NCBI GenBank assembly: GCA_964625535.1 | Contig: CAZVEX010000004.1 | Span: 38,166-102,165, forward strand | Direction of reading: 5' to 3' | DNA from: an uncultured Gammaproteobacteria bacterium | Lineage (GTDB): Bacteria; Patescibacteriota; Microgenomatia; Daviesbacterales; UBA10151 | DNA length: 64,000 nucleotides | In this document: positions 1-64,000 of the stretch, in pieces | Layout of the letters: the number at the start of each line of letters is the position of its first letter | Numbering within the stretch: the first letter of the stretch is position 1 | Made by a program: the position numbers and the translations under genes | Notes under the pieces: generated by a model | Database searches by the model: none | Told to the model about the DNA's origin: nothing | What the model saw: only the letters and a program-made list of their open reading frames with translations

Positions 1-880
1 CCCGATCCAGAAAAATCTGTTCGCTCTTTTTGGAAACCTTGCCAAATCCGATTGACTGAATTTGTTCTACCGCCTTCCTAGCTTCAATCAGAAAACCGGT
101 GGTGAAATATTCAAGCCAGGCGGTAAAATCCATTGTTTTTTGATACTCTTTTCCTTGAGCTTTGTTTTCAGCATTGTAATAGGACATTCGATCGCGATTA
201 TAATAATCCTCCAGGACCAAAATTTTCCTGAAATCCCAGCCGTCCCGGTATAGCTGAAGCTGGGTTAAGAGCCTGGCCACCCGGCCGTTGCCGTCGGTAA
301 AAGGGTGGATGGTTACAAACTGCAAGTGCAAAACGGCGGCCCTGATGATAGGATGAGTTCCGTCTTTTTTGGATTGTTTTAGCCAATTTAGCAAATCTCC
401 AATAAGTTTCTGTACAGAGGAGGCAGGGGGAGCCTTAAATCTAAGCGTTTCCCGTCCGTCTCCCAAATCATCCAGCACATAAACATCCGACGGCCTAAAT
501 TTGGCGGTTTTTTCCTTTTCCACCAGACCTTCAATGACTATTTTGTGAAGCCTTAAAATTTCATCCGGACTGATATCTTTTTTTGTTTTAGCCATATCTT
601 CCAAAGTTTTTAAGGCTGAATAATAGTTTTCCACTTCCAGAATGTCTTTTTGCGGGGCTCTGACGGATTTTCCTTCTAAAACTTTTCCCACCTCATACTG
701 GGCCAGTTTGTTACCCTCAATTGAGGTGGAAGTGTGAGCCATGCGCAAAATAGCCTGGCGGCGAAGCTGGGCTTCATTAAGAGGAAGCACCCGGGAGCGC
801 TCCACCACAGCCTTGATTTCCGCAATCTCGGTCACGTTGGAAAGGGTTTTGGGGCTGATTTGGTATCTTGGTTCAAACAT
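1..880 (-). CDS. Fic/DOC family protein (filamentation induced by cAMP; AMPylation fold). The 3' end runs off the window.
   Basis: Minus-strand translation from the ATG whose reverse complement is at 878-880 gives MFEPRYQISPKTLSNVTEIAEIKAVVERSRVLPLNEAQLRRQAIL...IHPFTDGNGRVARLLTQLQLYRDGW. This contains the canonical Fic motif HPFxDGNGR. The reading frame stays open to position 1, which is why the supplied ORF track did not list it. Confidence 0.85.
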   Translation of the reverse strand, partial: MFEPRYQISPKTLSNVTEIAEIKAVVERSRVLPLNEAQLRRQAILRMAHTSTSIEGNKLAQYEVGKVLEGKSVRAPQKDILEVENYYSALKTLEDMAKTKKDISPDEILRLHKIVIEGLVEKEKTAKFRPSDVYVLDDLGDGRETLRFKAPPASSVQKLIGDLLNWLKQSKKDGTHPIIRAAVLHLQFVTIHPFTDGNGRVARLLTQLQLYRDGWDFRKILVLEDYYNRDRMSYYNAENKAQGKEYQKTMDFTAWLEYFTTGFLIEARKAVEQIQSIGFGKVSKKSEQIFLDR

Positions 881-909
881 ATTAGTATGTTAATATTATA
901 CCATAAGGT

Positions 910-938
910 CGCGCAATAATCGCGCAAAATATCGCGCA
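910..938. promoter_or_regulatory. Three direct repeats of CGCGCA at 11-12 bp spacing in the divergent Fic/oxidoreductase intergenic region. Candidate operator.
   Basis: The sequence tCGCGCAataatCGCGCAaaatatCGCGCAtg is GC-rich hexamers in an AT-rich intergenic region. The third copy abuts the ATG at 938. Confidence 0.3.
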
Positions 939-1630
939 TGAACGGTAAAATCATTGATAAAAAAGAAGTGGCAACGGGGACACTGCAAGTGACTTTTGCA
1001 ACTTCCGAGCCATTTACTTTTAAAGCCGGCCAATATATTTTTATTACTTTAATCAATCCGCCATTTGCTGATGACAGAGGAAGTCGCAGGCATTTTTCCA
1101 TTGTTAATTCTCCAGACGAGAAAGGCATTATCACTATTACCACCAGACTGCGGGATTCGGGCTTTAAAAAATCCCTGAAAGAGCTACCTGTGGGAGCACA
1201 AGTAGAGTTTGGTCCAATTTCCGGATCATTTGTGCTGCCGGATGATACGGCAAAACCTCTGATTTTTATTGCCGGAGGCATTGGCATCACTCCCTACATG
1301 AGCATGTTAAGGTATGCTGCAGAAAGAGAACTACCATACAAAATGACTCTTTTATATTCAAACAGAGATCAAGAATCCAGCGCTTATCTGCAAGATCTAA
1401 AAAATATTCCTAACCTTAAATTAATTCTCACTATGACTGAAGATCCGGCTTGGACCGGGGAGAAAAGAAGAATTGATGCGGGATTTATCAAAGAATACTT
1501 TCCAAGTTTAAATGAAAATCTTTATTTTGTAGTTGGCCCTCCTCCCATGGTGGAAGCTGTGCAAAAAGCTCTGCTTCAAGCAGGAGTTGACATCGGCAAT
1601 ATTAACATTGAGAATTTCACAGGATACTAA
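938..1630 (+). CDS. FAD/NAD(P)-binding oxidoreductase, ferredoxin-NADP reductase-like
   Basis: The RHFSI motif (RxYS FAD-binding) and the GGIGITP NAD(P)-binding motif are present. The 230-aa length fits an FNR-like two-domain fold. Confidence 0.7.
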   Translation: MNGKIIDKKEVATGTLQVTFATSEPFTFKAGQYIFITLINPPFADDRGSRRHFSIVNSPDEKGIITITTRLRDSGFKKSLKELPVGAQVEFGPISGSFVLPDDTAKPLIFIAGGIGITPYMSMLRYAAERELPYKMTLLYSNRDQESSAYLQDLKNIPNLKLILTMTEDPAWTGEKRRIDAGFIKEYFPSLNENLYFVVGPPPMVEAVQKALLQAGVDIGNINIENFTGY

Positions 1631-1633
1631 ATT

Positions 1634-3286
1634 ATGTGGACAAAAATTCTGCTCCTAATCTTTGTCTTTTCCTTTCTATTCAGGACGGATTTATCTTTTG
1701 ACCAGGATTTAGGCAGGCACTTGAAAGTGGGGGAAATCATTCTGCAAGAAGGATCAATCTTCAAAACCAATCTTTTTTCCTATACCAACCCGGATTTCAA
1801 ATATATCAACACCCACTGGCTGTTTGGGGTGGTGGCTTACTGGTTCTCTCAAACCGCTGGACTTCAGTCCCTGCTAATCCTCAAAGTTTTGATCATTCTG
1901 TTGTCTGTCTGGCTGGTCTTGAAAACAGTCCCCAGGGAAAAAACTGTTTTTCTTTTGCCTTTGGGATTTATATTTTTACATGTTTTGCGGGAACGTCTGG
2001 AATTTCGGCCGGAAATTTTCAGTTTTTTATTTACTGCTCTAACATTATATATACTTGAGTCCCGGCGTCTGATCTTACTTTTTTTACTGCCCCTCATACA
2101 ACTTCTGTGGATTAATACCCACATTTACTTTTTTGTTGGTCTGTTTTTACAGGCTGTGTATTTAGTCAGCTTGAGAAAAAAGATTTTGGGAGTTATTTTG
2201 GCTTTATCTATTTTAGTTAGCTTCTTAAATCCTCATGGTTTGGCAGGTTTGCTTTATCCGTTAAACGTTACCAAAAACTATGGCTACAGCATTGTGGAAA
2301 ACCAGACCATGTTTTTATTGGAAAGCATTAATTTTCAGGACAGAAATTTCCTGTTTGTGAAATTATCAATTGGTCTGGCCGGCTTAATACTTTTGGTCAG
2401 CTTCTTAAGAAAAAGGTTTGAGCTGAAAAACATCCTGCTTATCTTAACGGGGGTGAGCCTGGCCCTGTTAAATGTCCGCAGCTTTCCCTACCTGGTCTTT
2501 CTAACCCTTCCCGCCACTTTACAAATACTTGGGACTATTAAACCTAATAAGGCCATTACTTATTTGTCCTTGCTCTTTGCCTTTTTGATAGCTTTGGAGA
2601 GCTTTTTTTATTTAAACGGCAGCTATTATAAATATACCGACTCAAGCTACCGGCCGGGCTTAAAACTGGTAGAAAGCGGCAAGGGAGCAGTGGATTTTGC
2701 CCTGGACCGTGACCTGCCCCAGCCTTTCTATAATAATTTTGACATTGGCAGTTATTTAATTTACCGGGGTTTTCCGGTTTACAAAGTCTTTGTGGATGGC
2801 AGGCCCGAAGCCTATCCCCAAAAGTTTTTTCAGCAGGTCTACATTCCCACTCAATCCGACTTTTCCAAATTCAAGGAGCTGGAACAAAATTTGCGGCTTG
2901 AAACAATTATCTTTTCCCATACCGATCAAACTCCCTGGGGCAGAAGTTTTTTGCGCTCGCTTTCCCAGGACCCAACCTGGAAGCCGGCTTACATTGATGA
3001 TTATATGGTGGTTTACGTTAAGGAGAGCGTCCTGGAAGACAAAAGAATCTATGAAATCCCGCCAGAAAAAATTACCCCGGAATCTTTCCAGTTTGAAAAT
3101 CACTTGTCATATATCAGAATGGGGATGTTTTTACTAAATACGGGGCAGGCGGAAAACGGCAGAAAATTTCTGGAAAAAGCTCTGGAAGTTTTTCCCGACT
3201 CGCCAACCGCCAATTTGCTAATGGCTCAAATCGCCCCTTTCAATCCAAAATATGCCCAAAAATCCAAAAACCTAATTTTCTGGTAA
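1634..3286 (+). CDS. Polytopic membrane protein with a C-terminal TPR-like soluble domain. Possibly a GT-C-type glycosyltransferase.
   Basis: About ten predicted TM helices in the N-terminal 300 aa, with loops rich in D/H/R. The C-terminal 150 aa are hydrophilic with a TPR-like segment (GQAENGRKFLEKALEVFPDSPTANLL). I recognise no precise family motif. Confidence 0.5.
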   Translation: MWTKILLLIFVFSFLFRTDLSFDQDLGRHLKVGEIILQEGSIFKTNLFSYTNPDFKYINTHWLFGVVAYWFSQTAGLQSLLILKVLIILLSVWLVLKTVPREKTVFLLPLGFIFLHVLRERLEFRPEIFSFLFTALTLYILESRRLILLFLLPLIQLLWINTHIYFFVGLFLQAVYLVSLRKKILGVILALSILVSFLNPHGLAGLLYPLNVTKNYGYSIVENQTMFLLESINFQDRNFLFVKLSIGLAGLILLVSFLRKRFELKNILLILTGVSLALLNVRSFPYLVFLTLPATLQILGTIKPNKAITYLSLLFAFLIALESFFYLNGSYYKYTDSSYRPGLKLVESGKGAVDFALDRDLPQPFYNNFDIGSYLIYRGFPVYKVFVDGRPEAYPQKFFQQVYIPTQSDFSKFKELEQNLRLETIIFSHTDQTPWGRSFLRSLSQDPTWKPAYIDDYMVVYVKESVLEDKRIYEIPPEKITPESFQFENHLSYIRMGMFLLNTGQAENGRKFLEKALEVFPDSPTANLLMAQIAPFNPKYAQKSKNLIFW

Positions 3287-3297
3287 CCCTATAGCTA

Positions 3298-3325
3298 TTG
3301 ACAAAGCAGAAAAAGGTGCTAATAT
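3298..3325 (+). promoter_or_regulatory. Sigma70-like promoter for the 3335 gene
   Basis: TTGACA at 3298-3303, a 16-nt spacer and TAATAT at 3320-3325. The ATG at 3335 follows with no Shine-Dalgarno sequence. Confidence 0.45.
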
Positions 3326-3334
3326 GTCTGAATT

Positions 3335-3985
3335 ATGCTGGAAGTTTTCAAACTATTAGAGGAACAGGTCATCGTTACTGTCAGGGCGCGGCAAGATGCA
3401 GGCGCATCTATGCTTAATAAAGCAGGGGAGGCATTATCCAGTGGAGATTTAACTTTAGCTGATATTATGAGATTTTCTTTTGGCAGATCTCAATTAAGGG
3501 TAGATCGCGCCAGGGAATTACTGGATACTCTACGAGAGCGTCAAATATCAATAGCGTCAGCTTTTGAGGATCATGAGGTGCCTCTTCCTGCACAAACTTT
3601 TTACAATCAGGATGCTATTCAATCTTACTCGACAGCGGAATATGATCGATTGCGCACGGCAGCAGAACGAGAGTTGGATGCTGAAGTTTCTGCCGTTTCA
3701 AGAATTGCGAAAGCGCTTGGTAATCCAAGTGCTTTTGTTACACCAGAAGGCCAAACAGATGAAGGATTTAATGCACAACTAGTTGATGATTTACCTTCAC
3801 TCGGAGCAACTATAACAAATATACTAACCAACACAGCAGGTATCAAAAATGTTGGGGAACTTTTTGCTAAAACGCAAGCTGAATTATTAGCTGTAAGTGG
3901 AATCAGCAGGCTAAGATTTATGAGTATACTTTTTAATTTGCATGACGAAGGCTTTGTTTCGCTAGAGCATCCAGAAACAGCCTAA
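3335..3985 (+). CDS. Hypothetical protein with a C-terminal helix-hairpin-helix resembling the RNA polymerase alpha-subunit CTD
   Basis: The C-terminus TNTAGIKNVGELFAKTQAELLAVSGISRLRFMSILFNLHDEGF resembles the RpoA alpha-CTD HhH (…L.N.GI.TVGDL…EELL.I.NFG.KSL.EI…L…G). The N-terminal 150 aa are not recognisable. GC content appears higher than in neighbouring genes. Confidence 0.5.
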   Translation: MLEVFKLLEEQVIVTVRARQDAGASMLNKAGEALSSGDLTLADIMRFSFGRSQLRVDRARELLDTLRERQISIASAFEDHEVPLPAQTFYNQDAIQSYSTAEYDRLRTAAERELDAEVSAVSRIAKALGNPSAFVTPEGQTDEGFNAQLVDDLPSLGATITNILTNTAGIKNVGELFAKTQAELLAVSGISRLRFMSILFNLHDEGFVSLEHPETA

Positions 3986-4923
3986 GAACGACCTGCATTG
4001 ATGATTCTTCTTGATTTCAGGAAAAAGTAGCCTACAATCAGGGCTGTGGAGACAGGGGAAAACCAGCTGGGGATATGAAAGCCAAAAGAACCCAGCAGCA
4101 TAATCGATCCTAAAACCAAGATTGAATACATAGCTCCGTTTTTTAAAAAAGCATATTTTTTAATTCTGTCTATGTTGGAAACCGTTAGCTGCCTGACTAT
4201 AATAGCTCCAATGCCGTTTCCCAGCAAAATCAAGGGGACGGATAGAGTAAAGGCAAAGGCTCCCACTACTCCGTCAATGGAAAACGTTCCATCCAGCACT
4301 TCCAGATAAAAAATTTTACTGACATCCGATTGAGAAATCAGCTTTTGACCGTCTGTTTGATGCAGCAACCGCTCCTCCATTTTGGCGGCATTTTCCTTAA
4401 ATCCGTGGACGATAAAAAAAGCTGTTGAGCCAACTACCGCCCCGAAAGCCATAAGGGGATTTTGTTGCAGGGCAAACCAGACCACTACACTTAAAATTAT
4501 GGACACCACGGCATAAAACCACACTCCTTGTCTTTGAAAAAAGGGCTCACCCCGCAACCCAAATTTTTTTGGTTCCAGAAAAAGCCAGTGAAAAAAGATA
4601 AAAACCATAAAGATCCCACCTCCTGATAGTAAAATGGGAGATGAGTTTTCTATGGCCTCGACTACCTTTGGGTCAGAGCTCAAAGCGGCAGTCAAAGCAC
4701 CCATCGGACCAAGACCGGGATTGATGGCCCACACCAACAGCCAGGGCAGCGCCCCCCGAATTAAAAAGACGGCAATGATAATCCCCCAGAGCAAAAACCA
4801 TTTCCTGGCTTGTTTACCCATAGTGGATAGCACATCGGCATTGATAATGGCATTATCAATTGAGGTGATTGTTTCAAAAAGTATCAGTCCTGCCACAATC
4901 AAGATGATTGATAAAAGATCCAT
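3982..4923 (-). CDS. TerC/DUF475-family integral membrane protein
   Basis: The N-terminus MDLLSIILIVAGLILFETITSIDNAIINA is typical of the TerC/DUF475 family. There are multiple TM helices. The stop overlaps the convergent upstream gene by 4 bp. Confidence 0.6.
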   Translation of the reverse strand: MDLLSIILIVAGLILFETITSIDNAIINADVLSTMGKQARKWFLLWGIIIAVFLIRGALPWLLVWAINPGLGPMGALTAALSSDPKVVEAIENSSPILLSGGGIFMVFIFFHWLFLEPKKFGLRGEPFFQRQGVWFYAVVSIILSVVVWFALQQNPLMAFGAVVGSTAFFIVHGFKENAAKMEERLLHQTDGQKLISQSDVSKIFYLEVLDGTFSIDGVVGAFAFTLSVPLILLGNGIGAIIVRQLTVSNIDRIKKYAFLKNGAMYSILVLGSIMLLGSFGFHIPSWFSPVSTALIVGYFFLKSRRIINAGRS

Positions 4924-4948
4924 GAAAGCATTATACTAAAACTTTCAT

Positions 4949-6217
4949 ATGGTCAAAACAGGCAAATTTTTTTCCCTGAAAAAAATACTGATTTTTTTGC
5001 TGATTTTTTTAGCCGGCGCTGCCTTGTACTTAAAGACTTCATCAACAAAACAGGTCAGCTTTTATCGGGCTTTTGTATCCGAGTCGTTTGACAAAATTAA
5101 AGAAAACTACTGGGATAATCTCTCCGACGAACAGATTCTTGATCTTTTTAAACTTTCTATTGAAAAAGCAACAGGCTCGTCTCAACAAGCAAAGATAAAC
5201 TCCAAGGAAGAACTATTGAGCGTATTTATTAAGCTGCAAAATAATTTAAATGAGGAGCAGAAAAAACAACTGTCCGTAAATGTGGTTTCTGCAGTTTTAG
5301 CCAACTTAAATCCTCCGGGTAGAAGCGGTCTTTTTACCCAAAAACAGGAAGAACAACTTAAAAATACCGTGGAAAATATCAATCCGGAAAAAGATTTGTA
5401 CAAGGATTTGGGGCTTTCTAAAGGGGCATCTCCGGCAGCAATTGAGCAGGCATTTCAAAAAAAGTCCGAGGATCTAAAAAAGGAAACCTCCCCGGAGGCC
5501 AAACAAAAACTGGAGCAAATTGCTTACGCCAGGGATGTGTTGGGCAAGAACGAGCAAAAACAAAGATATGATGAAAAAGGGGTGGAGCCAGCTGTTTTTA
5601 TCAAACTGGCAGCCCCTCAAATTTTATATCTGCAGTTTAAAAAATTCACCCCCACCTCGCTGGATGAGTTTCAAAAAGCTCTGGAAGCTTACCAAGATAA
5701 CTCCGCTTTGCAGGCTTTAATTTTTGATTTGCGGGGCAATGTAGGCGGAGCCATTGATGCCACGGCCTATTTTTTGGGATATTTTTTAGGCAAAGGTCAG
5801 TATGCTTTTGATTTTTACAAAAAAGGGGAGTATTTGCCTTTTAAAACCCAGACAGATAAATTACCAGCAATAAATAAATTTAAACAGATGGTAATATTGG
5901 TGGACAAAGAAACTCAATCCTCAGCTGAAATGATGGCCGCTTCTTTGAAAAAATACCATACGGGAGTGGTGGTAGGGACCGCCACCAAAGGATGGGGGAC
6001 AGTGGAGCGGGTCTTTCCCCTGCAGGCCCAAATTGATCCGAAAGAAAAATATTCAGTCTTTTTAGTTCACTCCATCACTTTGCGGGATGATAATTTGCCT
6101 ATTGAAGGTCGCGGTGTGGAACCGGATATCAATATAAATTCACCTGATTGGCAAAACCAACTTTTTTCCTATTTTAGAAATTCCGAACTGATCTCGGCTG
6201 TGAAACAAGCATACTAA
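4949..6217 (+). CDS. S41-family C-terminal processing peptidase with an embedded J-like domain lacking HPD
   Basis: S41 motifs are LIFDLRGNVGGAID and ILVDKETQSSAEMMAAS. An N-terminal TM anchor is present. The internal segment DLYKDLGLSKGASPAAIEQAFQKKSEDLKKETSPEAKQKLEQIAYARDVLGKNEQKQRYDEKG aligns to a DnaJ J-domain, but the HPD tripeptide is replaced by KKETSPE. Confidence 0.75.
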   Translation: MVKTGKFFSLKKILIFLLIFLAGAALYLKTSSTKQVSFYRAFVSESFDKIKENYWDNLSDEQILDLFKLSIEKATGSSQQAKINSKEELLSVFIKLQNNLNEEQKKQLSVNVVSAVLANLNPPGRSGLFTQKQEEQLKNTVENINPEKDLYKDLGLSKGASPAAIEQAFQKKSEDLKKETSPEAKQKLEQIAYARDVLGKNEQKQRYDEKGVEPAVFIKLAAPQILYLQFKKFTPTSLDEFQKALEAYQDNSALQALIFDLRGNVGGAIDATAYFLGYFLGKGQYAFDFYKKGEYLPFKTQTDKLPAINKFKQMVILVDKETQSSAEMMAASLKKYHTGVVVGTATKGWGTVERVFPLQAQIDPKEKYSVFLVHSITLRDDNLPIEGRGVEPDININSPDWQNQLFSYFRNSELISAVKQAY

Positions 6218-6723
6218 GCACCAAAGATCAAATCTTCAACATGCTGCCAATCTCGGGGATCCCTGGAGGAGGAAGTGACAACCGTAATTTTATCTGCCTC
6301 AAATACTAAGCCCGGCGGCAACTCCACTTGAGAAGCAATTTTTTCCCGGATTTCCATACCATGATCTCCGTACAAAAGACTGATATGGGGCATAAACAGG
6401 CTATTTTCCATATTAAATATTTGCTTTGAAGCCAGATTTGCTTCCATCAGTTTAGCGCTTGATTTGACTCTGACAAAAACATTCTGAAAATAGGTAGTGG
6501 AAAAAGAAACCTCTCCCAAGACCAGCTGGAAGGCATTTATTCTTGAAGCCAGCGCTTTTGTACCTTCCAGGATTGCCTTTTCACTGGTTTCAATATCTCC
6601 CAGTAAGGTCATGTGAGGCTCAAAAGAGGGCCCGCCGTATGTCTTGCTCAAATCCAAAATAATTTTTTCCAGGATATTTTTAATATCTAAAGGGGGAACA
6701 ATCCATAAAGTATATTTGTTCAC
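6214..6723 (-). CDS. 2H phosphoesterase superfamily protein (2'-5' RNA ligase / ThpR-like)
   Basis: Two HxT/S motifs (HMTL and HISL) in a 169-aa protein, as expected for LigT/ThpR. Confidence 0.7.
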   Translation of the reverse strand: MNKYTLWIVPPLDIKNILEKIILDLSKTYGGPSFEPHMTLLGDIETSEKAILEGTKALASRINAFQLVLGEVSFSTTYFQNVFVRVKSSAKLMEANLASKQIFNMENSLFMPHISLLYGDHGMEIREKIASQVELPPGLVFEADKITVVTSSSRDPRDWQHVEDLIFGA

Positions 6724-6771
6724 TATTAAATTTTAGCATAATTCTCCAAATTAGAAAAATTGACCTAACAG

Positions 6772-7257
6772 CTAGATTGTAGTAATATGCGCTTTTTTAG
6801 CCTCATCCGCTCGCCATTGGGCATTAATCACGCGCTCACCAACTATCACATCCTGTTTGGAATGAGCAGTAAATGGAAGTTTAGACGTTTCATTAAAAGC
6901 CACCCATGAAAAAGTGCCTTTTTTAAGACGGTTAAATTCTCGGGGATTATTTACTTCAGCATAAAATACATAATTAATTTTATCCCGTACATCATGAAAA
7001 TAATCATAGACCGGATAAATGTCTTTTGTTTTGAGATTTAAGTCTAATAATTCATTTATTATTCGTTGAAAAGCTACTTGAGCTTCTTCCCCCTCACTAC
7101 TCTCCCCTCCAAGAGTAGACCATAAAAAATCCGGGCTGTCTTTTTGTTGGGATTGAACTAAGAGAATCTGGTGAGTTTTTAGGCTGTAAAGAAATCCGCT
7201 GGCATAAAAGGAGGTTTGCACTGTTAGAGTATAGCACATTTTAAAATATGTTACCAT
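6772..7257 (-). CDS. NUDIX-fold protein, possibly catalytically degenerate
   Basis: ILLVQSQQKDSPDFLWSTLGGESSEGEEAQVAFQRIINEL aligns to the Nudix box region (GX5EX7R is present, but REUxEE is degraded to RIINEL). Confidence 0.5.
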   Translation of the reverse strand: MVTYFKMCYTLTVQTSFYASGFLYSLKTHQILLVQSQQKDSPDFLWSTLGGESSEGEEAQVAFQRIINELLDLNLKTKDIYPVYDYFHDVRDKINYVFYAEVNNPREFNRLKKGTFSWVAFNETSKLPFTAHSKQDVIVGERVINAQWRADEAKKAHITTI

Positions 7258-7264
7258 TGCCGGT

Positions 7265-8287
7265 ATGTTAGTTGATGAAGTGGATATTACTATAAAAGCA
7301 GGACACGGGGGTCCCGGGCGTGTTTCTTTCCGCGGTAAAAAGGGTGGGGGGCCTGACGGTGGAAATGGCGGGAAGGGTGGAGACGTATACGCAGAAGTAA
7401 CCTCTGATCTTTATGCATTAAATAAATTTATTTCAAAGAAAGTTTTAGCTGCGCAAAGCGGTGAACCTGGTGGGACTAATGAAAAAACCGGGGCAAACGC
7501 TAATGATTTAATTCTTGTAATACCCGTAGGAACTTTTATTACAGATGAGGAAGGTAAAGAAATAGGGCTTGATGAATTGGGGAAAAAAGTTCTTCTGGCA
7601 AAAGGAGGATTAGGAGGTAAAGGAAATGCTTTTTTTAAATCCCCCTCAAATACTACGCCCAGATATGCTCAACCGGGTCTGCGGGGGGAAGAAAGAAAAT
7701 TAAATTTAAAATTAAAACTAATTGCGGATTTTGGATTGATTGGGCTGCCAAATGCCGGCAAAAGCTCTATTTTAAATGAGCTGACCAATGCCAGTGCCAA
7801 AATTGGAGATTATCCTTTTACTACCTTAGAACCCAATTTAGGGATGCTAAATAATAAAATTATAGCAGATATACCCGGGCTTATTGAGGGAGCTTCAGAA
7901 GGCAAAGGTTTAGGCTATAAATTCCTAAAACATATAGAAAAAGTTAAATTATTATTACATTGTATATCTTCGGAGTCTGATGATCCTGTGAAAGATTATA
8001 AAGTGATTATAGGTGAACTTAAAAAGTATAATCCCAAGCTTTTGGAAAAACAAGAAATTATTCTTTTAACAAAATCTGATCTTCTGGGGAAAAAGAATTT
8101 AGATAAAAAAATAAAGGCCATGAGTAAAACAAAAAAACAAATTATGCCCGTATCCATTCATGACTGGGAGAGTTTACAAAAGTTAATGCTGTACCTTAAC
8201 CGAACCTTGAACATGTGGAGGTTTTATGAATATACTAAAAATAGTGAAGAATCTGCAAAAATTCTTAGTAGCCGTTGTAGGGTGTGA
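7265..8287 (+). CDS. obg: GTPase Obg/CgtA
   Basis: Glycine-rich Obg fold N-terminus (GGPGRVSFRGKKGGGPDGGNGGKGGDVY). G1 motif GLPNAGKSS. DIPGLIEGA. Confidence 0.9.
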   Translation: MLVDEVDITIKAGHGGPGRVSFRGKKGGGPDGGNGGKGGDVYAEVTSDLYALNKFISKKVLAAQSGEPGGTNEKTGANANDLILVIPVGTFITDEEGKEIGLDELGKKVLLAKGGLGGKGNAFFKSPSNTTPRYAQPGLRGEERKLNLKLKLIADFGLIGLPNAGKSSILNELTNASAKIGDYPFTTLEPNLGMLNNKIIADIPGLIEGASEGKGLGYKFLKHIEKVKLLLHCISSESDDPVKDYKVIIGELKKYNPKLLEKQEIILLTKSDLLGKKNLDKKIKAMSKTKKQIMPVSIHDWESLQKLMLYLNRTLNMWRFYEYTKNSEESAKILSSRCRV

Positions 8288-8717
8288 ACTGGTAGGAATC
8301 GCTGCTACCCCTTTCACTATTGCTGCCATACCAACCTGGTATCAAACCCTTCAAAAACCTCCCTTTTCTCCACCTAACTGGGCCTTTGGCCCTGCCTGGA
8401 CCATCCTGTATTTTTTAATGGGAGTGGCAGCTTATCTTGTCTGGATAAAGGGGTTGGAGAAGAAAGTAGTTAAAAATGCTCTAGCTTTCTTTATAGCCCA
8501 ACTGGTATTTAATTTTTTCTGGTCAATACTCTTTTTTGGGCTTCATTCTCCAATATTGGGACTAATAGATATACTGATCCTTTGGACCTTGATTGTAATT
8601 ACCATTATCAAATTCTATAAAGTATCTAAAACCGCTTCATATCTTTTAATCCCTTATCTTCTCTGGGTCAGCTTTGCCACCATTCTGAATTTATCTATTG
8701 TACTGCTCAATCCCTGA
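8226..8717 (+). CDS. tspO: TspO/MBR (tryptophan-rich sensory protein) family membrane protein
   Basis: WYQTLQKPPFSPPNWAFGPAWTILYFLMG is a TspO signature. Five TM helices. Its 5' end overlaps the obg 3' end by about 60 bp, so the start is uncertain. Confidence 0.75.
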   Translation: MNILKIVKNLQKFLVAVVGCELVGIAATPFTIAAIPTWYQTLQKPPFSPPNWAFGPAWTILYFLMGVAAYLVWIKGLEKKVVKNALAFFIAQLVFNFFWSILFFGLHSPILGLIDILILWTLIVITIIKFYKVSKTASYLLIPYLLWVSFATILNLSIVLLNP

Positions 8718-8947
8718 TGGTTAAAAAATTACTAGAAAATTGCGGGAAAATTACCTCTCTCAAAAAAAATTGAGAAGCCATCGATGCATAAAAACTTTAG
8801 CTTCAAAAGTTAGGGGAAAGTTATGGAGGAACTGGTTGATCGCAACGGGAAAAGGAGATGGGATAAGAGGTTATCGCCAGTACTAAAAATATTATTATTA
8901 AAAAAGCTAAGAAAATATTTTCATGACTATTTAATTTTACTTGATTT

Positions 8948-9706
8948 TTGGCTAAGATGGTATTGATGGAACGGTTATCAAGAAGAACGCTTTTTAAATT
9001 AACAGCTGCAGGTACTATTTTAGGGGTAACTCTTCCTCACATTGCCCGTAACTATCTGGCTTTAGCATCAGTTGATGGTCAAATAGGCAGTTCCCCTAAA
9101 GAAGCTGACTTTGATGTGATAGCTACTTTAGGTGCAGGTAGTGCCAGGAAAAATAATAAAGTTGAAGCTGAACCTGATTTTGTGGGTAAAATGAGAGCAA
9201 TAGCGGCCGCAGAAGCATATAGACAAGGACTAGCTCCAAATCTGGTCTTTTTGGGAGGTAGGGTAGATCCTTTGTCTCCTTCTGCCGCAGAAGTGATGCA
9301 AACTTTCCTAAGAAGAAAATACCTGGTGGCAGAGGGAGCTTTTAGTCAAATACCCCCACCAGCGATAATTGTAGAGGAACGATCCCAACACACAGACACC
9401 AATATAATAGAGCTAGCCAGCTTGGCCAGAGAATATGAGTGGAGAAAAATTTTGCTTTTGACCAGCAGATATCACATGAGGGCTGCCTTGTATTTGGCAG
9501 AAAGTTTTGGTTTGAAGGTAACTCCTTTGCTGGCAGAAGATGTGTTATTGAGCAGAGACGGCCGTTTTGAACCAGTGATAGCCAGATTTAGCCATTCAGA
9601 GGAGTTGCAGGCCAGAAAAAGAAAAGAAATGCTGCGTCTAGCTTATTTAATGTTTGATCGCCAGGCAATTTTCCGCAGATTTTTGGCCCAGTATTTAGGG
9701 GTATGA
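8948..9706 (+). CDS. DUF218/YdcF (ElyC/SanA-like) family protein with a twin-arginine-like N-terminus
   Basis: RRTLFKLTAAG is a Tat-like signal. The DUF218 core is LVFLGGRV…ERSQHTDTNI…LLTSRYHMRAA. GC content looks elevated. Confidence 0.55.
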   Translation: MAKMVLMERLSRRTLFKLTAAGTILGVTLPHIARNYLALASVDGQIGSSPKEADFDVIATLGAGSARKNNKVEAEPDFVGKMRAIAAAEAYRQGLAPNLVFLGGRVDPLSPSAAEVMQTFLRRKYLVAEGAFSQIPPPAIIVEERSQHTDTNIIELASLAREYEWRKILLLTSRYHMRAALYLAESFGLKVTPLLAEDVLLSRDGRFEPVIARFSHSEELQARKRKEMLRLAYLMFDRQAIFRRFLAQYLGV

Positions 9707-9723
9707 TATAATCGGCTCAAATT

Positions 9724-10707
9724 ATGGCTGTTGAGGCAAAAGTTAAATGGGGTGCTGTTGGGTTAACTACTTTGACTTTGGCCGGAGGTGCAGTGTGGCT
9801 TCTTTACCCACCAAATGAGGGTATACCTCCAGCCCAAACTCACCCCGCAGCTCCAGTGGTTCCTACTCCATCGGAACAATCTGTTAACCAAAAACCAACT
9901 GTTCCGGCTACATATTTAACACTTCTTCGGCGAGCCTTACAAACTTTGGAACAAACAGGCAAGAAAGTCCCCGGTGAGACTGTGGTAGTGGCTGATTACA
10001 GAATGCCCATTGCCGATGTGGACGTTTTACATCTGGGAATGAATGCCCATCCCTTTGTTTCTTTAGGTTGGTATTATTTAAGACAGGAGCCAGCATTATT
10101 AGATGGCTATAGAAAAACAGTTGATGAGACAGCCTCCATTAGAAATGTCAGGCTGACTGAGGTGGAGGTAGAAACTTCTCTGGCCCCATTTATCATGGAT
10201 TGGGATAATTTTGCTTGGACTTTCAGTAAATATCTTGATAACGGTACTTGGTTTAGAAGAAGAATTCTTTATCTTCAAGCCACGGGCTATCAAGGCGAAG
10301 CTTCGGTTTTGCAGGCAAGATATGATTTTATGGGTAGTTTCCTGGGAGCTGATTTCTCCATCAAGGCTACTCCCAAAGAATTGAGAAGGTATCTGGTGAA
10401 CTCAATTGTAGAGGTGGAGGATGATGAGGAAAGCTATGACCCAAAAACCTTTGGGGTGTTATTAAGACCCAGCTCCAGGTCAGATAAAGATCCTAGCTGG
10501 CCTTATGTTAGAAATGGAGACTTGGTCAGAGTGCTGAAAGAACCTATCTTGGTGGTAGATGGAAAGAGGGAAGAAGCATATTGGGTGTATCAAGTGGAAG
10601 CAGGCTTTATTGAACAAAAATTTTGGATTCCTGATGTGCAAAGAAAAGGATACATGCCTGGGGATTATTTGGGGGCTGCCATTGCCACCCTTACTCCTTC
10701 ATCTTAA
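9724..10707 (+). CDS. Hypothetical membrane-anchored protein
   Basis: N-terminal TM helix followed by a proline-rich linker, then about 250 aa with no recognised motif. Compositionally similar to the preceding gene. Confidence 0.4.
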   Translation: MAVEAKVKWGAVGLTTLTLAGGAVWLLYPPNEGIPPAQTHPAAPVVPTPSEQSVNQKPTVPATYLTLLRRALQTLEQTGKKVPGETVVVADYRMPIADVDVLHLGMNAHPFVSLGWYYLRQEPALLDGYRKTVDETASIRNVRLTEVEVETSLAPFIMDWDNFAWTFSKYLDNGTWFRRRILYLQATGYQGEASVLQARYDFMGSFLGADFSIKATPKELRRYLVNSIVEVEDDEESYDPKTFGVLLRPSSRSDKDPSWPYVRNGDLVRVLKEPILVVDGKREEAYWVYQVEAGFIEQKFWIPDVQRKGYMPGDYLGAAIATLTPSS

Positions 10708-10858
10708 AACTAGATAAAACTTTAAAACCTATTTATTTTTCCAAAGTTCTAACGTTTGCTGTACTCCCAGAGGAGTTGGTTTTCTATCTACACTTTCCAT
10801 AGAGGGATTATACCAAAAAGGAGGTCCAACATCGTACACTGCGCATACCCTGAAAAAG

Positions 10859-10929
10859 CTGCGGGACATGGATTCGAACCATGATAGATAGCTCCAAAGG
10901 CTATCGTCCTACCATTAGACGATCCCGCA
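10859..10929 (-). tRNA. tRNA-Gln (anticodon TTG)
   Basis: Reverse complement TGCGGGATCGTCTAATGGTAGGACGATAGCCTTTGGAGCTATCTATCATGGTTCGAATCCATGTCCCGCAG. U1:A72 acceptor, short D-loop, anticodon loop CTTTGGA, T-loop TTCGAAT. CCA is not encoded. Confidence 0.8.
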
Positions 10930-10958
10930 ATATAAGTTTTTAGACAAATTAAAGTTTC

Positions 10959-11216
10959 TTAAACCAGGAAAACTTCTGTACCTACCTTAACCGCTTTTTC
11001 CACCTTCACCCCAAAAGAGTCTCCTTTTTTGACAGATTCCACGCTTTCATGGTCAACCTGCAGGCTTTCCACTTTTTGGCTAAACTCCTCCTCACCCCTT
11101 TTGAATTTAACCTCATCTCCCACTTTTAATCCACCCGATTCAAGATCAATAATAGCCACTCCCAGCTTGTCATAATAATGAACAACTTTGCCAATTGCTT
11201 TATCCAAAATTCTCAC
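10959..11216 (-). CDS. Small conserved hypothetical protein (EF-Tu domain 2-like beta-barrel)
   Basis: The 85-aa sequence MRILDKAIGKVVHYYDKLGVAIIDLESGGLKVGDEVKFKRGEEEFSQKVESLQVDHESV…VGTEVFLV matches a small protein family common in small-genome bacteria. Family assignment is from memory only. Confidence 0.45.
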   Translation of the reverse strand: MRILDKAIGKVVHYYDKLGVAIIDLESGGLKVGDEVKFKRGEEEFSQKVESLQVDHESVESVKKGDSFGVKVEKAVKVGTEVFLV

Positions 11217-11308
11217 CTCCCTCCAAAGCTATTATACCTTAAAATCATACAACATGTTCTATCTTGACATCCAAGATTGATTTGTGAGTACTATAAATAT
11301 GTAAGGAG

Positions 11309-11500
11309 GTGATGACTTTGAAACTGCTCGGATGGGTTTTGGCTTTGGGTGCAATTAATTGGGGACTTTACGCATTTAATCTGGATTTAGTGGCAACGCT
11401 TTTGGGTGGATCAAGTTCTTTGCTGGCAAGAGCCGTATATCTGGTGGTGGGAGCGGCAGGAGCGTATAAGCTCTATCTGTTGGTGTCTAAAAAGAAATAA
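11309..11500 (+). CDS. DUF378-family small membrane protein
   Basis: GAINWGLYAFNLDLVATLLGG…RAVYLVVGAAGAY is a DUF378 signature. It is preceded by a strong SD, AAGGAGGTG, at 11296-11304. Confidence 0.7.
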   Translation: MMTLKLLGWVLALGAINWGLYAFNLDLVATLLGGSSSLLARAVYLVVGAAGAYKLYLLVSKKK

Positions 11501-11551
11501 TCGGGTTAATAAGTTTTTAGTCAAAGAATAATTAAAGCTGGGAATTATTAA

Positions 11552-11582
11552 AATCCGGTCATTTTATTGACCGGATTTTTGT
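11552..11582. terminator. Bidirectional rho-independent terminator
   Basis: Perfect 10-bp stem AATCCGGTCA/TGACCGGATT with a 6-nt loop, followed by TTTTT on the + strand and an AT-rich run on the - strand. It lies between the 3' ends of the DUF378 gene (+) and tRNA-Gly (-). Confidence 0.55.
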
Positions 11583-11583
11583 G

Positions 11584-11658
11584 TGGAGCGGGCGATGGGA
11601 TTCGCACCCACGACCTTCTCGTTGGCAACGAGACATTCTACTGCTGAACTACGCCCGC
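11584..11658 (-). tRNA. tRNA-Gly (anticodon GCC), CCA encoded
   Basis: Reverse complement GCGGGCGTAGTTCAGCAGTAGAATGTCTCGTTGCCAACGAGAAGGTCGTGGGTGCGAATCCCATCGCCCGCTCCA. Anticodon loop TTGCCAA. Confidence 0.85.
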
Positions 11659-11684
11659 GCTTCGACTACGCTTAAGTGTCAACC

Positions 11685-11759
11685 GGTGCCGCAACCCAGA
11701 ATCGGACTGAGATAATCCGCTCTTCAAGCGGACGCCTTGACCACATTGGCAATTGCGGC
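11685..11759 (-). tRNA. Putative tRNA-Phe (anticodon GAA) with atypical D- and T-loops. Could be a pseudo-tRNA.
   Basis: Reverse complement GCCGCAATTGCCAATGTGGTCAAGGCGTCCGCTTGAAGAGCGGATTATCTCAGTCCGATTCTGGGTTGCGGCACC. Perfect 7-bp acceptor stem and 5-bp anticodon stem, anticodon loop TTGAAGA. The T-loop is TCCGATT (position 55 is C) and the D-arm is weak. Confidence 0.45.
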
Positions 11760-11775
11760 TCGATGATATTCTATA

Positions 11776-11979
11776 TTATTTCCTGAAAAAATTGAAGAGG
11801 AGAGTGAGAATTACTGAAGCCACAATTGCAGAAGTAAAGGGGATATAAATTTTCAAGTTTGGCCTGTTAATATAAACATCTCCGGGAATCCTGGGAAGAT
11901 TGGGCATGATATTAAAAATCAGCCCCAAAAGTAAAAATACCAGTCCTAAAAAAGAAAAAAGCTTACCAATATCGGGCAT
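11776..11979 (-). CDS. DUF2905-family small membrane protein
   Basis: LPRIPGDVYINRPNLKIYIPFTSAIVASVILTLLFNFF matches the DUF2905 pattern (LGRLPGDI.I…F.FPI.TS…S..LT). Confidence 0.55.
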   Translation of the reverse strand: MPDIGKLFSFLGLVFLLLGLIFNIMPNLPRIPGDVYINRPNLKIYIPFTSAIVASVILTLLFNFFRK

Positions 11980-12010
11980 ATATATTTTACCTCAATCAAA
12001 ATTCCTATAC

Positions 12011-12652
12011 CTATTTTATATACCTAACAGCAAAAGCGCCATCCCAACTAAGATACCTACTACAAGTCATACCCTGAGTCGCGCTGTTTTCCATCCCTAG
12101 AATGCCCATTTCGCATAAAATTGCTTCTTTGATATTTCTTCCATCCGAAGTAGAGCCGTTTTTATACTCACTACCTAACCAAACCCCACCTAGTACTAGG
12201 ACCCGTCTAATTTCAGATAAAGCAACCCTAATATCTGTCCAGCCTATAACACAATCTGTGCAGACTATATCGAAAGTATTTTCCCAGCGCCTTGGTAAAT
12301 ACTCTGCCAGTACGCCCGTAAAAACATGGACGTTTCTAGCTTTTAACTCATAATGAGAAGGTAACGGCACTAAAGAAGTCATCGTGAGATCCAATCTCTG
12401 ATCCCGATGAAATTCATCTAAAATCAATCTCATGGCTTGACCTTCTCCCCCTCCAATTTCTAATAATTTCAACGGTCCTTTTCTTATTCTTCTTGTCAAC
12501 TCCGGTCTTACAGCAGACGTTATTCTCATCCTGTTTGTTCTGTAAATTAAACCTGCAGCACCACTCATTAAATCTCTTTCACTAACAATCCTCTCTAAAA
12601 GATATTGCTTGTGTGAATCTTCACTGAACTTAACTCCCTCCAGAGGTATCAT
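12011..12652 (-). CDS. Class I SAM-dependent methyltransferase
   Basis: Motif I is LEIGGGEGQ, followed by an acidic residue and a hydrophobic stretch consistent with a Rossmann MTase. Substrate unknown. Confidence 0.55.
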   Translation of the reverse strand: MIPLEGVKFSEDSHKQYLLERIVSERDLMSGAAGLIYRTNRMRITSAVRPELTRRIRKGPLKLLEIGGGEGQAMRLILDEFHRDQRLDLTMTSLVPLPSHYELKARNVHVFTGVLAEYLPRRWENTFDIVCTDCVIGWTDIRVALSEIRRVLVLGGVWLGSEYKNGSTSDGRNIKEAILCEMGILGMENSATQGMTCSRYLSWDGAFAVRYIK

Positions 12653-12661
12653 ATTTGAATT

Positions 12662-14431
12662 TTATTTAACTGTCACGCTTTTGGCAATGTTGCGGGGTTT
12701 ATCTACATTATGGCCCAGCTCAACTGCCATGTAATAAGCCAAAAGCTGCAGGGGAATAATATTCATGATGGCAGAGGTTTCACCGGTATCCGAAGCAGGC
12801 AGATGGACATCAAAACTCGGGTGTGATTTGGGCGCAACGCCTATTACCCAAGCCCCTCTGGCTTTTACCTGATTAACCGCATTAAGCACATCATCTTTTG
12901 CTACATCCTCTGATACAGCCACAATAACCGGCACTTCTTTTTCCATTAAAGTAATAGCATAATGTTTCAAATCTCCTGCCGGAATACCGTGAGCATGAAT
13001 ATATGATCCTTCGATAATTTTGATCATGCCCTCTTTTATAATATTAAAATTTTGATATTTTCCCAGCAGGAAAATATCTTTTGCTCTAATTAGTCTTTTG
13101 GCAAGTTTTTTTAGGGTTTCGTGATTACTTTTTGTATTTAAATATTTTTCAATCTCGCCGGAGAGCAAAGTGAGGTTTTTCCTTCCCTCATTCTCTTTTC
13201 CGTTTGTTATCTTAGACAGTAAATATCCCCAAGCAATTTGCGAGGTAAAAACTTTGGTGGACATAACGCAAATTTCCGGGCCGGCACTGCTCATAAAGCG
13301 GAAATCAGACATTCTGGTCATGGTAGAACCCGGCATATTAACTAAAGAAGCAATTTTTACTTGCCTTTTTTTGGCAATTTCCAAAACTTCCAGCACATCG
13401 GCGGTTTCACCGGATTGCGAAGGAGCAATAATCAAATCATCTTTGGTTAATAAATCATAATATTCGTATATATCGGCTCCGATCACGCTTTGGGCGCGGA
13501 TTTTGGCAAAGACCCGCAGGTAAAAAGCAATTTGAGACGCAGCCACCCCGGCAGTACCTGAACCAATGGTGTAAATATTTTTGGCTTTTTTGATAGCCTT
13601 AATAAAGTTTTCAAATTGACCTTCTTCTCTCCTCTCAATCTGATTTATTACATAAGAGCTCTCATGAATTTCTTTAAGCATAAAATGGTCATAACCCTCT
13701 TTATCGACCTTGCTTGAGTGAAAATCGATCTTTTCAAGGTGGTATGGGAGACTCTTGCCGGATTTAATATCTATCACATTAAGTTTACCGTTATAATAAA
13801 CCATCTGGCCGTTATCTATCACCACAATTCTATCTACAAACGGAGCAAAAGATAGAGTGTCTGATGAGAAAAAAACTTCATTGCCTTTTACCCCCACCAC
13901 TAAAGGAGAGCCGTTTCTGGCAGCAATAATTTGATTATCTTTACTTAAAATAATTATTGTATTCCTGCCGGAAAGTTCCTGAAAGGTCAATCTAACCGCT
14001 TCTTTTAGATCCCTAGTTTTTTTTAGTTTTTCTTCAATCAATCTCACAATTACTTCTGTGTCTGTTTCTGTCTGAAATTTAAAACCTTTTTTCGCTAGGG
14101 CGCTTTTAAGTTCCTGGTAGTTTTCCACTATGCCGTTTTGGGCTAAACAGAAACTTTTATCAGAAGAAAAATGGGGATGGGCATTTATATCTGTAACTCC
14201 TCCATGCGTGGCCCAGCGGGTGTGGCCAATACCGATGTTGGAAGCTGGAAATTGGAAGCTGGAAGTCGCAAGCATATCTCCAATTGCTCCCACTTTTTTA
14301 TTGAGCCTGATCTCATCTGCTACTACGGCAATTCCCCATGAATCATAACCCCGGTATTCCAGCCTTTTTAAACCTTCCAGAATGACCTGGGAGGCATTTT
14401 TACTTCCCACATACCCAAAAATCCCACACAT
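12662..14431 (-). CDS. glmS: Glutamine--fructose-6-phosphate aminotransferase (isomerising)
   Basis: N-terminal MCGIFGY (Cys2 nucleophile). GHTRWATHG. Two SIS domains. 589 aa. Confidence 0.9.
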   Translation of the reverse strand: MCGIFGYVGSKNASQVILEGLKRLEYRGYDSWGIAVVADEIRLNKKVGAIGDMLATSSFQFPASNIGIGHTRWATHGGVTDINAHPHFSSDKSFCLAQNGIVENYQELKSALAKKGFKFQTETDTEVIVRLIEEKLKKTRDLKEAVRLTFQELSGRNTIIILSKDNQIIAARNGSPLVVGVKGNEVFFSSDTLSFAPFVDRIVVIDNGQMVYYNGKLNVIDIKSGKSLPYHLEKIDFHSSKVDKEGYDHFMLKEIHESSYVINQIERREEGQFENFIKAIKKAKNIYTIGSGTAGVAASQIAFYLRVFAKIRAQSVIGADIYEYYDLLTKDDLIIAPSQSGETADVLEVLEIAKKRQVKIASLVNMPGSTMTRMSDFRFMSSAGPEICVMSTKVFTSQIAWGYLLSKITNGKENEGRKNLTLLSGEIEKYLNTKSNHETLKKLAKRLIRAKDIFLLGKYQNFNIIKEGMIKIIEGSYIHAHGIPAGDLKHYAITLMEKEVPVIVAVSEDVAKDDVLNAVNQVKARGAWVIGVAPKSHPSFDVHLPASDTGETSAIMNIIPLQLLAYYMAVELGHNVDKPRNIAKSVTVK

Positions 14432-14472
14432 AATCCTAGGATTATATCATTTTTTCTGATAAACTATAATTT

Positions 14473-15387
14473 GTGAAAAGTTATGTTTTGGTGACAGGGT
14501 CGCTGGCATATGATGTAATCATGGATTTTCCGGGCCGCTTCGCCGATCATATTGATCCAACTAAAACTCACATCTTAAATCTTTCTTTTCTGGTTGACAG
14601 CCTAAAAAAGCAAAAAGGGGGAACTGCCGGCAACATTGCCTATAACCTGGCTCTTTTGGAGGTACCTGTAACCATTCTGGGGTCTGCCGGTCGGGATTTT
14701 AATGAATATTACGAGTTTCTGCAAAAAGCAGGGGTTGATGTTTCCAATATTAAGATTGTTAAAAATGAGCAAACCTCCCAGGCTTTTATCATTACTGACA
14801 AGGCTGATAACCAGATTACCTCTTTTTATCAGGGCAGCATGAAAAATAATTCTTCTCTAAAAATCTCCGATCTTTCCCAAAAAAGCGAATTTGCAGTCAT
14901 TTCCCCAAATGACCCCCTGGCCATGATTAATTTTGCTCTGGAGTGCAAAGAGCTTGATATTCCCTACATGTTTGATCCGGGCATGCAGCTTCCCAGATTA
15001 ACTGACCAGGATTTAATAACCGGGATCGCTGGAGCCAAAATACTGATTGGCAATGACTATGAAATAGGCATGATTAAAAAGCGTCTTAAGGTTGTCAAGA
15101 CGGAAATTTTGATTACCACTTTCGGAGAAAAAGGTTCCCTGATCCAAACCAAAGATCAAGCTGTCAAGGTCAAAGCGGCCAAGCCCGAAAGAGTGGTTGA
15201 CCCGACAGGTGCCGGAGACGCTTACAGGGCCGGTTTTTTATCAGGATATTTACAAGGTTTGGATTTAAAAGTATGCGGCCAAATGGGATCTCTGGCAGCT
15301 TGCTACAGTGTGGAAAAATATGGTACAACTACTCATAGCTTTACTCCAGAACAGTTTCAAAAAAGATACCAGGAAAATTATGGATAA
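14473..15387 (+). CDS. PfkB-family carbohydrate/nucleoside kinase (adenosine kinase-like), GTG start
   Basis: DPTGAGDAYRAGF is the PfkB signature 2 and GG dipeptide motifs are present. It sits directly upstream of ahcY, which suggests adenosine salvage. Confidence 0.7.
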   Translation: MKSYVLVTGSLAYDVIMDFPGRFADHIDPTKTHILNLSFLVDSLKKQKGGTAGNIAYNLALLEVPVTILGSAGRDFNEYYEFLQKAGVDVSNIKIVKNEQTSQAFIITDKADNQITSFYQGSMKNNSSLKISDLSQKSEFAVISPNDPLAMINFALECKELDIPYMFDPGMQLPRLTDQDLITGIAGAKILIGNDYEIGMIKKRLKVVKTEILITTFGEKGSLIQTKDQAVKVKAAKPERVVDPTGAGDAYRAGFLSGYLQGLDLKVCGQMGSLAACYSVEKYGTTTHSFTPEQFQKRYQENYG

Positions 15388-16606
15388 AGGTAAATTAAAA
15401 ATTAAATGGGCCGGCAGTCAAATGAAAGTGCTGGAGAAAATCAAAGAGCGTTTTGCCAAAGAAAAGCCACTTGAGGGAATCACTTTGGGAGCCTGTCTTC
15501 ATGTCACAGCCGAGACAGCCAATTTAATGCTAACTTTGCAATCAGGCGGGGCCAAACTGCTGCTTTGTGCATCCAACCCTTTGTCTACCCAGGATGCTGT
15601 TGCAGAATCGCTCAATAAAGATTTTGGCATCCCTACTTTTGCCAAAAAAGGGGAAGATCGGCAAACTTATTATCAACATCTTAATCAGGTACTTGATGGC
15701 CATCCTCAAGTGACTATGGATGACGGAGCAGACCTGATCACTCTTTTGCACACCGAGAGAAAATCGCAGCTTAAAGAAATTATCGGCTCCTCCGAAGAAA
15801 CCACCACCGGCGTGATCAGATTAAAAGCCATGAAAGAAAAAGGCGACTTAAAAATTCCGGTTATGGCAGTTAATGACAGTCAAACCAAACACCTGTTTGA
15901 CAACCGCTACGGCACAGGCCAGTCTACCATAGACGGGATAATAAGGGCCACCAATGTTCTTTTGGCCGGCAAGGTCTTTTTGGTTTGCGGTTACGGCTGG
16001 TGCGGTAGGGGGATAGCGGAACGAGCCAGGGGCATGGGAGCTCATGTCACTGTCACAGAGGTAAATCCGGTCAGAGCTCTGCAGGCAGTAATGGACGGAT
16101 TTGAAGTGGCATCTGTTTCCGAGGCTTGCCAAAAAGCAGATATCATAGTTACAGCCACAGGCAATAAAGGTGTTCTGGGCAAAGATTTATTTAAACTTTT
16201 AAAAGACGGGGTAATTATTTGCAATGCAGGGCATTTTAATGTGGAGTTTGATTATGAGACATTGGTGAAAATGGCTAAGGAAACCACTCAAGTTCGGGAG
16301 TTTCTAGAGGAACTGGTCATGCCCGATGGTAAAAAAATCTTTGTTTTGGGAGAGGGCAGGTTGATCAATCTGGTGGCGGCAGAAGGCCATCCACCTGATG
16401 TGATGGATCTCTCTTTTGCCAATCAGGCCCTGGCAGCCGAATTTTTTGTCAAAAACAAAGACAAGCTAAAAAATGACATCTACACCATACCGGAGGAGCA
16501 GGACCTGGAAATTGCCCGGCTCAAACTTGAGTCTATGGGAATCTCAATAGATCAACTGACCAAAGAACAAAAACACTACCTCTCCAGCTGGAATGAGGGA
16601 ACATAA
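15380..16606 (+). CDS. ahcY: Adenosylhomocysteinase
   Basis: VMAVNDSQTKHLFDNRYGTGQS, NAD-binding GYGWCGRG and HPPDVMDLSFANQALA. The listed ORF begins at 15308, but the conserved N-terminus starts at MDKGKLKIKW (15380), which overlaps the kinase stop. Confidence 0.9.
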   Translation: MDKGKLKIKWAGSQMKVLEKIKERFAKEKPLEGITLGACLHVTAETANLMLTLQSGGAKLLLCASNPLSTQDAVAESLNKDFGIPTFAKKGEDRQTYYQHLNQVLDGHPQVTMDDGADLITLLHTERKSQLKEIIGSSEETTTGVIRLKAMKEKGDLKIPVMAVNDSQTKHLFDNRYGTGQSTIDGIIRATNVLLAGKVFLVCGYGWCGRGIAERARGMGAHVTVTEVNPVRALQAVMDGFEVASVSEACQKADIIVTATGNKGVLGKDLFKLLKDGVIICNAGHFNVEFDYETLVKMAKETTQVREFLEELVMPDGKKIFVLGEGRLINLVAAEGHPPDVMDLSFANQALAAEFFVKNKDKLKNDIYTIPEEQDLEIARLKLESMGISIDQLTKEQKHYLSSWNEGT

Positions 16607-16610
16607 AATG

Positions 16611-16683
16611 TGGAGTCATGTGGATTCGAACCACAGACCTTCTCAGTGTAAATGAGACGCTCTACCAACTGAGCTATGACTCC
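16611..16683 (-). tRNA. tRNA-Val (anticodon TAC)
   Basis: Reverse complement GGAGTCATAGCTCAGTTGGTAGAGCGTCTCATTTACACTGAGAAGGTCTGTGGTTCGAATCCACATGACTCCA. Anticodon loop TTTACAC. Confidence 0.85.
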
Positions 16684-16688
16684 AAATG

Positions 16689-16772
16689 TGCCGGGGACAG
16701 GACTTGAACCTGCACGCTATTTCTAGCACTACCACCTCAAGGTAGCCTGTCTGCCAATTTCAGCACCCCGGC
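16689..16772 (-). tRNA. tRNA-Leu (anticodon GAG), type II long variable arm
   Basis: Reverse complement GCCGGGGTGCTGAAATTGGCAGACAGGCTACCTTGAGGTGGTAGTGCTAGAAATAGCGTGCAGGTTCAAGTCCTGTCCCCGGCA. Anticodon loop TTGAGGT. Confidence 0.8.
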
Positions 16773-16776
16773 ATCG

Positions 16777-16862
16777 GGTGCCCCAAGGGAGATTCGAACT
16801 CCCACGCCATTTCTGGCACTGACTTCTGAGGCCAGCCTGTCTACCAGTTCCAGCATCGGGGC
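16777..16862 (-). tRNA. tRNA-Leu (anticodon CAG), type II long variable arm
   Basis: Reverse complement GCCCCGATGCTGGAACTGGTAGACAGGCTGGCCTCAGAAGTCAGTGCCAGAAATGGCGTGGGAGTTCGAATCTCCCTTGGGGCACC. Anticodon loop CTCAGAA. Only 4 nt separate it from the preceding tRNA-Leu. Confidence 0.8.
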
Positions 16863-16931
16863 AAATTATCTCCTACATTTTACACCATTTGCCCAATCTT
16901 GTGGACTATGATAATCTTTAGGGAAATTATT

Positions 16932-17936
16932 ATGTACAAGCAGAAAATCGTCACTTTTGGCGGAGGCACCGGTCATTTTTCGCTCCTGCGCGGCCTAGTG
17001 GAGCTAAATCAACCCCAACTTATCACAGCCGTGGTGGGAACCTGGGATTCGGGTGGATCTTCCGGCAAACTTCGCACCGAACTGGGAATTTTGCCTCCCG
17101 GCGATATGCGCCAGTGTTTACTAGCCCTGATGGAAGATCCCATGCAGCGCCAGGTAGCCCAAAAACTTTTTGACGATCGCCTGGGGGATATTAGAGGCCC
17201 GCTCAAGGGACATAGCCTGGGAAACCTTATTGCCGCCCGTTTGGAGCAAACTTTCAGAGGACCTGACCGGGGAGTGGACGCGGAAAGGCTGCTTTTTCGC
17301 ATCAGAGCTAAAGTTTTGCCAGCAGCCCTTACCGATCTAAACTTAATTGCCAAACTGGAAACAGGTGAAGAAATTGAAGGAGAAACCAATATTGATCTGC
17401 GCGGTTTAGACCAAAATTACAACCCCAAGGACAAAATCATGAGAATTTATTTTGATTCCAATCCGGATCCCAACCCGGAAGTTATCAGGACCATCAAAGA
17501 AGCGGACAAGATCGTTTTCTCATCCGGAGATTTATACACCAGCCTTTTGCCTCATCTGTTAATTCAGGGCATCAAAGAAGCTATTATTTCATCCAAGGCC
17601 GCCATTATCCTGGTTCTTAATTTGATGACCAAAAAAGGGGAGACTGACTCTTTTAAGGCTTCCGGTTTCTTAAGGGCTTTTGCGACATATCTGGAAGATA
17701 AAGGTAGAATCAATTACCTGGTGGCCAACTCCAAATCCCTGCGGAGAGAAGTTTTGCGGGTTTACAAAAAAGAAGGTCAGGAGCCAGTTAAAATAGACGA
17801 TGATATTTGCCTTAAAATTTCCCCCAAATTAAAAATTATCAAGGCTCCGGTTGCTTCCTACTATATCAGGGAACACCTGCTGCGCCATGATCCGGAAAAA
17901 CTGGCCAAAGTCATTCTTGACCTTGACAAATCTTAA
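16932..17936 (+). CDS. YvcK/CofD-family protein (gluconeogenesis factor / UPF0052)
   Basis: IVTFGGGTGHFSLLRGL…GTWDSGGSSG…GHSLGNL matches the YvcK/CofD fold. The ORF could start at an upstream TTG (16899), but the conserved N-terminus begins at MYKQKIV. Confidence 0.75.
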   Translation: MYKQKIVTFGGGTGHFSLLRGLVELNQPQLITAVVGTWDSGGSSGKLRTELGILPPGDMRQCLLALMEDPMQRQVAQKLFDDRLGDIRGPLKGHSLGNLIAARLEQTFRGPDRGVDAERLLFRIRAKVLPAALTDLNLIAKLETGEEIEGETNIDLRGLDQNYNPKDKIMRIYFDSNPDPNPEVIRTIKEADKIVFSSGDLYTSLLPHLLIQGIKEAIISSKAAIILVLNLMTKKGETDSFKASGFLRAFATYLEDKGRINYLVANSKSLRREVLRVYKKEGQEPVKIDDDICLKISPKLKIIKAPVASYYIREHLLRHDPEKLAKVILDLDKS

Positions 17937-17964
17937 AATTTCAGTCTAAATATAAGGCGAGCAG

Positions 17965-18540
17965 ATGGACATAAAACCTACCCTAGTGGCAGCGTGGTTT
18001 GGCGCTGTCCTCACATCTTTAATATTTGCTCTTTTTTTTCTCATCTATTTGTCAACCGATAAAATCATCAGCAGTCAAGATCAAAATTTCAAACTTTACG
18101 CGGCCCTGCCGCCCGACAATAACAGGTTTTCTCAAAATATTGTCTATCTGGACGCCAGATCGCTCATGGTAAAAAACTTTTTTCAAGGCTACCGTTCTCC
18201 TCTTTCCGAATTAAACGGTCTTTTTGTTGAAGTGGCTGATAAATACGGACTGGACTGGCGGCTTCTTCCCGCCATTGCCATGCAGGAATCATTGGGAGGC
18301 AAAAAGGTAATCAAAAATTCTTTTAACCCCTTTGGATACGGCATCTACGGCAATCTGGTCATCAAATTCTCGTCCTGGGAGGAGGCCGTGGAAAAAGTGG
18401 GCAAAGCTCTAAAACAGGATTATTTAAATCAGGGCCTAAACACTCCGGATAAAATCATGGCCAAGTATACTCCACCATCCCTTGAAAAAGGCGGAGCCTG
18501 GGCTAAAGGAGTTAAATCCTTCATGCAGGAACTTCAGTAG
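17965..18540 (+). CDS. GH73-like peptidoglycan hydrolase (glucosaminidase/FlgJ-like domain), membrane anchored
   Basis: N-terminal TM. LDWRLLPAIAMQESLGGKKVIKNSFNPFGYGIYG fits the GH73 pattern (AQAALESGWG…YNLFGIK). Paralog of the next gene. Confidence 0.5.
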   Translation: MDIKPTLVAAWFGAVLTSLIFALFFLIYLSTDKIISSQDQNFKLYAALPPDNNRFSQNIVYLDARSLMVKNFFQGYRSPLSELNGLFVEVADKYGLDWRLLPAIAMQESLGGKKVIKNSFNPFGYGIYGNLVIKFSSWEEAVEKVGKALKQDYLNQGLNTPDKIMAKYTPPSLEKGGAWAKGVKSFMQELQ

Positions 18541-18611
18541 ATTTGACTTAAAGCAAAAAATCTGCTATACTACCGGTTTCCCTGTACCAAGCGGTACGGG
18601 GTTTTTCTTTT

Positions 18612-19148
18612 ATGAACAAAAAAGTATTTCTTATCTTTTCGATATTTATTTCTTTGATTTTTGCCAACTCAAAAGTGTTGGCCGGCCCTGCTGTGGAAAC
18701 TCCTTCTTTGCAGATTGAAGCAAAACGATTAGACGAACAAGCCCAAGTCCTTTCGCAGTATTTAGCTTCCTATGATTCGCCTCTTCAATACCATGCCCAG
18801 GATTTTATTGACGCGGCCAATGAGTACAATCTTGACTGGAAACTTATTCCTGCCATTGCCGGTGTGGAATCCACCTTTGGCCGGTTTATTCCGGGAGGGT
18901 ATAATGCCTGGGGCTGGGGGGTTTACGGAAGCCAGGCTATTTATTTTAAGTCATGGAGAGAGGGCATTTTTGAGGTGGCCAGGGGGTTGAGAGAAAATTA
19001 TCTGGACCAGGGGCTCAAGGATCCTTATCAAATAAACAGGGTCTATGCCCAGTCTCCTCACTGGGGCAGGAAAGTAGCTTTTTTTATGAAAGATCTGGAC
19101 AGCTTTGTCAAAATAGCGGCTGTTTCAGGACAGCCCAATTTAAGGTAA
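18612..19148 (+). CDS. GH73-like peptidoglycan hydrolase, secreted paralog
   Basis: Signal peptide. LDWKLIPAIAGVESTFGRFIPGGYNAWGWGVYG. The C-terminal half can be aligned with the previous gene (…YLNQGLNTPDKI / …YLDQGLKDPYQI). Confidence 0.5.
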   Translation: MNKKVFLIFSIFISLIFANSKVLAGPAVETPSLQIEAKRLDEQAQVLSQYLASYDSPLQYHAQDFIDAANEYNLDWKLIPAIAGVESTFGRFIPGGYNAWGWGVYGSQAIYFKSWREGIFEVARGLRENYLDQGLKDPYQINRVYAQSPHWGRKVAFFMKDLDSFVKIAAVSGQPNLR

Positions 19149-19149
19149 A

Positions 19150-20409
19150 ATGCCTCATATGCGGTTTTTACTGGCAATTCTGGTCGGTAAAATTATTGCT
19201 CGCTTGACCAGATTTTTCCATATCGGCGGCGGTTCGGCCGCTCCCGGTTTATTCGCTCTGCGAATTTATCCTGGGCTTGTCGAAGAGTTATCTAAAAAGA
19301 TTCCCAAAAATATAGTTGTCACCGGCACCAACGGCAAAACGACCACTGCCAGAATGTTAACCCATTTGGTTACCGGAGCCGGCCTAAAAGTAACGAGAAA
19401 CCATACCGGATCTAATCTGGAGCGAGGGATTGCATCTACCTTAATTAATTATTCGCGCGATACTGATCTTGGAATATGGGAGCTGGATGAAGCGGCTTTT
19501 AATACAGTAACTCCTAAAATAAAACCAGATGTAATTGTTTTTCTGAATGTTTTTAGAGATCAACTGGACAGGTATGGGGAGATAAATACGGTGGTTAAAA
19601 ACTGGTGTCAAACGTTAAAAAGCTTGCCCAAAAAAACAATTGTTTTAGTAAACGGCGACGATGCCAATACTTTAAAGCTTAAATCCTGTTTTAAGGACAA
19701 AGTGGAAACTTTTGGGGTGGAAAATTATAAAATTTCCGGGGAAAGCGTGGAACATAAAACTAAAAACTTAAAACTAAATTTTGAAGCTAAAAATATAAAA
19801 CTAAATGGGCTTGAAGGATCAAGCTTTAAATTATTCGTAAATCATAAATCATTAATCATAAATCTTCCTTTACCGGGTATTTATCATATTTATAATGCGC
19901 TAGCAGCTATTGCTTGTGCTTATCATATGCAACTGCCGATACACCGATACATTGAAACATTAAAGCACTTCCAACCTGCTTTTGGCAGAGTAGAAAAACT
20001 ACCCTTTGGTTATATTTTTTTGATTAAAAATCCTGCCGGAGCTACCCAGGTTTTTGAAACCATATCACCTATTATTAAATCCAATGACAGATTGCTTTTG
20101 GCTTTAAATGACAATATAGCCGATGGCACTGATGTATCATGGATCTGGGACGCTGAATTTGAGCATCTACCAAAAACTCATACTTATGTTTCCGGAAAAA
20201 GAGCCTATGATTTGGCAGTCAGGCTTAAATATGCAGGTTTTGATCCCAAACATATTATGGTTGAGCCAAACCTAAAAAAGGCTCTGAAACAGGCCAGGAA
20301 GGCTCTAAAAGGCTCCCTTTTCATCTTGCCTACCTATACAGCCATGCTTGAATTACAAAAGATTTTAGCTAAACAGGGTTTGAAAAAACACTACTGGGAA
20401 AATATATGA
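19150..20409 (+). CDS. murT: Lipid II isoglutaminyl synthase, Mur-ligase-like subunit MurT
   Basis: GTNGKTTT P-loop, FRDQLDRYGEI, NPAG, and LNDNIADGTDVSWIWDAEFE (the DUF1727 signature shared with S. aureus MurT). Confidence 0.85.
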   Translation: MPHMRFLLAILVGKIIARLTRFFHIGGGSAAPGLFALRIYPGLVEELSKKIPKNIVVTGTNGKTTTARMLTHLVTGAGLKVTRNHTGSNLERGIASTLINYSRDTDLGIWELDEAAFNTVTPKIKPDVIVFLNVFRDQLDRYGEINTVVKNWCQTLKSLPKKTIVLVNGDDANTLKLKSCFKDKVETFGVENYKISGESVEHKTKNLKLNFEAKNIKLNGLEGSSFKLFVNHKSLIINLPLPGIYHIYNALAAIACAYHMQLPIHRYIETLKHFQPAFGRVEKLPFGYIFLIKNPAGATQVFETISPIIKSNDRLLLALNDNIADGTDVSWIWDAEFEHLPKTHTYVSGKRAYDLAVRLKYAGFDPKHIMVEPNLKKALKQARKALKGSLFILPTYTAMLELQKILAKQGLKKHYWENI

Positions 20410-21104
20410 AATTAGTTATTGGTTATTTGTATCCGGATTTAATGAATATTTATGGGGATACCGGCAATATAATTGCCCTGCAAAAAAGAGCCCAGTGGAG
20501 AGGAATTGAAGTGCAAGTTAAAAACATTTCCATTGGGGATAAATTAAAAAAAGGGGAGTGTGATATTTTCTTTTTTGGAGGAGGGCAAGACCAACAACAG
20601 GAATTAGTAGCTAAGGATTTAATTAAAAAGGCTCATATCCTCAAACAAGAAATTGAGCGGGGAGTACCACTATTGGCCATTTGTGGAGGCTATCAACTTT
20701 TGGGGGATTTTTACAAACCACATAAAGGTCCAAGACTTCCCGGCATAGGACTATTCCCGGCCTATACTGTGGCCAGCTATGATCGGATGATAGGGAATAT
20801 TGTTATTGATTCTCAATTTGGCAAACTAGTAGGATTTGAAAACCATTCAGGAAAAACATATCTAAAACCGGGCAACCAACCCTTAGGGCAAGTTATCAAG
20901 GGTTTTGGCAATAACGGCGAGGACAAAACCGAGGGTTGTGTTTATAAAAACGCCATTGGCTGTTACATGCACGGCTCGTTACTTCCCAAAAATCCCCATT
21001 TGGCTGACTGGTTGCTGGAAAAAGCCCTAAAAATTAAACTTGAACCCCTGGATGATTCTTTGGAACTTCAGGCCCACCAAGCAGTTATAAAAAAATTCTG
21101 TTAA
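20406..21104 (+). CDS. gatD: Lipid II isoglutaminyl synthase, glutaminase subunit GatD
   Basis: NIYGDTGNIIALQKRA, CDIFFFGGGQD, catalytic LAICGGYQLLG, and GFGNNGEDKTEG…YMHGSLLPKNPHLADWLLEKA. Translationally coupled to murT by an ATGA overlap. Confidence 0.85.
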   Translation: MKLVIGYLYPDLMNIYGDTGNIIALQKRAQWRGIEVQVKNISIGDKLKKGECDIFFFGGGQDQQQELVAKDLIKKAHILKQEIERGVPLLAICGGYQLLGDFYKPHKGPRLPGIGLFPAYTVASYDRMIGNIVIDSQFGKLVGFENHSGKTYLKPGNQPLGQVIKGFGNNGEDKTEGCVYKNAIGCYMHGSLLPKNPHLADWLLEKALKIKLEPLDDSLELQAHQAVIKKFC

Positions 21105-21115
21105 AATATTCACGA

Positions 21116-21198
21116 GCCGGAGTGATGGAATGGTAGACATGCAGCGTTTAGGGCGCTGTGGGAGCAATCCCGTGGAGGTTCAAATCCTCTCTCCGGCA
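21116..21198 (+). tRNA. tRNA-Leu (anticodon TAG), type II
   Basis: GCCGGAGTGATGGAATGGTAGACATGCAGCGTTTAGGGCGCTGTGGGAGCAATCCCGTGGAGGTTCAAATCCTCTCTCCGGCA. Anticodon loop TTTAGGG. Confidence 0.8.
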
Positions 21199-21255
21199 CA
21201 ATATCTTGTATCTCATTTGACAACCGGCCATAAAGTAGTAAAATAACGACTCAAT

Positions 21256-21516
21256 ATGGCAAATCAAGCTTTTACAATACGAACAGCAAGAGAGGCTGGC
21301 GGAGCTTCTATAGGTACACCCCCAGAGACAGGTACAGCAAATTCAATACCTTTCACGGTTGAAGGAGCAGCTACCTTCCCTAACCCTATGCCACCTGCAA
21401 CTGATGATCCTTTACTTGGGCCGCCCAGAGCAGTAATACAAAATGAAGCGGCGCGAACACCTTTAACGAGTATACAACGATTAGCCTCTGAAGCAATAGG
21501 TGAAGTGAAACCCTGA
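21256..21516 (+). CDS. Hypothetical Pro/Ala/Thr-rich small protein
   Basis: An 86-aa ORF with no motif. Low-complexity composition. Coding status is uncertain. Confidence 0.3.
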   Translation: MANQAFTIRTAREAGGASIGTPPETGTANSIPFTVEGAATFPNPMPPATDDPLLGPPRAVIQNEAARTPLTSIQRLASEAIGEVKP

Positions 21517-21549
21517 AAAAATAACTAAAATAGTGTAAAATATACTTCT

Positions 21550-22170
21550 ATGAATGTTTTTGGCAGCACAAAAAGCAAAAGTATTAATTCCAGGAATATT
21601 TTAGGAGGAATCCCGGGTCTTTTTGATGAGGCAGATTTTGAAAAAGAAACTTCAGCACTTTCAACTACTATAGTTCAAGGTGCCGGTGGAATTTTTGAGG
21701 CAATTGTCAATTTAGGCCAGGATATATCGGGAGTTGAACCCAATAAAGAACCAAATGGGACAGAAAAATTTCCCTCAAAAGGCTCAATTGAATTTAATTC
21801 AAAACAGGCAGAAGCAAACAGAAAGAAAGCTTTTTATCAGGCTTTAAAAGATGATCAGGAGAGAGCTCAAAGGGCAAAGGATAAATTATTGTTTGAAGAA
21901 GAGATAAATGATATTGCCATCAATTTACCAACAGAGCAAAAAAATAGATTACTACACTATCAAGCCAATTATAGAGACATGAGCATCTATCAGCGGGCCG
22001 AACTCCGGAAAAAACTGATTGAGGAACAAAAAAAGGCAGACAAACAGCAAAAAGAAGCTTCTATCCCCAGTCCGACCAAACAACCCACTGCTATGCAAGG
22101 CGCTTTTGAAGGCAGAAGCGGAACCCAGGGTGGCGGCACAGCCAATATTTCTTTTCAAGCTGTAGGGTAA
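21550..22170 (+). CDS. Hypothetical protein with a charged K/E/Q-rich coiled-coil-like C-terminal half
   Basis: A 206-aa ORF with no recognisable motif. It is flanked by tRNA genes. Confidence 0.4.
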   Translation: MNVFGSTKSKSINSRNILGGIPGLFDEADFEKETSALSTTIVQGAGGIFEAIVNLGQDISGVEPNKEPNGTEKFPSKGSIEFNSKQAEANRKKAFYQALKDDQERAQRAKDKLLFEEEINDIAINLPTEQKNRLLHYQANYRDMSIYQRAELRKKLIEEQKKADKQQKEASIPSPTKQPTAMQGAFEGRSGTQGGGTANISFQAVG

Positions 22171-22179
22171 ATTTTGGTG

Positions 22180-22252
22180 TGGGCGGTACAGGACTCGAAC
22201 CTGTGACCTCATTCACGTCAAGAACGCGCTCTACCAACTGAGCTAACCGCCC
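22180..22252 (-). tRNA. tRNA-Val (anticodon GAC)
   Basis: Reverse complement GGGCGGTTAGCTCAGTTGGTAGAGCGCGTTCTTGACGTGAATGAGGTCACAGGTTCGAGTCCTGTACCGCCCA. Anticodon loop TTGACGT. Confidence 0.8.
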
Positions 22253-22310
22253 AAACTCAAGAATTTTATCACCTCTTTACATTACACTCAACCCAGCATA
22301 TCATGTAGGC

Positions 22311-23696
22311 ATGGATAAAAATCTGAAAGATCATAAACAATTAGGACAGGAACTTGAGTTGTTTTTTACAAATGATATTGCTCCAGGCGCGCCTTTTTGG
22401 CTTCCAAAAGGAATGGTTATTTTTGAGCAACTGGAAAAATATATCCGTGGGCTGACTGAAAAGGCGGGGTATTTAGAAACATCTACTCCGATCATGGTCA
22501 AATCCCAAATTTTCAAACAATCTGGCCATTGGGAAAAATTTGGAGAACACAATATGTATAATCTTTCGCTGTGGGAAGATGAAGAACTACAGGTAATAAA
22601 TGAACAATTACAATCAAAGAGTGGTGATATCGAGAAAAAGTTAGATGAAGCTAGACAGAAAAATATTCATCCACCCACTATAACCTATGAATTAACAATC
22701 AATGACTGCAAATATCCATTCACTTTTATTAAAAACAAGGAAGGATTTACTTTTCATCTTCCAGTAAATTACTCTCTAAAACCGATGAATTGTCCGGAAT
22801 CCACGATAATTTATAGATTTAGACCTCGAAGTTACAGAGAATTGCCACTTCGCCTTTCAGAAATTGGAAGGTTACACAGGAGAGAAAAAGCAGGAGAAGT
22901 AAATGGATTGCTGCGAGTTAGACAACTGACCATGGATGATGCGCATATTTATGCAACAGAGGATCAAATTTTTGATGAGGTATCAAACATTTTGGATATG
23001 ATGATTGCCTTTTACAAAAGTTTAGGTTTTGAATATGAGTTTAGATTAGCAACCAGGCCAGAAATTAGGGCTGGGAGTGATAAAAATTGGGATAAAGCAG
23101 AAAAAGATTTGGAAGAAGTTCTAAAGAAAAAAGGGATTAAAGCAGGAGATAAAAAAGGTAATGGAGCTTTTTATGGCCCTAAAATTGATGTATACATCAA
23201 GGACGCGCAAGAGAGGGAGTGGCAGTTAGCAACAGTCCAGCTAGATTTTCATCAACCAGAGGCATTTAAGCTAGAATATACAGATGAAAAAGGTAACAAA
23301 CAACAACCTATCATGATCCACAGAGCCATTTTTGGTTCTTTTGAAAGATTTATCGCTATTTTGACGGAACATTTTCAAGGATCTTTTCCTGTTTGGCTTT
23401 CGCCGGTGCAGGTAATTATTATTCCCATCAGCGAGAAGCATAATAAATATGCACAAAATGTACTCGAACAACTAAATAGCTCAAATGTCAGAGTAGAGAT
23501 TGACGAGCGGTCCGAAACGATGCAAGCTAAAATCAGAGATGGGCAGATGCAAAAAGTGCCTTACATGCTAATTGTGGGAGATAGGGAGGAAAAAGAAAAC
23601 AAAGTGGCTCTGCGAACAAGGGAAGGCGTGGACATAGGAGCTATAAATATGTTAGAATTTTTAAAGATTATGAGGGAGGCAGGCCCAACTGGCTAA
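22311..23696 (+). CDS. thrS: Threonyl-tRNA synthetase, catalytic plus anticodon-binding domains only (no N-terminal TGS/editing domains)
   Basis: DHKQLGQELELFF…GAPFWLPKGM, KPMNCP, class II motifs (YRELPLRLSEIGRLHRRE, RVRQLTMDDAHIY) and a C-terminal anticodon-binding domain. 461 aa compared with about 640 for canonical bacterial ThrRS. Confidence 0.85.
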   Translation: MDKNLKDHKQLGQELELFFTNDIAPGAPFWLPKGMVIFEQLEKYIRGLTEKAGYLETSTPIMVKSQIFKQSGHWEKFGEHNMYNLSLWEDEELQVINEQLQSKSGDIEKKLDEARQKNIHPPTITYELTINDCKYPFTFIKNKEGFTFHLPVNYSLKPMNCPESTIIYRFRPRSYRELPLRLSEIGRLHRREKAGEVNGLLRVRQLTMDDAHIYATEDQIFDEVSNILDMMIAFYKSLGFEYEFRLATRPEIRAGSDKNWDKAEKDLEEVLKKKGIKAGDKKGNGAFYGPKIDVYIKDAQEREWQLATVQLDFHQPEAFKLEYTDEKGNKQQPIMIHRAIFGSFERFIAILTEHFQGSFPVWLSPVQVIIIPISEKHNKYAQNVLEQLNSSNVRVEIDERSETMQAKIRDGQMQKVPYMLIVGDREEKENKVALRTREGVDIGAINMLEFLKIMREAGPTG

Positions 23697-23733
23697 GTTC
23701 TACCGTCTCAACGAGCATATCCAAGCGCCAAGC

Positions 23734-24267
23734 TTGAGGGTGATTGATCCCGAAGGCAAGCAGTTGGGTGTCATAACCCGCGCGGAAGCCCTGGAAAAAG
23801 CTAAGGCGTTAGAGTTGGATCTGATAGAAATAGCTGCACAGGCAGATCCTCCGGTGGCTAGAATTTTTGATTTTCAAAAATTCAGATACGAGGAAAGCAA
23901 AAAAGAAAGAGGCTCAAAAAAGGCCGGAGAAGGAGGATTAAAAGAGTTGTGGCTATCCCCACGGATAGCCGAGCATGACTTAAATGTCAGACTAGACAGG
24001 ACCAGAGAATTTTTAAATGAGGGCCATAAGGTTAAGTTAACTGTCAAGTTTAAAGGCAGGGAAATGGCTCATCAGGAGCTTGGACATAAAGTTTTACAGG
24101 AAGCGTTTGAGCTTCTCGGCGATAAAGCCGCCATTGAAAGAGAACCGAAATTTGAAGGAAGAAGGCTATCTATGATAGTAACAAAAATCAAAGGAGGCAA
24201 AAAAGATGAGCAAAATGAAAACCAGGAAATCAGTGCTGAAGAGAATAAAAGTGACGTCAAAGGGTAA
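23734..24267 (+). CDS. infC: Translation initiation factor IF-3. The true start is probably a non-canonical codon upstream.
   Basis: The listed ORF starts at TTG 23734 (RVIDPEGKQLGV…). The frame is open back to 23698 and encodes FYRLNEHIQAPS, which matches the conserved IF3 N-terminus (RINEEIRAPEV). The only candidate initiators there are ATC, CTC and similar codons. Confidence 0.85.
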   Translation: MRVIDPEGKQLGVITRAEALEKAKALELDLIEIAAQADPPVARIFDFQKFRYEESKKERGSKKAGEGGLKELWLSPRIAEHDLNVRLDRTREFLNEGHKVKLTVKFKGREMAHQELGHKVLQEAFELLGDKAAIEREPKFEGRRLSMIVTKIKGGKKDEQNENQEISAEENKSDVKG

Positions 24268-24403
24268 GCTGCTTCGCAGACACCAGCTGGGAGTCGGTCA
24301 TCTAAAAAGGAAAAAAAGCAAGGGAGCATTAAACAGACAAAAGAAAACCAGCGAATTTTTCAAAGGCGAGGCCAAGAGACTGCGAAAGGTAGTGGGGTTT
24401 TAG
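24206..24403 (+). CDS. rpmI: 50S ribosomal protein L35
   Basis: MSKMKTRKSVLKRIKVTSKGKLLRRHQ… is a basic 65-aa protein matching L35. It overlaps the infC 3' end. Confidence 0.8.
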   Translation: MSKMKTRKSVLKRIKVTSKGKLLRRHQLGVGHLKRKKSKGALNRQKKTSEFFKGEAKRLRKVVGF

Positions 24404-24541
24404 TATGGGCAGAGAAACCAAAACATTTAGACAAACAAAAAGATCAGGCTCGGCAGATTATGCCAACAAAAGCTATGCCCGTTTTAACAGGATGGGAAAC
24501 TGGAAATTATTTAATTTCTTTAAAAAAGGAGAGAAGGTTTA

Positions 24542-24883
24542 ATGGCACGGATCAAGCGCGGTGTTACATCTCACAAAAGACATAAGAAGATTCTAAAACT
24601 GACCAAAGGTCAGAGGGGGGGCAGAAGTAAGCTGATCAGAGAAGCAAAGTCTTCTTTGTTGCATGCCGGAGAGTACGCTTTTGCCGGCAGGAAACGCAGA
24701 AAAAGAGACATGAGAAGGCTTTGGATTACCCAGCTGAATGCGGCAGTCAAAACAGAAGGTTTAAGCTATTCCAAATTCATCAACAAACTTAAAACTAAAG
24801 ACATAAAACTTGATAGAAAAATCCTGGCTGATTTAGCAGTTAATCATCCGGAGCATTTTAAAAAAATAGTTGCAGAACTGTGA
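24542..24883 (+). CDS. rplT: 50S ribosomal protein L20
   Basis: MARIKRGVTSHKRHKKILKLTKG…RRLWITQLNAA is a canonical L20 sequence. Confidence 0.9.
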   Translation: MARIKRGVTSHKRHKKILKLTKGQRGGRSKLIREAKSSLLHAGEYAFAGRKRRKRDMRRLWITQLNAAVKTEGLSYSKFINKLKTKDIKLDRKILADLAVNHPEHFKKIVAEL

Positions 24884-25920
24884 AACAAAAAATTTCCCGA
24901 ATTCAAAATAAGTATTTAGAAAAAATCCAAAGGGCTACCAGCTTAAAGGAACTGGATGAGATTTTTTTGGCTCTTTTTGGAAAAAAAGGGGAGGTTGACA
25001 AACTCTCAAAACAATTTAGCCAAATTTCCAAAGATGAGCTAAAAACATTAGGACCAATATTTAATAAAATCAAGCTGGAACTGGAAAGGAAGATAAGAGA
25101 TAGGCGATCTGAAATAAGAGAAGAGGGCTACAGAAAATTAGATCGGGAAAAATTGGATTTGACCGCTGTCAAGATAAAAACCCGGCAGGGACATCTTCAT
25201 CCTCTTACCCAAATTGAACAGCAAACAGCAGAGATTTTCCAAAAAATCGGTTTTGCCCAGTTTGATGCACCTCATATTGACACTGACTTTAATAACTTTG
25301 AAGTATTAAATATTCCCCAAAATCATCCGGCCCGCGACCTGTGGGATACTTTATATATAATACCGGGTAAGCTTCTCCTTCGAACTCACACCTCCAACTC
25401 CCAAATCAGAATACTAAAACAGAATAAACCTCCAATTAGACTGATGAATATCGGCCGCTGTTTCAGGTATGAAGCTGTTGATGCCAGACACGAGCATACT
25501 TTTGAACAGTTTGAATTGGTTTATGTAGACAAAAATGTCAGTATGGCTAATCTGCAATATTTATCGGAATATTTTTTGAAAGCTATTTTCGGCCCAGAGA
25601 TTAAAGTTAGACTTAAACCAAAATATTATCCCTTTGTGGAACCGGGGGTAGGGGTGGATGGATTGTGTATTTTCTGCAAAGGGAAAGCCCGCCTGCCGGA
25701 CGGGCAGGGCTGTAAAGTTTGCGGAGGCGTTGGCTGGTTAGAACTGGCCGGAGCCGGAATGATCCATCCCAAAGTACTGAAAGCCGGCGGGATAGACCCT
25801 AACGTATACTCGGGAATAGCTTGGGGCTTTGGACCGCCCAGAATGGCTATGCTTAAATTTGGCATTGAGGACATCAGATTATTTAACAGCGGGGATCTGA
25901 AATTTTTGGAGAAATTTTAA
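24880..25920 (+). CDS. pheS: Phenylalanyl-tRNA synthetase alpha subunit
   Basis: HPARDLWDT, class II motifs (FRYEAVDARHEHTFEQFE, GFGPPRMAML), and a CxxC…CxxC zinc knuckle (CIFCKGKARLPDGQGCKVCGG). Confidence 0.9.
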   Translation: MKQKISRIQNKYLEKIQRATSLKELDEIFLALFGKKGEVDKLSKQFSQISKDELKTLGPIFNKIKLELERKIRDRRSEIREEGYRKLDREKLDLTAVKIKTRQGHLHPLTQIEQQTAEIFQKIGFAQFDAPHIDTDFNNFEVLNIPQNHPARDLWDTLYIIPGKLLLRTHTSNSQIRILKQNKPPIRLMNIGRCFRYEAVDARHEHTFEQFELVYVDKNVSMANLQYLSEYFLKAIFGPEIKVRLKPKYYPFVEPGVGVDGLCIFCKGKARLPDGQGCKVCGGVGWLELAGAGMIHPKVLKAGGIDPNVYSGIAWGFGPPRMAMLKFGIEDIRLFNSGDLKFLEKF

Positions 25921-27518
25921 TGAAAGTATCAATTTCCTGGTTAAAAGAGCTGGTTAATTTAAAGGTTTCACTGGATGAGTTAATCCATCTTTTACCTCTA
26001 AGATCCGTCAGTATAAAAGATCTAAACTCCGACTCAATCGAGCTGGATATGAAAGGCTACAATCGGGCAGATTTACTTTCCATGAGGGGAGTGGCAAGGG
26101 AAGTTGCCGCTATAACAGATTCAAAATTAAATTTTTCTGATGAGAAAACGAAATTTGCCAATCTATCAAATGTAGAGGTTGATGTACAAAATAAAAGCCG
26201 GTGTCCTGTTTACGCAATAGCAGCAATAGAAAACCTAAAAGTTGAACACTCAAATGAAATATGGGTAAAAAAATTATCCGATTGCGGAATACGCTCAATA
26301 AATAATGTGGCAGATGTAACCAATTTAGTGATGGTGGAATTCGGCCAGCCCATGCATGCTTTTGATGCAAATAAGGTAAGTGGTAGCATCAGAGTAAGAG
26401 TTGCCAAAAAAGGAGAAAAAATTATTACTTTAGACGAGAAAGAGAGAAATTTAAGTGAGGAGGATTTATTAATTGCAGATAAAAAAGGTCCAATTGGCAT
26501 TGCCGGAGTAATGGGAGGAAAAGATAGTGAGGTCTCCAATTCAACAACCTCAATTTTGCTGGAAGCAGCTATTTTTGATCCTGTATCCATTAGAAAAACA
26601 GCCCAAAGACATGGGCTTCCTTCAGAAGCTGCTAAAAGATTCCAGCATGGGTTAACCAAAACTAATCTTTTGCAAGCTCTATCAGCTGCCATTAAAATGT
26701 ATGAAGATTTGGGAGGCAAGTTAACAGCTATTACACTCACCGGTAATTTAGAAGATGAAACTAAAACTATTACCTTAACTCAAGAAAAAATTAATTCTTT
26801 AATTGGAGTTGATATTCCACCAAGGCAAGTCAAAGATTCTCTTCAAAAACTTGGCTTCATTTTGCAAGGAGGTGAAGTAATTACACCTTACTGGAGACTT
26901 GATATAGATAATGAGGAAGATTTAATTGAGGAAGTGGCCAGGATGTATGGATATGAGAACATTCCCCCTCAAGAACTTCGGGGTGAACGGCCAAAGCAAA
27001 TTGACCAGAGTTTACCTGATTTTATCTACAACCTCAAAAAAACCTTGGCTAACCTGAGTTTAACAGAAGTCCAAACTTATTCTTTTTATTCAACACAAGT
27101 CATCGAAAACTTGAAACTTGAAACTAAAAACCTAATAAAAATTTCCAACCCAATCTCATCGGAAACAGAATTTATGAGAGATAATCTCTGGCCTAATCTT
27201 TTGGAAATTACTGCCAAAAATATCAAAAACGGTTTTAAAGATATAGCTATTTTTGAGATAGGAAAAGCATACCAACCTCCCCAAAAAGAAACTTATCATC
27301 TGGCCATAGCGCTGGTTAATGGCACAGATAATCCTATCCAGGAACTCAATCAAATCTTCCAACACCTCGGAGGTGTCAGGTTCGAAAATGTACTGCAAAA
27401 CAGAGAACATTTTCACCCGACGAGATATGTTGATGTTATGGCCGAAGTTCACCCACGGATAGTTAATAAGTTTGGGATTGACAATAGGGTAGCTGTTTTG
27501 GAAATAGAATTAGTTTAA
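25920..27518 (+). CDS. pheT: Phenylalanyl-tRNA synthetase beta subunit, short form
   Basis: B3/B4, B5 (ADKKGPIGIAGVMGG) and FDX-ACB-like C-terminal domains are present. It lacks the N-terminal tRNA-binding domain: 532 aa compared with about 800. Confidence 0.85.
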   Translation: MKVSISWLKELVNLKVSLDELIHLLPLRSVSIKDLNSDSIELDMKGYNRADLLSMRGVAREVAAITDSKLNFSDEKTKFANLSNVEVDVQNKSRCPVYAIAAIENLKVEHSNEIWVKKLSDCGIRSINNVADVTNLVMVEFGQPMHAFDANKVSGSIRVRVAKKGEKIITLDEKERNLSEEDLLIADKKGPIGIAGVMGGKDSEVSNSTTSILLEAAIFDPVSIRKTAQRHGLPSEAAKRFQHGLTKTNLLQALSAAIKMYEDLGGKLTAITLTGNLEDETKTITLTQEKINSLIGVDIPPRQVKDSLQKLGFILQGGEVITPYWRLDIDNEEDLIEEVARMYGYENIPPQELRGERPKQIDQSLPDFIYNLKKTLANLSLTEVQTYSFYSTQVIENLKLETKNLIKISNPISSETEFMRDNLWPNLLEITAKNIKNGFKDIAIFEIGKAYQPPQKETYHLAIALVNGTDNPIQELNQIFQHLGGVRFENVLQNREHFHPTRYVDVMAEVHPRIVNKFGIDNRVAVLEIELV

Positions 27519-28112
27519 TTCTGTAATTTCTAACTTTAATTTATCATCTTTATATTCAAATTTAAAAGTCACGGCTTTCTCTTTATTATTAGTAATATAC
27601 AAATTCTGCTTGGAGTTTGCGCCTTTGGAATAAGGATTTGAATAAATTGAAACCCCATACTCCCGGGCAATTTCCGGAATGGGCATAAAATCATGGTTCA
27701 CCGGAGCATATGAGTCCAGTCCTGCATCTTTGGCTACCCAATAAATTAAAGAGGCCAGATGGCATACTCCGTCCCCAAATAAATAGCCGTCTGTCTTAAA
27801 ACCCTCCTGCCCGTTAAAATGGGCATTGGTAGTTTTGACTACTTTATCTTTATATTTAGGCAATACATCATCATGAAAGGCAAAAGTTTCATCCGGCTTC
27901 AATATAAATCCTGATTCACCCATCAGATCCAAAGTATGTAAAATATTGTATTTAAATACCTCATTAACTGATTTGACCGGATATCTGTTTTCCAGGGAAA
28001 TCTCATGGGATGAAAGCATCACTACCTGGGCCCTGGGTACAAAGGATTGGCTGGTTAAAGAAATGATTAAAGCTGTAGAAATTTTAACTGCAATGTCAGG
28101 CATCATAAGCAA
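27510..28112 (-). CDS. VanW-like domain protein
   Basis: GDGVCHLASLIYWVAKDAGL resembles the VanW core (GGGVCQVSTTLYNA…AGL). Adjacent to the class A PBP. Confidence 0.45.
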   Translation of the reverse strand: MLMMPDIAVKISTALIISLTSQSFVPRAQVVMLSSHEISLENRYPVKSVNEVFKYNILHTLDLMGESGFILKPDETFAFHDDVLPKYKDKVVKTTNAHFNGQEGFKTDGYLFGDGVCHLASLIYWVAKDAGLDSYAPVNHDFMPIPEIAREYGVSIYSNPYSKGANSKQNLYITNNKEKAVTFKFEYKDDKLKLEITELN

Positions 28113-28148
28113 AAATTATAACATACTATGAGATATTTTGCAAGTGGT

Positions 28149-30701
28149 TTACAGTGCTACGGTGACGCCGATGGAAGTGGAATGGGTGGCGTTGTTTTGA
28201 TCCTCCAGGGTGGCGGTAATGGTGTGCGAGCCTTTATCACCCTCGGGAAACTCCACATGCAGGGCAAAGGGGCCGGAAGTTAAAGTTGATTTTTCCCCTC
28301 CGTCAATTAACCAGGTCACTTTTTTCACTCCCGCAGGGGAGTTGACCGAAGCCAGCACATCAAACACCCTGGGTACATTAGCCCCGTTTGACACATTGAC
28401 TATCTCGATTACTCCGCCTCCGCTGGAAAATCCGGGTACTCCGGAACAACCTTTACTGGCTCCCACAAACCTGGGATCGGGCGCAGTCAAAACCCACTCG
28501 TCAATGCCTTTTTGCCAGAGATTGGCGCCTGTGGGATCATTTTCCTGCAACACCACCACATCTTTTTCATCCGACTCTTCTCCGTCATTGGCTAATCTGT
28601 GTGGATTAGTTCGACAAACCTTGCCGCGCTGATAGCCGGAAGATTCACCCTTGGGCTCCGTCCCTCTGATAAAATACTCTTTTCTGGTGGGAGAGCCGCC
28701 ATGAGGGGTACCTGTCAGCAACCCGTCCACATCCATTTGCACCACATTTCCGGGCCGCTCAAAAGCTTCATTGGGTTTATCTTTTAAAACTTCCCTCATG
28801 ATTCGGTTCCAGATGGGGGAAGCTCCGGTCACGCCCGAGGCAATTTTGGGATCAAGAGGGGTGTTGTCATTGTTTCCCACCCACACGCCGGCCACATAGG
28901 AAGGGGTGTACCCTACTGTCCAATTATCTCTTTTTTCATCGGTGGTACCGGTTTTAACAGCCACTGTTTTGCCAGCTACATTCAAGATGGAATTTGCTCC
29001 AAATACGGCGGTTCTGGCGCCGTTATCGGATAAAATATCGGAAACAATAAAGCTTATCCCTTCGTCCAACACTTTTCGCCCCTCCGAGGGCTTATATTCA
29101 AAAAGAGTTTTTCCACTTGAGTCTGTCACTTTTAGAATAGATATCGGATCGTGCTGGCGGCCCTTGTCGGCCAAAGTACCAAAAGCCACAGCCAAATCCA
29201 GCAGCCTCACTTCCCTTCCACCCAGAGTCAGGGAAAGTCCCACAGAGGCAACATTTTCTTCAGACGGTTCCCAGGATAAAAGCCCCATCCGGTAACCCAA
29301 CTCCATCACATCTTTAACTCCGTTTAAAGCCAGCATTTTGACTGCCGGCACGTTTAAGGAGTTGCCCAGGGTGTAGCGTACCTGCATGGGGCCGCGGTAT
29401 TGGCCGTCGTAATTTACCGGCACGTACTTTGGTTTGTTCCCTCCAGGAAATTCGGTTTTGACATCCAATATGGTAAAGTTGGCCGTGTAGCCTTTTTCCA
29501 AACCTTTGGCATAATTAACCGGTTTGGTGGCCGAACCGGGCTGGCGCAAAGACAGGGCGGCATTAACATTGGGCTCAAAAGTGCAACTTTTTCCCTCAAG
29601 GCAACCTTCCGGCTCGGACTTGCCAAAATAATCCTTTGAACCTACCAGAGCCAAAATTTGCCCAGTTTTAGCATCCAAAACAACAGATGAAGCATTGCCC
29701 ACCTTGCTGCTTTTGAGTTTTTCCACCTCTTCTTTGACTATTTTCTGGGCCTCTGCCTGCAAGCTATAATCCAAAGCAGTAGTCACCTTCAAGCCCCCCT
29801 GTTCTACCAGCACATCTCCAAATTGTTCGATCAGTTTTTCCTTGACATAAAGCACAAAGTGAGGGGCTTTAAAACCTACTTCGTTTTGGGCGGTTCTGTA
29901 AGTTAAAAGCGCTTCCTTTGCCTGATCTGCCTGCTCCTCGGAAATATAGCCGTCCTCTACCATCCGTCTAAGAACCGCTTCCTGACGGACTTTGGCCAGT
30001 TCCGGTTTTGAGCCGTAAGGGGAATAAACTGAAGGGCGTTGAGGTAGTCCTGCCAAAAGGGAAGCTTCTGCCAGATTCAAATCTTTGGCCGATTTTCCAA
30101 AATACAAATTGGCAGCCGCCTCAATTCCATAAGCCGTACCTCCATAAGGAATCTCGTTTAAATACATCTCCAAAATTTGATCTTTGGAGTATACTCTTTC
30201 CACCTGGATGGCCAGAATAAATTCCTTGAACTTGCGGGTGATGGTCCGCTCGCCCGATAACAGGGCATTTTTGATCAGCTGTTGAGTCAGGGTGGAGCCT
30301 CCTTCTACCCGGCGGTGAAATATCAAATCAAATATTGACCTGGTAATGCCGGCCATGGAAAAACCCGAATGCTGGTAAAAATCTTTATCCTCAATGGCAA
30401 TGGTGGCTTGTTTGACATGCTCGGGAATATCTTCCAGTTTGATGGGGGTACGGTTTTGGTTTTGGTAAATGTCATAAAGAAGCTCACCGTTGCGGTCATA
30501 AATTTTGGTGGCCTGGGCCACTTCGCGGTTAGTCAAATCTTGCGGGGAGGGTATTTGGGTGGCAAAAAAAATCACCGTGGAAAAAAGCAAAAGCAAAAAT
30601 CCGATTACCAAAAGCAGCATCCAGTTGGATAAATTGGATAAAAGTTTAATGCGGCCAATTTTGAAGCCTTCTTTCCTTAGTTTCCACGACCCCAATGCCA
30701 T
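28149..30701 (-). CDS. Class A penicillin-binding protein (GT51 transglycosylase plus transpeptidase) with a C-terminal Ig-like extension
   Basis: N-terminal TM. GT51 motifs (EDKDFYQHSGF, GGSTLTQQLIKN, RKFKEFILA). Transpeptidase GSATKP (SxxK) and KTGTT. 850 aa. Confidence 0.85.
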   Translation of the reverse strand: MALGSWKLRKEGFKIGRIKLLSNLSNWMLLLVIGFLLLLFSTVIFFATQIPSPQDLTNREVAQATKIYDRNGELLYDIYQNQNRTPIKLEDIPEHVKQATIAIEDKDFYQHSGFSMAGITRSIFDLIFHRRVEGGSTLTQQLIKNALLSGERTITRKFKEFILAIQVERVYSKDQILEMYLNEIPYGGTAYGIEAAANLYFGKSAKDLNLAEASLLAGLPQRPSVYSPYGSKPELAKVRQEAVLRRMVEDGYISEEQADQAKEALLTYRTAQNEVGFKAPHFVLYVKEKLIEQFGDVLVEQGGLKVTTALDYSLQAEAQKIVKEEVEKLKSSKVGNASSVVLDAKTGQILALVGSKDYFGKSEPEGCLEGKSCTFEPNVNAALSLRQPGSATKPVNYAKGLEKGYTANFTILDVKTEFPGGNKPKYVPVNYDGQYRGPMQVRYTLGNSLNVPAVKMLALNGVKDVMELGYRMGLLSWEPSEENVASVGLSLTLGGREVRLLDLAVAFGTLADKGRQHDPISILKVTDSSGKTLFEYKPSEGRKVLDEGISFIVSDILSDNGARTAVFGANSILNVAGKTVAVKTGTTDEKRDNWTVGYTPSYVAGVWVGNNDNTPLDPKIASGVTGASPIWNRIMREVLKDKPNEAFERPGNVVQMDVDGLLTGTPHGGSPTRKEYFIRGTEPKGESSGYQRGKVCRTNPHRLANDGEESDEKDVVVLQENDPTGANLWQKGIDEWVLTAPDPRFVGASKGCSGVPGFSSGGGVIEIVNVSNGANVPRVFDVLASVNSPAGVKKVTWLIDGGEKSTLTSGPFALHVEFPEGDKGSHTITATLEDQNNATHSTSIGVTVAL

Positions 30702-30794
30702 ATAGAGAAATTATAGCAGAAAACTTAACTTAAATTTCCAACTTTCCAACTCAACACATCGGAAGTGTTCAGTAATACAAGCATATTTGATTTT

Positions 30795-30820
30795 TAATAT
30801 ATTATATCCTATAATATATT
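30795..30820. promoter_or_regulatory. AT-rich inverted repeat (11-bp arms) overlapping a TATAAT -10 element, immediately upstream of the metalloprotease-like gene
   Basis: AATATATTATA-tcc-TATAATATATT forms a perfect palindrome that ends 2 bp before the ATG at 30822. Confidence 0.3.
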
Positions 30821-30821
30821 T

Positions 30822-31790
30822 ATGGTAGATTTTGAACAAACAATAAGTAGGCGTGCTTTTTTGCGCTATACGGGAGTTACTAGCTTAGTTTTTGGAAGCC
30901 TATTTTCACCCGCATGTCGTAGCCTGATACCAATGGTTCAAGGGGAAACCCCCAACCACGAATTAGATAAAAATCTTGAGGACGAATTTAAAATTAGACT
31001 CATGACCCTAAGGGATTATTACAGGGAGTTAGGTTTAGAATACCCTGAACACCAATCATATTTAAGGACAGTTCCTCAAGAATGGGACGAAAGAAGATTG
31101 CAACTTTTAAAAGAAGGGCTTTTGGTTTTGCCTAAACACTTTTATCAAGATGAAAATGCCAACGACAGGATGGGTTTTATTTTATCATTCTCTAATGCAG
31201 CCGGAAGAGTAATTGATCAACCGGCCCTGATGGCTCGACACATAGAGGTAGCCCATGAAGAATTTAATGATCCGTCAATTAAGGAGCCTGTTGATATATT
31301 AGCTCATGAACTTATCCACCTACAGGTCCCGCTTACCCTAGAGCCATCCGGAATAATAGTTAATGATTTTATCACCGGTAAACCGTTTGAAGTTTTTACA
31401 AAGAGATCCCCTTGGTTTGAAGAAGTTGAGGATATTTTAGGTGGACCATTTTCCCAAATTTATGCTAAACCACTGGCTAAAATACAGGCTCTTCAAAGAA
31501 CAATTCCAAGTATGCCTAATCTCGAATATAGAGATCGAGCCTACTTTTATAATAGTCTGGCTTATGGTTTTGAAGCAGCTGTTGATCCATTCGAGCTTAT
31601 CTCTGTAATGGGAGTCCACTTTTTACATGGGAGGACTTATTTCCAAACAAGATATAGTGAAGTTCTTTCTGAGACGATGGCTGAAAAGCTGTATGATTTT
31701 ATTAAAAACAGGGTTTACAGAAACCAACAAGAGTACGAGAGGTTTCCGCTTCCAAGTTACCTTCATCCACGTTATCCACTAGTACCTTAA
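30822..31790 (+). CDS. Putative exported zinc-metalloprotease-like protein (HExxH)
   Basis: Tat/Sec-like N-terminus (SRRAFLRYTGVTSLVFGS). HELIH motif at residues about 160-164. No wider family motif recognised. Confidence 0.45.
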   Translation: MVDFEQTISRRAFLRYTGVTSLVFGSLFSPACRSLIPMVQGETPNHELDKNLEDEFKIRLMTLRDYYRELGLEYPEHQSYLRTVPQEWDERRLQLLKEGLLVLPKHFYQDENANDRMGFILSFSNAAGRVIDQPALMARHIEVAHEEFNDPSIKEPVDILAHELIHLQVPLTLEPSGIIVNDFITGKPFEVFTKRSPWFEEVEDILGGPFSQIYAKPLAKIQALQRTIPSMPNLEYRDRAYFYNSLAYGFEAAVDPFELISVMGVHFLHGRTYFQTRYSEVLSETMAEKLYDFIKNRVYRNQQEYERFPLPSYLHPRYPLVP

Positions 31791-31846
31791 GAAGTAAAAA
31801 CTTTAATTACTGCAAATACAATTCTACTTAGGTATAATTAGGTTAT

Positions 31847-31929
31847 CCGGAGGTGGCAGAGTAGTCAATTGCACCAGACTGTAAATCTGGCGGGTTTTCC
31901 CTACGGAGGTGCGAATCCTCCCCTCCGGA
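31847..31929 (+). tRNA. tRNA-Tyr (anticodon GTA), type II
   Basis: CCGGAGGTGGCAGAGTAGTCAATTGCACCAGACTGTAAATCTGGCGGGTTTTCCCTACGGAGGTGCGAATCCTCCCCTCCGGA. Anticodon loop CTGTAAA. Long variable arm. TATAAT at 31833-31838 lies upstream. Confidence 0.8.
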
Positions 31930-32016
31930 CATTAGTTTGGACTGTTAGGACAGTATAAACGATTTAATCAAATATAGGAATTATTATCACTAGGAACTAG
32001 GTGATATAATTACTCT

Positions 32017-32313
32017 ATGGGAATATTTCGTAGGAGAGAATCCGAAGTTGGTGCTGAGATTAAAGAGGAACCTAAACCTTTCAATCTTGAATGGGTTATT
32101 CAAGGAAGTAGTCATATAGCTCAGCTTTCTGTTAATAGAGAACACCCTCTTATTAAGAAGAGTGATAATGTTTTTAAAGATATGCTGACTCCTGGTTTAC
32201 AAGAGATTGAAGATCAGGGATATACAATATTATCTATAGCACCTACTTTTATAGATCCGGGTAACGGTGAAGCATTAGATTACGTAATTGTTGCACAACC
32301 ATCTCCTAAATAA
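32017..32313 (+). CDS. Hypothetical small protein
   Basis: A 98-aa ORF with no motif. It is the first gene after tRNA-Tyr. Confidence 0.35.
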   Translation: MGIFRRRESEVGAEIKEEPKPFNLEWVIQGSSHIAQLSVNREHPLIKKSDNVFKDMLTPGLQEIEDQGYTILSIAPTFIDPGNGEALDYVIVAQPSPK

Positions 32314-32496
32314 ATCCAAGTATATTCCATTTTATGCTCTCAATTAACTTTCGTATTGTTCCAGCTTGACGGTGGAAAAAGAGTTTTACAAAGACAACTG
32401 ACTATATATACTTAATTCTTCAAATGATAAATTAGGTATTAAGGTCCGACTAACGTTTACCAGGTGGACAATTTAATTTTAGACTACCACAACAGT

Positions 32497-33123
32497 CTAA
32501 CCAGAATAGGATACAGGAATAACTCGTTCTAAAATATCAACAATCTCTTGATTAAAAATCCTATCTCTACCTTTTGGCAAAACAAAATCTTCTAATAAAG
32601 CTGCACCATGAATTCCAATAGTCGCATCTGTTTCTAAAGTGGATGCCTCAATTTCATCCGCATAATCGTAAAGCCCTGGGATCCGGGGAATTACTGCCAC
32701 CCTCATCGGGCCAACTAAAAAAGTTCCTTCACTAACGTAACTAAGAGTCCAATAATAATCACCTCGTTGACACATCATTTGCAGAAGATTAACAGGTTCA
32801 GGAGATATCGAGTCTAATTTTTTAGGACTATCCGCAACGGGTAACCCCGCTTTTTTTAAGGCATTCATTAACGCTTGAGTTGCCTTAGGATTTGTAAACT
32901 CAAAGCTATCGGTAGCATAGTGATAAGGTACAAAAGCAATACCGACTTTTTCTCCAGTTTGCCTCATTTTAGCTAATTCTTCTAATCTTGGTAACATCAT
33001 ATTCCTAGCAGCCAAACCCAAATAATAAATACTTGGTACCACAGGAACTACCACCTCTTGTCCCTTATAAGAGAATCTCATTTTTTCAACTCCGTTAGGA
33101 AGTCCAAAATCTCGATCTAGCAT
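32497..33123 (-). CDS. Hypothetical protein
   Basis: A 208-aa ORF with ordinary composition and no motif recognised. Confidence 0.4.
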   Translation of the reverse strand: MLDRDFGLPNGVEKMRFSYKGQEVVVPVVPSIYYLGLAARNMMLPRLEELAKMRQTGEKVGIAFVPYHYATDSFEFTNPKATQALMNALKKAGLPVADSPKKLDSISPEPVNLLQMMCQRGDYYWTLSYVSEGTFLVGPMRVAVIPRIPGLYDYADEIEASTLETDATIGIHGAALLEDFVLPKGRDRIFNQEIVDILERVIPVSYSG

Positions 33124-33187
33124 AGGAGCATTTTATATTTAAAGAATACTAATGTCAAACCACTATAAGTCCTAAACCAGAGGACTC

Positions 33188-34963
33188 TTATTTTCCCTGC
33201 AGGAAATTCAGAAGAAGTTGGAGAAGACCTCTGGCAGTGGATACTCCATAAGTCATGCCGCTGGGAGGAGTGTAGCTCCTACCGCCACCGCCTCCCGAAT
33301 CCCCTGATGGTTGGGATGGTTGAGATGGCTCTGATGGTTGGGATGGTTGAGATGGTTGGGATGGTTGTTGCGGTTCGGATGGTTGGGAAGGAGGCGTGTA
33401 TGATTCTGTTGAGGGAGGAGTGTAAGTACCGGTGCTCGGTGGAGTGTAGTCCGCCGGCGGGGTGTAAGTGCTGCTGCCACCTGATCCGGAGTAGCCAGAT
33501 GGCGGGGTATAGCCGGGTGGCGGTGAATAGCCGGATTGGGGAGTAGTATAAGTAGTTGTGCCCCCACCCGGGCTGCTGCACTGACAACTGGATCCTGTCC
33601 AGGAACAACCCGGTGTCCTACCACAATCCGCTGCCGGATCGCCGCTGTATCCCCCAGAAGATCCACCGCTTCCCGGCGGCCCTCCATAGGGAGGAGCAGA
33701 ACCTTCCGGACTTGGCATATAGACTGGAGGTGTGTAGGCTCTCACCATAGCGCTGGTACACTCACAACTAGAACCGGTCCAAGAACAGCCGTACCTGCCG
33801 CATTCCGCAGCCGGATCAGGAGCTCTGTCTCCATAATAATATCCTCCGTACTGTCCGTAAGTCTGTTGGGAAGCCTGGTCTGCGGGCGGTCGGCATTTAT
33901 CCGGATTGCTTCTGCAAAAATCTTCAAACTCGCTGCGCTGTTCGGAGTTTCCAAACATACTTGGCTGGCCGGGTTGGCATTTATCCGGATTGCTGGCGCA
34001 GAATCCGGAATATTCCTGCGCTTTTTGGGCCGTTTCCCTTGTTTCACCATAATATCCGCACTGACAAGAACTTCCCGCCCAGGAACAATTGGGAGTCCTG
34101 TTGCACATATCCGTAGGATCATACCTTTGAGGAATCACGCCACCCTCACCCAACTCACCTCGGTATCCGCAATCAGCCGGATTTTGCTGACAATAAGAAA
34201 AACATGAAGCCGGATCGCTGCATCCTCCCGGACCCGTAAAAGTGCCGCCTGAAACTTCTTGGAAGCCAGAACATATCTGGAAATTGTTGGGGTCGGAACA
34301 AAAAGATCTGCATGTTCCCTCGCTCGCACACCCCCCAGGCCCCACCTGTCGCTCTCCTCCCCGCAAACCCACCTCTTCGGCAAAAGATTTACACTTACTA
34401 ATGTTTTCCTGCTGCAGGCAAAAGCTTTGGCAGGAACTGGCAGAATCGCAGCCTAAAACTTCCCTGGCTTTATCAATAATTTGACTGCTTCCCGGATCAT
34501 CAATCACTCCTCCCACTATTCCCTGGGATCTGGCAAAGGAATTACAGGTGTCGAAATTGGCCGGCACCTCGCAAAAGTTTAAACAGGCTTCATACGAGTC
34601 GCACCCCAACCGCTTTTTGGCCTCATCCAGAATTTTATCTTTTTCCGTTATGACCGGGTCATCCTGATAAAAACCTTTTTGTTTACCGTAGCTGATGCAG
34701 GATTCGCTGTTGACCGGATCCTCGCAAAAGTTGCGGCAGTCATTGTAATTTTGGCAGTTGCCCAGATCGGCAATCGGAAAATTCACCCCGTAAATTTTGG
34801 CCCGAACTTCCGGATCGACATATTGACCCGTACCTTCTTCAAAATCATCAATGCCATTATTATTATCATCAACAAAAGGGTGGGAGGGAGAAACTAAAAT
34901 ATTGGTTTGACCCAGAAGAGCCAGAAAAAAAACTATCACAAAACCGGCAATGCGTAATTTCAT
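33188..34963 (-). CDS. Secreted cysteine-rich repeat protein with a C-terminal Pro/Ser/Thr/Tyr/Gly-rich low-complexity tail
   Basis: Signal peptide MKLRIAGFVIVFFLALLG. Five modules of about 30 aa each with four Cys (for example GCDSYEACLNFCEVPANFDTCNSF). Three modules of the form C-x4-CSW-x-GSSC-x-C. The tail is YTPP/PSQPSQ-rich (…PSQPSEPQQPSQPSQPSQPSEPSQPSQPS…). Confidence 0.7.
   Translation of the reverse strand: MKLRIAGFVIVFFLALLGQTNILVSPSHPFVDDNNNGIDDFEEGTGQYVDPEVRAKIYGVNFPIADLGNCQNYNDCRNFCEDPVNSESCISYGKQKGFYQDDPVITEKDKILDEAKKRLGCDSYEACLNFCEVPANFDTCNSFARSQGIVGGVIDDPGSSQIIDKAREVLGCDSASSCQSFCLQQENISKCKSFAEEVGLRGGERQVGPGGCASEGTCRSFCSDPNNFQICSGFQEVSGGTFTGPGGCSDPASCFSYCQQNPADCGYRGELGEGGVIPQRYDPTDMCNRTPNCSWAGSSCQCGYYGETRETAQKAQEYSGFCASNPDKCQPGQPSMFGNSEQRSEFEDFCRSNPDKCRPPADQASQQTYGQYGGYYYGDRAPDPAAECGRYGCSWTGSSCECTSAMVRAYTPPVYMPSPEGSAPPYGGPPGSGGSSGGYSGDPAADCGRTPGCSWTGSSCQCSSPGGGTTTYTTPQSGYSPPPGYTPPSGYSGSGGSSTYTPPADYTPPSTGTYTPPSTESYTPPSQPSEPQQPSQPSQPSQPSEPSQPSQPSGDSGGGGGRSYTPPSGMTYGVSTARGLLQLLLNFLQGK
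33305..33368. repeat. Tandem DNA repeat (units of about 12 and 27 bp) encoding the PSQPS(E/Q)PS tail of the Cys-rich protein
   Basis: tgatggttgggatggttgagatggctc / tgatggttgggatggttgagatgg / ttgggatggttg are near-perfect tandem copies. Confidence 0.6.
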
Positions 34964-35208
34964 TTTGTTTGCTTTAATGCGTCAAAGGGATTTTTGTAAG
35001 AGGCAAAAGGATTAACATACTGGGCATTCTTATCAAACGGGTTTTGATACTGGGTTTGCAGAGAAACTGTTGGTTCTTTCCGAACACCTGGCAGGGATTT
35101 TAGAGGATTTTTAATGATTTTTTGAGAGATAAGGATAAATAAAACTGCCGCTACTATAAGTAGTAGCAGCAGGGGAGCGACTAGGGCAATTACTCCTTTT
35201 TGATTCAT
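34960..35208 (-). CDS. Small single-pass membrane protein with three NPF-containing repeats
   Basis: TM segment VIALVAPLLLLLIVAAVLFILI. Repeats YQNPFDKNAQ / YVNPFASYK / NPFDALK. Its ATG overlaps the stop of the Cys-rich gene (ATGA). Confidence 0.5.
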   Translation of the reverse strand: MNQKGVIALVAPLLLLLIVAAVLFILISQKIIKNPLKSLPGVRKEPTVSLQTQYQNPFDKNAQYVNPFASYKNPFDALKQTK

Positions 35209-35241
35209 TAACTTATTATGGACATAAGAAGTAAAACTTTG

Positions 35242-36081
35242 TCAAGTCTTCCATCTGCTGGCAGGAGTTTGAACCCGGCCCAGTTTCTGGCCAATTTTTA
35301 AAACCCAAGATAAAAGAAAATAATACAGCTTACCATGATAATGGATGGCGGCTTTTTGCAAAAGCTCTTGGGATTTATCCACCCCGATAGTTTTGGAGGC
35401 GGCTCCGTGATGATGAATAAATTTGGCAGAGGGGACAAAATAGACGGGGACGCCATACCTTTTTAATCTTCTGGCATATTCAATATCTTCAAAATAGATA
35501 AAAGTCCCTTCATCAAGTAAACCTACCTTATTAATAATCTTTCTGGGAATCAAATAGCAGGCCATGACCAAACCTTCAACTTGGGTAGGGTTTTCCCCTT
35601 GGGGTTGAAACATAAAATATGAGCCAGAACGGCCTAAAAAATATTCCTTGAAAGCACCGGTTATCGTGGGAAGATGAAAGGCGGAATCCTGCTTTGATCC
35701 GTCGGGAAAAACCAATTTTCCGCCCAAAACAGCTTCTTCTTGAAATGATTCTCCCCATTTTAACATTTGCGATAAACTGTTTTTCGCAACTTCAATATCG
35801 GAATTAAGCAGTAAAATATATTGACCTTGGGAAAATTTAATCGTTTTGTTATAGCCCTTGGAAAAACCCTCGTTTTCTTTATTTTGTAAATATTTAACTC
35901 TGGGGAGATAATCTTTAATGATCTTTTGACACTGATCTTTTGAACCATTATCCACCACAATCACTTCCATAGTTTTTTCATCAAACCCGGACTCTTTTTC
36001 GAAAATGCTTTGCAAAAGTTTTTTGGTTAAGCGGGCAGTATTGTAATTAACAATGCCAATGGAAAGTTTAAGAGAATACAT
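35242..36081 (-). CDS. Family 2 glycosyltransferase (paralog 1 of 4)
   Basis: IVNYNT…VVDNGSKD…LLLNSDIEV are the GT2 DxD-region motifs. Confidence 0.75.
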   Translation of the reverse strand: MYSLKLSIGIVNYNTARLTKKLLQSIFEKESGFDEKTMEVIVVDNGSKDQCQKIIKDYLPRVKYLQNKENEGFSKGYNKTIKFSQGQYILLLNSDIEVAKNSLSQMLKWGESFQEEAVLGGKLVFPDGSKQDSAFHLPTITGAFKEYFLGRSGSYFMFQPQGENPTQVEGLVMACYLIPRKIINKVGLLDEGTFIYFEDIEYARRLKRYGVPVYFVPSAKFIHHHGAASKTIGVDKSQELLQKAAIHYHGKLYYFLLSWVLKIGQKLGRVQTPASRWKT

Positions 36082-36955
36082 AATCTAAAACTCCTCTTCT
36101 TTGGGCAGGTCTGCCAAAAATAAATAATTTTACTGCCTCTCTAAGCAGCGCAAATTTAGTTCTGAAGTTTCCATACTTCATCCCAAAAAATAATCTGTTT
36201 CTGGTGTGATAATAATCCGTGATTGCAGAACCTACCCCTGTTGATTGGGAAACTTTATGATAAATTGCCACACTACCATTGTAAAACTTTCTAAACCCCT
36301 CATCAGATGCTCTCTTGACAAAATCGCTATCCTCAAAATATAAGAAATACTTTTCATCAAATAATCCAATTTTCTCAAAGACCTTTTTTTTGATCAAAAT
36401 ACAAGCTCCGGTTATTAAATCTGTTTCTTCCGCATTGTTATATTGACCCTTATCTATCTCATCTATTCCGCGGTGCACTGATCTAATATTATCCCAATCA
36501 AACTTACCTCCTGCATACCAGATTACTTTGCCTTGATCATTTTTTGCATATCTATCTTTATGAAACTCAAACCCTGCAGCAAAATAAATTTTGGGAGAAA
36601 CCAAGCCAATGTTTTTATCCGCCTGGGCTGTTTTGATTAACTCTTCAAGTAAATTGGCATCTTTAATCAAACAATCATTATTCATAATAAGGAAGTAATC
36701 CGCTCCCCAAATTCTCGCGTATTCTATGCCGCGGTTGTACCCTCCGGCAAAACCTAAATTTTGCCCGTTTTGCAAAACCAGAACTTCCGGATAATTTTTA
36801 ACCAGTTCTTCAACCAGTCCATCCGTTGAACCATTATCAACTACGACAGTCTTCAGCTCGCAGTCTTTCGTCTTCAGCTTTTTTAAGGATTCAAGAAATT
36901 CTAATGTATCTTTTTTACCGTTATAATTTACCGTAATTATTGCTAACTTAGTCAT
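36068..36955 (-). CDS. Family 2 glycosyltransferase (paralog 2 of 4)
   Basis: ITVNYNGKKDT…VVVDNGSTDG…IMNNDCLIKD. Confidence 0.75.
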   Translation of the reverse strand: MTKLAIITVNYNGKKDTLEFLESLKKLKTKDCELKTVVVDNGSTDGLVEELVKNYPEVLVLQNGQNLGFAGGYNRGIEYARIWGADYFLIMNNDCLIKDANLLEELIKTAQADKNIGLVSPKIYFAAGFEFHKDRYAKNDQGKVIWYAGGKFDWDNIRSVHRGIDEIDKGQYNNAEETDLITGACILIKKKVFEKIGLFDEKYFLYFEDSDFVKRASDEGFRKFYNGSVAIYHKVSQSTGVGSAITDYYHTRNRLFFGMKYGNFRTKFALLREAVKLFIFGRPAQRRGVLDYVFS

Positions 36956-37833
36956 ATTACTGATAACCCTTCAAGATATGCTCCAGCTCTTTTGGTTTTT
37001 CCCAAAAGGGAGAAAGCAATCACTCTAAAAATTAATCCCAAAACAAGAAATAATCTTACCAAAGGATAAATTCCCAAATAGTATTTTTTAAAATAATATC
37101 TGATACCCGCCAGTTCTTTGACAAAGACTTTTTCCGGCAAAGCCGGACTGCTAGCCCTTAGCAAATGAGTTACTTGTATTGACGGAGTAAAGTAAACCTT
37201 AAAACCCCCGCGACCCACTTTCTTACAAAGATCCACCTCATCCATATACATAAAAATGGATTCGTCAAATCCGCCGACTTTTTCAAAGATATGCCTTTTG
37301 ATCATAAAAAAAGCTCCTGTCACCCAACCAACTTTTTTCTCCCGCTTGAAAAAATCTTTGTTTCTGGGATGAAATGAATTGGCTATGCCAAATATCCAGG
37401 GGATAACATTGAAAGGGTTTGGCAGAAAACCGGCGCTTGGCTGCAAGTTACCATTTTCATAAACTAATTTAACGCCCAAAACGCCGCAGTCAGGATGTTC
37501 CTTAAAATATTCAAGCGACTTAAAAAGAGTGTCTTCTTCCACAAAACAATCCGAATTTAATAAAAGAATCATCAGATTGCTTGTCTTTTTTATGGCCAGA
37601 TTATTACCTTTGCTATAACCCGTATTTATTTTAGATTTAATTAGTTTTACCCATGAGTGTTTCCTCCCAATCATTTCTGCTGATCCGTCTGCCGATGCAT
37701 TATCAAATACAATTACTTCTATCTTGTTCTTGAGCTTAGCCTGACAACTGACAACTGACAACTGCAGTCTCCTCAAACACTCATCAGTAATATTTTTGGT
37801 ATTAAAGCTTAAAATAATTATTGATAGATCCAC
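36952..37833 (-). CDS. Family 2 glycosyltransferase (paralog 3 of 4). Contains the heptanucleotide repeat.
   Basis: IIILSFNTKN…IVFDNASADGS…LLLNSDCFVEED. Start and stop overlap the neighbouring GT2 genes. Confidence 0.75.
   Translation of the reverse strand: MDLSIIILSFNTKNITDECLRRLQLSVVSCQAKLKNKIEVIVFDNASADGSAEMIGRKHSWVKLIKSKINTGYSKGNNLAIKKTSNLMILLLNSDCFVEEDTLFKSLEYFKEHPDCGVLGVKLVYENGNLQPSAGFLPNPFNVIPWIFGIANSFHPRNKDFFKREKKVGWVTGAFFMIKRHIFEKVGGFDESIFMYMDEVDLCKKVGRGGFKVYFTPSIQVTHLLRASSPALPEKVFVKELAGIRYYFKKYYLGIYPLVRLFLVLGLIFRVIAFSLLGKTKRAGAYLEGLSVI
37741..37761. repeat. Heptanucleotide tandem repeat (CTGACAA)x3 inside GT2 paralog 3
   Basis: ctgacaactgacaactgacaactgcag encodes QLSVVSCQ on the minus strand. 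Because the unit length is not a multiple of 3, a change in copy number would shift the frame. Confidence 0.5.
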
Positions 37834-38693
37834 AGCTTTGCCTTTCTGTAATGCTCGAGCATTTTAATTCCGGCCAAAATAATATCCCTCAAAACTGGAG
37901 GATATCTATTATAATAATGTTTCCTGTAAAAAATTCTCATGGCGGAAGCTCCATGAGAGACGGCCACGGCTTTTTCCTTTTTGGCAGACGAACCTTTAAA
38001 GTGAATGATTTTGACCTCGGGATAAAAATAAATTTTCCAGCCTTTTTCTTTTAGTAAGTAACAAAACTCAATGTCTTCCCCGTTCCAAAAATAATCCGTG
38101 TCCCACCAGCCGACTTGTTCCCCGGCAATTTTTCGAACCATCAAAAAAGCTCCTGTCAGAGAGTCTATCTCATGAATTTTATGGATATCCAAATGCGTGG
38201 CAGTATAGCCTGCAAAAAGTTTCCATTTGGGAAATAATTTTGCCAGGCCCGAAAAATAAGCAAAAGCGTTCCAGGGAGTGGGAAAACCCCGATGGCAAGA
38301 ATAATCCAATCTGCCGTCCGGCAGTTCGACCCGACAGGTGATGGCTCCTATGTCGGGATTACTCATCAAAAACCCATAAGTTTTTTGAATGGCTTTATCT
38401 ATAATAACAGTATCGGGATTTAAGAATAAAATAACTGGAGCCTTGGCCAGCTTCACGCCTTCATTATTGCCCGCAGCAAATCCTAGATTTGATTTATTTT
38501 TAATTATTTCAACCTTGGGAAATTTTTCTTTAACTGCCTCAACCGAATTATCCGAAGATGCATTATCTACTACAATAATTTGCCAATTGTCTTTCTGTGT
38601 TTTGTTTTCAAAGATAGATTCCAAACAATTCAGCAATAAATCCTCAACATTATAGTTAAGGATAATGATTGATAAATCAGGGCTTTGGGCCAT
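37818..38693 (-). CDS. Family 2 glycosyltransferase (paralog 4 of 4)
   Basis: IIILNYNVEDL…IVVDNASSDNS…ILFLNPDTVI. Confidence 0.75.
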   Translation of the reverse strand: MAQSPDLSIIILNYNVEDLLLNCLESIFENKTQKDNWQIIVVDNASSDNSVEAVKEKFPKVEIIKNKSNLGFAAGNNEGVKLAKAPVILFLNPDTVIIDKAIQKTYGFLMSNPDIGAITCRVELPDGRLDYSCHRGFPTPWNAFAYFSGLAKLFPKWKLFAGYTATHLDIHKIHEIDSLTGAFLMVRKIAGEQVGWWDTDYFWNGEDIEFCYLLKEKGWKIYFYPEVKIIHFKGSSAKKEKAVAVSHGASAMRIFYRKHYYNRYPPVLRDIILAGIKMLEHYRKAKLWIYQ

Positions 38694-38730
38694 GTAGATA
38701 ATTGTATAACAGAGGGTTTATGATTACCAA

Positions 38731-39135
38731 TTAGCGGACTCGGTGGCGGCGTTTAATCCGCAGTTGGGCCAGGGATTTTTCTAAAATAGCTAAGGTTTCT
38801 GCATATTCTTCATCAGACAGCTTTTGTTCCAAAGCCTGCTCGGCCCGTTTTTTAGCTTCCTCAACAGCCCGCTCGTCTATATCTTCGGCATAAGTTGCCA
38901 GATCAGTCATAATCGTTAGCGTATTATCACTCATCTGTAAAAACCCGTCTCCTATGGCTAAATTCTCCACTTTTCCACCCTTTTTAATAATTAATTCTCC
39001 GGGTTCCAGTTTGGCCATTAAATTGGCATGGTTGGGGAGTATGCCTATTTCTCCCTGTTCTGTGGGGGCATTAACCTGGGAAACCTCTTCATCCACCAGC
39101 AATTTTTCCGGGGTAACAATTTTCAAATGCAACAT
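38731..39135 (-). CDS. atpC: F1 ATP synthase epsilon subunit
   Basis: MLHLKIVTPEKLLVDEEVSQVNAPTEQGEIGILPNHANLMAKLEPGEL is canonical epsilon. The ORF could extend 5 codons upstream to 39150. Confidence 0.85.
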   Translation of the reverse strand: MLHLKIVTPEKLLVDEEVSQVNAPTEQGEIGILPNHANLMAKLEPGELIIKKGGKVENLAIGDGFLQMSDNTLTIMTDLATYAEDIDERAVEEAKKRAEQALEQKLSDEEYAETLAILEKSLAQLRIKRRHRVR

Positions 39136-39151
39136 GATATTATTATACACG

Positions 39152-39511
39152 ATGAATCACAGCGCAGAAGCAATCATCATAACTTGCATTGATTTTAGGC
39201 TGCAGGAAGCCATAAATCAATGGATTTCTAAAAATTTTGTCCCTAAAACTTTTGACAGGGTGGCTTTGGCCGGGGGAGTAAAAAATCTTGACATCATCCT
39301 CAATCAAATTGATATTGCCTATAAATTACATCATATCAAAAAAGTGGTTTTAATAAACCATGAAGACTGCGGGGCTTATGAGGAGGCGGGTACGCCGGAA
39401 AAACATGCGGAAGATCTGAAAACAGCCAAACAAAAAATCCTGTCACAATTTCCGGATTTGGCAGTGGATACTTATTATCTTAAACTGGATGGTACTTTTC
39501 AGCCTGTCTAA
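39152..39511 (+). CDS. Small beta-carbonic-anhydrase-like protein (CxDxR / HxxC motifs)
   Basis: IITCIDFRLQE and VLINHEDCGAY resemble the beta-CA zinc-ligand motifs (C-x-D-x-R, H-x-x-C). At about 120 aa it is much shorter than typical beta-CAs. The start is ambiguous (39134 or 39152). Confidence 0.4.
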   Translation: MNHSAEAIIITCIDFRLQEAINQWISKNFVPKTFDRVALAGGVKNLDIILNQIDIAYKLHHIKKVVLINHEDCGAYEEAGTPEKHAEDLKTAKQKILSQFPDLAVDTYYLKLDGTFQPV

Positions 39512-39557
39512 TACCCTATAGCTTGCAAGAAATAACTAAAGCTGGTAAAATGACTCT

Positions 39558-40028
39558 ATGCTACCTGAACTTTTGAGACCTGATAATCCTGAATTAAGAA
39601 GATCATCATCAACAGTGCCGCGGTTTCAGATTTCTGCGGTCCAAGATGTAATTAGGTTATTAGTAACAATGCTGGAAATTAATCCAGAAGCAGTCGGAAT
39701 TGCTGCCCCGCAGTTTGGATGTAACCTTAGAATATTTGTGGCAAGGCTCTCCGGGGAACCGACTGTTTTTATCAATCCCAAGAGTGATTTTTTTTCAATG
39801 AAAAGAGTACCAGTTACTGAAGAATGCCTAAGTTTACCAGGAAAAAAACGAAGAGTCTTAAGATGCGAAAGCGTAGGGCTAAGCGCCTATAACCAAGAGG
39901 GAGATCCCTTTTCTGTATTGGCATCTGGCGCGCAACAAGCAGCAGTTCTGCAACATGAAATGGATCACTTAAATGGGGTGCTGATCATTGATAGACCTGC
40001 AGTCCGTAGAAGACTACGTTGGCTCTAG
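39558..40028 (+). CDS. def: Peptide deformylase
   Basis: GIAAPQFG, EECLSLPG and QHEMDHLNG are the three PDF motifs. Confidence 0.85.
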   Translation: MLPELLRPDNPELRRSSSTVPRFQISAVQDVIRLLVTMLEINPEAVGIAAPQFGCNLRIFVARLSGEPTVFINPKSDFFSMKRVPVTEECLSLPGKKRRVLRCESVGLSAYNQEGDPFSVLASGAQQAAVLQHEMDHLNGVLIIDRPAVRRRLRWL

Positions 40029-40062
40029 TAAGATAATATCAATAAAGGTTGCGCACAAATTC

Positions 40063-41421
<1,359 letters not shown>

Positions 41422-42318
41422 TTATTCCATAGCCACTTGGGCTGTGGTAATTTCCAAAAGTTCTCTGGTAATCATATCCTGTCTGGTCTGATTATAAGTT
41501 AATGTTAAATCATCCACCAGATCTTTAGCATTATCAGTGGCATTTTTCATGGCCACCATTCTGGCCGAGTGTTCCGAGGCCTTGGTTTCAAGCAAAGCCT
41601 GATAAATCTGCTCCTCAATCTGATGGATTAAAATAAAATCCAATAAGGAATCTACATTTGGCTCAAAGAGAAATTCCTTATTGTCATTCTGAGGCGAAGC
41701 CGAAGAATCTCTCAACTTGTTTGAGGTACCTGCATTCGCAGGAGATCCTTCACTGGCGTTCAGGATGACAGGGTCAATTGGTAAAATCTTAATTTTTTTT
41801 GCTTCCTGTTTTAGGGTAGACACAAATTGGGGATAGACCAGATAAACTTCCCCAATTTCTCCTGCCAGATAAGCTTCTATGATCATTTTAGCCAGCTGTT
41901 TGCTTTGGCGGAAAGTAATTGTATCCGCATTTTCAAAATCCGCTTTTAAATCTTTACCTGTTCTTACCACAAAACTTCTACCCTTTCTGCCAATTGTATA
42001 AAATGAGCCGGTCAGAGATATCACCGAACGCATCAGATTGGTGTTCAACGCCCCCACCAAACCCTTGTCAGTGGAAAGTAAAATCACTCCCGTTTTATTT
42101 GATGAATTCCCCAAAAGCAGGGGATGAGCTTCAATATTTATCCTCGGTAAAAGTCTTGCCAGGGCTTGGGCTAAATTCTCGCTATATGGCCTGCCTGATA
42201 CGGCCTGATTTTGGGCCCGCCTCATTTTGGTAGCAGCCACCATCTCCATAGCCCGGGTGATTTGACTGGTATTTTTGATTGATTTTATTCTTCTTCTAAG
42301 TTCTCTAGTGTTTGCCAT
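41422..42318 (-). CDS. atpG: F1 ATP synthase gamma subunit
   Basis: [36 protein letters not shown] is the canonical gamma N-terminus. Confidence 0.9.
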
Positions 42319-43750
42319 AAGTCCTCACAAATTCTTTAGTCACTTTTTCCAATTCTTTATTTTTTCCTTTTAATTTAAGGTAAGCAAGATATTTTTGTTC
42401 AAAATCTTTAATTTTTTCCACTTCCACCTCATCCATAAATCCATTGGTAACAGCCCAAAGCACTGCCACTTGTTCTTCAACCGGAACAGGGGAGTAGGGA
42501 GGTTGTTTTAGCACCTCGGTGATGCGGCGACCCCTTTCAATCTGCATTTTTGTTTGGGGATCCAAATCAGCAGAAAACTGGGCAAAAGCCGCAAGTTCCC
42601 TAAACTGGGCCAGATCCAGTTTAAGTCTGCCAGCCACGCCTTTCATGGTCTTGGTTTGAGCTGCGCCACCAACACGGGAGACGGAAATTCCCACATTCAA
42701 AGCAGGTCTAACCCCCTGAAAAAATAAATCAGGTTCCAGATAAATTTGCCCGTCAGTAATGGAGATGACATTGGTGGGAATATAGGCTGACACATCATTG
42801 GCCTGAGTTTCGATAATGGGCAGAGCAGTCAGCGAACCGCCACCATGTTTCTCGTTTAAGCGGGCAGCCCGCTCAAGAAGCCGGGAATGCAAATAAAACA
42901 CATCCCCAGGATAAGCTTCTCTGCCGGAAGGCCTTCTCAAAAGCAAAGATATTTGTCTGTAGGCAGCAGCATGTTTGGACAAATCATCATAAATCACTAA
43001 GGCATCTTTTCCCTGATCCATAAAATATTCACCCATGGCCGCTCCGGCATAGGGAGCAATATATTGCATGGTGGCAGGGTCGGAGGCGGAGGCCGCCACC
43101 ACAATGGTGTGATCCATGGCTCTTAAGCTTTCCAGTTTGGCTACCAATTGGGCAATTTTAGAGGTTTTTTGGCCGATGGCTACATAAATACACAGCACAT
43201 CCTTCTGGTTTATGATGGTATCTACTGCAATGGTGGTTTTGCCGGTATTGCGATCGCCAATAATTAACTCTCTTTGACCCCGGCCAATGGGAATTAGAGC
43301 GTCAATGGCTTTGATTCCAGTTTGAAGTGGGGTATTAACAGATTGTCTGGTTACCACTCCCGGAGCAATTTTTTCAACAGGATAATGAGTTTTGGCCGCA
43401 ATTTTTCCCTTCCCGTCAATCGGCTCGCCTAACCCGTCAACCACCCTGCCTACTAAACCTTCTCCCACCGGTACTTGCAAAATTCTCCCTGTAGTTTTAA
43501 CTTCTTGACCCTCTTTAACTGATACGAAATCTCCGAAAATCACAGCACCCACACTGTATTGTTCAAGATTTAAGGCCAGTCCATAAATACCCACACCAAA
43601 ATCCAAAATTTCGCAGTAGCCGGCATCGGATAACCCTTCAATCCTGGCCACACCGTCTCCCACTTCCACTACTTTCCCCACATTTTGCCTTTGGGCTTTG
43701 AATTTTAATCCTTTTATTTGATTTTCTATTTGTTGTATTAAATCTGCCAT
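42305..43750 (-). CDS. atpA: F1 ATP synthase alpha subunit
   Basis: [10 protein letters not shown]-loop, 481 aa, alpha-subunit C-terminal domain. Confidence 0.95.
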
Positions 43751-44148
43751 TAACTTCCTGCTATTGCCTCCTTAACCTGATAAATTCTGGATCGAATGGA
43801 ATCGTCATAAATGTGATCACCAACCCTGATTTTTAAACCACCTAAAATTTGCGGATTCAGCTTAAATTCAGCGCTTGTAATGTTGAATCTCAAACTGAAC
43901 TTTTTCCTGATGATATCTTTTTGTTTTTTAGAAAGGGGGATGACAGATTCAACCAGCATGTGAGTAAGATTTATCTCCGCTTTGATTCTCTTAAAAAATT
44001 CTGATAAGAGTTCTATAGCTTCTGCCCTGGGCTGAACACTAAAGAGTTTAACAAAGCCTAAAGCCCGTTTCTCTGTTAATTTTCCTTCTTTAAAACAGGC
44101 CCCAATGGCTTTTTCAATAATTTTTCTTATTTGTTTTCTCTTTTTCAC
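43750..44148 (-). CDS. atpH: F1 ATP synthase delta (OSCP) subunit, short
   Basis: The C-terminus [27 protein letters not shown] matches delta. 132 aa. ATGA overlap with atpA. Confidence 0.7.
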
Positions 44149-44635
44149 TAGCTTTCTTTCATAACCTCATCAATAATTTTTCTTTGTTCTGCAGATATTT
44201 TCGTCCCCCAGACTTTCTCTAAGCCCAGCTGCACAATGTTTGACAGGTGATCTTTAACCTGGTTCATCATCTGAGCCTTTTCAAATTCTATAAACTTCTT
44301 GGTATCTTCGGTTGTCTTCATTAGTATGCGTTCAGCTTGTTTATTTGTATCCTCCAGTATTTGTGCAGCTACCTTATTTGTGTCGTCTAAAATTTTTTTA
44401 CTTTCTTCTAAAGTATCAGCAATAATGTTTTCAGACTGCTCCTGGGTTTTGCGCAGCTTTAACTCAATCTCCTCTGCATTTCTCAAACTTTCAGCGATCT
44501 TTTTTCTGCGCTCCTCCAAAACTTTCAAGATTGGTTTATATAAAAACTTCTTTAAGATAAAAAGCAGGATGAAAAAATTGACTACCTGCGCAGCCAAAAG
44601 TATTGGATTTATCCCGAACTGGTTTAGAATTTCCA

Positions 44636-44636
<1 letters not shown>
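44148..44636 (-). CDS. atpF: Fo ATP synthase b subunit
   Basis: N-terminal TM followed by a long charged helix (KPILKVLEERRKKIAESLRNAEE). Confidence 0.8.
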
Positions 44637-44854
<218 letters not shown>

Positions 44855-44858
44855 TTAT

Positions 44859-45575
44859 TTAATGTTCGGCATGTTTTTCCGATAACAAAACCATAAACAC
44901 CAGAGTTAGCATGGCAAAAACAGCTGCCTGTACAAATCCTACAATAATTTCCAAAAAATAAAAAGGCAGTGGCACAACAAAGGCAAAAATGCCAGCCACT
45001 GTTGAGAGCACTACCTCTCCGGCAAATATATTACCAAAAAGACGGAAAGAAAGCGAGACTATTTTGGTCACTTCCGAAATAATTTCCAGGATCCCTACAA
45101 ATAAAAAAATGGGGTTTAGAGCCACCCATTTCAAAAGATAGTTTTTGATCCCTAAATATTTAACGGCAAAGCCGTGGGTTAAAAAAGCAGACAGCAGTGC
45201 CAGTCCCAATGTCATGTTTAAATCGGAGTTGACAGAACGAAAAAGAGGTTCGCCTTTGTAAGTGATGGTGCCAAAACCAGGCAAAAGCCCCAGCCAGTTG
45301 GAAGTTAAAATAAAAAGGAAAAAGGTCATAATAAAAGGAAAGAAAACTTTTACCCTTTTGGCTGTTAAACCCTCGACCGTGGAATAACCCCAATCTATTA
45401 CCGCTTCTAAAAAATTCTGCAAGAGAGAAGGTATGGCTTTTATTCTCCAGGTTGCAGCGATGCTTGCTACAGTCAAAATAACCATGGCCACCCAGGAAAC
45501 CAAAAGAGTATTGGTGATGGGAAAATTTCTATAAAATCCCAATATTTCCGGCTTTAAAACAATTCCATGTTCCAT
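44859..45575 (-). CDS. atpB: Fo ATP synthase a subunit
   Basis: SLSFRLFGNIFAGE contains the essential Arg. Five or six TM helices. Confidence 0.85.
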   Translation of the reverse strand: MEHGIVLKPEILGFYRNFPITNTLLVSWVAMVILTVASIAATWRIKAIPSLLQNFLEAVIDWGYSTVEGLTAKRVKVFFPFIMTFFLFILTSNWLGLLPGFGTITYKGEPLFRSVNSDLNMTLGLALLSAFLTHGFAVKYLGIKNYLLKWVALNPIFLFVGILEIISEVTKIVSLSFRLFGNIFAGEVVLSTVAGIFAFVVPLPFYFLEIIVGFVQAAVFAMLTLVFMVLLSEKHAEH

Positions 45576-45615
45576 CTAAAACATTGTACTCAAAAAGCTG
45601 GCGAAGCGTCAATGT

Positions 45616-47184
45616 CTATTCCAGTTTTTCTCTTTGAGTTCGCAAAAAGAGGAACCATTGTTCAAAAAAGGCAAAAATGCCTTTAAATGGGGTTTCAATA
45701 ATAAAATCAAAAATAAACAGCACAATATTTATCTGGGAAATGGCCGTAGTCAACCTTCTTCCCACCTGAATAAAAGGCATAAAGAAAAAATCAGCCAGAA
45801 GCGACCCCAGACTGTCCCTGTCGTCTCTTAAAACATACATGTTGGCAGTTCTGTTAATCCTGTAAGAAATAAAAGAAACAATGGCCAGGAAAAAGACAAA
45901 TATCCCTTGAGAGGCAGGATTTACCCCCAATTTATTCAAAACAAAAATGATTACCCCAAAACTCAAAACAAAAGTGAGGAGCCAAAGCATGAGAAAGACA
46001 AACCCCAAAATTGGCTCTGATTTCTTGGGCTTTTTCCTCGCTGCCAGCGGAGGATTTAAATTGGGATTTTCCTCAAAGAGGATAGAGTTGATCTTAGTCA
46101 TAATCCTGAAAGAATTATCTTTGGACGGGGCCTTAATAAAAAGACCAACTAAAACCATCAGTAAAGGAGGGGTCAGGGTATTTAAGACAATTGAGCTCCA
46201 GATGACCCGATTATAAATAAATCTTTCATAAGTTCCTTCTATGAAAAGAGCAAAAATAGCCTTGGTAAAAAAGATAAAAACAACGCTTCTGACAATGGCC
46301 CGCTTTACCTTGGCCCTGATGGTTTTATAGCGGGCGCTGCAGGCTTCCAGAATGGCCAGATTTAAGCTTTCGGAATCCGAAACAAGCGCATGAGCGCCGC
46401 TTGGGCTTTTTCTTAAAACATCGTCCAGAATTAAAAAAGGCACTGTCTGATTTTTGACATAGACATAGATTTTATCCTTCAGGGGATAGTTTAGCTGCTT
46501 TGACAATTCTTTTTGCGCTTCGGGGAAGCCCTCGGCAATTTTATTGAAGTTATGGCTTATTTTGCCAAAATAATGCTTAAAAAGATGGTAGCGGAGAAGT
46601 GCCAAATCGTCATTGGCAAAAGCGCGTCTTGCGGCAATGAAAACCTGAATGTCTCTTGTTTCATCAGTGTCATCGCTGATGACAACTCTCTCCCGGAAAA
46701 GGTGATAGATAAAATTGCACATGGTTTCTTTTTGGGGAGAAGGCTTTAAGATATCTTCGATTTCCGCTGACAAAAGCTGCATGATCCATTCATTAACCAT
46801 TATCCTGTTCACTCTGTGCTGGTGGTTTATTTCGTCTTCCATTTTAAGAAACAGGTCAATGGTCTGGCTCACCCGGGCCACCTGGGATTCGGGAACGGAT
46901 GAGTCGGGAAAATAACGGGCCCAAATCAGTTCCCTGATTAAAGGAGGAGCAATAGTTGCTCCGTTTCCGCCAAGTAAAAGCCTTCTTTTTAAAATCCTCT
47001 CGATGGTGGAGCGAAGTATCACCTCGTCGTCGCGGTAATCCATGGCGGTTCTAAATTTCTCATACCAGCTGGCCAACTCCGCCACCAGGGGATTGACAGA
47101 TATGGTTTTATCGTCGGAGGGAGCCAGGCTTCGGTCATAAGATGAAACCAGAATTTGGGATAATTTTGTTAACTCTCTACCCAT
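45616..47184 (-). CDS. Hypothetical two-domain membrane protein immediately upstream of the atp operon
   Basis: An N-terminal soluble domain of about 270 aa and a C-terminal region of about 250 aa with 5-6 TM helices. No motif recognised. It occupies the position normally held by atpI. Confidence 0.5.
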   Translation of the reverse strand: MGRELTKLSQILVSSYDRSLAPSDDKTISVNPLVAELASWYEKFRTAMDYRDDEVILRSTIERILKRRLLLGGNGATIAPPLIRELIWARYFPDSSVPESQVARVSQTIDLFLKMEDEINHQHRVNRIMVNEWIMQLLSAEIEDILKPSPQKETMCNFIYHLFRERVVISDDTDETRDIQVFIAARRAFANDDLALLRYHLFKHYFGKISHNFNKIAEGFPEAQKELSKQLNYPLKDKIYVYVKNQTVPFLILDDVLRKSPSGAHALVSDSESLNLAILEACSARYKTIRAKVKRAIVRSVVFIFFTKAIFALFIEGTYERFIYNRVIWSSIVLNTLTPPLLMVLVGLFIKAPSKDNSFRIMTKINSILFEENPNLNPPLAARKKPKKSEPILGFVFLMLWLLTFVLSFGVIIFVLNKLGVNPASQGIFVFFLAIVSFISYRINRTANMYVLRDDRDSLGSLLADFFFMPFIQVGRRLTTAISQINIVLFIFDFIIETPFKGIFAFFEQWFLFLRTQREKLE

Positions 47185-47220
47185 AATTATGTGGTAATAT
47201 TACCACAAGGGAAAAAATAA

Positions 47221-48306
47221 ATGACTACAGAAGAAAAGTTTAATTTAATTACCAGAAATCTGGAGGAGGTTTTGACAGAAGAGGAATTGAAGGCTCTTTT
47301 GGAAAGTGGGGCACCCCTTCGCCACTACATTGGTTTTGAAATTTCCGGCAAACTGCACATTGGCTATCTTTTTACAGTCCTAAAAATTAAAGATTTGCAG
47401 GACGCGGGCGCAGAAACTATTATTTGGTTGGCAGATTTACATTCGGCCATCAATGACAAACTTGACGGCAACATTGAAACCATCAGGAAAGTGGCAAGGG
47501 GTTATTTTACTGATGCCTTTAAAATTTTATTCCAATGCGTAGGAGGGGATCCTGAAAAATTACAGTTTAGATTAACTTCGCAGGAATATGCCAAAAATCC
47601 TGACTTTTGGCTGATTATGCTGGAAATTGGCAAAACTACCTCACTGGCTCGCACTAAACGCTCCGTAACCATCATGGGGAGGGAAGAATCGGAAGATATT
47701 GATACGGCCAAACTATTTTACCCAATCATGCAAGCTGCGGATATTTTTCTTTTGGGCGTCAACATTGCCCATGCCGGAGTGGACCAGAGAAAAGTCCATG
47801 TGATTGCCCGCGACAGCGCTTCCGCTTTGGGAAAACCAAAACCCGTAGCCATTCATCATCCCATTCTTTTGGGACTGACAGCTCCTGAAAATGTCACAGG
47901 CGAGGCAGATGAAATTGCCATGAAAGCCAAAATGAGCAAGTCAAAACCGGGCAGCGGCATTTCTATTCACGACAGTCCCGAACAAATCAGGCAAACTATC
48001 AACAGTGCCTTTGCCCCGGAAGGACAGGTGGAACAAAACCCCATTTTAAACTGGACCAGATATTTAATTTTTTATAGCGACGGATCACTAACCATCTCCA
48101 GAAAACCGGAACATGGGGGAGATATAACATATTCTTCCTATGAAAGCTTGGAAAAAGATTATGTGGAAAAAAAGTTACATCCCCAAGACTTGAAAAATGC
48201 AGTAGCAGAATGGTTAATTAAAAAACTTAAACCAGCCAGAATTTACTTTGAAGATCCTGCCCGAAAATCTGCTTTGGAAGAAATTGAAAGGTTAACGGTT
48301 AAATAA
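47221..48306 (+). CDS. tyrS: Tyrosyl-tRNA synthetase, archaeal/eukaryal type
   Basis: YIGFEISGKLHIGY (HIGH), KMSKSK, and close colinearity with archaeal TyrRS (IKRN…EEEL, LADLH, DQRKVHVIAR…, HPMDLKNAVAE). Confidence 0.85.
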   Translation: MTTEEKFNLITRNLEEVLTEEELKALLESGAPLRHYIGFEISGKLHIGYLFTVLKIKDLQDAGAETIIWLADLHSAINDKLDGNIETIRKVARGYFTDAFKILFQCVGGDPEKLQFRLTSQEYAKNPDFWLIMLEIGKTTSLARTKRSVTIMGREESEDIDTAKLFYPIMQAADIFLLGVNIAHAGVDQRKVHVIARDSASALGKPKPVAIHHPILLGLTAPENVTGEADEIAMKAKMSKSKPGSGISIHDSPEQIRQTINSAFAPEGQVEQNPILNWTRYLIFYSDGSLTISRKPEHGGDITYSSYESLEKDYVEKKLHPQDLKNAVAEWLIKKLKPARIYFEDPARKSALEEIERLTVK

Positions 48307-48321
48307 AAATACTTTGGCGAA

Positions 48322-48678
48322 TTAAGAATTCCTTGTTCGCATTCTCCAGCTTAATTTACCGACAGCGTCAATCATATTTTCTACTAAAATAACCCCACTA
48401 GCTAAAATACCAAAACCCAAAAACATACTTGTGCCCCATCTCATGCTTTCTATAGCTCTATGAGTTAAGGGACTTCCCTGAATAAATTGCACAGCAGCTT
48501 CCTGGAAAGATAGTGCTTCTATGCCAATTAGAGGTAGTGCGACCACCGATCCAACTTTTACCCATCTTCGGAAACCTTTTTCGGAAAGTGCATGGATTAC
48601 AGGAGTAGTTTCTGGTTGAAATGTTCCACCCAACTCTGATTTATTATCTACCATACCCCACATATACACCTTTTCCAT
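48322..48678 (-). CDS. Hypothetical small membrane protein
   Basis: A 118-aa ORF with two predicted TM segments and elevated GC content. Confidence 0.35.
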   Translation of the reverse strand: MEKVYMWGMVDNKSELGGTFQPETTPVIHALSEKGFRRWVKVGSVVALPLIGIEALSFQEAAVQFIQGSPLTHRAIESMRWGTSMFLGFGILASGVILVENMIDAVGKLSWRMRTRNS

Positions 48679-48758
48679 TAGATTTGCAAACTGATAAAAT
48701 CAGTCTACAAATAGGCAAAGAAGAAGTCTAAAGTTTTTTAACCGTTTTTAAATGGGTA

Positions 48759-49100
48759 TCAGCGGATCAATAGCCTGATCCACTTATTTTTATCTTCCAC
48801 CCCCCAAATTCTATCTGTAATAAGATAGGTGGCTGAAGCCAAAATGGTAATACCAACACATGCCCCTAGTACAATCATGGCTGAAGCATTTTCTTGATCT
48901 TTAGACAGTAAATAACCTATCCACCCACCCACACCTGCTCCTACCATCCAAGCCAGGGAGTGCATGGGTCTTCGCAAAAAATGCCATCTTTGATGACCTT
49001 GCTCGGGTTGAGGTGGAACTTCTAAAGGTTGAATCAATTCACCATCTAATTCTGGTCTTGGCATATTAATAAAATCTTCCTCCGTTAATAGCGGGAGCAC
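48759..49100 (-). CDS. Hypothetical small membrane protein
   Basis: 113 aa, glycine-zipper TM (MVGAGVGGWIGYLL), elevated GC content. Confidence 0.35.
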   Translation of the reverse strand: MLPLLTEEDFINMPRPELDGELIQPLEVPPQPEQGHQRWHFLRRPMHSLAWMVGAGVGGWIGYLLSKDQENASAMIVLGACVGITILASATYLITDRIWGVEDKNKWIRLLIR

Positions 49101-49503
49101 CCACTATTACTTTTCCTATTTCCGGCAAGATACGTTCTGCAGCATCCACTATCAACGGAGCCACAACTCCTGTGCCTAGGGCTAAAAGTCCAACTGCCAC
49201 AGCCGCCGCCACTCTGGCTGAACCACGCTCCTCGGATAAGAATGCTCTCTCTGCTTGAATTCTTTGTTTCTCATGCCCCAGAAAGTTTCCTACAAAAAGT
49301 CCTGCCCCGCCGCCAAGTACCGCCAAGGCAATTCTCACTTCCGTAGATTGTACCATTCTGTGTACCATAAACTTAAAATAATCCGGCCATGACGACTGGG
49401 CAACAAACCAATCTGCTACCGGCGGCGTCAAAAACCCCAAGGCTCCACCTACAACTATTCCTATTGCTTCAGATATTGGTAAATGTCTAAATCTCTCTCT
49501 CAT
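49066..49503 (-). CDS. Hypothetical small membrane protein
   Basis: 145 aa, Gly/Ala-rich TM helices (GIVVGGALGF, VLGGGAGLFVGNFLG), elevated GC content. Overlaps the downstream ORF by 35 bp. Confidence 0.35.
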   Translation of the reverse strand: MRERFRHLPISEAIGIVVGGALGFLTPPVADWFVAQSSWPDYFKFMVHRMVQSTEVRIALAVLGGGAGLFVGNFLGHEKQRIQAERAFLSEERGSARVAAAVAVGLLALGTGVVAPLIVDAAERILPEIGKVIVGAPAINGGRFY

Positions 49504-49648
49504 TTATGCCTGGATAATACCTCTTTATTTTCTAAATTTCAAGAGGTATGATAATTTTATGATGTATTCGCCCAAATTCAAAATATTTTGGATAATCTTG
49601 TCCCTTCTTGCCGGTTTTGCCATCTTGATTTTTTCCCTTCTGCCCCTT

Positions 49649-49676
49649 TTGACAACTCTGTAATCCATGATATAAT
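49649..49676 (+). promoter_or_regulatory. Near-consensus sigma70 promoter for the 49686 gene (near-leaderless transcript)
   Basis: TTGACA at 49649-49654, a 16-nt spacer and TATAAT at 49671-49676. The ATG at 49686 is only about 3-4 nt from the predicted TSS. Confidence 0.5.
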
Positions 49677-49685
49677 TTTTCACTT

Positions 49686-50063
49686 ATGAGTATGAGGGAA
49701 CGAAAAAACGGCCGTGTTCCAAAACCAGCAGATTTAACTTTAACACCTGCCGAGTGTGCGGTAGCTATTGAGGCAACTGCTACTGCAGCTAACGGACATC
49801 AAAGACTATGGTATGGCCCCCTAGAACGTGCAATTATAAGAGCAACCTTGGAAGTACCTGAATTAAAACCAGGTCAACTAAGACATATTCTAAGATCAGC
49901 ATTGGGAAAAGTATGGGAAAAATCTTTTGGGGACAAAGCTCTTGATCCGGAAGAACAAATAATTCTTGCTCAATTCAACAGAGCGATGGCGCTGCATCCT
50001 ATCCAATCAATCACGCCGTCACGTTTTATCACCTTATTAGCAAATCGGATACCTGTACGTTAA
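49686..50063 (+). CDS. Hypothetical soluble protein
   Basis: A 125-aa ORF with no motif and elevated GC content. Confidence 0.4.
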   Translation: MSMRERKNGRVPKPADLTLTPAECAVAIEATATAANGHQRLWYGPLERAIIRATLEVPELKPGQLRHILRSALGKVWEKSFGDKALDPEEQIILAQFNRAMALHPIQSITPSRFITLLANRIPVR

Positions 50064-50081
50064 ATCCTGTATAATCCACTC

Positions 50082-52079
50082 ATGGATCTTTTCATCCCTT
50101 TACTCAAAATTGCCGGTATTGGCTATACATACTCCAAAAGGCTGGAGCGGCTTAATCTTTTTACTCTGGAAGATTTAATTAACCATTACCCTTTTAGATA
50201 TGATGATTTTTCCAATGTTTCCAGCATTAAAGATACCCAAATTGGTCAAACAGTCACTTTGCAAGGGGAAATTTGGGCAATTAAAAATATTTATACCAGA
50301 TTTGGCAAAACCCTAACCCAAACTATTTTTAATGATGGCTCATCCCCCATTACCTTAACCTGGTTTAACTCACCGTGGTTGATAAAACAAATCAAAGCAG
50401 GGGACAGGTTGCAAGTTTCGGGAAAATTAACTAAATATAAAAGTAAGTTATCTATTATGGCTCCACAATGGGAAAAACTGGAAAGTCGTCAAACATTACA
50501 TACTGGTAGGTTAGTACCAATTTATCCGGAAACATATGGAGTTTCTTCCAAGTGGCTGCGTACCAAAATAGCCAAACTACTTCCGGAAGTTTTAGATCAA
50601 ATTAAAGAACCTCTGCCTGATGAAATAAAAAACAACATGTTAGCCCTGCCGGAAGCTTTGCAACAAATTCATTTTCCGGAAAGTTGGGAGCAAGTGGAAA
50701 AAGCCAAATCAAGGTTAGGATTTGATGAGTTATTCTTTGTGTCACTGGCTACTCAAAAGGCAAGGTTAGCGTGGCAAAAAAAGCCGTTAGTTGAACCCTT
50801 AAATATCAAAGAAAGTGATTTAAATTTGTTTTTCAAACTTTTACCCTTTCAGTTGACCCCTGCCCAACAAAGAGTTCTCAAAGAAGTTTTAGATGATCTT
50901 AAAAAGAGTCAGCCTATGAACAGATTAATCCAAGGAGAGGTAGGTGCCGGAAAAACAGTGGTAGCTACGGCAGTCGCATATTTAGTACACAAAAACCATC
51001 TTAAAACTTTGTTCATGGCTCCCACGGAAATTTTAGCCTTCCAACACTTTGAAACCTTAAAAAAATTATTGAAACCATTTGCAATTTCAGTTGGGATATA
51101 TACGGGCAGTAAGAAAAAAGCAGAAAAGACAGATGTTATTATTGGTACTCATGCTCTTTTGTCAGAGAAACTAAATGCAGATGATGTGGGACTAGTCATA
51201 GTAGATGAACAACAACGCTTTGGGGTAGAGCAGCGAACACTTCTTCGCTCCCGCGCCAAAATCCCGCATTTTCTCACCATGACTGCCACTCCTATCCCGC
51301 GAACCGTTGCCTTAACTTTATATGGAGATTTGGATATGTCAGTGATTGATGAACTTCCCAAAGGCAGACAAAAAGTTAAAACCTATTTAGTACCGGAGAA
51401 AAAAAGATTGGATTCTTATAAATTTATAGAGAGTCATGTTAGAGCAGGGGAACAAGTTTATATCATCACTCCTTTGATTGAACCTTCTGAAACTCTGGTA
51501 ACAGTCAAAGCAGTAAAGCAGGAATTTGAAAAATTAAAAAAGATTTTTCCCAATTTTGGGCTTGATCTTTTGCACGGCAGAATGAAAGGCAAGGAGAAAG
51601 AAAAAGTCACAACAGATTTTCGCCGGGGCATGTCCCAAATCCTGGTTTCCACATCAGTAGTGGAGGTGGGCATGGATAATCCCAATGCCACTATTATTAT
51701 TATTGAAGGAGCAGAACGCTTTGGCCTGGCCCAGCTTCATCAGCTGCGAGGTCGAGTAGGCAGGGGGAGCAAGGAATCGTATTGTTTTCTTTATACATCA
51801 AATCCTAAAGATACCTCCAGATTAAAATATCTGGAAACTACTTTTGACGGATTAAAACTTTCAGAATTGGATCTTAAAATAAGAGGTTCCGGCGAAATTT
51901 TCGGCAGCCGTCAGGCAGGCAGGTTTGAGTTTAAAATTGCCAGTTTCAGCAATTTAACTTTGATTGAGAAAACAAGATCTGCTGCCCAAAAGCTTCTCCA
52001 AAATAATCCTACCCTTGACAAATATCCATTACTTCAAGCACAATTACAAAAGGTTTCTAAAGAAGTCATGCCTGATTGA
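50082..52079 (+). CDS. recG: ATP-dependent DNA helicase RecG
   Basis: Wedge/OB N-terminus, helicase motif I GEVGAGKT, DEQQRFGV (motif II) and HGRM…QLHQLRGRVGRG (motif VI). 665 aa. Confidence 0.9.
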   Translation: MDLFIPLLKIAGIGYTYSKRLERLNLFTLEDLINHYPFRYDDFSNVSSIKDTQIGQTVTLQGEIWAIKNIYTRFGKTLTQTIFNDGSSPITLTWFNSPWLIKQIKAGDRLQVSGKLTKYKSKLSIMAPQWEKLESRQTLHTGRLVPIYPETYGVSSKWLRTKIAKLLPEVLDQIKEPLPDEIKNNMLALPEALQQIHFPESWEQVEKAKSRLGFDELFFVSLATQKARLAWQKKPLVEPLNIKESDLNLFFKLLPFQLTPAQQRVLKEVLDDLKKSQPMNRLIQGEVGAGKTVVATAVAYLVHKNHLKTLFMAPTEILAFQHFETLKKLLKPFAISVGIYTGSKKKAEKTDVIIGTHALLSEKLNADDVGLVIVDEQQRFGVEQRTLLRSRAKIPHFLTMTATPIPRTVALTLYGDLDMSVIDELPKGRQKVKTYLVPEKKRLDSYKFIESHVRAGEQVYIITPLIEPSETLVTVKAVKQEFEKLKKIFPNFGLDLLHGRMKGKEKEKVTTDFRRGMSQILVSTSVVEVGMDNPNATIIIIEGAERFGLAQLHQLRGRVGRGSKESYCFLYTSNPKDTSRLKYLETTFDGLKLSELDLKIRGSGEIFGSRQAGRFEFKIASFSNLTLIEKTRSAAQKLLQNNPTLDKYPLLQAQLQKVSKEVMPD

Positions 52080-52088
52080 GGAGATTTT

Positions 52089-52286
52089 ATGCCGGGAGAA
52101 CCTAAAAGAAGACATTCTAAAGCGAGAAAAAGAACCAGACGAGCGGCTATTAAATTGGCTGAGGTGGCTTTAATAGTTTGTAAAAATTGCGGAGTTAAAA
52201 CCAGACCACACATAGTTTGCGTGGAGTGCGGCTTTTACCGCGGCAAACTTGTTGGTAAACCCCAAACCAAAGTAACTAAAGCATGA
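52089..52286 (+). CDS. rpmF: 50S ribosomal protein L32
   Basis: MPGEPKRRHSKARKRTRRA… with the CxxC…CxxC zinc ribbon (CKNCG…CVECG). Confidence 0.85.
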   Translation: MPGEPKRRHSKARKRTRRAAIKLAEVALIVCKNCGVKTRPHIVCVECGFYRGKLVGKPQTKVTKA

Positions 52287-52651
52287 AAACCGCCCAAGAC
52301 CCACGACACAAGCGGCGCGTCAAAATCATCCGCGAACTCTTCTCATGGGAATTTAACAAAAAAAGCAAGCGCTCTGTGACGAGCCGGCAAATCATTGATA
52401 ATCTTTCCCGGATTGATGAGCTGATACAAAGAAGTGCCTCTGAAAGACCTATTGAGCAAATCAATAAAATTGATTTAGCTATCTTGCGTTTGGCCACTTT
52501 TGAGTTAATAATAAAAAGGGGGGTTCCTTTTAAGGTGGTGGTGGATGAGGCGGTGGAGCTTGGCAAGAAATACGGCAGCGACTCATCCCCAAGCCTGATT
52601 AATGGAGCTCTGGGAAAATTAATAAATATGGAGGGAATATCCAGTGCCTGA
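52283..52651 (+). CDS. nusB: Transcription antitermination factor NusB
   Basis: DLAILRLATFELI…VVVDEAVELGKKYGSDSSPSLINGALGK matches the NusB fold. Confidence 0.8.
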   Translation: MKTAQDPRHKRRVKIIRELFSWEFNKKSKRSVTSRQIIDNLSRIDELIQRSASERPIEQINKIDLAILRLATFELIIKRGVPFKVVVDEAVELGKKYGSDSSPSLINGALGKLINMEGISSA

Positions 52652-52880
52652 TAACAAAGACATATTAGGGAGCATTGCCGAACATTTGGGCCTTTCGCCA
52701 GAAGACATTGATCTAAAAGCTCTTCTTAGGGAAGATTTAAATTTGGGGCCGGTTGAGTTAAACGATCTGCTTAATTTTTTATCTAAAAAATATGAGATCG
52801 TTTTTGACCCGCAAGATACGGAAAATCTAAGCATGGTCGAGGATCTGGTGCTTTTAGTGGAGGATAATTTAATTGCCTGA
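52644..52880 (+). CDS. Acyl-carrier-protein-like small acidic protein lacking the phosphopantetheine Ser
   Basis: A 78-aa acidic four-helix ACP-like sequence. The DSL motif is replaced by EDLNLGPVELNDL, with no Ser. It sits in the classical acpP position before rnc. Confidence 0.45.
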   Translation: MPDNKDILGSIAEHLGLSPEDIDLKALLREDLNLGPVELNDLLNFLSKKYEIVFDPQDTENLSMVEDLVLLVEDNLIA

Positions 52881-53565
52881 TTTTACCCCACTCCTATCTA
52901 AGCTTAATATAAAATTTAAAGATACAAACTTGCTGAAGCAGGCTTTTATTCACCGCTCCTATTTAAACGAGGTTAAGCTGGATACTCTTTCCAACGAAAG
53001 ACTGGAGTTTTTGGGAGATTCTGTTTTGTCTCTGGTTGTAACTTTGCATCTTTTTAATGCCAGAAAAAATGATAACGAAGGGGATCTGACCAATTTAAGA
53101 TCGTACATTGTTAAAACCAAATCTCTCTCGCAAGTTGCTCAAAAACTGGAACTGGGAAAATATTTAAAACTGTCCCGGGGGGAGGAGTTGGGGGGAGGAA
53201 GAGTTAATCCCCAGCTTTTGGCCAATACTTATGAAGCTCTTTTAGGAGCAATTTTTCTGGATAAAGGGCTCGAAGAAACAGGCAGAGTAATAGAATCTAC
53301 TCTTTTACCTTTGTTTGAGAAAGAGATTAAGGCAGGCCCTCCCCGGGATGCCAAATCCCGTTTGCAGGAGATAGTCCAGGAAAAATTTAAAACCTCCCCC
53401 TATTATAAAATTTTATCCGCCCGGGGCCCTGATCATGCCAAAAAATTCACGGTGGGAGTTTTTATCCAGGGTAAAAAACAGGGGGTGGGCCTCGGCTCTT
53501 CCAAACAGGAAGCAGAAGAACAATCAGCCAAGGAGGCGCTAAGTAAATTAGCCACCAGAATTTGA
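52873..53565 (+). CDS. rnc: Ribonuclease III
   Basis: ERLEFLGDSVL signature, a dsRBD at the C-terminus, 230 aa. Confidence 0.9.
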   Translation: MPDFTPLLSKLNIKFKDTNLLKQAFIHRSYLNEVKLDTLSNERLEFLGDSVLSLVVTLHLFNARKNDNEGDLTNLRSYIVKTKSLSQVAQKLELGKYLKLSRGEELGGGRVNPQLLANTYEALLGAIFLDKGLEETGRVIESTLLPLFEKEIKAGPPRDAKSRLQEIVQEKFKTSPYYKILSARGPDHAKKFTVGVFIQGKKQGVGLGSSKQEAEEQSAKEALSKLATRI

Positions 53566-53602
53566 CAGCTATTGCTAAAAGTGGTATACTATAAGATATC
53601 AT

Positions 53603-54502
53603 ATGGTGGAGTTAACTAGACCAAGTTGGCTAACTGATGCTCAAAATTTCCATCCTCGGCCCAATCTTATGCATCTATTATTGTGGGATAGAACGTATAC
53701 CATTCCGGTAAGAGGAGTACCTCTTTTAGATGTTATGGAAAGAAGAATTATCCCGGAAGCTCCCACCCCTGTTAGAATCCTGGAGATAGGCATAGGAAAG
53801 AATTCTCTGGTAGTAGCCAGTCCCTTTGAACCCTACTGGATTGCCGCCTTACTGGAACATCAAGGAATAGACTATTCAATGGTACTAGTCGATAAAAACA
53901 GAAATATTTTAAATGATGTTGAAAGGAGAAGAGAAATCTTTGCCGCCTTAAGTGTATCTAACACCGATACTTTATTGAGTTGGTCTTGGAGAAAATATCT
54001 TGAACTAACCAACCAACCTCGCACTATCACCAATCATCCGGAAAAGGAGCTTGAGTTTGTAAGGTTTGGCATAAGCTTTTTGCGGCGACCTTTTTTACCC
54101 TGGCGGGAAATACAAGAGGGAATCTTGAAAGCTTCTGTCCCAGCCGGCTTTACCCGAAGAATTCATGAGAAAAGAATACTATTTAAGTGTTCTGATATAG
54201 CTACCGCAGATTTAGAGCAATTTGGGGAATTCGACCTGATTATTTGCATGAATACGCTTTATTACCTGCCCACCGAGGGGCAAAAATTGGCCGTATTTAA
54301 AATGTCCCGGGCTTTAAGTCGAAATGGAAGAATGCTAATTGGGGATATAGAAGATGGATGGGGAGGTCTCCAGCCACTGACAGCTCCCTTTGGCGGGTGG
54401 CTTAATGAAGAGAAAATGGCAGATCTGGGTTTAAGTTTGGAGGAAAAATCACCTGAAGACGCCCCAACAGCCCCCTACATTCTGCTTAACAAAAATAGAT
54501 AA
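53603..54502 (+). CDS. Hypothetical protein, possibly a class I methyltransferase-like fold
   Basis: ILEIGIGKNSL (motif I-like) and FDLIICMNTLYYL (post-I/II-like). Otherwise unrecognised. Confidence 0.4.
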   Translation: MVELTRPSWLTDAQNFHPRPNLMHLLLWDRTYTIPVRGVPLLDVMERRIIPEAPTPVRILEIGIGKNSLVVASPFEPYWIAALLEHQGIDYSMVLVDKNRNILNDVERRREIFAALSVSNTDTLLSWSWRKYLELTNQPRTITNHPEKELEFVRFGISFLRRPFLPWREIQEGILKASVPAGFTRRIHEKRILFKCSDIATADLEQFGEFDLIICMNTLYYLPTEGQKLAVFKMSRALSRNGRMLIGDIEDGWGGLQPLTAPFGGWLNEEKMADLGLSLEEKSPEDAPTAPYILLNKNR

Positions 54503-54541
54503 AGGTTGACGTATTCGGTTTCATGCCCTATACTTACTTTC

Positions 54542-54907
54542 ATGCTTAAAATTAGATTGATGAGGATTGGGACCAAGAAGAAACCGTTTTACCGGGTGGT
54601 GGCTGTGGATGAAAGATCAAAGCGAACCGGGGCTTATGTTGAACTTTTGGGAACTTATAATCCTTTGACAGAACCAAAGGATATAAAATTAAAACAAGAT
54701 AGAATTGATTATTGGATAAAACAAGGAGCCCAAATGTCAGAGGGGTTTTTAAGGATTATTGGCAAAGCGCCCCAGCGTCCGCCCAGAAAACCAAAGAAGG
54801 AGAAGAAAACAGAAGAGAAACCAGCAGATGAAACGACTCAGGTTGCAGAGGAGCCAAAAACAGAAGAAACTCCAAAAGAGGAACAAAAAAATGAAGGATC
54901 TGCTTGA
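54542..54907 (+). CDS. rpsP: 30S ribosomal protein S16 with a K/E-rich C-terminal extension
   Basis: MLKIRLMRIGTKKKPFYRVVAVDERSKRTG is canonical S16. The listed ORF begins 12 codons upstream. Confidence 0.85.
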   Translation: MLKIRLMRIGTKKKPFYRVVAVDERSKRTGAYVELLGTYNPLTEPKDIKLKQDRIDYWIKQGAQMSEGFLRIIGKAPQRPPRKPKKEKKTEEKPADETTQVAEEPKTEETPKEEQKNEGSA

Positions 54908-55130
54908 ATATATTGTGACAAATCTGGTTTCCAAACCAGAAGCAGTCAAAATAGACGAACAACAACAAAACGGTGAAGTGAACCTAAATTTAACCGTTGA
55001 CCCATCGGATATGGGGCTGATTATTGGCAAAAGCGGACAAACCATTAGAGCCATCAGGAAGTTATTAACAGTAAGGGCCATTGCCGAAAACATCAGGGTG
55101 AATTTGACTCTGGCAGAACCGGCCCAATGA
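54891..55130 (+). CDS. KH-domain RNA-binding protein (YlqC/UPF0109-like)
   Basis: MKDLLEYIVTNLVSKPEAVKIDEQ…GLIIGKSGQTIRAIRKLL contains the GxxG KH motif. It is nested within a longer listed ORF. Confidence 0.7.
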   Translation: MKDLLEYIVTNLVSKPEAVKIDEQQQNGEVNLNLTVDPSDMGLIIGKSGQTIRAIRKLLTVRAIAENIRVNLTLAEPAQ

Positions 55131-55786
55131 AGATTTCCATTATTACACTTTTCCCCGAAGTTTTTGACCCTATCTTAAATTCCAGTATTTTAAAAAGGGC
55201 CCAAGCTAAAGGTAAAGTTTCTTTTGAACTCATAAATCTTCGTGATTTTGGGGAAGGTAAACATAAGGTGGTTGACGATAGACCTTATGGAGGTGGAGTC
55301 GGAATGATTTTTAGAGCGGATATTTTGACTAAAGCTTTAAAATCAACTGATCGGGGAAAAGTTATCTTAACCTCTGCTTCTGGCAAACCATACAAACAGG
55401 TAGTGGCACAAAAACTCTCCAGGCTGAATCATATCATCATAGTTTGTGGCCATTACGAAGGAGTGGATCAAAGGTTTATTGAAAATCAAGTTGATGAGGA
55501 AATTAGTATAGGTGATTATGTTTTAACTGGAGGGGAAATACCTGCCATGGTTATCATGGATTCTATTACCAGACTAATTCCGGGAGTTCTGGAAAAACCC
55601 GAAGCCACACTAAATGAATCTTTTTCCCAAGGACTTTTAGAATACCCACACTATACCAGACCGGAAGTTTTTGAAGGAAAAAAGGTTCCGGAAGTTTTAC
55701 TTTCCGGAAATCATAAAAAAATCTCCCAGTGGCGTCGGGAAAAATCACTGGAAAAAACTAAAAAAGTCAGGCCGGATCTATATTAG
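55127..55786 (+). CDS. trmD: tRNA (guanine37-N1)-methyltransferase
   Basis: MKISIITLFPE, DDRPYGGGVGM and VCGHYEGVDQR are the TrmD SPOUT motifs. Confidence 0.9.
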   Translation: MKISIITLFPEVFDPILNSSILKRAQAKGKVSFELINLRDFGEGKHKVVDDRPYGGGVGMIFRADILTKALKSTDRGKVILTSASGKPYKQVVAQKLSRLNHIIIVCGHYEGVDQRFIENQVDEEISIGDYVLTGGEIPAMVIMDSITRLIPGVLEKPEATLNESFSQGLLEYPHYTRPEVFEGKKVPEVLLSGNHKKISQWRREKSLEKTKKVRPDLY

Positions 55787-55794
55787 TCCAAAAA

Positions 55795-56484
55795 CTATTC
55801 AAATGGATCCGCTTTGCCGGTCACGGTCAAGGGTACAGCAGTAGATACTTCGGTTCTGGCCAGCTTGGAAATCAGCTCTTCCTCTCCCGAGGAGATTTGG
55901 GGAAGCGGGGAGTCGATACTGCCCAAATTAGCCGGTATCGGAGTAAACATCGCTTCAATTGCCAAATTAGCGTCTACTATATCCCCCCCTCTACCTGATG
56001 AAACTTCTATATTAGTAACCCTCATTAGCCTGGGAGAGCTCTCAATGCTGCTTAAAAACCTACCGAGAAGGTTTTTGGCTCCGACAGCTTCCAGTCTAGC
56101 CCCAAAACTTTGCCCGGTGGATGATTTATTCCCGCTACCTGCTCCAAGAGACAATGCAGTAATAACAAATCCATTTTCGTTTGCTATATTCTGAAGTAAA
56201 ATAATAGTGCCGGCAAAATCTTTTTCTCCAGGCAGAGACGAAAGAACATAACTTACTTGACGGCGCAAACTATCTTCATCCAGACCCTCAAGCGCCTCAA
56301 CCTTGGTATTTAAAAACTCCGATCTGGTCCTAAAATCCTGCTCAAGGCGGGAATTTTTTAAGAATACTCCGATTTGGGGAATCAACACAAAGGTTAACAG
56401 GATAAGGCATGAAACAACCACCGCTGCCGGAAAAATAAACAGCCTGTATTTTTTATAAAATTTGCCCAAACTTTCTTTGTTCAT
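55795..56484 (-). CDS. pilO: Type IV pilus assembly protein PilO-like
   Basis: Bitopic membrane protein directly downstream of pilN, with N-terminal TM, coiled coil and a ferredoxin-like C-terminus. Assignment is by context. Confidence 0.55.
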   Translation of the reverse strand: MNKESLGKFYKKYRLFIFPAAVVVSCLILLTFVLIPQIGVFLKNSRLEQDFRTRSEFLNTKVEALEGLDEDSLRRQVSYVLSSLPGEKDFAGTIILLQNIANENGFVITALSLGAGSGNKSSTGQSFGARLEAVGAKNLLGRFLSSIESSPRLMRVTNIEVSSGRGGDIVDANLAIEAMFTPIPANLGSIDSPLPQISSGEEELISKLARTEVSTAVPLTVTGKADPFE

Positions 56485-57005
56485 TTGGTTTTAATTTTTA
56501 AACTAATCCTGTAAGTATTTTCTCTACCCCGGTTTAAGCTTTCCACCGACACCTCGGAAACTGCGGTTAAATCGGATATGAGAGTATCCAAAATAATCAC
56601 ATCCGGAATCACGGCGACCAATTGAGCATCGCCGGAGCGGTCAACATTTAAAGAACTGATGCCAATCTGGGAGGACAGCAACCCGTCGAGCAAAGCATAG
56701 GTGGAAACCTGTTTGGAAGTTACCCCCAGATACTGATTAATGGTAGAAAGTCTGTTTTTGATAAGGAGCAGAGAAGTTTGCCTACCGGCAAGTTGAGTAA
56801 CCTTTTCTTCTCCCTCAACGATTTTAGCTTCCACTGCCCTGATGTTTTGGCTTTGTAAAAAACGGATCCCCACCGCAATGGAGGCAAAAAAGGCTACCAG
56901 CAAAATGGCTGCGGTAGACATTAATTGAACCTTATAAAATTTAGCTTTCTTTATTTCATCGCTTAAATATTCTCGGGGTAATAAATTAATGGATATTCTT
57001 GCCAT
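56481..57005 (-). CDS. pilN: Type IV pilus assembly protein PilN
   Basis: N-terminal INLLPREY motif followed by a TM helix. Confidence 0.7.
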   Translation of the reverse strand: MARISINLLPREYLSDEIKKAKFYKVQLMSTAAILLVAFFASIAVGIRFLQSQNIRAVEAKIVEGEEKVTQLAGRQTSLLLIKNRLSTINQYLGVTSKQVSTYALLDGLLSSQIGISSLNVDRSGDAQLVAVIPDVIILDTLISDLTAVSEVSVESLNRGRENTYRISLKIKTK

Positions 57006-57007
57006 CT

Positions 57008-58045
57008 CTAATCCTCCCTTAAAGCCAAACCTGTTGCCACGGAGTAAAGGGGAGCCAGAGCGGACAGTTTCGCTTCCATTGCCTTATCTTTAATAATGCC
57101 GTACCAGGGGTCAGCTTCCTGCACTTCCAAACCCAGAGCATTGGCAAGGTATATCACCAAGCCCGGCATTTTGACTCCTCCTCCTGATAAAACCACTCTT
57201 TTTATCTGATTTTGTGGGTATTTACCGTCAAAAGCCTGCGCTATTCTTCTTCCCTCCATGGCAATAATATCAACCAGGGGTTTTAGAGCCTCAAACACTT
57301 TTCCCTCAAGCTGATCCTGATTTAAACCGTAGACTTTTTTATATTCCTCGGCCTGCGAGCCTTCAAAATTAAATTGCTGAGCCAGAGCCCGTGTCAGCGC
57401 TATACCGCCCGTAGAGATTGACCGGGTCAGCCAAATAAGCCCCTGAGACACAGTAGCAAAATCCGTTGAAGTTGCGCCAAGCTGAATAATTAAAGTGCTG
57501 GGGGAAAAGGGGTTTCTGCCCACCAATGAGCGGGTAATGGCAATAATATCTGTCTCCAGGGCTTTTGCTTTTATTCCGGCTAAAGAGAGTACTTTAATAT
57601 ATTTCTCAACTGCTATTTTGGGGGAGGCAATTACCAGCACTATGGTTTTGGAGTTTTTGTTTTTACTGTCGGATCTGGCTAAAACCTGCCAGTTTAAATT
57701 GACGTCGGATAAGGGCATGGGGATAAACTCCTCGGCCGCATATTTTATGGCGGACGAAAGTTCCTCATCCGTAAGGTAGGGCAAATCATCAATTACCCGG
57801 GTGAAAACTTTACTCTCGGGCAAGGCTACCACCGCCTCTTTGGTATCAATCCTGGAGTTGCTAAAAAGCCTTTTGATAGTTTCCGCAACTTTTTCCAGGT
57901 CAGCGTCCTGCTCGGAGATCATCCCGGGTAAAGGAGTTGGCAACGCTCCCAAAGTCAACAGTTTAGCTTGATTTCCATCAAGATTAATCTGAACTGCTTT
58001 GATGGAAAAAAAACCAATATCCAAACCAACATTAATTTTGGCCAT
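57008..58045 (-). CDS. pilM: Type IV pilus assembly protein PilM (actin-like ATPase fold)
   Basis: VGLDIGFFSIKAVQ… matches the FtsA/PilM fold. 345 aa. Confidence 0.8.
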   Translation of the reverse strand: MAKINVGLDIGFFSIKAVQINLDGNQAKLLTLGALPTPLPGMISEQDADLEKVAETIKRLFSNSRIDTKEAVVALPESKVFTRVIDDLPYLTDEELSSAIKYAAEEFIPMPLSDVNLNWQVLARSDSKNKNSKTIVLVIASPKIAVEKYIKVLSLAGIKAKALETDIIAITRSLVGRNPFSPSTLIIQLGATSTDFATVSQGLIWLTRSISTGGIALTRALAQQFNFEGSQAEEYKKVYGLNQDQLEGKVFEALKPLVDIIAMEGRRIAQAFDGKYPQNQIKRVVLSGGGVKMPGLVIYLANALGLEVQEADPWYGIIKDKAMEAKLSALAPLYSVATGLALRED

Positions 58046-58071
58046 AGGCAGTAGTTTTATTGTAACACTTT

Positions 58072-59853
58072 TTACTTTACTTGGTATGTTCCTTTAACCA
58101 AAGAGTATGATCCAGAAGGGCCGGATGAGAAAAGAATGGAAGCTAAACCTGTTTCATAATCTATTATTGAATCATTGGTTATTTTTATTTTCCAGGCTGT
58201 TATCTCTTTAAATTGGTTATTATTACCAGGATCAATAATTCCTTTATCCGCATAAAATACTCCTGTATTGCCTATATTTCCAATGGTGATGGCGCTGCTT
58301 CCGTTAGTCCTTGAGTCATAGGTTGTAAGAAGTACCAAAATACTATTTCCCTCTCCGCTGCCTATTAATTTATTCTGATTACCCATGATAGCTTTTCCAT
58401 CTGTAATAATTATTCCCGAACTTGTTCCGTAAGAGGGATCCAGTATAAACTTGTTTTCATTTCCCATGGTAATATCTCCGGTGATCCATAGAGGAGTTTT
58501 TACCTTAATGATGCACTGATTGCCCAAAGTTAGGTTACCAGTAAATTTACCTGGTCCCCAGGCAGTTTGGGAACCGCAAGTTGGTTGTGACAGAGAACCA
58601 GCTATGGCTGCCTCATTTTTCCACCCTAATATGTTTGCTTCTGAAATGGGAAAGGTTTTGGGCGGCGGGTCTTCCGATCCGGGATGGCAATGTGCATTGG
58701 GACAAGAACTACCACTTACAGTTGAATTTGTGATGGTTTGATAGTAAGCGTCCTTGTCAATTATTAAACTATCTATGGTGTTTGCATGAGCATCACCCGC
58801 TACCCTGGTACCATTTCCTGATAGGATAAAATTAGTAGTTCCACCCATGTATGTCTTAAAGCTTAAATCTCCTGAAAAAGAACTCCAGCTGGGATTACCC
58901 GCACTCCAATTGGGCGACCATTTGGGCACACCTCCGTTATAACTTTGAGCCAAATCATTTTGCCAGGACCAGTAATTGCCAGTATCAGAGGATGTATCAA
59001 TCATAATCCAATAAGTAGTGTCAGCAGAGAGTGTAGGATTTGTGGAAAAGGTGACATCTATCCATCCATATTCTGTTATCACTAAGCTTGAGGAAAGAGT
59101 TCCTGTGGCAAGTACCTCATTTTTTTTAGGGTTCCCGCCATCATCACCCAAAATTCTGACAGTTACATCCGGAGGATTGCCTATCTTTTTAACCTTTAAA
59201 GAAATTTTCCTAATCTTATCTGACATAGAAGGTTTAAAGCTTTGTGCAATATCAAGTCTTGTTTGCCCATCAATGCTCTTACCAAAAAGGTAATCAACAC
59301 AGGTTATACAATCTGTCTGCTGATCTGCAGTGGCTACAACCCCAGCTGCCACCCAAGCATCCCCGGTGATGGTATTATTATTACCCATGATTATGCTTCC
59401 ATTGGAAAAGATTGTCCCCTGAACCTGATTGTTGTTGCCAAGTTCCAACCCTCCTTCTCCAACCTGAATTCCATAAACAAATGCTGCTCCAACCCCTTTT
59501 GAGGCGGTTATTTTGACGGTTCTTTTTGCTCTCACCTTAGCTTTATTAGGTATATAGCCGGTGGACTCAATCACTTTGGTGGCAGGATCAATAGAAGTTA
59601 TGGTGACTGAATAGCTACCATCACCAAGGCCAGTTTCTACCTCCCCAGAGTAACTCCCACCAGTTTTATTGAGTGAGTTAATGGCTTTATCTATGCCGGC
59701 TTCGGCCAAGGCTGTGGCTTTTTCCGAATCTAGCGCGTAAGAGGCATTTTGAAAATAGATTTGCGCACCAGCAATAATGAAAAGCACGCTAAAAAGCACC
59801 ACTCCCAAGGCCACAAAAACAATAATTAAAATTTGACCGGACTCCTTAGTCAT
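58072..59853 (-). CDS. Large PilX-N-domain pilus-associated protein with beta-helix-like GNNN repeats
   Basis: N-terminus MTKESGQILIIVFVALGVVLFSVLFI is PilX-like. Repeated G(N)NN…G segments suggest a parallel beta-helix. 593 aa. Confidence 0.5.
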   Translation of the reverse strand: MTKESGQILIIVFVALGVVLFSVLFIIAGAQIYFQNASYALDSEKATALAEAGIDKAINSLNKTGGSYSGEVETGLGDGSYSVTITSIDPATKVIESTGYIPNKAKVRAKRTVKITASKGVGAAFVYGIQVGEGGLELGNNNQVQGTIFSNGSIIMGNNNTITGDAWVAAGVVATADQQTDCITCVDYLFGKSIDGQTRLDIAQSFKPSMSDKIRKISLKVKKIGNPPDVTVRILGDDGGNPKKNEVLATGTLSSSLVITEYGWIDVTFSTNPTLSADTTYWIMIDTSSDTGNYWSWQNDLAQSYNGGVPKWSPNWSAGNPSWSSFSGDLSFKTYMGGTTNFILSGNGTRVAGDAHANTIDSLIIDKDAYYQTITNSTVSGSSCPNAHCHPGSEDPPPKTFPISEANILGWKNEAAIAGSLSQPTCGSQTAWGPGKFTGNLTLGNQCIIKVKTPLWITGDITMGNENKFILDPSYGTSSGIIITDGKAIMGNQNKLIGSGEGNSILVLLTTYDSRTNGSSAITIGNIGNTGVFYADKGIIDPGNNNQFKEITAWKIKITNDSIIDYETGLASILFSSGPSGSYSLVKGTYQVK

Positions 59854-60415
59854 TTCTTAAGTTTGCCTCCGATGTGGCAATCGTCACCTCAAACTCCGTC
59901 CCGCTTTTTTGTTTTAGGGACAAGGTAATTTTGACTTTGGAAGCCAAAACGGGCGCAACCTCCTGGGGCGGGTTTGACGAATCAAAATATTTAAACTCTA
60001 TTCTGTCCGCATTGGTTAAAAAAATCCGGTCTTGACTCTTTCTGGAACTTACCTCGGCGGGATAAGTTTTAAGACGAAGTACACTTTGATCCAAAAAGAA
60101 AACAAAGTAATCAAAAGAGTTGGCGATGATATTATCCGCGTTATCAACCGAGGCAAGTTTTAAAATTAATTGACTGCTTCCGCTGGTGTAGCTTGGCGGC
60201 GGAGTCTCCGGGTAGGTGGCGGCAATGTTTTGAGCTTCTCTGACGGCGTTTCTGATATTGGAGAGCGCCTCATTGACTCCCAAACCCTGTTCTATCCTGG
60301 CGGACTGTTTTAAAAAAAGACCGGTGGAATTGACAATAATCACCACCAGCAGCGTCCCTACTATGGTAGCCACGCCCATGGCTACCAGCACTTCAACAAG
60401 AGTGAGGCCTTTCAT
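59846..60415 (-). CDS. Minor pilin / pseudopilin (prepilin-type N-terminus)
   Basis: MKGLTLVEVLVAMGV is the class III signal peptide motif. The listed ORF extends further upstream, but the conserved start overlaps the stop of the next gene (ATGA). Confidence 0.65.
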   Translation of the reverse strand: MKGLTLVEVLVAMGVATIVGTLLVVIIVNSTGLFLKQSARIEQGLGVNEALSNIRNAVREAQNIAATYPETPPPSYTSGSSQLILKLASVDNADNIIANSFDYFVFFLDQSVLRLKTYPAEVSSRKSQDRIFLTNADRIEFKYFDSSNPPQEVAPVLASKVKITLSLKQKSGTEFEVTIATSEANLRND

Positions 60416-60810
60416 TGGTTTATACCTCCTTCTCCGATAAAAGTTTTTAAAGATATTTGCTGATCCCTGCTTCCTTCCTTCCAGTTTATGGTCACGGTCA
60501 CCTGTTTGATATTCTCCGAACCGGTGCAAATTGACGGATCGCAATCTTCCACTTTACTCTGTCCGGCACCGGCTGGCAAAAGACTGATTCTTTGATCTGA
60601 AATTGAACTTACGTCATTAACTAAATTAATATAGCTTATATTTCTTTTGTCTTCAATTTCTTTGGCGGCAATTTCTCTGGCTAAAGACAAATGTCTGCTC
60701 TTACCGATTAAACCTATGGCATTGGGCAGATTAGCCATCAAAAAAACAGCGGCGCCAACAACCGCCACCACTAGGATTAATTCAATCAGAGAAATGCCTT
60801 TTCCCCTCAT
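60412..60810 (-). CDS. Minor pilin / pseudopilin
   Basis: MRGKGISLIELILVVAVVG is a prepilin cleavage/methylation motif. Confidence 0.65.
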   Translation of the reverse strand: MRGKGISLIELILVVAVVGAAVFLMANLPNAIGLIGKSRHLSLAREIAAKEIEDKRNISYINLVNDVSSISDQRISLLPAGAGQSKVEDCDPSICTGSENIKQVTVTINWKEGSRDQQISLKTFIGEGGINQ

Positions 60811-61646
60811 TTATTGATTGCTCCCACGGAAAAGATGCCGTAGTCAAAATACGGAGGGACCACCTTGTTCTGCTGGAAAAGTTGCAATTTTCTCTGCGTT
60901 TCTCCTGCCGTTCCGGTTGAAACTATGGCCTTCGATTGAGGGGGCAGCGAACAGTCCCTGCCGCATATGCCGGTGGCCCTCACGGCCAACGGCTGACCGG
61001 TGGAGTTGTAAAGCAATCTGGCTCTAATCAGCATTAAACCGGCTACTTCCTGTGGAGTAAACCCAAGAGTCTTTTGGCACTGGTACTGATTTGAACCGAG
61101 GGTATAGCCGCTGCAAGCAACTTTCTCAAATCTGTTATCGGGGGATCTGGTAATGTTATGGTCCAAAAACCATTTTCTGGATTGATAGCCTCCTGAAAAA
61201 TAAACCAGAGTTAACTCAAGAGCCGCTTGATCCGTTGAGGAATTACCCCAAAAAACATCAAGAGTAGATTGCTTGTAAAAGCTGGGTGGAGGATTGGCAA
61301 GGGAGTTGTAATCTGCCAGCCAGACATGGGCGGTTTCCTCCCTGGAAAGAGGCGGAAATTCCAGCGGAGCTTGTTGGGAACCGGCTGCCGCTTCCGCCGG
61401 CCCCAAATCGCCTCCTGCGACTGCTGCGGTTGAACCAATTTCCGAAAAATTAACAGAACCTGAGCCTCCTTTAAGTCTGTTCTCAATGCCTGCCTCAGCC
61501 GCGGAAAAAGCCCGTGACGATTGCTCTACTTTAGTGGAGGTGGAAATATCGGAAAGAGAACGCTGGATAACAGACAGCCCAATGGCCAAACCCACGCTCA
61601 TCACCAAAATCAGTATTAAAATAATCTGGCCATGTTGTTTTTTCAT
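60807..61646 (-). CDS. PilX-N-domain pilus assembly protein
   Basis: MKKQHGQIILILILVMSVGLAIGLSVIQRS is a PilX-like N-terminus. 279 aa. Confidence 0.5.
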   Translation of the reverse strand: MKKQHGQIILILILVMSVGLAIGLSVIQRSLSDISTSTKVEQSSRAFSAAEAGIENRLKGGSGSVNFSEIGSTAAVAGGDLGPAEAAAGSQQAPLEFPPLSREETAHVWLADYNSLANPPPSFYKQSTLDVFWGNSSTDQAALELTLVYFSGGYQSRKWFLDHNITRSPDNRFEKVACSGYTLGSNQYQCQKTLGFTPQEVAGLMLIRARLLYNSTGQPLAVRATGICGRDCSLPPQSKAIVSTGTAGETQRKLQLFQQNKVVPPYFDYGIFSVGAINK

Positions 61647-61658
61647 ATAATTATTATA

Positions 61659-62234
61659 CTACCTCAACTGCACGGTTGTCTGAAACTTAACCGGATCAAT
61701 TTGTTGGGCATCTGCTTGGACCCCGGGCTTTAAAATAAATTCCACGCTGACCGCATCCTTAAATCCCGGGGAAGGGTTTCTGGTAAATAGGCCGTTTTCC
61801 AGAGAGACCCCTGTTTTGGTGTTGGTATCGGTGAGTATATTAGCCCCTACTACTAGATCAGTACAAACACTAATTAAAAAAGCGCTGATGTCTCCGGCGG
61901 GGGGAACAGGTGAATCTTGCTCGATATAGCCGTTGGCCGCTCCGGCAGGTAGAACAAATTTAAATCTGGTGTAAGTGTTGTTTTTAACAATGACCATGGT
62001 ATCGGCGGTAGCGCAAATTATTTTGTCCGCGCTTCTTATTTGTTTATCAATATTGTCCAAAACCGCCTGCCCGTTTTGTTTGATTACCGAGAGTATTTGC
62101 GATTTATTGGAACCTCGCAAAGTATTGGCAAAAATTACCACCAGAATCACTCCTACCAAGGCAGTGATGGCAATCACCACTAGAATTTCCACTAATGTAA
62201 AACCACTTCGACTTCGCTCAGTGTAAACCTTCAT
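61659..62234 (-). CDS. Type IV pilin with an 11-residue leader (paralog)
   Basis: MKVYTERSRSG|FTLVEILVVIAI is a prepilin leader plus the FTLxE motif. Confidence 0.75.
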   Translation of the reverse strand: MKVYTERSRSGFTLVEILVVIAITALVGVILVVIFANTLRGSNKSQILSVIKQNGQAVLDNIDKQIRSADKIICATADTMVIVKNNTYTRFKFVLPAGAANGYIEQDSPVPPAGDISAFLISVCTDLVVGANILTDTNTKTGVSLENGLFTRNPSPGFKDAVSVEFILKPGVQADAQQIDPVKFQTTVQLR

Positions 62235-62704
62235 AGTTTTCCTAAAATAGTAGTCAGTTTTGATTCATGATCTCCTGCAAAATCACTCCATTTGACTTTG
62301 GCCGTAATCCTTTTTTGTTCCGCGGCCTGATCTTCTATCAAAAATTGCCTTTGGAAATTCGGGGCAATTGGTTCAGAGTTGGTACTAGTACCACCCATCA
62401 GGGTACTTGCGTTAAAATAAAAGTAGCAGTTGGCAGGACAGCTGAAAGAGATGGTCCAAAGCTCGCTGAAATTGCTGGTGTGACTACCATCGGCTCGGAT
62501 ATAATCAACTGCTCCGTTTCGATCACGCAAGCCTCTCATCCTTTCAATGCCTGCCTGGGCCAACTTGGTAGCCTGGGCCTGGTTTTTGGCCAGATTGGCA
62601 TTGCGCAGGGAAAAGATGACGGCAAAAGTTAAAGCCGAAACCACCAGAACCCCCACCGCCGAGGCCACTATCACCTCTAGTAAAGTTTGGCCCTTACTGG
62701 ACAT
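62231..62704 (-). CDS. Pilin-like protein (atypical +1 Gln)
   Basis: MSSKG|QTLLEVIVASAVGVLV is a prepilin-like N-terminal helix. Confidence 0.55.
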   Translation of the reverse strand: MSSKGQTLLEVIVASAVGVLVVSALTFAVIFSLRNANLAKNQAQATKLAQAGIERMRGLRDRNGAVDYIRADGSHTSNFSELWTISFSCPANCYFYFNASTLMGGTSTNSEPIAPNFQRQFLIEDQAAEQKRITAKVKWSDFAGDHESKLTTILGKL

Positions 62705-63278
62705 AAGTCCTACCTCCTTTGTCTATTATGACCTGTCTGGTAGAATTTGTCTTGGTATTTTTTAACTGAACTTGAAATTTATTGCAAGTTTGATAAATTA
62801 CCCGGTCAACAGATGACTCGAAAGAAATAGCAGTAGCTAAGAGTTTAAAAGTAAGCGCCGCATATGAGACAACATCAGTGGGGAGAGTATTTTCGCAGCC
62901 CGCACTGCCACTGTCAAAAATCTTTTCAATAATGATATTTGGGGGTAATTCATGTTTATTAATCACAGATTGAGTGAGCACAGCTCCATTGAAATAATAG
63001 CAGTCGGTTTGAGCTATATACTTGCCTGACTGTTTATAAAAATCAATTTTCCATAGGCCAACAGGCCGACCAGCACATTTAAGATTAGTTGAAGCATTGG
63101 TTTGGGCTGTTCTTACTTGGCTTTGGATATTCAAAGCCGCACTTTCCAAGTCTTTATCCTCTCCAAAAGATCTGTAATTGGCAATGGCCACCACACCCAA
63201 AATGGCCATTATTGACACTACCACCAACAGTTCAATTAGGGTAAACCCACTTCGGCTCCGATCAGTGTAAACACGCAT
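62694..63278 (-). CDS. Type IV pilin (paralog)
   Basis: MRVYTDRSRSG|FTLIELLVVVSI. Confidence 0.75.
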   Translation of the reverse strand: MRVYTDRSRSGFTLIELLVVVSIMAILGVVAIANYRSFGEDKDLESAALNIQSQVRTAQTNASTNLKCAGRPVGLWKIDFYKQSGKYIAQTDCYYFNGAVLTQSVINKHELPPNIIIEKIFDSGSAGCENTLPTDVVSYAALTFKLLATAISFESSVDRVIYQTCNKFQVQLKNTKTNSTRQVIIDKGGRTYVQ

Positions 63279-63299
63279 ATATCCATGATATCACAAGAT

Positions 63300-63803
63300 T
63301 TATGGCGGAGTCACCCGGAAGTTATAGGTTGTAGCACCACCACAAGTGTATGTTGGGCTTGTGGGTCCATTTTCCAGCTTGGCATATAAACTATAGCCAG
63401 TACAGCGGTCTGTAGGGGAGTTATCACAAGCTGTACGCGGACTAGGTAGGTAACAATATCTTGGGGAGCCGAGAGGATCTTTTGGAGGAGAGTTTAAATA
63501 TATTTTAACAGTTGCCGGCGGTGAAGGATTACCTGTGCTGCTGGTAAATGCTACGGGGGGATCGGCGTTTAAAATATTCATACCTGGATCTGTGGGATAA
63601 AAACCCTGATCATTATGATATTGTTCCAGGGCGGATTGGATACTCCTTAAATCCGATTGTCTTTTTGAGTCTCGGCCGCTTTTTAAAACAGTAGTATAAG
63701 AAACGAAACCTATGGCAGCCAAAACTGCAATAATGGAGATGGTAATTAAAAGTTCAATCAGGGTAAAACCACTTCGACTGCGTTCAGTGTAAACATTTTT
63801 CAC
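63300..63803 (-). CDS. Type IV pilin (paralog), GTG start
   Basis: (M)KNVYTERSRSG|FTLIELLITISI, with a C-terminal Cys pair. Confidence 0.75.
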   Translation of the reverse strand: MKNVYTERSRSGFTLIELLITISIIAVLAAIGFVSYTTVLKSGRDSKRQSDLRSIQSALEQYHNDQGFYPTDPGMNILNADPPVAFTSSTGNPSPPATVKIYLNSPPKDPLGSPRYCYLPSPRTACDNSPTDRCTGYSLYAKLENGPTSPTYTCGGATTYNFRVTPP

Positions 63804-64000
63804 TGTTGATTAACCAGACAATATGTTCCACCAGCCTCAAGAGTCGCACAGACATTGTAACTTGCAGCGACAGCTGCGGGAATGCCGGTATAAGCAGCGC
63901 CTCCCGGAGAAGGATTAGAAGGGATGATTCCATTAGAAAACCAACCTGCTACAACAGGACAGTAAGGATTGGTAGCTGTTGCACCGCAAGATGTATCGTT
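63800..64000 (-). CDS. Type IV pilin paralog, C-terminal part only (5' end beyond the window)
   Basis: The minus-strand frame is open from the window edge and ends …CGATATNPYCPVVAGWF…NVCATLEAGGTYCLVNQQ*. A disulfide-loop-like Cys pair is present. Its TGA overlaps the GTG of the downstream pilin (GTGA). Confidence 0.5.
   Translation of the reverse strand, partial: NDTSCGATATNPYCPVVAGWFSNGIIPSNPSPGGAAYTGIPAAVAASYNVCATLEAGGTYCLVNQQ

Follow-up and report, generated by a model that had tools for sequence, protein, structure and literature searches.

Probably two envelope modules, not one glycosylation system: a GT2 glycosyltransferase cassette beside a conserved NPF/Cys-rich protein pair in a Daviesbacteria-like chromosome

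Introduction

When glycosyltransferase genes run almost without a break into the gene for a secreted protein with a long Ser/Thr/Tyr/Pro tail, do they encode a surface glycoprotein together with the enzymes that decorate it, or neighbours that share a strand? The question is posed by a six-gene run on the minus strand (38693–33188) of a 64,000-nucleotide stretch of DNA, here called the window, in which a first-pass annotation saw a candidate glycosylation system on an accessory island. We consider it probable that the run consists of two independently conserved envelope modules, juxtaposed in the core, syntenic chromosome of a Daviesbacteria-like (Microgenomates, Patescibacteria) organism.

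Gene content and genomic setting

Six packed minus-strand genes had been proposed, and all six ORFs are present at the positions given:

37818–38693, minus strand: GT2_1, 291 aa, GT-A fold family-2 glycosyltransferase (PF00535 E 1.5e-27) leading a conserved cassette
36952–37833, minus strand: GT2_2, 293 aa, GTG start, family-2 glycosyltransferase (PF00535 E 5e-17)
36068–36955, minus strand: GT2_3, 295 aa, N-terminal half of a double-GT2
35242–36081, minus strand: GT2_4, 279 aa, C-terminal half of the double-GT2 (PF00535 E 2.9e-24)
34960–35208, minus strand: small bitopic membrane protein, 82 aa, one N-terminal transmembrane (TM) helix followed by a triple NPF motif
33188–34963, minus strand: Cys-rich protein, 591 aa

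The successive junctions, from GT2_1 to the Cys-rich gene, measure -16, -4 (ATGA), -14, +33 and -4 (ATGA) nt. Both ATGA overlaps described earlier (GT2_2/GT2_3 and small gene/Cys-rich gene) are therefore genuine, whereas the junction between GT2_4 and the small gene, also held to overlap, is a 33-nt gap; this gap contains no convincing terminator. The same-strand run is longer than the six genes, extending from atpC (38731–39150) to a 208-aa ORF (32497–33123). The tRNA-Tyr gene is on the plus strand (31847–31930), 1.26 kb past the 3' end of the six genes, with two ORFs between.

The accessory-island reading does not survive comparison with relatives. The block belongs to the core synteny: several Daviesbacteria genomes repeat the order atp operon, GT2, small NPF/Cys-rich pair, PBP1A, pheTS, rplT, rpmI, infC, thrS. 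PBP1A is found in the window at 28149–30701, 2.5 kb from the pair. The supposed disruption of the atp operon, taken as a sign of an island, is a Pro_CA_2 gene between atpC and atpD, which is a conserved arrangement. In GC and GC3 the Cys-rich gene is like PBP1A and atpD and unlike foreign DNA.

The glycosyltransferase cassette

The assignment of four GT2s stands, each protein passing the gathering score of Pfam PF00535 (E 1e-17 to 1e-27), with pairwise identities of 24–32%. The VVDNASSD, NPD and EDIE motifs are readable in GT2_1; no curated NCBIfam family cut-off is reached by any of the four, GT2_1 included. At three loci (L092–L094), orthologues of GT2_1 (65–68% identity) occupy the same place after atpC, accompanied by orthologues of GT2_2 (49–54%). 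GT2_2 alone carries a TM-like segment, at its C-terminus (residues 259–277; Kyte-Doolittle 19-residue maximum 2.34 at residue 259). Since the other three have none, the hydrophobicity profiles suggest that these enzymes most likely act on the cytoplasmic side.

GT2_3 and GT2_4 together correspond to what is, in relatives, a single gene for a ~600-aa double-GT2. GT2_3 is 63–70% identical to residues 1–296 of the fused proteins (L004, L010, L011, L013), and GT2_4 is 65–70% identical to residues ~311–607. For both halves the top family similarity, sub-threshold, is to a rhamnosyltransferase subfamily; the best NCBIfam match of GT2_3 is the rhamnosyltransferase model TIGR01556 (74 bits, under its 200.55 cut-off), and in the PDB a galactofuranosyltransferase comes closest to it in sequence (E 2.8e-7). 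The fused double-GT2 keeps 66–75% identity over >120 clusters, while the Cys-rich protein is less conserved (33–67%), and cassette orthologues at the same atpC-to-PBP1A position are 65–75% identical.

The cassette also travels without the pair. The pair is missing from 16 of the 21 loci that carry an orthologous GT2 triplet, L092–L094 among them. At four loci (L116, L117, L119, L130) a triplet without the pair sits beside rmlABCD, followed in all but L116 by a GT2-GtrA fusion and a GT2/PMT_2 (GT-C) pair; these rml-linked triplets are more distant orthologues only (48–52% identity), and the window has no rml genes. Such GT2s are thus found consistently in a conserved cell-wall polysaccharide cluster from which the Cys-rich protein is absent, a finding that the first-pass annotation had itself named as telling against its proposal. 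The cassette is probably an ordinary sugar-transferase set for a cell-surface glycan.

The small NPF protein and its Cys-rich partner

Among family genes in species-representative genomes, the small NPF gene lies immediately 5' of a Cys-family gene in 66 of 78 cases, and the junction is usually a 4-nt ATGA overlap (a 4-nt overlap in 43 of 73). These two genes are the conserved unit, a widespread uncharacterised pair. It follows SecA in one Gottesmanbacteria genome and TyrRS in the Daviesbacteria chromosome CP066688, stands alone in Roizmanbacteria, and is present twice at some loci. At 17 of 66 loci it is preceded by a membrane-anchored protein of 385 aa, conserved and rich in Cys/His, with CxHG-type motifs. 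Longer relatives of this protein have a cupredoxin-like domain; both kinds of protein are absent from the window.

The small protein is, as had been recognised, a membrane protein with NPF repeats: it has one TM segment (KD19 maximum 3.3) and three NPF motifs, a triplet that is invariant in the family alignment (Y-x-NPFD...QYVNPF...KNPFD). It has 1,352 homologues, 72–107 aa long among the 120 listed, and no Pfam family. Its topology in the window copy is ambiguous because positive charges after the TM segment outnumber those before it.

The Cys-rich protein divides into five regions:

34892–34963, minus strand: putative signal peptide or N-terminal anchor, aa ~1–24, MKLR plus a 14-residue hydrophobic core
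34154–34801, minus strand: first module block, aa 55–270, five tandem three-helix modules of ~45–50 aa, C-x5-C-x3-C-x8-C
33575–34117, minus strand: second module block, aa 283–463, three C-x5-C-x6-C-x-C and two C-x6-C modules
33254–33574, minus strand: disordered stalk, aa 464–570, rich in Pro/Ser/Thr/Tyr/Gly/Gln, with YTPP and PSQPS repeats
33188–33253, minus strand: C-terminal motif and amphipathic helix, aa 571–591, TYGVSTARGLLQLLLNFLQGK, plus stop codon

That this protein is secreted and Cys-rich was well judged, export and Cys pairing both being very probable. The protein's N-terminal segment, modelled by AF2 as a helix at residues 2–21, is the sole strongly hydrophobic stretch, and in relatives this region closes with AxA- or VFA-Q-type sites, so that we infer cleavage of a signal peptide. 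The 36 Cys fall into regular modules: in the first block 20 of 20 are invariant in 66 aligned members, and over the whole protein the invariant positions number 23, and another 5 reach at least 90% conservation. Cys counts in relatives range from 28 to 60 with the variable number of second-block modules and are almost always even (226 of 258 family members, p = 4e-37).

In the AF2 model the small helical and hairpin modules and the C-terminal helix are confidently predicted, and the tail is disordered. Block-mean pLDDT in the first block is ~75–96 within modules and 53–58 at two linkers; the second block folds as helix plus beta-hairpin modules and helical FCxxNPDKC modules with short disordered linkers between them. 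The stalk (pLDDT <50) is encoded in part by a tandem repeat at 33306–33388 (period 9 bp, 9.2 copies), and homologous tails carry YYTPP-type repeats up to ~600 aa. Beyond it lies a conserved terminus with the family consensus VQG(V/I)ST.R.LLQ.IL(D/N).L..(K/R), 19–22 residues from motif to end. The helix modelled here at 580–588 (pLDDT ~89) has a mean hydrophobicity of 0.42 and a hydrophobic moment of 1.45, and is therefore amphipathic and not a TM segment, a candidate anchoring or partner-binding element.

A word-indexed search (E<=1e-3) returned 197 homologues of the Cys-rich protein, and an exhaustive one 1,758 clusters at 50% identity in Patescibacteria. Because homologues of the two proteins are so numerous and the cysteines so conserved, we take the six ORFs to be real genes and not chance. 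The first-pass annotation had allowed for a known, unrelated family; the protein belongs to no Pfam family, and searches of solved-structure and viral-structure libraries gave nothing significant. The most likely reading is a surface protein stabilised by disulfides and carried on a disordered stalk.

One system or two modules

Were the six genes one system, the GT2s would build a glycan for the Ser/Thr/Tyr/Pro tail. It would be attached before export or else, by way of a lipid-linked intermediate, by an extracytoplasmic transferase whose gene lies elsewhere. The tight same-strand packing, including the short terminator-free gap before the small gene, favours such a reading, as does the retention of the adjacency in 14 species-level loci. 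In six relatives, moreover, a PMT_2-like GT-C gene adjoins the Cys-rich homologue, lying 3' of it in five (abutting or overlapping it in L055, L060, L073 and L095, 76 nt downstream in L017) and upstream of the pair in L061; in L017, L061, L073 and L095 the GT2 triplet, the pair and the GT-C form a single same-strand array. The tails of these GT-C-linked homologues are extremely Tyr- and Thr-Pro-rich and share the YTPP motif with the window's tail. Pro/Thr/Ser/Tyr stalks of this kind are O-glycosylated in other systems, and the GT-C neighbours in relatives make stalk O-glycosylation plausible. To that extent, and indirectly, the earlier view of the tail as a glycosylation substrate holds; the enzyme itself is missing here, a dedicated GT-C HMM matching no ORF in the window and Pfam finding no flippase, GT-C or oligosaccharyltransferase among ~30 window proteins. 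The pair-adjacent GT-C proteins score 23.6 bits, below the Pfam gathering threshold of 26.1, and PF13231 matches 8 of 10 in an alignment of the six pair-adjacent and four rml-locus GT-Cs. The donor of PMT-type GT-Cs (GT39 and PMT enzymes) is a polyprenyl-phosphate monosaccharide, so that a four-domain GT2 cassette would not be needed. The linkage is loose: at 35 of the 49 loci that carry the pair, the upstream 5 kb contain no GT2 gene (at 14 of 49 they do), which, with the triplets that lack the pair, including those in rmlABCD surface-glycan loci, leaves the adjacency intact at roughly one quarter to one third of loci. The two parts would also lie on opposite sides of the membrane, the GT2s being most likely cytoplasmic and the Cys-rich protein Sec-exported, and these scans of the window found no enzyme that could connect them. 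We regard a single system as unlikely; the Cys-rich protein is probably not a dedicated substrate of the neighbouring GT2s, although the partly retained adjacency and the four arrays mean that the cassette and the pair may be functionally linked.

Two other explanations concern the pair alone. Its Cys modules could be metal or redox sites, making it an extracytoplasmic metal-binding or electron-handling component. Most modules do have exactly four conserved Cys, the Cys/His-rich protein with its cupredoxin-like relatives precedes some pairs, and many Patescibacteria are anaerobes, in which extracellular disulfides are less expected. We nonetheless find this improbable: Pfam has no known Fe-S, rubredoxin or zinc-ribbon motif with this Cys spacing, the modules lack conserved His, AF2 places two of the four Cys on a single helix with one turn between them, an arrangement familiar from disulfide-stapled helical hairpins, and those neighbours are missing here. 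Slimmer still is the chance that the pair is a peptidoglycan-synthesis accessory, such as a regulator or scaffold for the adjacent class A penicillin-binding protein. In several Daviesbacteria genomes PBP1A (transglycosylase plus transpeptidase) directly follows the pair, and at 13 of 50 loci it lies within 6 kb, yet this adjacency is limited to the Daviesbacteria-like clade, with variable genes intervening even in the window; it does not occur at the Gottesman- and Roizmanbacteria loci examined or at most others, and PBP1A stays in place where the block lacks the pair.

Comparison with known systems

The cassette recalls the rhamnose cell-wall polysaccharide loci of Gram-positive bacteria (streptococcal Rgp, or group A carbohydrate, type) and the mycobacterial WbbL-GlfT1-GlfT2 series in its row of GT-A family-2 transferases, most without TM segments, and in their best, sub-threshold similarities to rhamnosyl- and galactofuranosyl-transferases. 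The rmlABCD genes beside orthologous triplets, and the GtrA- and PMT_2-type genes after three of these, add to the likeness. Unlike those systems, the window lacks rml genes and, among the proteins scanned, an initiating phosphoglycosyl transferase, a transporter and an LCP ligase; its GT2s reach no curated cut-off, and its double-GT2 is split into two ORFs.

In actinobacterial O-mannosylation, Pmt (a GT39 GT-C) and the polyprenol-phosphate-mannose synthase Ppm1 act on Pro/Thr-rich regions of Sec-exported proteins. The exported Cys-rich protein with its disordered Thr/Pro/Ser-rich region and the GT-Cs beside its homologues are reminiscent of this, whereas the window has no GT-C gene, the relatives' GT-Cs fall below the gathering threshold, the window GT2s are not DPM1/GtrB-like, and glycosylation is here only putative. 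With the wall-spanning, LPXTG-type stalked proteins of Gram-positives, which have Pro/Thr or Ser/Asp spacers, the Cys-rich protein shares a signal peptide, folded head modules and a variable low-complexity spacer near the C-terminus. It differs in having neither an LPXTG motif nor a C-terminal TM segment, ending instead in the conserved amphipathic helix (VQGVST...LLQxLLxxL), and in its obligate small membrane-protein partner.

Large Cys-rich extracellular proteins, averaging ~1,655 aa and weakly similar to Myxococcus Cys-rich repeats, have been described from Peregrinibacteria genomes, with rigidity or attachment roles proposed by the authors (PMC4736985). These too are exported, Cys-rich proteins of Candidate Phyla Radiation bacteria; their description, which includes no NPF partner or same module pattern, sets them apart (PMC4736985).

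Proposed model and biological role

In the two-module reading that we prefer, the first module (38693–35242) would bring four GT-A domains, in GT2_1, GT2_2 and the split double-GT2, to the cytoplasmic face of the membrane, where they would extend a lipid-linked surface or cell-wall glycan, probably containing rhamnose. The second (35208–33188) would be the translationally coupled pair. After Sec export, the Cys-rich protein would fold into about ten small modules with two disulfides each (one in two of them), borne on a disordered Pro/Thr/Ser/Tyr stalk whose lineage-variable length could span the wall, and the C-terminal helix would hold it at the membrane or on its 82-aa partner, a membrane-anchored peptide whose three NPF turns may dock it. 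Any O-glycosylation of the stalk would be the work of an extracytoplasmic GT-C encoded elsewhere. Judged by its architecture, the pair most likely forms a surface or envelope complex that is conserved in Patescibacteria and serves in structure, tethering or attachment.

Layout of the six-gene run

The six minus-strand ORFs described by the first-pass annotation are all present at its coordinates, with small corrections only. They comprise four family-2 glycosyltransferase genes (GT2_1 to GT2_4, the cassette) and a pair of genes encoding a small membrane protein with NPF motifs and a Cys-rich protein.

Genes of the run, in 5' to 3' order
37818-38693, minus strand, ORF, GT2_1
36952-37833, minus strand, ORF, GT2_2
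36068-36955, minus strand, ORF, GT2_3
35242-36081, minus strand, ORF, GT2_4
34960-35208, minus strand, ORF, 82-aa small protein
33188-34963, minus strand, ORF, 591-aa Cys-rich protein

The successive junctions measure -16, -4, -14, +33 and -4 nt, both of the 4-nt overlaps being ATGA. The wider window is core genome, with thrS, pheS/T, VanW, PBP1A, the atp operon, tyrS, recG, murT, glmS and type IV pilus genes; the pilus set (55795-63803, minus strand, ~20 kb from the run) includes PilM, a prepilin bearing the N-methylation motif, and a number of ORFs with no assignment. A search with Rfam over the whole window returned tRNAs only. Promoter and terminator counts across 32300-39400 were near shuffled expectation, and the scan is therefore uninformative on transcript structure.

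The gene pair as the conserved unit

The part of the run that evolution has kept as a unit is the pair. Scanning one genome per species, with all ORFs scored by purpose-built HMMs, yielded 78 loci. Of the 78 Cys-family genes, 66 are immediately preceded by a same-strand small NPF gene, and 43 of 73 junctions are 4-nt overlaps. Cys genes lacking this upstream neighbor belong for the most part to the most divergent members, which carry Parcubacteria or Saccharibacteria labels. Two pairs occur in one locus in L018, L043, L048, L050 and L077 (L-numbers denote loci or contigs of relatives compared with the window), and natural fusions of the NPF and Cys proteins are absent among 258 family members.

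In the 82-aa protein a single TM helix is accompanied by three NPF motifs, whose array Y-x-NPFD...QYVNPF...KNPFD is invariant in eight aligned sequences. Its family comprises 1,352 members (sequence clusters), the best 120 of which are all 72-107 aa long and unnamed. For the Cys-rich protein, 197 homologues were found at E ≤ 1e-3, all unnamed and none with a Pfam family, and those matches with a named source come from Daviesbacteria, other Microgenomates, or a "Patescibacteria group bacterium". With an exhaustive profile search the family grows to 1,758 clusters (50% identity), of which 942 score below E 1e-30. Many assemblies with a Patescibacteria-type locus (L015, L017, L021, L024 and others, from binchicken co-assemblies) are titled "uncultured Gammaproteobacteria bacterium", labels that look unreliable.

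The 591-aa protein features a single hydrophobic segment, at the N-terminus, and 36 cysteines arranged in five C-x5-C-x3-C-x8-C, three C-x5-C-x6-C-x-C and two C-x6-C modules, after which residues 463-570 make up a Pro/Ser/Gly/Thr/Gln/Tyr tail leading to a short amphipathic C-terminus. An AlphaFold2 model from a 66-sequence alignment (mean pLDDT 68, pTM 0.32) has a beads-on-string form, with confident three-helix modules at residues 50-270, then helix-plus-hairpin modules and helical modules with two Cys as far as residue 463, followed by a disordered tail and a confident C-terminal helix at 580-588. Tail length is highly variable in the family, with YYTPP-type repeats running up to ~600 residues, and at the C-terminal end ~20 residues conform to the conserved pattern VQG(V/I)ST.R.LLQ.IL(D/N).L..(K/R). 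In the window, the PSQPSQ part of the tail is encoded by a 9-bp tandem repeat (33306-33388; 9.2 copies, 74% matches), at which slippage could alter stalk length.

No known family accounts for these proteins. Pfam and NCBIfam assign none to the Cys-rich and small proteins or to the 208-aa, 98-aa and 322-aa products of neighboring ORFs. Pfam across 66 aligned Cys-family members gave only sub-threshold noise (CP12 in 11, best E 0.027), and ten longer or more distant members revealed no informative domain fusions. The family profile drew no sequence match from the PDB, while Foldseek with the Cys-rich model reached a best E of 2.6 against the PDB and no match among BFVD viral structures; single helical units of 45 aa are too small for their fold scores to be significant. 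Known S-layer and adhesin domains (SLH, Ig-like and others) gave no family or fold match for the Cys-rich protein. A metallothionein or an anti-sigma factor was rejected for want of any family signal and because the protein is exported. Recent horizontal transfer, considered on account of the gene's high GC, was likewise rejected, since its GC3 is in keeping with core genes; the excess GC arises from Pro, Gly and Ser codons.

A role for the cysteines in disulfides is suggested by their conservation, 23 of the 36 being invariant and 5 more at least 90% conserved, and by an even cysteine count in 226 of 258 family members (p = 4e-37), which together are consistent with intramodule pairing. That the Cys modules are instead metal or redox sites seems improbable, and this idea is kept alive by another neighbor of the pair, a ~385-aa membrane-anchored Cys/His-rich protein of no family that precedes it in 17 of 66 loci and whose longer paralogues (~500 and 800-870 aa) begin with a cupredoxin-like domain. 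This neighbor is absent from the window. Its motifs CHGFVH, CGYGFYHG and CYHGIGHG are strongly conserved, with no Pfam or PDB relative, and the family was noted at L017, L043, L050, L055-L063, L067-L073, L095 and L104 (for example L073:8545-9705 and L063:12671-15181).

The preferred reading, of disulfide-paired modules, would make the Cys-rich protein a Sec-exported, disulfide-stabilized head on a flexible, wall-spanning stalk, held at the membrane by its amphipathic C-terminal helix, by the NPF partner, or by both; the NPF motifs of the small protein may serve to dock it. E. coli PBP5 and PBP6 are anchored in the membrane via C-terminal amphipathic helices, and we propose that the helix of the Cys-rich protein could act as an anchor in like manner. 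LPXTG sortase-anchored proteins differ in having that motif, a hydrophobic TM segment and a basic tail, as opposed to the amphipathic helix found here. A sortase substrate was rejected, the protein having no LPXTG and its last 21 residues forming an amphipathic helix of mean hydrophobicity 0.42; NCBIfam sorting-signal models found no match in it.

Separation of the cassette and the pair

Four Daviesbacteria/Microgenomates genomes share the order of the window from the atp operon to thrS: atp operon, GT2_1, GT2_2, double-GT2 (the fused counterpart of GT2_3 and GT2_4), small, Cys-rich, PBP1A, pheTS, rplT, rpmI, infC, thrS. PBP1A lies within 6 kb downstream of the pair in 13 of 50 loci, all of the Daviesbacteria-like clade. 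In other genomes the pair follows SecA (a Gottesmanbacteria genome) or TyrRS (Daviesbacteria chromosome CP066688) or stands alone (Roizmanbacteria), and in L048, L049 and L054 it comes directly after atpC with no GT2s. In three long contigs, selected solely for carrying double-GT2, atpC is followed by the triplet of orthologous GT2_1, GT2_2 and double-GT2 (65-73% identity), and none of the three has the pair within 10 kb. The cassette and the pair are thus two modules that separate freely. The first-pass annotation had proposed all six genes as one candidate glycosylation locus, which is not borne out: in a metagenome scan with double-GT2, scored alike, the pair is downstream in only 5 of 21 triplet loci, and a GT2 lies within 5 kb upstream in only 14 of 49 pair loci.

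Nor does the run have the character of the accessory island once supposed, as the order of the block is conserved across genomes and the Cys gene is close to PBP1A and atpD in both GC and GC3. The run contains no integrase or transposase. As for the "disrupted" atp operon, an interruption does exist, with genes between atpD and atpC, and what falls away is its interpretation as an island scar: a Pro_CA_2 gene at this position is conserved in relatives, so the split operon is ancestral. Two plus-strand genes (38954-40028) part atpC from atpD, the Pro_CA_2 (carbonic-anhydrase-like) gene, 70% identical to the gene at the same position in a Daviesbacteria genome, and a gene resembling peptide deformylase, in which EECLS and HEMDH motifs occur. 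The tight packing of the run is explained by conserved core synteny rather than by a functional operon.

The one part of the block that varies among relatives lies between the Cys gene and PBP1A (30822-33123). In the window, tRNA-Tyr and three ORFs of no assigned family occupy it, where relatives have other genes or none: an ORF of 322 aa whose N-terminus is twin-arginine-like (RRxFL) and which has a metalloprotease-like HELIH motif, and ORFs of 98 aa and 208 aa restricted to same-species contigs. At the other side of the pair, L001-L003 (the three Logan contigs examined, from three sequencing runs) carry small and Cys-rich genes identical to those of the window and all stop at 35365, inside the 3' end of GT2_4 and 157 nt upstream of the small gene, a shared endpoint which hints that co-existing strains branch apart at the module boundary. 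A promoter-like hexamer pair (35362-35335, minus strand) coincides with it. The exact Cys-rich protein of the window occurs in a series of groundwater filtrate samples rich in Daviesbacteria (SRR121133xx-SRR121134xx).

The glycosyltransferase cassette

All four GT2s match PF00535 (GT-A fold) at 62.8-97.1 bits, as against a gathering cut-off of 23.3, and share 24-32% pairwise identity. Their nucleotide-sugar/metal-binding motifs are intact to judge from the translations, with (V/F)DN(A/G)SxD-type (VVDNASSD, FDNASADG, VVDNGSTD, VVDNGSKD), DxD-like xxD (NPD, NSD, NND, NSD) and acidic ED-type (EDIE, DEVD, EDSD, EDIE) motifs in each, and three of the four are missing TM-like segments. GT2_3 and GT2_4 are counterparts of the two halves of the ~600-aa double-GT2, a single gene in relatives with 66-75% identity over >120 clusters. 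No curated NCBIfam model matches any of the four at its cut-off, the closest, all sub-cut-off, being rhamnosyltransferase, GlfT1, EpsD, HpsE and MftF; for TIGR01556 (WbbL-like rhamnosyltransferase), GT2_3 and GT2_4 score 74.2 and 59.7 bits, under the required 200.55.

More distant relatives L116, L117, L119 and L130 carry the triplet (48-52% identity) with rmlA, rmlB, rmlC and rmlD, which in L117, L119 and L130 lie directly upstream of it. After the triplet in these three come a GT2-GtrA fusion and a 236-aa GT2 overlapping a PMT_2 GT-C (47.5 bits, over the gathering score). This is a classical rhamnose-type surface-glycan locus, and the Cys-rich pair was not found in it. L117:4387-22155 looks complete, with a nucleotidyltransferase, rmlA-D, the triplet, the GT2-GtrA fusion and several GT2 plus PMT_2 GT-C pairs, and no Cys-rich pair; L119 and L130 are similar, as in part are L116, L114 and L115. 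In the window no rml genes were found, and no initiating transferase, flippase or LCP ligase is among the window proteins scanned.

The rml loci, the rhamnosyltransferase similarity, the few TM segments and the intact motifs point to the four GT2s as cytoplasmic-face transferases acting on a lipid-linked glycan. Any specificity for rhamnose is suggested solely by the rmlABCD neighborhood of distant orthologues. The cassette is ordinary, and surface-glycan synthesis is the annotation it should receive.

Possible stalk glycosylation and the GT-C neighbors

A multi-pass GT-C adjoins the homologous Cys gene in six loci. In L061 it precedes the pair; in the other five it follows the Cys gene, touching or overlapping it in L055, L060, L073 and L095 and separated from it by 76 nt in L017. 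The Cys protein of L017 is 48% identical to that of the window, and this locus also has the GT2 triplet upstream.

GT-C genes adjoining the pair
L055:12682-14163, GT-C
L073:12920-14353, GT-C
L017:10538-11956, GT-C
L060:4146-5597, GT-C
L061:6956-8383, GT-C
L095:17704-19185, GT-C

Upon aligning these six with four GT-Cs from rml-type loci, PMT_2 is matched by eight of the ten, and the N-terminal acidic-loop residues are invariant; two pair-adjacent GT-Cs, scoring alone, reach 23.6 and 21.7 bits, under the PMT_2 gathering score of 26.1. The Cys proteins at GT-C-linked loci mostly have very long YYTPP tails, of up to ~600 aa with ~120 Tyr. An HMM of the pair-adjacent GT-Cs found no match among all ORFs of at least 40 aa in the window.

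This linkage in relatives makes stalk glycosylation plausible in the Cys family, and the enzyme, if any, would likely be an extracytoplasmic GT-C. The likeness is to PMT/GT-C O-glycosylation systems, with a GT-C encoded beside its substrate in six relatives but not in the window. Serine-rich-repeat adhesins with their accessory Sec system rely on GtfA/GtfB-type GT4 enzymes and SecA2/SecY2, whereas the run has only GT2 domains, and no second Sec component is among the window proteins scanned. Of the surface glycoprotein first proposed here, then, the exported, undescribed Cys-rich protein stands and a glycosylated tail is possible, while its coupling to a six-gene glycosylation system does not survive.

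Implications

Much of bacterial diversity falls within the Patescibacteria, which for the most part have not been cultured and are generally regarded as living attached to other cells; to our knowledge their envelope proteins are almost wholly unannotated. Against this background, the pair is a large module (1,758 and 1,352 clusters), tightly coupled and without a family. Literature on Patescibacteria, Daviesbacteria and Microgenomates yielded no description of the partner or the C-terminal motif, and searches on the family itself returned only Peregrinibacteria Cys-rich proteins, of a different family, and unrelated papers. For annotation, the lesson is that close gene packing can mirror core synteny rather than a functional operon.

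The pair is an uncharacterized version, specific to its lineage, of the stalked surface-protein theme. It supplies a well-defined candidate, amenable to testing, for a surface structure peculiar to that lineage, and to this the GT-C linkage in relatives adds the specific hypothesis of an O-glycosylated Tyr/Thr/Pro stalk. Tentatively, and while leaning against it ourselves, we put forward that the pair may be a Patescibacteria-specific, undescribed envelope device, combining a surface head, a glycosylatable Tyr/Thr/Pro stalk, a VQGVST-plus-amphipathic-helix anchor signal and a three-knob membrane partner. If this is true, small episymbiotic cells might use such a device for wall tethering or for attachment to the host.

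Follow-up and report, generated by a model that had tools for sequence, protein, structure and literature searches.

The window (the whole 64-kb stretch of DNA analysed here) encodes a Cys-rich secreted protein together with a small membrane protein whose gene overlaps it, and among named records this gene pair is found only in CPR/Patescibacteria. We hold it somewhat better than an even chance that the pair is a two-gene cell-envelope module, in which an exported, disulfide-stapled, non-enzymatic surface scaffold is kept at the membrane through its C-terminal helix, the partner with its NPF-containing tail, or both. A preliminary description of the locus treated the Cys-rich protein in isolation and overlooked the overlapping gene; the family context, the C-terminal motif and the partner gene are more informative than the modules alone.

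That description reported Cys modules of two types behind a signal peptide. The 591-aa ORF has both module types and an N-terminus resembling a signal peptide, and every module sequence quoted was found within 33188-34963 (Table 1). A further element was missed, the type C half-module, in which F-C-x-SNPDKC proper occupies aa 322-329 and 350-357. Five type A, three type B and two type C modules account for all 36 Cys.

Table 1. Features of the gene pair, with positions in the window
Feature	Residues	Position	Strand	Sequence or remark	Basis
Cys-rich secreted protein gene	591 aa	33188..34963	-	36 Cys, every one inside a module	
N-terminal export signal	1-~27	34883..34963	-	MKLR + IAGFVIVFFLALLG + QTNILVSPS; cleavage site putative	by inspection
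N-terminal all-alpha domain	~50-265	34169..34816	-	five type A modules	AF2, conserved Cys
Type A module 1	70-89	34697..34756	-	CQNYNDCRNFCEDPVNSESC	Cys 70/76/80/89
Type A module 2	121-140	34544..34603	-	CDSYEACLNFCEVPANFDTC	Cys 121/127/131/140
Type A module 3	172-191	34391..34450	-	CDSASSCQSFCLQQENISKC	Cys 172/178/182/191
Type A module 4	212-231	34271..34330	-	CASEGTCRSFCSDPNNFQIC	Cys 212/218/222/231
Type A module 5 (short form, C-x6-C)	248-265	34169..34222	-	CSDPASCFSYCQQNPADC	Cys 248/254/258/265
Type B module 1	287-302	34058..34105	-	CNRTPNCSWAGSSCQC; short helix + beta-hairpin	AF2
Type B module 2	388-402	33758..33802	-	CGRYGCSWTGSSCEC	sequence, AF2
Type B module 3	447-462	33578..33625	-	CGRTPGCSWTGSSCQC	sequence, AF2
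Type C half-module 1	309-329	33977..34039	-	helix + F-CASNPDKC	sequence, AF2, hhalign
Type C half-module 2	340-357	33893..33946	-	helix + F-CRSNPDKC	sequence, AF2, hhalign
P/S/T/G/Y-rich low-complexity spacer	463-568	33260..33577	-	YTPP and PSQPS repeats	predicted disordered
Conserved C-terminal motif	571-591	33191..33253	-	TYG-VST-ARG-LLQLLLNFLQGK	family alignment
Partner gene	82 aa	34960..35208	-	single-pass membrane protein ending in YQNPFDKNAQYVNPFASYKNPFDALKQTK; stop overlaps start of Cys-rich gene (ATGA)	

A signal-like N-terminal segment was present in all 120 homologues compared and is closed in most of them by AxA-Q-type signal-peptidase sites; AF2 placed a helix at aa 2-18 of the window protein. 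In a subgroup of homologues, the motif (I/V)LVSPSHPF, which the preliminary description did not mention, is conserved after the hydrophobic segment. Distant members of the family carry Kazal and Big_13 add-on domains, which are extracellular types. The signal-like segment in every homologue and these add-on domains indicate that the Cys-rich protein is exported.

The N-terminal domain had been described as five tandem modules of about 30 aa, each with the arrangement C-x5-C-x3-C-x8-C. There are indeed five, but they recur at periods of 51, 51, 40 and 36 aa rather than uniformly, and the spacing holds in modules 1-4 only, module 5 being C-x5-C-x3-C-x6-C. Against these five occurrences, shuffling the protein 100,000 times never produced the pattern more than twice. 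In 120 homologues, which are 40-70% identical to the window protein and all have five modules, none of the 20 type A Cys varies, and P63, D82, G97 and other residues of the domain are likewise invariant. AF2 modelling of aa 45-275 with 121 sequences gave an all-alpha array of 13 helices (pLDDT 84.1, pTM 0.49), and the packing between modules is uncertain because of this pTM. Each module was predicted as a helix-turn-helix in which helix 1 carries C2 and C3, and helix 2 carries C4. The earlier suggestion that the main module is a small disulfide knot does not agree with these units. A cystine knot requires six or more Cys in three disulfides, one of which threads the ring made by the other two, and is mostly beta; modules of types A and B contain four Cys apiece, and type A is predicted to be helical. 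With four Cys per module, type A cannot be a cystine knot. It would be worth defining the type A unit as a domain in its own right.

Three type B modules are present as previously described, except that only one has the reported C-x4-CSW and two have C-x5-CSW, so that the consensus reads C-x4/5-CSWxGSSCxC. They were modelled by AF2 at pLDDT 80-92, with H283-289, E293-296 and E299-302 (pLDDT ~80) predicted for module 1. Type C modules retain only the C3-C4 pair, with Tyr/Phe in place of C2, and type C half-module 1 aligned with the C3-C4 half of module 5 (hhalign probability 95.3%, E 2.3e-8). The repeat tail noted earlier was found with seven copies of YTPP and four of PSQPS/QPSEP; at the DNA level, it contains tandem repeats at 33304-33388 and 33488-33536 with periods of 9/27 and 18 nt. 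pLDDT was below 50 across aa 475-577. The spacer varies from 0 to 484 aa across the family while the ends on both sides stay conserved, which suggests a stalk.

The type A Cys probably form disulfides, as favoured by the even Cys counts of 141 of 143 mature family proteins, by the 20 invariant positions and by the C3-C4 pair kept in type C. Because the two-Cys half-modules match the C3-C4 half of module 5, two sequential disulfides (C1-C2 and C3-C4) would fit better than a Cys4 metal site. DsbA/MdbA-like oxidoreductases beside VKOR are widely encoded in CPR genomes (bioRxiv 10.1101/335083); the habitat of these organisms, anoxic groundwater, makes extracellular disulfides less secure. The invariant residues are Cys, Gly, Pro and one Asp. 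Since there is no catalytic signature among them, a non-enzymatic role is favoured; the conserved N-domain could have an activity so far unrecognised.

The Cys-rich protein ends in GLLQLLLNFLQGK, formerly described as a short hydrophobic stretch. The end is hydrophobic, but it is more than that: the last ~21 aa are a conserved family motif, overlooked before, with the consensus [VT][QH]G-[VAI]-S-T-x-R-G (more loosely, [VT][QHY]G-x-S-T-x-R-G) followed by an amphipathic helix. Of 174 family proteins, 143 (82%) have the motif at a distance of 19-25 aa from the C-terminus, and G573 is nearly invariant in the 120 homologues. AF2 predicted a helix at aa 580-588 (pLDDT ~85); the hydrophobic moment of the C-terminal helix was 0.54 versus 0.29 for shuffled sequences, and within the last 25 aa the longest run lacking D/E/K/R/Q/N/H/P was 5 residues at the median and never more than 12. 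Judged from its composition and length, the helix is too polar and too short to span a membrane. No second ORF in the 64-kb window ends in this motif, and a shared sorting tag was rejected on that ground.

The partner carries three NPF motifs at its C-terminus and has 172 homologues, with no Pfam match. In all six named gene pairs, the NCBI locus tags are adjacent. An upstream partner on the same strand was assigned by clustering at 67 of 79 loci and, after manual inspection, at about 75; among the 67, the gap to the large gene was -10 to +20 nt in 59 and the exact 4-nt ATGA overlap was seen in 33. Pairing is kept at 25-33% identity, in relatives with 10 and 13 modules and beside the most distant relatives. 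The two proteins may contact each other. Positive-inside counts left the topology of the partner ambiguous (28 with more charges N-terminally, 38 C-terminally, 54 ties); the NPF tail could be cytoplasmic, in which case it could not touch the secreted protein. The MNQKG start of the partner was weighed as a prepilin-like signal and discarded, since Glu+5 is missing and the N-terminus differs in the Gottesmanbacteria version.

Employing the N-domain in an exhaustive phmmer search, we obtained 1,511 cluster representatives at 50% identity. Named family members are all CPR, mainly Microgenomates, with distant relatives in Parcubacteria; genomes have one or two copies, and N-domain identity is 45-75% across candidate phyla. 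At least 191 homologues of the 591-aa protein were found, none with a Pfam domain. The window protein has every element of the family: signal peptide, five C-x5-C-x3-C-x6/8-C modules, C-terminal motif and NPF partner.

Apart from the partner, no neighbour is conserved (97 Pfam families were spread over 127 flanking genes), so the pair is self-contained. All-against-all clustering of 659 flanking ORFs for a third component yielded only a Cys/His-rich family, an uncharacterised membrane-anchored protein sometimes fused to a cupredoxin domain, which occurs at 19 of 79 loci and has no member in the window. The window neighbours of 208, 98 and 322 aa recurred nowhere among the 79 loci compared. Four upstream GT2 genes recur at 15 of 79 loci and downstream PBP1A/VanW at 10. 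This synteny is local to close Daviesbacteria-like relatives; a cell-wall/glycosylation operon was therefore rejected as the family-wide context, and these genes give no family-wide support for an envelope role.

The preliminary description recognised no named domain in the protein and proposed profile searches, and our searches led to the same result. For the 591-aa protein, no significant match came from Pfam or NCBIfam at E<=10, from PDB sequences or from Foldseek-PDB, and Pfam, NCBIfam and PADLOC scans of this protein, the partner and the downstream 208-aa ORF gave no match. PDB profile searches with a single type A module or the whole-family alignment were likewise without a significant match. 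EGF, granulin and anaphylatoxin, the folds named beforehand as the ones that would have explained the modules, were not matched in the Pfam/NCBIfam scans, nor were these, Kazal, WAP and other named small disulfide domains matched in the window protein by Pfam HMM or Cys pattern. Sel1/TPR profile HMMs were unmatched even at E<=10, and Foldseek-PDB returned neither 1KLX nor 1OUV among solved SLR/TPR solenoids.

The best functional analogy for the five-module N-domain is nevertheless with the Sel1-like HcpB/HcpC of Helicobacter, which are secreted, with tandem alpha/alpha repeats cross-linked by disulfides into a super-helical peptide-binding scaffold (PMC3851747). Hcp repeats have one inter-repeat disulfide, whereas each type A module has four Cys; the family differs also in its period of 36-51 aa with another consensus, and Hcp proteins lack the C-terminal motif and the small partner gene. 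For the C-terminus, a parallel is provided by E. coli PBP5/PBP6, exported soluble proteins that a C-terminal amphipathic helix keeps on the outside of the cytoplasmic membrane. As in these proteins, a short amphipathic helix takes the place of a transmembrane segment, but there is no sequence kinship, and the family has V(Q/H)G-x-S-T and a long disordered spacer before the helix and a dedicated small membrane protein. The two-gene arrangement recalls SlaA/SlaB of Sulfolobus, a surface layer with a membrane stalk, in that a large exported surface protein is co-transcribed with a membrane-anchored partner. The partner here lacks a coiled-coil stalk, being ~80 aa long with a tail of NPF repeats; no homology could be detected, and any lattice would be hypothetical.

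Taken as a model, the envelope module would operate as follows. Sec would export the large protein, the signal peptide would be removed, and oxidative folding would take place outside the cytoplasm, with C1-C2 tying the N-terminal loop to helix 1 and C3-C4 closing the inter-helix turn. The five type A modules would thereby form an all-alpha scaffold, rigid and non-enzymatic, with a ligand or peptide as its probable binding partner. Type B mini-domains, type C half-modules and the variable Tyr/Thr/Pro/Ser-rich disordered spacer, possibly glycosylated, would make an extended stalk. The amphipathic helix following V(Q/H)G-ST would retain the protein on the outer side of the cytoplasmic membrane, lying in the membrane interface, docked on the single-pass partner, or both; the partner would be made in coupled amounts from the same transcript. 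Retention at the surface and a structural or adhesive role of the Cys-rich protein are suggested.

Some of the same observations can be read differently. The large protein could be the subunit of a lattice, either an S-layer or one of the outer envelope, in which the small protein serves as membrane stalk or anchor and the helical N-domains tile the surface that cryo-EM has shown on ultra-small bacteria from groundwater. Secretion, conserved ends around a variable spacer, one or two copies per genome and co-transcription with a membrane protein would suit a lattice subunit, no other S-layer protein was identified in the window, and S-layers are reported to be prevalent in Patescibacteria (bioRxiv 10.1101/2024.05.28.596244). 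S-layer proteins, however, are typically Cys-poor and fast-diverging, in contrast to the conserved N-domain; the window protein has no SLH or other S-layer Pfam domain, its globular part of ~230 aa is small for a lattice unit, and its self-assembly and high abundance would be conjectural, so we regard this as improbable. We rate as quite improbable that each Cys4 module holds Zn, Cu, Fe or Fe-S and that the protein buffers, scavenges or shuttles metals or electrons at the surface. The four invariant Cys per module, the anoxic groundwater indicated by sample names, the Cys/His-rich and sometimes cupredoxin-fused neighbour, and a cupredoxin gene and a MauE/DoxX gene near a distant relative (locus L089) would agree with such a role. 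The metal-binding reading of the preliminary description was nevertheless weakened: the spacing of x5, x3 and x8 contains no CxxC knuckle of the known Cys4 Zn or Fe-S sites (CxxC or CxxCxxCxxxC), C2 and C3 are one helical turn apart in the predicted helix, the homologous half-modules retain two Cys only, no metal-site HMM of Pfam or NCBIfam matched, and 60 of 79 loci, like the window itself, lack the Cys/His-rich neighbour.

The C-terminus bears some likeness to LPXTG/sortase, PEP-CTERM and GlyGly-CTERM signals, in having a short motif at a fixed distance of ~20 aa from the end, a hydrophobic helical stretch and often a terminal basic residue, and the carriers of such signals are surface proteins with Pro/Thr/Ser-rich wall-spanning regions. 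If it were a cleavable sorting signal, a putative sortase- or rhombosortase-like enzyme would link the protein to the wall or a lipid and the partner would not be the anchor. Known signals have a full membrane-spanning helix of ~15-20 aa, whereas here the stretch is amphipathic with uncharged runs of at most 12 residues; the window has a single carrier, no NCBIfam sorting-signal model matched, and no protease or transpeptidase gene is among the conserved neighbours, which makes sorting very improbable. Most improbable of all, in our estimate, is that the protein is set free as an effector (adhesin, toxin, inhibitor or antimicrobial) against the cells of a host or competitor, the small protein helping in export or immunity. 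In favour are the episymbiotic life of CPR bacteria, the frequency of disulfide-rich secreted repeat proteins among effectors and the Kazal protease-inhibitor domains of one distant member; but the N-domain is strongly conserved, the context is housekeeping-like without mobile or variable-island features, no toxin or defence HMM matched, and the conserved amphipathic helix points to retention.

Beyond the envelope-module reading, we can only tentatively propose, and think it unlikely as a whole, that the pair is a previously unrecognised CPR/Patescibacteria surface-anchoring system, in which the NPF tail captures the C-terminal helix or a groove of the helical array, the displayed scaffold builds an envelope or surface layer or mediates host attachment, and type A is an extracellular repeat fold not described before. 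Should the protein prove to be tethered by the NPF tail or the C-terminal helix, this would be a new bacterial way of retaining surface proteins. CPR/Patescibacteria comprise a large share of bacterial diversity, are mostly uncultured, and have envelope and host-attachment machinery that is largely unknown. A family of ~1,500 clusters (50% identity) without a Pfam, NCBIfam or PDB relative, tied across the radiation to an equally unannotated small membrane protein, is of interest in this respect: a deeply conserved, self-contained, exported two-gene module is a testable candidate for a core envelope component, and a type A domain definition would annotate thousands of 'hypothetical proteins'.

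A full-text literature search found no study of the family; there was a brief reference to 'a secreted cysteine-rich protein' of Roizmanbacteria (PMC6509639), which may or may not be a member. The consensus of the C3-C4 loop, C-x-x-P-x-N-F-x-x-C-x-x-F-A-K, is similar to CKFPENFTGCQDLAKQK of PsaN from Photosystem I, a small Cys-containing lumenal protein of unrelated architecture and biology; kinship was rejected and the match (E = 0.16 over 17 residues) treated as chance. The identical 591-aa protein is present on six metagenome contigs.

The five type A modules, the three type B modules and the repeat tail of the preliminary description were all present in the translation of the Cys-rich gene, and all 36 cysteines of the protein (36/36) lie inside modules. 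The type A pattern, found five times, occurred at most twice per sequence in 100,000 protein shuffles. The spacings described previously were correct for four type A modules but not for module 5 (x6) or for one type B module; the repeat period is 36-51 aa rather than about 30 aa, and two type C modules had been overlooked. The tail is rich in P/S/T/G/Y, with seven copies of YTPP and four of PSQPS/QPSEP, and the underlying DNA consists of tandem repeats with periods of 9/27 and 18 nt. At the DNA level, type A modules compared pairwise share 40-63% nucleotide identity, indicating that the module duplications are old.

Positions of features of the Cys-rich protein, its gene neighborhood and related loci (window nucleotides unless marked aa or with a locus of the 79-locus set)
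Feature	Position	Strand	Description
Cys-rich gene	33188..34963	-	591 aa
Type A modules 1-4	aa 70-89, 121-140, 172-191, 212-231		C-x5-C-x3-C-x8-C
Type A module 5	aa 248-265		C-x5-C-x3-C-x6-C
Type B modules (n=3)	aa 287-302, 388-402, 447-462		C-x4/5-C-S-W-(A/T)-G-S-S-C-(Q/E)-C
Type C modules (n=2)	aa 322-329, 350-357		two Cys, F-C-x-SNPDKC
Tail	aa ~463-568		low complexity
C-terminal helix	aa 580-588		predicted
Partner gene	34960..35208	-	82 aa, N-terminal transmembrane helix, then ...EPTVSLQTQYQNPFDKNAQYVNPFASYKNPFDALKQTK
Hexamer upstream of partner	35209-35245	-	TTGACA, then A/T-rich CATAAT-like box
Four GT2 genes	35242-38693	-	tandem
Promoter-like element	33130-33186	-	TTGACA-17-TAAAAT
208-aa ORF	32497-33123
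322-aa ORF	30822-31790	+	SRRAFLRYTG at N-terminus
PBP1A, VanW, PheST	24880-30701		PBP and VanW-like genes at 27510-30701 (-)
Type IV pilus cluster	55795-63803	-	
Two small proteins	17965-19148	+	secreted or membrane
Third family (examples)	L011:5538-6695, L012:2351-3502, L044:866-3475, L024:3111-5645		plus 15 more loci
Seven-module subfamily	L008:451-3014; L047-L068		paralogous

The absence of a named domain was borne out. EGF, granulin and anaphylatoxin domains were unmatched in the Pfam, NCBIfam and PDB-sequence searches: the Cys-rich protein had no relevant match in Pfam or NCBIfam (E<=10), phmmer against PDB sequences gave none, and neither a profile built from 68 individual type A modules (31 columns) nor a profile of the whole family matched PDB sequences significantly (top match PsaN, E 0.16 over 17 residues, not significant). 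PADLOC gave no match either.

The protein belongs to a sizeable family. A word-indexed search retrieved at least 191 homologues, every one 'hypothetical' and without Pfam domains, those with names being from Candidatus Daviesbacteria, Microgenomates, Gottesmanbacteria and Roizmanbacteria. A signal-like N-terminus, a low-complexity region and five type A modules are common to all 120 homologues listed, which differ in their number of type C modules and have between 0 and 5 type B modules. Invariant positions are the 20 type A Cys, P63, D82 and several Gly, and no candidate for a catalytic constellation was found among them. In an exhaustive phmmer search of 1.84 billion cluster representatives, the N-domain (the five type A modules) matched 1,511 sequences at E<=1e-3, 1,178 at E<=1e-10 and 256 at E<=1e-30. 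Distant members, a named one being from Parcubacteria, carry 6-13 modules with a period of ~50 aa (consensus GPGGC..x..C..YC..P.H..EC..FA..G), and only Kazal and Big_13 were recognisable as extra domains. Scanning one genome per GTDB species, we confirmed 91 relatives and retained 79 distinct loci. Identity is 44-76% in Daviesbacteria, Roizmanbacteria, Gottesmanbacteria, Levybacteria, Woesebacteria, Blackburnbacteria and Microgenomates MAGs, and 25-33% in MAGs labelled Parcubacteria, Jorgensenbacteria, Yanofskybacteria and 'Saccharibacteria'; type B modules are mostly limited to the five-module (Microgenomates) subfamily. Many MAG records with this family (from binchicken co-assemblies) bear the title 'uncultured Gammaproteobacteria bacterium', and another bears 'Candidatus Eisenbacteria'. 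Their proteins are 50-75% identical to Daviesbacteria/Microgenomates proteins, and since the sequences group with CPR ones, the taxonomy in these titles is apparently a placeholder or wrong.

The paralogous seven-module subfamily comprises proteins of 740-980 aa. Besides seven type-A-like modules, they have additional C-x5-C-x3-C-x5-C units and very long tails of YYTPP/YTTP repeats (dozens of copies), which resemble extensin or adhesive Tyr/Pro-rich proteins. Both subfamilies reside together in some genomes, with one NPF partner for each.

The AlphaFold2 model of the full-length protein (121-sequence alignment) had a mean pLDDT of 66.8, with 80-96 in the modules and below 50 in the tail; aa 45-275 alone gave 13 helices (pLDDT 84.1, pTM 0.49). 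In the type A model, C1 (the first of four cysteines) lies ahead of helix 1, which contains C2 and C3 at a distance of one turn; a conserved (E/S)DP turn comes next, and C4 is within helix 2. Because of this placement, the type A module is predicted to be a helix-turn-helix repeat and not the disulfide knot proposed earlier. Modules 1-3 have an extra linker helix (consensus ILxxAKxxLG). The type B model is a beta-hairpin preceded by a short helix (pLDDT 80-92), and in the type C model a C-x6-C loop comes after a helix. The cysteine count of the mature protein is even in 141 of 143 family members. Employing hhalign, we aligned the type C profile with the C3-C4 half of module 5 (probability 95.3%, E 2.3e-8; consensus ...Y-C-x-x-N-P-x-x-C..., with Tyr/Phe at the C2 position). 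That type C modules drop C1 and C2 jointly while keeping C3 and C4 argues for sequential bridges, C1-C2 and C3-C4; in the predicted geometry C3 lies opposite C4 across the turn, in agreement with the latter.

A motif located 19-25 residues from the end, [V/T]-[Q/H]-G-[V/A/I]-S-T-x-R-G-(L/F)(L/F)-(Q/D/E)-x-(L/I)(L/W)-(D/N)-(F/L/W)(L/F)..., was found in 143 of 174 family proteins (TYG-VST-ARG-LLQLLLNFLQGK in the window protein). Depending on the family member, a spacer of 0 to 484 aa separates the motif from the last Cys, and a type B module directly precedes the motif in some homologues. The C-terminal helix (pLDDT ~85) has a hydrophobic moment of 0.54 (0.29 when shuffled), and its uncharged runs never exceed 12 residues, so it is predicted to be amphipathic rather than membrane-spanning. 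E. coli PBP5/6 are a precedent for anchoring via a C-terminal amphipathic helix.

The stop codon of the partner gene overlaps the start codon of the Cys-rich gene (ATGA). We found 172 partner homologues (72-102 aa), all lacking Pfam domains, and the NCBI locus tags were adjacent in 6/6 cases with both proteins tagged. The pair recurs in the loci found by exact look-up, twice on one Microgenomates contig. Clustering of 659 ORFs from the 79 species-level loci placed the Cys-rich protein in 70 loci and the small partner, encoded upstream in the same orientation, in 67; most of the remaining loci showed divergent NP(F/L) tails on inspection. Of the 67 loci, 59 have an intergenic gap within -10 to +20 nt, and in 33 the gap is exactly -4 nt. 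In the relatives with 13 and 10 modules, too, the gene upstream encodes a small transmembrane protein that carries NPF/NPL repeats. The positive-inside rule favoured neither membrane orientation of the partner. A TTGACA hexamer lies ~30 nt upstream of the partner ATG. No Shine-Dalgarno sequence was evident before either gene, and the pair mRNA may be near-leaderless.

No other neighbor recurs family-wide, which makes the two-gene pair the conserved unit: the 127 immediately flanking genes represent 97 Pfam families, each seen at most 7 times, and the 208-, 98- and 322-aa neighbors in the window do not recur among the 79 loci. The GT2 genes, each overlapping the next, end 33 nt before the partner gene. 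GT2 enzymes could glycosylate the Ser/Thr/Pro-rich stalk, but the gene linkage is confined to close relatives (15/79 loci). PBP1A (transglycosylase, transpeptidase, Big_7), downstream on the strand of the pair, is likewise a neighbor in close relatives only (10/79); the order pair, PBP1A, VanW, PheT/PheS is kept in four Daviesbacteria-like genomes (L006, L008, L013, L019). In the 64-nt gap after the Cys-rich gene, a promoter-like element (11/12 matches) and a hairpin suggest that the transcription unit ends before the 208-aa gene, which has no homologue in related loci and no Pfam match. A third uncharacterised family adjoins the pair in 19/79 loci, mostly beside the seven-module subfamily, and is not present in the window. 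Its members (~385 aa) combine a TM helix at the N-terminus with numerous Cys/His motifs (HTGEGH, CYHG, CVHAAGH, CHNGAFMEN) and have no convincing Pfam match; some are duplicated or fused with a cupredoxin-like domain.

Anatomy, conservation, gene pairing and predicted fold are the basis of a model in which the Cys-rich protein would be exported, fold oxidatively and act as a non-enzymatic surface protein. The five helix-turn-helix modules, stapled by disulfides, would make up a rigid scaffold for binding, held out on a stalk whose length varies, and the amphipathic C-terminal helix, the NPF-tailed partner or both would retain the protein at the membrane. Genes for DsbA/MdbA-like proteins next to VKOR are common in CPR genomes (bioRxiv 10.1101/335083), which makes oxidative folding plausible. 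A less likely rival is a metal-binding or redox role; a Cys4 metal site is harder to reconcile with the joint absence of C1 and C2 in type C modules. The C-terminus might instead be a cleavable sorting signal; NCBIfam sorting-signal models did not match the Cys-rich protein, and the motif was absent from the ends of other ORFs in the window. Further rival readings, likewise less likely, are an S-layer subunit and a released effector.

Returning to the scaffold model, the best functional analogy is with the Helicobacter Hcp/Sel1-like proteins, secreted, disulfide-cross-linked alpha/alpha repeats with peptide-binding grooves (PMC3851747). Neither the HMM test nor the fold test supported membership of the Hcp/Sel1-like family. 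The Cys-rich protein appears to fall within the broad class of disulfide-rich repeat surface proteins. The only literature found on the family is a brief mention of a 'secreted cysteine-rich protein' in Roizmanbacteria (PMC6509639), alike by description only. The family is a large unannotated module, CPR-only among named records, and its repeat unit and partner arrangement are new.

Elsewhere in the window, the 322-aa ORF has a twin-arginine-like N-terminus and no Pfam match. The two adjacent small proteins show weak, sub-cut-off Pfam matches to a glucosaminidase (mannosyl-glycoprotein endo-beta-N-acetylglucosaminidase) domain. The type IV pilus cluster encodes PilM, a PilO-like protein, a 593-aa unknown and five or six pilin-like proteins with N-terminal methylation motifs (GFTL(I/V)E).

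Follow-up and report, generated by a model that had tools for sequence, protein, structure and literature searches.

The window, a 64-kb stretch of DNA from an uncultured groundwater bacterium of Candidatus Daviesbacteria, contains on its minus strand the distal two-thirds of a standard type IV pilus operon of this group. The locus is real and typical of Patescibacteria (CPR). Within the window, genes for 167-, 194-, 157- and 191-aa pilins are followed by one for a 279-aa PilX/GspK-like protein, by two for small minor pilins and one for a 593-aa beta-solenoid/lectin protein, and finally by pilM, pilN and pilO; all the ORF positions given in an earlier note on this sequence were confirmed. That note had also proposed looking for further pil genes beyond the window. 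Contigs extending past its end contain pilC, a 183-aa pilin, pilD and a 126-aa pilin, with pilD and the 3' end of pilC immediately past the end; in the syntenic relative L006, pilB-pilT-pilC stand ahead of the matching gene order, and pilC occupies the equivalent position in relatives L009 and L016. These neighbors bear out the identification of a type IV pilus locus. The operon encodes ten proteins with a class III signal and a single observed PilD, and neither the window nor the retrieved loci showed a secretin gene.

The gene pilM (57008..58045, minus strand, as are all features below) is a solid assignment, matching PF11104 with 163 bits. The identification of pilO (55795..56484) was borderline, at 21.4 bits for PF04350 against a cutoff of 22, and its L006 ortholog has a precomputed PilO match. 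For pilN (56481..57005) there was no Pfam match, and the assignment relies on its position, likewise occupied in L006 and L016, and on the N-terminal INLLP motif (here ISINLLP). PilMNO would constitute the alignment complex.

Only the 3' end of the 126-aa pilin gene (63800..64000, the C-terminal 66 codons) lies in the window; the full gene, on contig L001 (1560-1940), matched IV_pilin_GFxxxE with 34.7 bits. The GTG start of the GspG-like 167-aa pilin (63300..63803) overlaps the stop codon of the upstream gene (GTGA), and its product matched N_methyl (33.1 bits) and T2SSG (27 bits, above the cutoff of 21). The 194-aa pilin (62694..63278) showed a sub-threshold GspH match (36 bits, cutoff 80); its AF2 model (pLDDT 88) has a lollipop fold, with a helix at residues 14-64 followed by an all-beta head, and Foldseek returned no pilin match for it, recovering neither GspH nor FimU. 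A 157-aa minor pilin (62231..62704), with the leader MSSKG before QTLLE, resembles PilV/GspI (sub-threshold TIGR02523 PilV match, E=1.9e-4), and the ATG of the 191-aa pilin (61659..62234) overlaps the upstream stop (ATGA). The 279-aa PilX/GspK-like protein (60807..61646) starts with MKKQHG and continues with QIILI, lacking Glu5, and has orthologs at the equivalent position in L006, L015 and L016. Next come a 132-aa minor pilin (60412..60810; MRGKG before ISLIE), with an ortholog in L006, and a 189-aa minor pilin (59846..60415; MKG before LTLVE). The true start of the latter is an internal ATG of the 232-aa longest ORF, in which N_methyl falls at residues 45-66; the 189-aa length is also found in independent assemblies.

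The pilin-like genes had been described as at least five major-pilin paralogs, possibly serving antigenic variation. They are, however, only about 13-28% identical to each other outside the N-terminal helix, with sub-threshold family matches in a GspG/GspH/PilV(GspI)/pseudopilin order. The globular parts of the 167-, 194- and 191-aa pilins, which share a leader (see below), are about 19% identical to each other, and for each of the three, L006, L009 and L016 have an ortholog of its own (38-78% identity). Judging from their sequences, these are ancient, divergent pilin classes rather than major-pilin paralogs, which argues against both earlier proposals. The filament subunit would probably be the 126-aa or the upstream 183-aa pilin, and the 167-, 194-, 157-, 191- and 279-aa proteins may make up a GspG/H/I/J/K-like set, with minor pilins for priming or for the tip, as suggested, for the GspH/I/J/K-like members, by sub-threshold matches and gene order.

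The claim of two PilX-N-domain proteins found little backing, because the 279-aa protein reached 15.2 bits with PilX_N (cutoff 25.5) and the 593-aa protein (58072..59853) had no PilX_N match. The latter, whose N-terminus reads MTKESG and then QILII, has over 700 homologs in Microgenomates. In its AF2 model (pLDDT 84), a long, pilin-like N-terminal helix precedes a beta-solenoid into which a choice-of-anchor-R beta-sandwich is inserted, this domain being matched with 44.8 bits (choice_anch_R, cutoff 30). The GNNN-type repeats previously pointed out are present, the protein is predicted to be a beta-solenoid, and this architecture makes the proposed tip adhesin plausible: the protein is a candidate tip or adhesin subunit, likely acting as a distal adhesin or receptor. 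In Foldseek searches, its model gave partial matches to phage baseplates and a weak one to ComZ of Thermus thermophilus (PDB 6qvi; E=2e-3, probability 0.75, with a TM-score of only 0.13-0.17). Competence-associated ComZ is also a large pilin-like protein placed among minor pilins that combines a beta-solenoid with an inserted beta domain, although the two share no sequence similarity.

Locus one of Nanosynbacter lyticus TM7x (Saccharibacteria) comprises pilB1, pilT, pilC1, pilD, pilM1N1O1, five pilins and a large lectin-like minor pilin, PilX1 (PMC11623550). Both loci have the same machinery set, with pilD among the pilin genes, several minor pilins resembling T2SS pseudopilins, and one very large minor pilin whose signal is atypical (no Glu5) and which has a beta-sandwich/lectin-type accessory domain; leader sequences are not mentioned in that paper, where the word leader occurs zero times (PMC11623550). 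Conversely, the two differ in phylum, the window operon belonging to Microgenomates/Daviesbacteria, in the higher number of pilin-like genes here (n=10), and in the large subunit, which is a beta-solenoid with a choice-of-anchor-R insert and not a jelly-roll or propeller alone. In Pseudomonas, the core minor pilins of the type IVa pilus and PilY1 are encoded in the order fimU-pilV-pilW-pilX-pilY1-pilE, and the minor pseudopilins of type II secretion are GspH-I-J-K. The window shows a similar arrangement of GspH-like (194 aa), PilV/GspI-like (157 aa), pseudopilin-like (191 aa) and PilX/GspK-like (279 aa, without Glu5) proteins plus a large non-canonical subunit, and their role would likewise be assembly priming and tip formation. 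Unlike in those systems, the family matches in this comparison are all under curated cutoffs, structural searches failed to link the 194-aa model to GspH or FimU, and PilY1 is no homolog of the 593-aa protein.

Three genes begin with the leader M(K/R)(N)VYT(E/D)RSRSG before FTL(I/V)E, as the earlier note had reported: MKNVYTERSRSG before FTLIE in the 167-aa pilin, MRVYTDRSRSG before FTLIE in the 194-aa pilin, and MKVYTERSRSG before FTLVE in the 191-aa pilin. At the DNA level, the leader module spans 26-27 nt, and the 64 kb contain exactly three occurrences of the 26-nt motif (0-3 mismatches), with none expected by chance: copy A (63769..63794, GTTTACACTGAACGCAGTCGAAGTGG, two mismatches to the consensus), copy B (63247..63272, GTTTACACTGATCGGAGCCGAAGTGG, three mismatches) and copy C (62203..62228, GTTTACACTGAGCGAAGTCGAAGTGG, the consensus form). 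All 26 nt of copy C are identical to copies in L007, L008, L009 and L011. The module always lies 2-8 codons downstream of the start codon, with Arg always encoded by CGN and Ser by AGY, including the rare codons CGA (6% of Arg) and AGT (12% of Ser); given the peptide, the probability of the consensus codons under the codon usage of the window is 6e-7. Codon identity at positions with the same amino acid was 71% in the module versus 41% in the next 15 codons. Across 12 independent genes, the peptide showed only conservative changes (E/D, S/T, T/N).

Could these shared leaders be an artefact of assembly duplication, chimerism or mis-called starts? The NCBI annotation does start the 194-aa gene at an internal Met (171 aa), thereby losing the leader. 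However, the gene bodies are only about 19% identical, synonymous differences separate the three module copies, there is no other in-frame start between M1 and the obligatory Gly-1 of the three carriers, and the same arrangement recurs in independent Logan assemblies from seven runs (including SRR12113383, -384, -419, -420, -422 and -424), which excludes assembly duplicates. Together, these results effectively refute an artefact.

The distribution of the module is patchy. The other seven class-III-signal proteins of the operon have short, unrelated leaders, and the partial ORF at 63800-64000, thought by position to share the motif, actually has MKKLLPPRG before FTLVE. Nor, in this clade, is the leader unusually long, as had been stated: among 194-aa orthologs, leaders of 3 up to about 30 residues occur, and the 183-aa pilin of the window genome has one of 12. 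None of the pilins in L006, the closest syntenic genome, has the motif, and neither do some 80 orthologs of the 194-aa gene, which elsewhere have short leaders. In L009, the 194-aa ortholog lacks it, and it is present on the counterparts of the 126-, 167- and 191-aa genes. One of these, a 145-aa pilin whose globular part is 95% identical to the 126-aa pilin of the window, begins with MKNSARVYTERSRSG, as opposed to MKKLLPPRG in the window and MRKFLPTSRG in L006, indicating a recent gain. In L008 and L012, the module lies on major-pilin-like genes adjoining pilC, and several paralogs per genome bear it in the window genome, L009 and L012. Two tandem pilins of L012 share an identical DNA tract, from CGAAGTCGAAGTGG to about 70 nt into the mature region, which from its sequence is a conversion tract. 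The 5' half of the module diverges in L012 (GTC TAC ACA GAG versus GAT TAT ACC AAT), and variants with CGG/AGC codons exist. The 26-nt motif recurs in a few distant CPR pilins, and degenerate, codon-unbiased scans of 185,579 species genomes and 241 million metagenome records yielded only about seven further loci. Even lineages whose PilD proteins share only 40% identity have this consensus unchanged. Rarity of this kind, taken with the fixed codons and the full nucleotide identity, favors one origin of the module and either youth or constraint.

The earlier note interpreted the leader as a lineage-specific recognition element; in such a role it would be recognized by the prepilin peptidase, or by a cytoplasmic partner, and mark a functional subclass of pilins. 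The conservative changes in the peptide and the multiple carriers per genome agree with this view, but we consider it unlikely: the carriers differ among close relatives, with none in L006, the module reaches major-pilin-like genes, seven other substrates in the operon do without it, and PilD insertions and deletions across genomes with and without the motif do not track its presence. Somewhat less improbable, though still doubtful, is a functional element at the nucleotide level, either an mRNA site (for a translational regulator or RNase, setting minor-pilin stoichiometry) or a DNA site for recombination exchanging pilin 5' ends. Selection on nucleotides would then account for the identity across CPR classes; it would also fit the synonymous sites, whose conservation greatly exceeds that in the neighboring helix codons conserved at the protein level, the rare codons, the identity despite distant PilD proteins and the constant position. 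Nevertheless, the module has no Rfam match, its predicted hairpin is only 4+2 bp (-2.5 kcal/mol) and lacks covariation, the window contains no complementary partner or extra copies, the 5' half is free to diverge in L012, codon variants exist, and the module is very rare and missing from sister genomes with an equivalent operon.

In Neisseria, leader-region repeats (CTCTT in the signal-peptide region of opa) cause phase variation, and gene conversion occurs among pilE/pilS pilin copies. Both systems involve repetitive DNA where surface-protein genes code for the signal or leader, and conversion homogenizing the 5' ends of paralogs. A contingency switch whose copy number toggles pilins or alters the leader would be consistent with the duplicated CGAAGT of the window module, with the tandem units in L016 leaders (period 14 and 15, 2.3-3.1 copies, varying by paralog) and with the related module there, TERG as compared with TERSRSG. 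Yet it is very improbable, since the window hexamer has only two copies, known contingency loci have far higher copy numbers, and the modules showed no polymorphism among independent assemblies from the seven runs. Furthermore, the moving part in the CPR operon is the leader and not a variable antigenic domain.

The best explanation, which we regard as probable but not secure, is a standard CPR pilus operon with a mobile leader module derived by stutter. Read in the +1 frame, the module encodes FTLSEVEV, extending as FTLSEVEVVL, and a match to F[TS]L.E in any frame was found in only 88 of 300,000 random 32-mers. The pilins of L016 have leaders of the form GFTTF...G|FTL, in frame, with tandem stutter repeats of this unit, detected by TRF as GTTTACACGAACGTA (x2.3) and GAACGTAGTTTACAC (x2.7). 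The module may thus have arisen as an out-of-frame duplicate of the sequence coding for the prepilin cleavage site (GGTTTTACNCTN..GAA), been copied from one pilin gene to another, non-orthologous one in the same genome (gene conversion or template switching), and probably been passed on to other CPR lineages by horizontal transfer. Against this, identity over 26 nt at 40% PilD identity is hard to obtain by transferring so short a patch, and nothing conserved lies 5' of the module that could act as a homology arm; the conservatively kept peptide is a hint that the module is under selection and not neutral. Under the stutter-derived origin, the single PilD of the operon would process all ten class-III-signal proteins, cleaving at G|F/Q/I/L and removing the module, which would be tolerated because prepilin peptidases need little beyond Gly-1 and the following hydrophobic helix.

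The 55795-64000 stretch of the window is an ordinary CPR type IV pilus operon, which agrees with the locus type assigned by the earlier note and is indicated by a strong PilM match, class III signal substrates, and pilD and the 3' end of pilC just past the window. The whole pilus gene set is closely packed on the minus strand. From the window end it comprises the last 66 codons of a 126-aa pilin gene (63800-64000, a partial ORF), genes for pilins of 167 aa (63300-63803), 194 aa (62694-63278), 157 aa (62231-62704) and 191 aa (61659-62234), a 279-aa protein (60807-61646), small pilins of 132 aa (60412-60810) and 189 aa (59846-60415, a gene over-extended by its longest ORF of 232 aa), a 593-aa protein (58072-59853), and pilM (57008-58045), pilN (56481-57005) and pilO (55795-56484). 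PilM, with an actin-like ATPase fold, matched PF11104 at 163.4 bits (cutoff 27) and PilO scored 21.4 bits for PF04350 (cutoff 22); the product of pilN, located between pilM and pilO, had no Pfam match and starts with MARISINLLP.

The class III signal consists of a short basic leader, Gly-1, a hydrophobic helix and Glu5. The N-methylation motif (N_methyl or TIGR02532) was above cutoff in the proteins of 126, 167, 183, 189, 191 and 194 aa; against the N_methyl cutoff of 21.2 bits, the 189-aa protein scored 21.4 and the 157-aa protein 19.4. The signal of the 132-aa protein was recognised by eye, and G↓Q(I)(I/L)L(I), with no Glu5, is the corresponding stretch in the proteins of 279 and 593 aa (the arrow marks the cleavage site). 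Homologs carry the name Candidatus Daviesbacteria (Microgenomates, CPR/Patescibacteria). The remainder of the window encodes housekeeping functions, including tRNA synthetases, ATP synthase, PBP, RecG, trmD and nine tRNAs, and no further pilus machinery was found among ten large ORFs scanned there. Scans for promoters and terminators gave a signal no higher than background, and a group I intron match within trmD (55143-55379, minus strand; 17.7 bits, gathering score 50, E=0.66) is almost certainly due to chance.

Exact-protein look-ups retrieved short contigs of the same organism, independently assembled from several sequencing runs. One of them, L001, reaches past the window end and starts with the 3' end of pilC, followed by the genes for a 183-aa pilin, PilD and the complete 126-aa pilin; the tail of the last is the partial ORF of the window. 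For the window genome, pilC is represented by its final 51 codons (L001 2-157). The 183-aa pilin (L001 221-772) has the leader MKKPAQVLHKGG↓FTLVE, and the prepilin peptidase PilD (L001 753-1523, 256 aa, just outside the window; A24_N_bact 88 bits, Peptidase_A24 60 bits) retains both catalytic Asp and four Cys. The Daviesbacteria relative L006 (GCA_016198215.1) contains pilB-pilT-pilC-pilin-pilD and then the same gene series up to pilMNO. The loci of two other Daviesbacteria relatives, L009 and L016, have the same core, with pilC ahead of the same gene order. Neither the window nor the L001, L006, L009 and L016 loci showed a secretin gene.

These loci differ in their accessory content. An IS200/IS605-type Y1 transposase gene lies directly downstream of pilO in L006 (17688-18356) and is missing from that position in the window. 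The L016 locus has an expanded set of 13 pilin-like genes, with toxin-antitoxin/abortive-infection genes (HicA toxin, AbiEii) inserted within the pilin array (1696-2195 and 5464-6373). In the metagenome contig L012, pilD and the pilin genes alternate with two small ORFs of 120 and 125 aa (6333-6695 and 4278-4655), whose products may be similar to "four-helix-bundle / 23S rRNA intervening-sequence" proteins. The globular part of the 126-aa pilin is 95% identical to its L009 ortholog, whereas the neighbouring 167-aa pilin shows just 54% identity; the pilin locus is thus a mosaic when close relatives are compared, which suggests allele replacement within the operon.

The earlier note had counted at least five major-pilin paralogs, a count that does not survive comparison of the proteins. 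Outside the N-terminal helix, pairwise identity among the pilin-like proteins of the operon is 13-28% (about 19% among the three that carry the leader module described below), and each of these three has a separate ortholog, with 38-78% identity, in L006, L009 and L016. Low globular identity and distinct orthologs for each gene are not what recent duplicates or antigenic variants would show, and these genes are not a set of major-pilin paralogs. Family matches, most of them sub-threshold, run in the order known for priming minor pilins: the 167-aa protein matched T2SSG (PF08334, 27.0 bits, above the cutoff of 21) and NCBIfam GspG (49 bits, under the cutoff of 88.85), the 194-aa protein GspH (TIGR01708, 36.2 bits, under the cutoff of 80), and the 157- and 191-aa proteins gave sub-threshold matches to PilV/XpsI and to pseudopilin models, respectively. 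Nor could the two PilX-N-domain proteins of the earlier note be upheld, because the 279-aa protein, which comes next in this order, scored 15.2 bits for PilX_N (PF14341), under the cutoff of 25.5, and the N-terminus of the 593-aa protein had no match to this family; the resemblance is confined to the G↓QI(I/L)LI start and an AEAGI motif. A PDB sequence search with the 279-aa protein was empty or insignificant.

For the 194-aa protein, AF2 (pLDDT 88) gave a pilin-like lollipop with a helix and a beta-head. As Foldseek returned no PDB match at E<=1e-3 for this model, the protein stays a candidate, unproven GspH/FimU-type minor pilin. Its NCBI-derived gene call (window 62694-63278, minus strand; protein P0001) is 171 aa long and starts 23 residues late, at an internal helix Met (MAILGVV...), losing the leader and the cleavage motif. 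Because public gene calls lose such N-termini, counting pilins by their signal gives too low a number for CPR genomes.

The 593-aa protein is far better conserved than the pilins, with over 700 homologs, among the best 120 of which identity is 59-97%. It starts with MTKESG↓QILII, a class-III-like signal with no Glu5, and residues 213-331 match the choice-of-anchor-R domain NF041539 (44.8 bits, cutoff 30). The AF2 model (pLDDT 84) predicts a helix of 60 residues at the N-terminus and a small sheet, together with a beta-solenoid that a beta-sandwich interrupts. Foldseek aligned parts of it with phage baseplate/central-fibre proteins (E=4e-6, about 190 columns) and carbohydrate-binding modules; the global match to the Thermus competence pilin ComZ (6qvi) was weak (E=2.3e-3, probability 0.75, TM 0.13-0.17), and a profile search found no sequence relative in the PDB. 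The suggestion of the earlier note that this is a candidate tip adhesin is reasonable, and the protein may be described as a candidate adhesin or receptor at the tip. It has a parallel in PilX1 and PilX2, large lectin-like minor pilins of TM7x Saccharibacteria (PMC11623550).

The 167-, 194- and 191-aa pilin genes start with MKNVYTERSRSG, MRVYTDRSRSG and MKVYTERSRSG, immediately ahead of FTL(I/V)E. No alternative in-frame start exists in these three genes between Met1 and the obligatory Gly-1, and in two of them the start overlaps the stop codon of the gene before it (GTGA, ATGA). The window has exactly three copies of the 26-nt motif, where chance would give none, and these copies differ solely at third codon positions. 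The shared leader reported by the earlier note is thus real for three genes; its extension to the partial ORF at 63800 was wrong, because the complete 126-aa pilin has the leader MKKLLPPRG. The seven other proteins of the operon with a class III signal have short, unrelated leaders.

Neither the length of this leader nor its distribution sets the lineage apart, contrary to the earlier note, which considered it unusually long and a lineage-specific recognition element. Among 194-aa gene orthologs from about 80 other Daviesbacteria, leader length varies from 3 to about 30 residues (MKG, MPKG, MLSAQRG and others) and none carries the module, which is also missing from the pilins of L006, the closest syntenic genome (76% identical ortholog). 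The subset of carriers differs in L009, where the 126-, 167- and 191-aa orthologs carry the module and the 194-aa ortholog has MKVMPKG. The leader of the 126-aa pilin is MKNSARVYTERSRSG in L009, as compared with MKKLLPPRG in the window and MRKFLPTSRG in L006; since the L009 protein is 95% identical to that of the window in its globular part and yet differs in its leader, the module was gained recently. We compared PilD from the module-positive window genome, L009 and L008 (a Saccharibacteria locus) with that of the module-negative L006: the catalytic Asp and the four Cys are kept in all, and two insertions are spread independently of the module. The earlier note had named a leader motif that is ordinary for the lineage, with no peptidase co-variation, as refuting its proposal, and at least as regards the peptidase this is the outcome obtained.

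Two other peculiarities of leaders were observed. In a subgroup of Daviesbacteria 194-aa orthologs (P0002, P0008, P0011, P0024, P0032, P0040, P0054 and L006 10001-10576), Ala replaces Gly at -1 (M.KAVPNA↓FTLIELL), which is unusual for PilD substrates. Compared with the 183-aa pilin of L001 (221-772), its 199-aa ortholog in L009 (5887-6486) has an extra LPAGRQ in the leader (…HKGLPAGRQG↓FTLVE), and the ending AGRQG is common to this protein and to P0108, a non-orthologous 191-type pilin. AGRQG is a second leader piece found on different pilin classes.

Scans for the module used a pattern degenerate at all synonymous positions, so that codon choice could not bias the outcome. They found an exact match to the peptide VYTERSRSG↓FT in only 2 of 185,579 species genomes and in four metagenome contigs, one of which (L010) has the same sequence as the genome match L008, from a Saccharibacteria MAG whose module-bearing pilin gene lies between pilC and pilD. 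Further carriers are L011 (Hainich groundwater), L012 (Ga0105099, two tandem pilins) and the Daviesbacteria relative L009. An identical module is on a 308-aa pilin of L007 (CAZFYQ010000009.1), in a MAG labelled "uncultured Gammaproteobacteria"; this could point either to a binning error or to occurrence of the module beyond CPR. The consensus GTTTACACTGAGCGAAGTCGAAGTGG is identical in the window copy of the 191-aa gene, L007, L008, L009 and L011.

Codon choice in the module varies little. Arg is always CGN and Ser always AGY, CGA and AGT account for 6% of Arg and 12% of Ser codons in the window, and the probability of the consensus codons, given the peptide, is 6e-7. In a comparison of 12 distinct genes, 71% of same-amino-acid codon pairs are identical within the module versus 41% in the next 15 codons, and third-position entropy is about 0.6 versus about 1.4 bits. 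Variants of the module include VYNERSRSG (with CGG/AGC codons), VYTERTRSG and DYTNRSRSG. A 39-residue HMMER search of 1.84 billion representatives, which had little power, gave VYTERTRSG, VYNERSRSG and the L016 family, and a protein search with a query made by artificially doubling the leader and helix gave short unrelated pilins only. No paper on the leader peptide was found in full-text literature searches; a 2026 preprint on a "novel pilus system in CPR" describes a Sec-dependent chaperone-type pilus, a different system.

The module itself hints at how it could have originated. Its +1 frame reads FTLSEVEVVL, like a prepilin N-terminus (Phe1-Thr2-Leu3, Glu5), and F[TS]L.E appears in any frame of 88 of 300,000 random 32-mers. 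Three L016 paralogs have in common a different leader, GFTTFMRTERG↓FTL, an in-frame GFT remnant followed by TERG, and two other L016 leaders read GFTTFSLLRFGL...HERSLHERSLHERG↓FTL. Tandem units identified by TRF in L016 are GTTTACACGAACGTA (x2.3), GAACGTAGTTTACAC (x2.7) and TTTACTACGTTCAG (x3.1), and the unit GTTTACAC(T)GA(A/G)CG corresponds to the 5' half of the window module. Adjacent pilin genes in L012 have identical DNA from CGAAGTCGAAGTGG to about 70 nt into the mature region and are diverged upstream, indicating a conversion tract. Taken together, the leaders of this clade have probably been assembled from stuttered copies of cleavage-site DNA, in or out of frame, and homogenised between paralogs by conversion. 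The module would most likely be a tolerated N-terminal extension that is cleaved off. Prepilin peptidases need little beyond Gly-1 and the following hydrophobic segment, which fits the wide diversity of leaders among orthologs. As the module is rare, patchily distributed and nearly identical between its carriers, recent spread, both horizontal and within genomes, is more likely than ancient inheritance.

Repeats occur within or just upstream of the leader-coding regions of two L016 pilins (2756-2847 and 6894-7015), with periods of 14 (x2.7, x3.1), 15 (x2.3, x2.7) and 7 (AATTTAC x4.4), and a change in copy number of the 14-nt repeat would shift the reading frame. A phase-variable contingency locus in leader-coding repeats is unlikely in the window species, since the window has just two copies of the hexamer and the module is unchanged, with no length polymorphism, in all independent assemblies from seven sequencing runs. 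A function of the module at the nucleotide or peptide level is kept as a possibility, because transfer of 26 nt without a conserved 5' flank, which the module lacks, is mechanistically awkward and because the changes in the peptide are conservative, although we consider such a function rather improbable. We assign a similarly low likelihood to the view that the cassette GTTTACACTGAGCGAAGTCGAAGTGG and its relatives (in L016, the modules with GFTTFMRTERG and with the HERSL repeat) are a mobile or functional nucleotide element specific to pilin 5' ends, and not passive scars of stutter. Such an element would move horizontally between CPR classes and by conversion between paralogs, and might be a recombination handle that re-assorts pilin bodies with expression signals, or a post-transcriptional control site for a subset of pilins. 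Degenerate and exact motif scans of viral contigs were empty, giving no sign of a phage vehicle, and neither a complementary partner nor extra copies of the module were found in the window. There was no sign of a known structured RNA family at the module: Rfam gave no match over 55000-64000 besides the chance intron, and RNAalifold on 12 module-bearing 5' regions (-2.5 kcal/mol, 0 compensatory pairs) revealed no meaningful conserved structure or covariation. The leader is a rare, hopping, probably stutter-derived module, and its nucleotide identity across lineages makes it a modest but real curiosity.

The operon itself adds little, as type IV pili are nearly universal in CPR and have been genetically dissected in Saccharibacteria. 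The new aspect is the separate, modular evolution of the leader-coding DNA in CPR pilins. This module may arise by stutter of the cleavage site, is common to unrelated pilin genes in one genome, is swapped in the time that the remainder of a pilin takes to change by only 5%, and recurs with the same nucleotides in distant CPR lineages. In practice, signal-based annotation of pilins in CPR MAGs misses genes whose starts are called late. If a function or directed mobility of the module were true, it would add a new level to the dynamics of pilin genes in bacteria that rely on pili to attach to hosts and to take up DNA.
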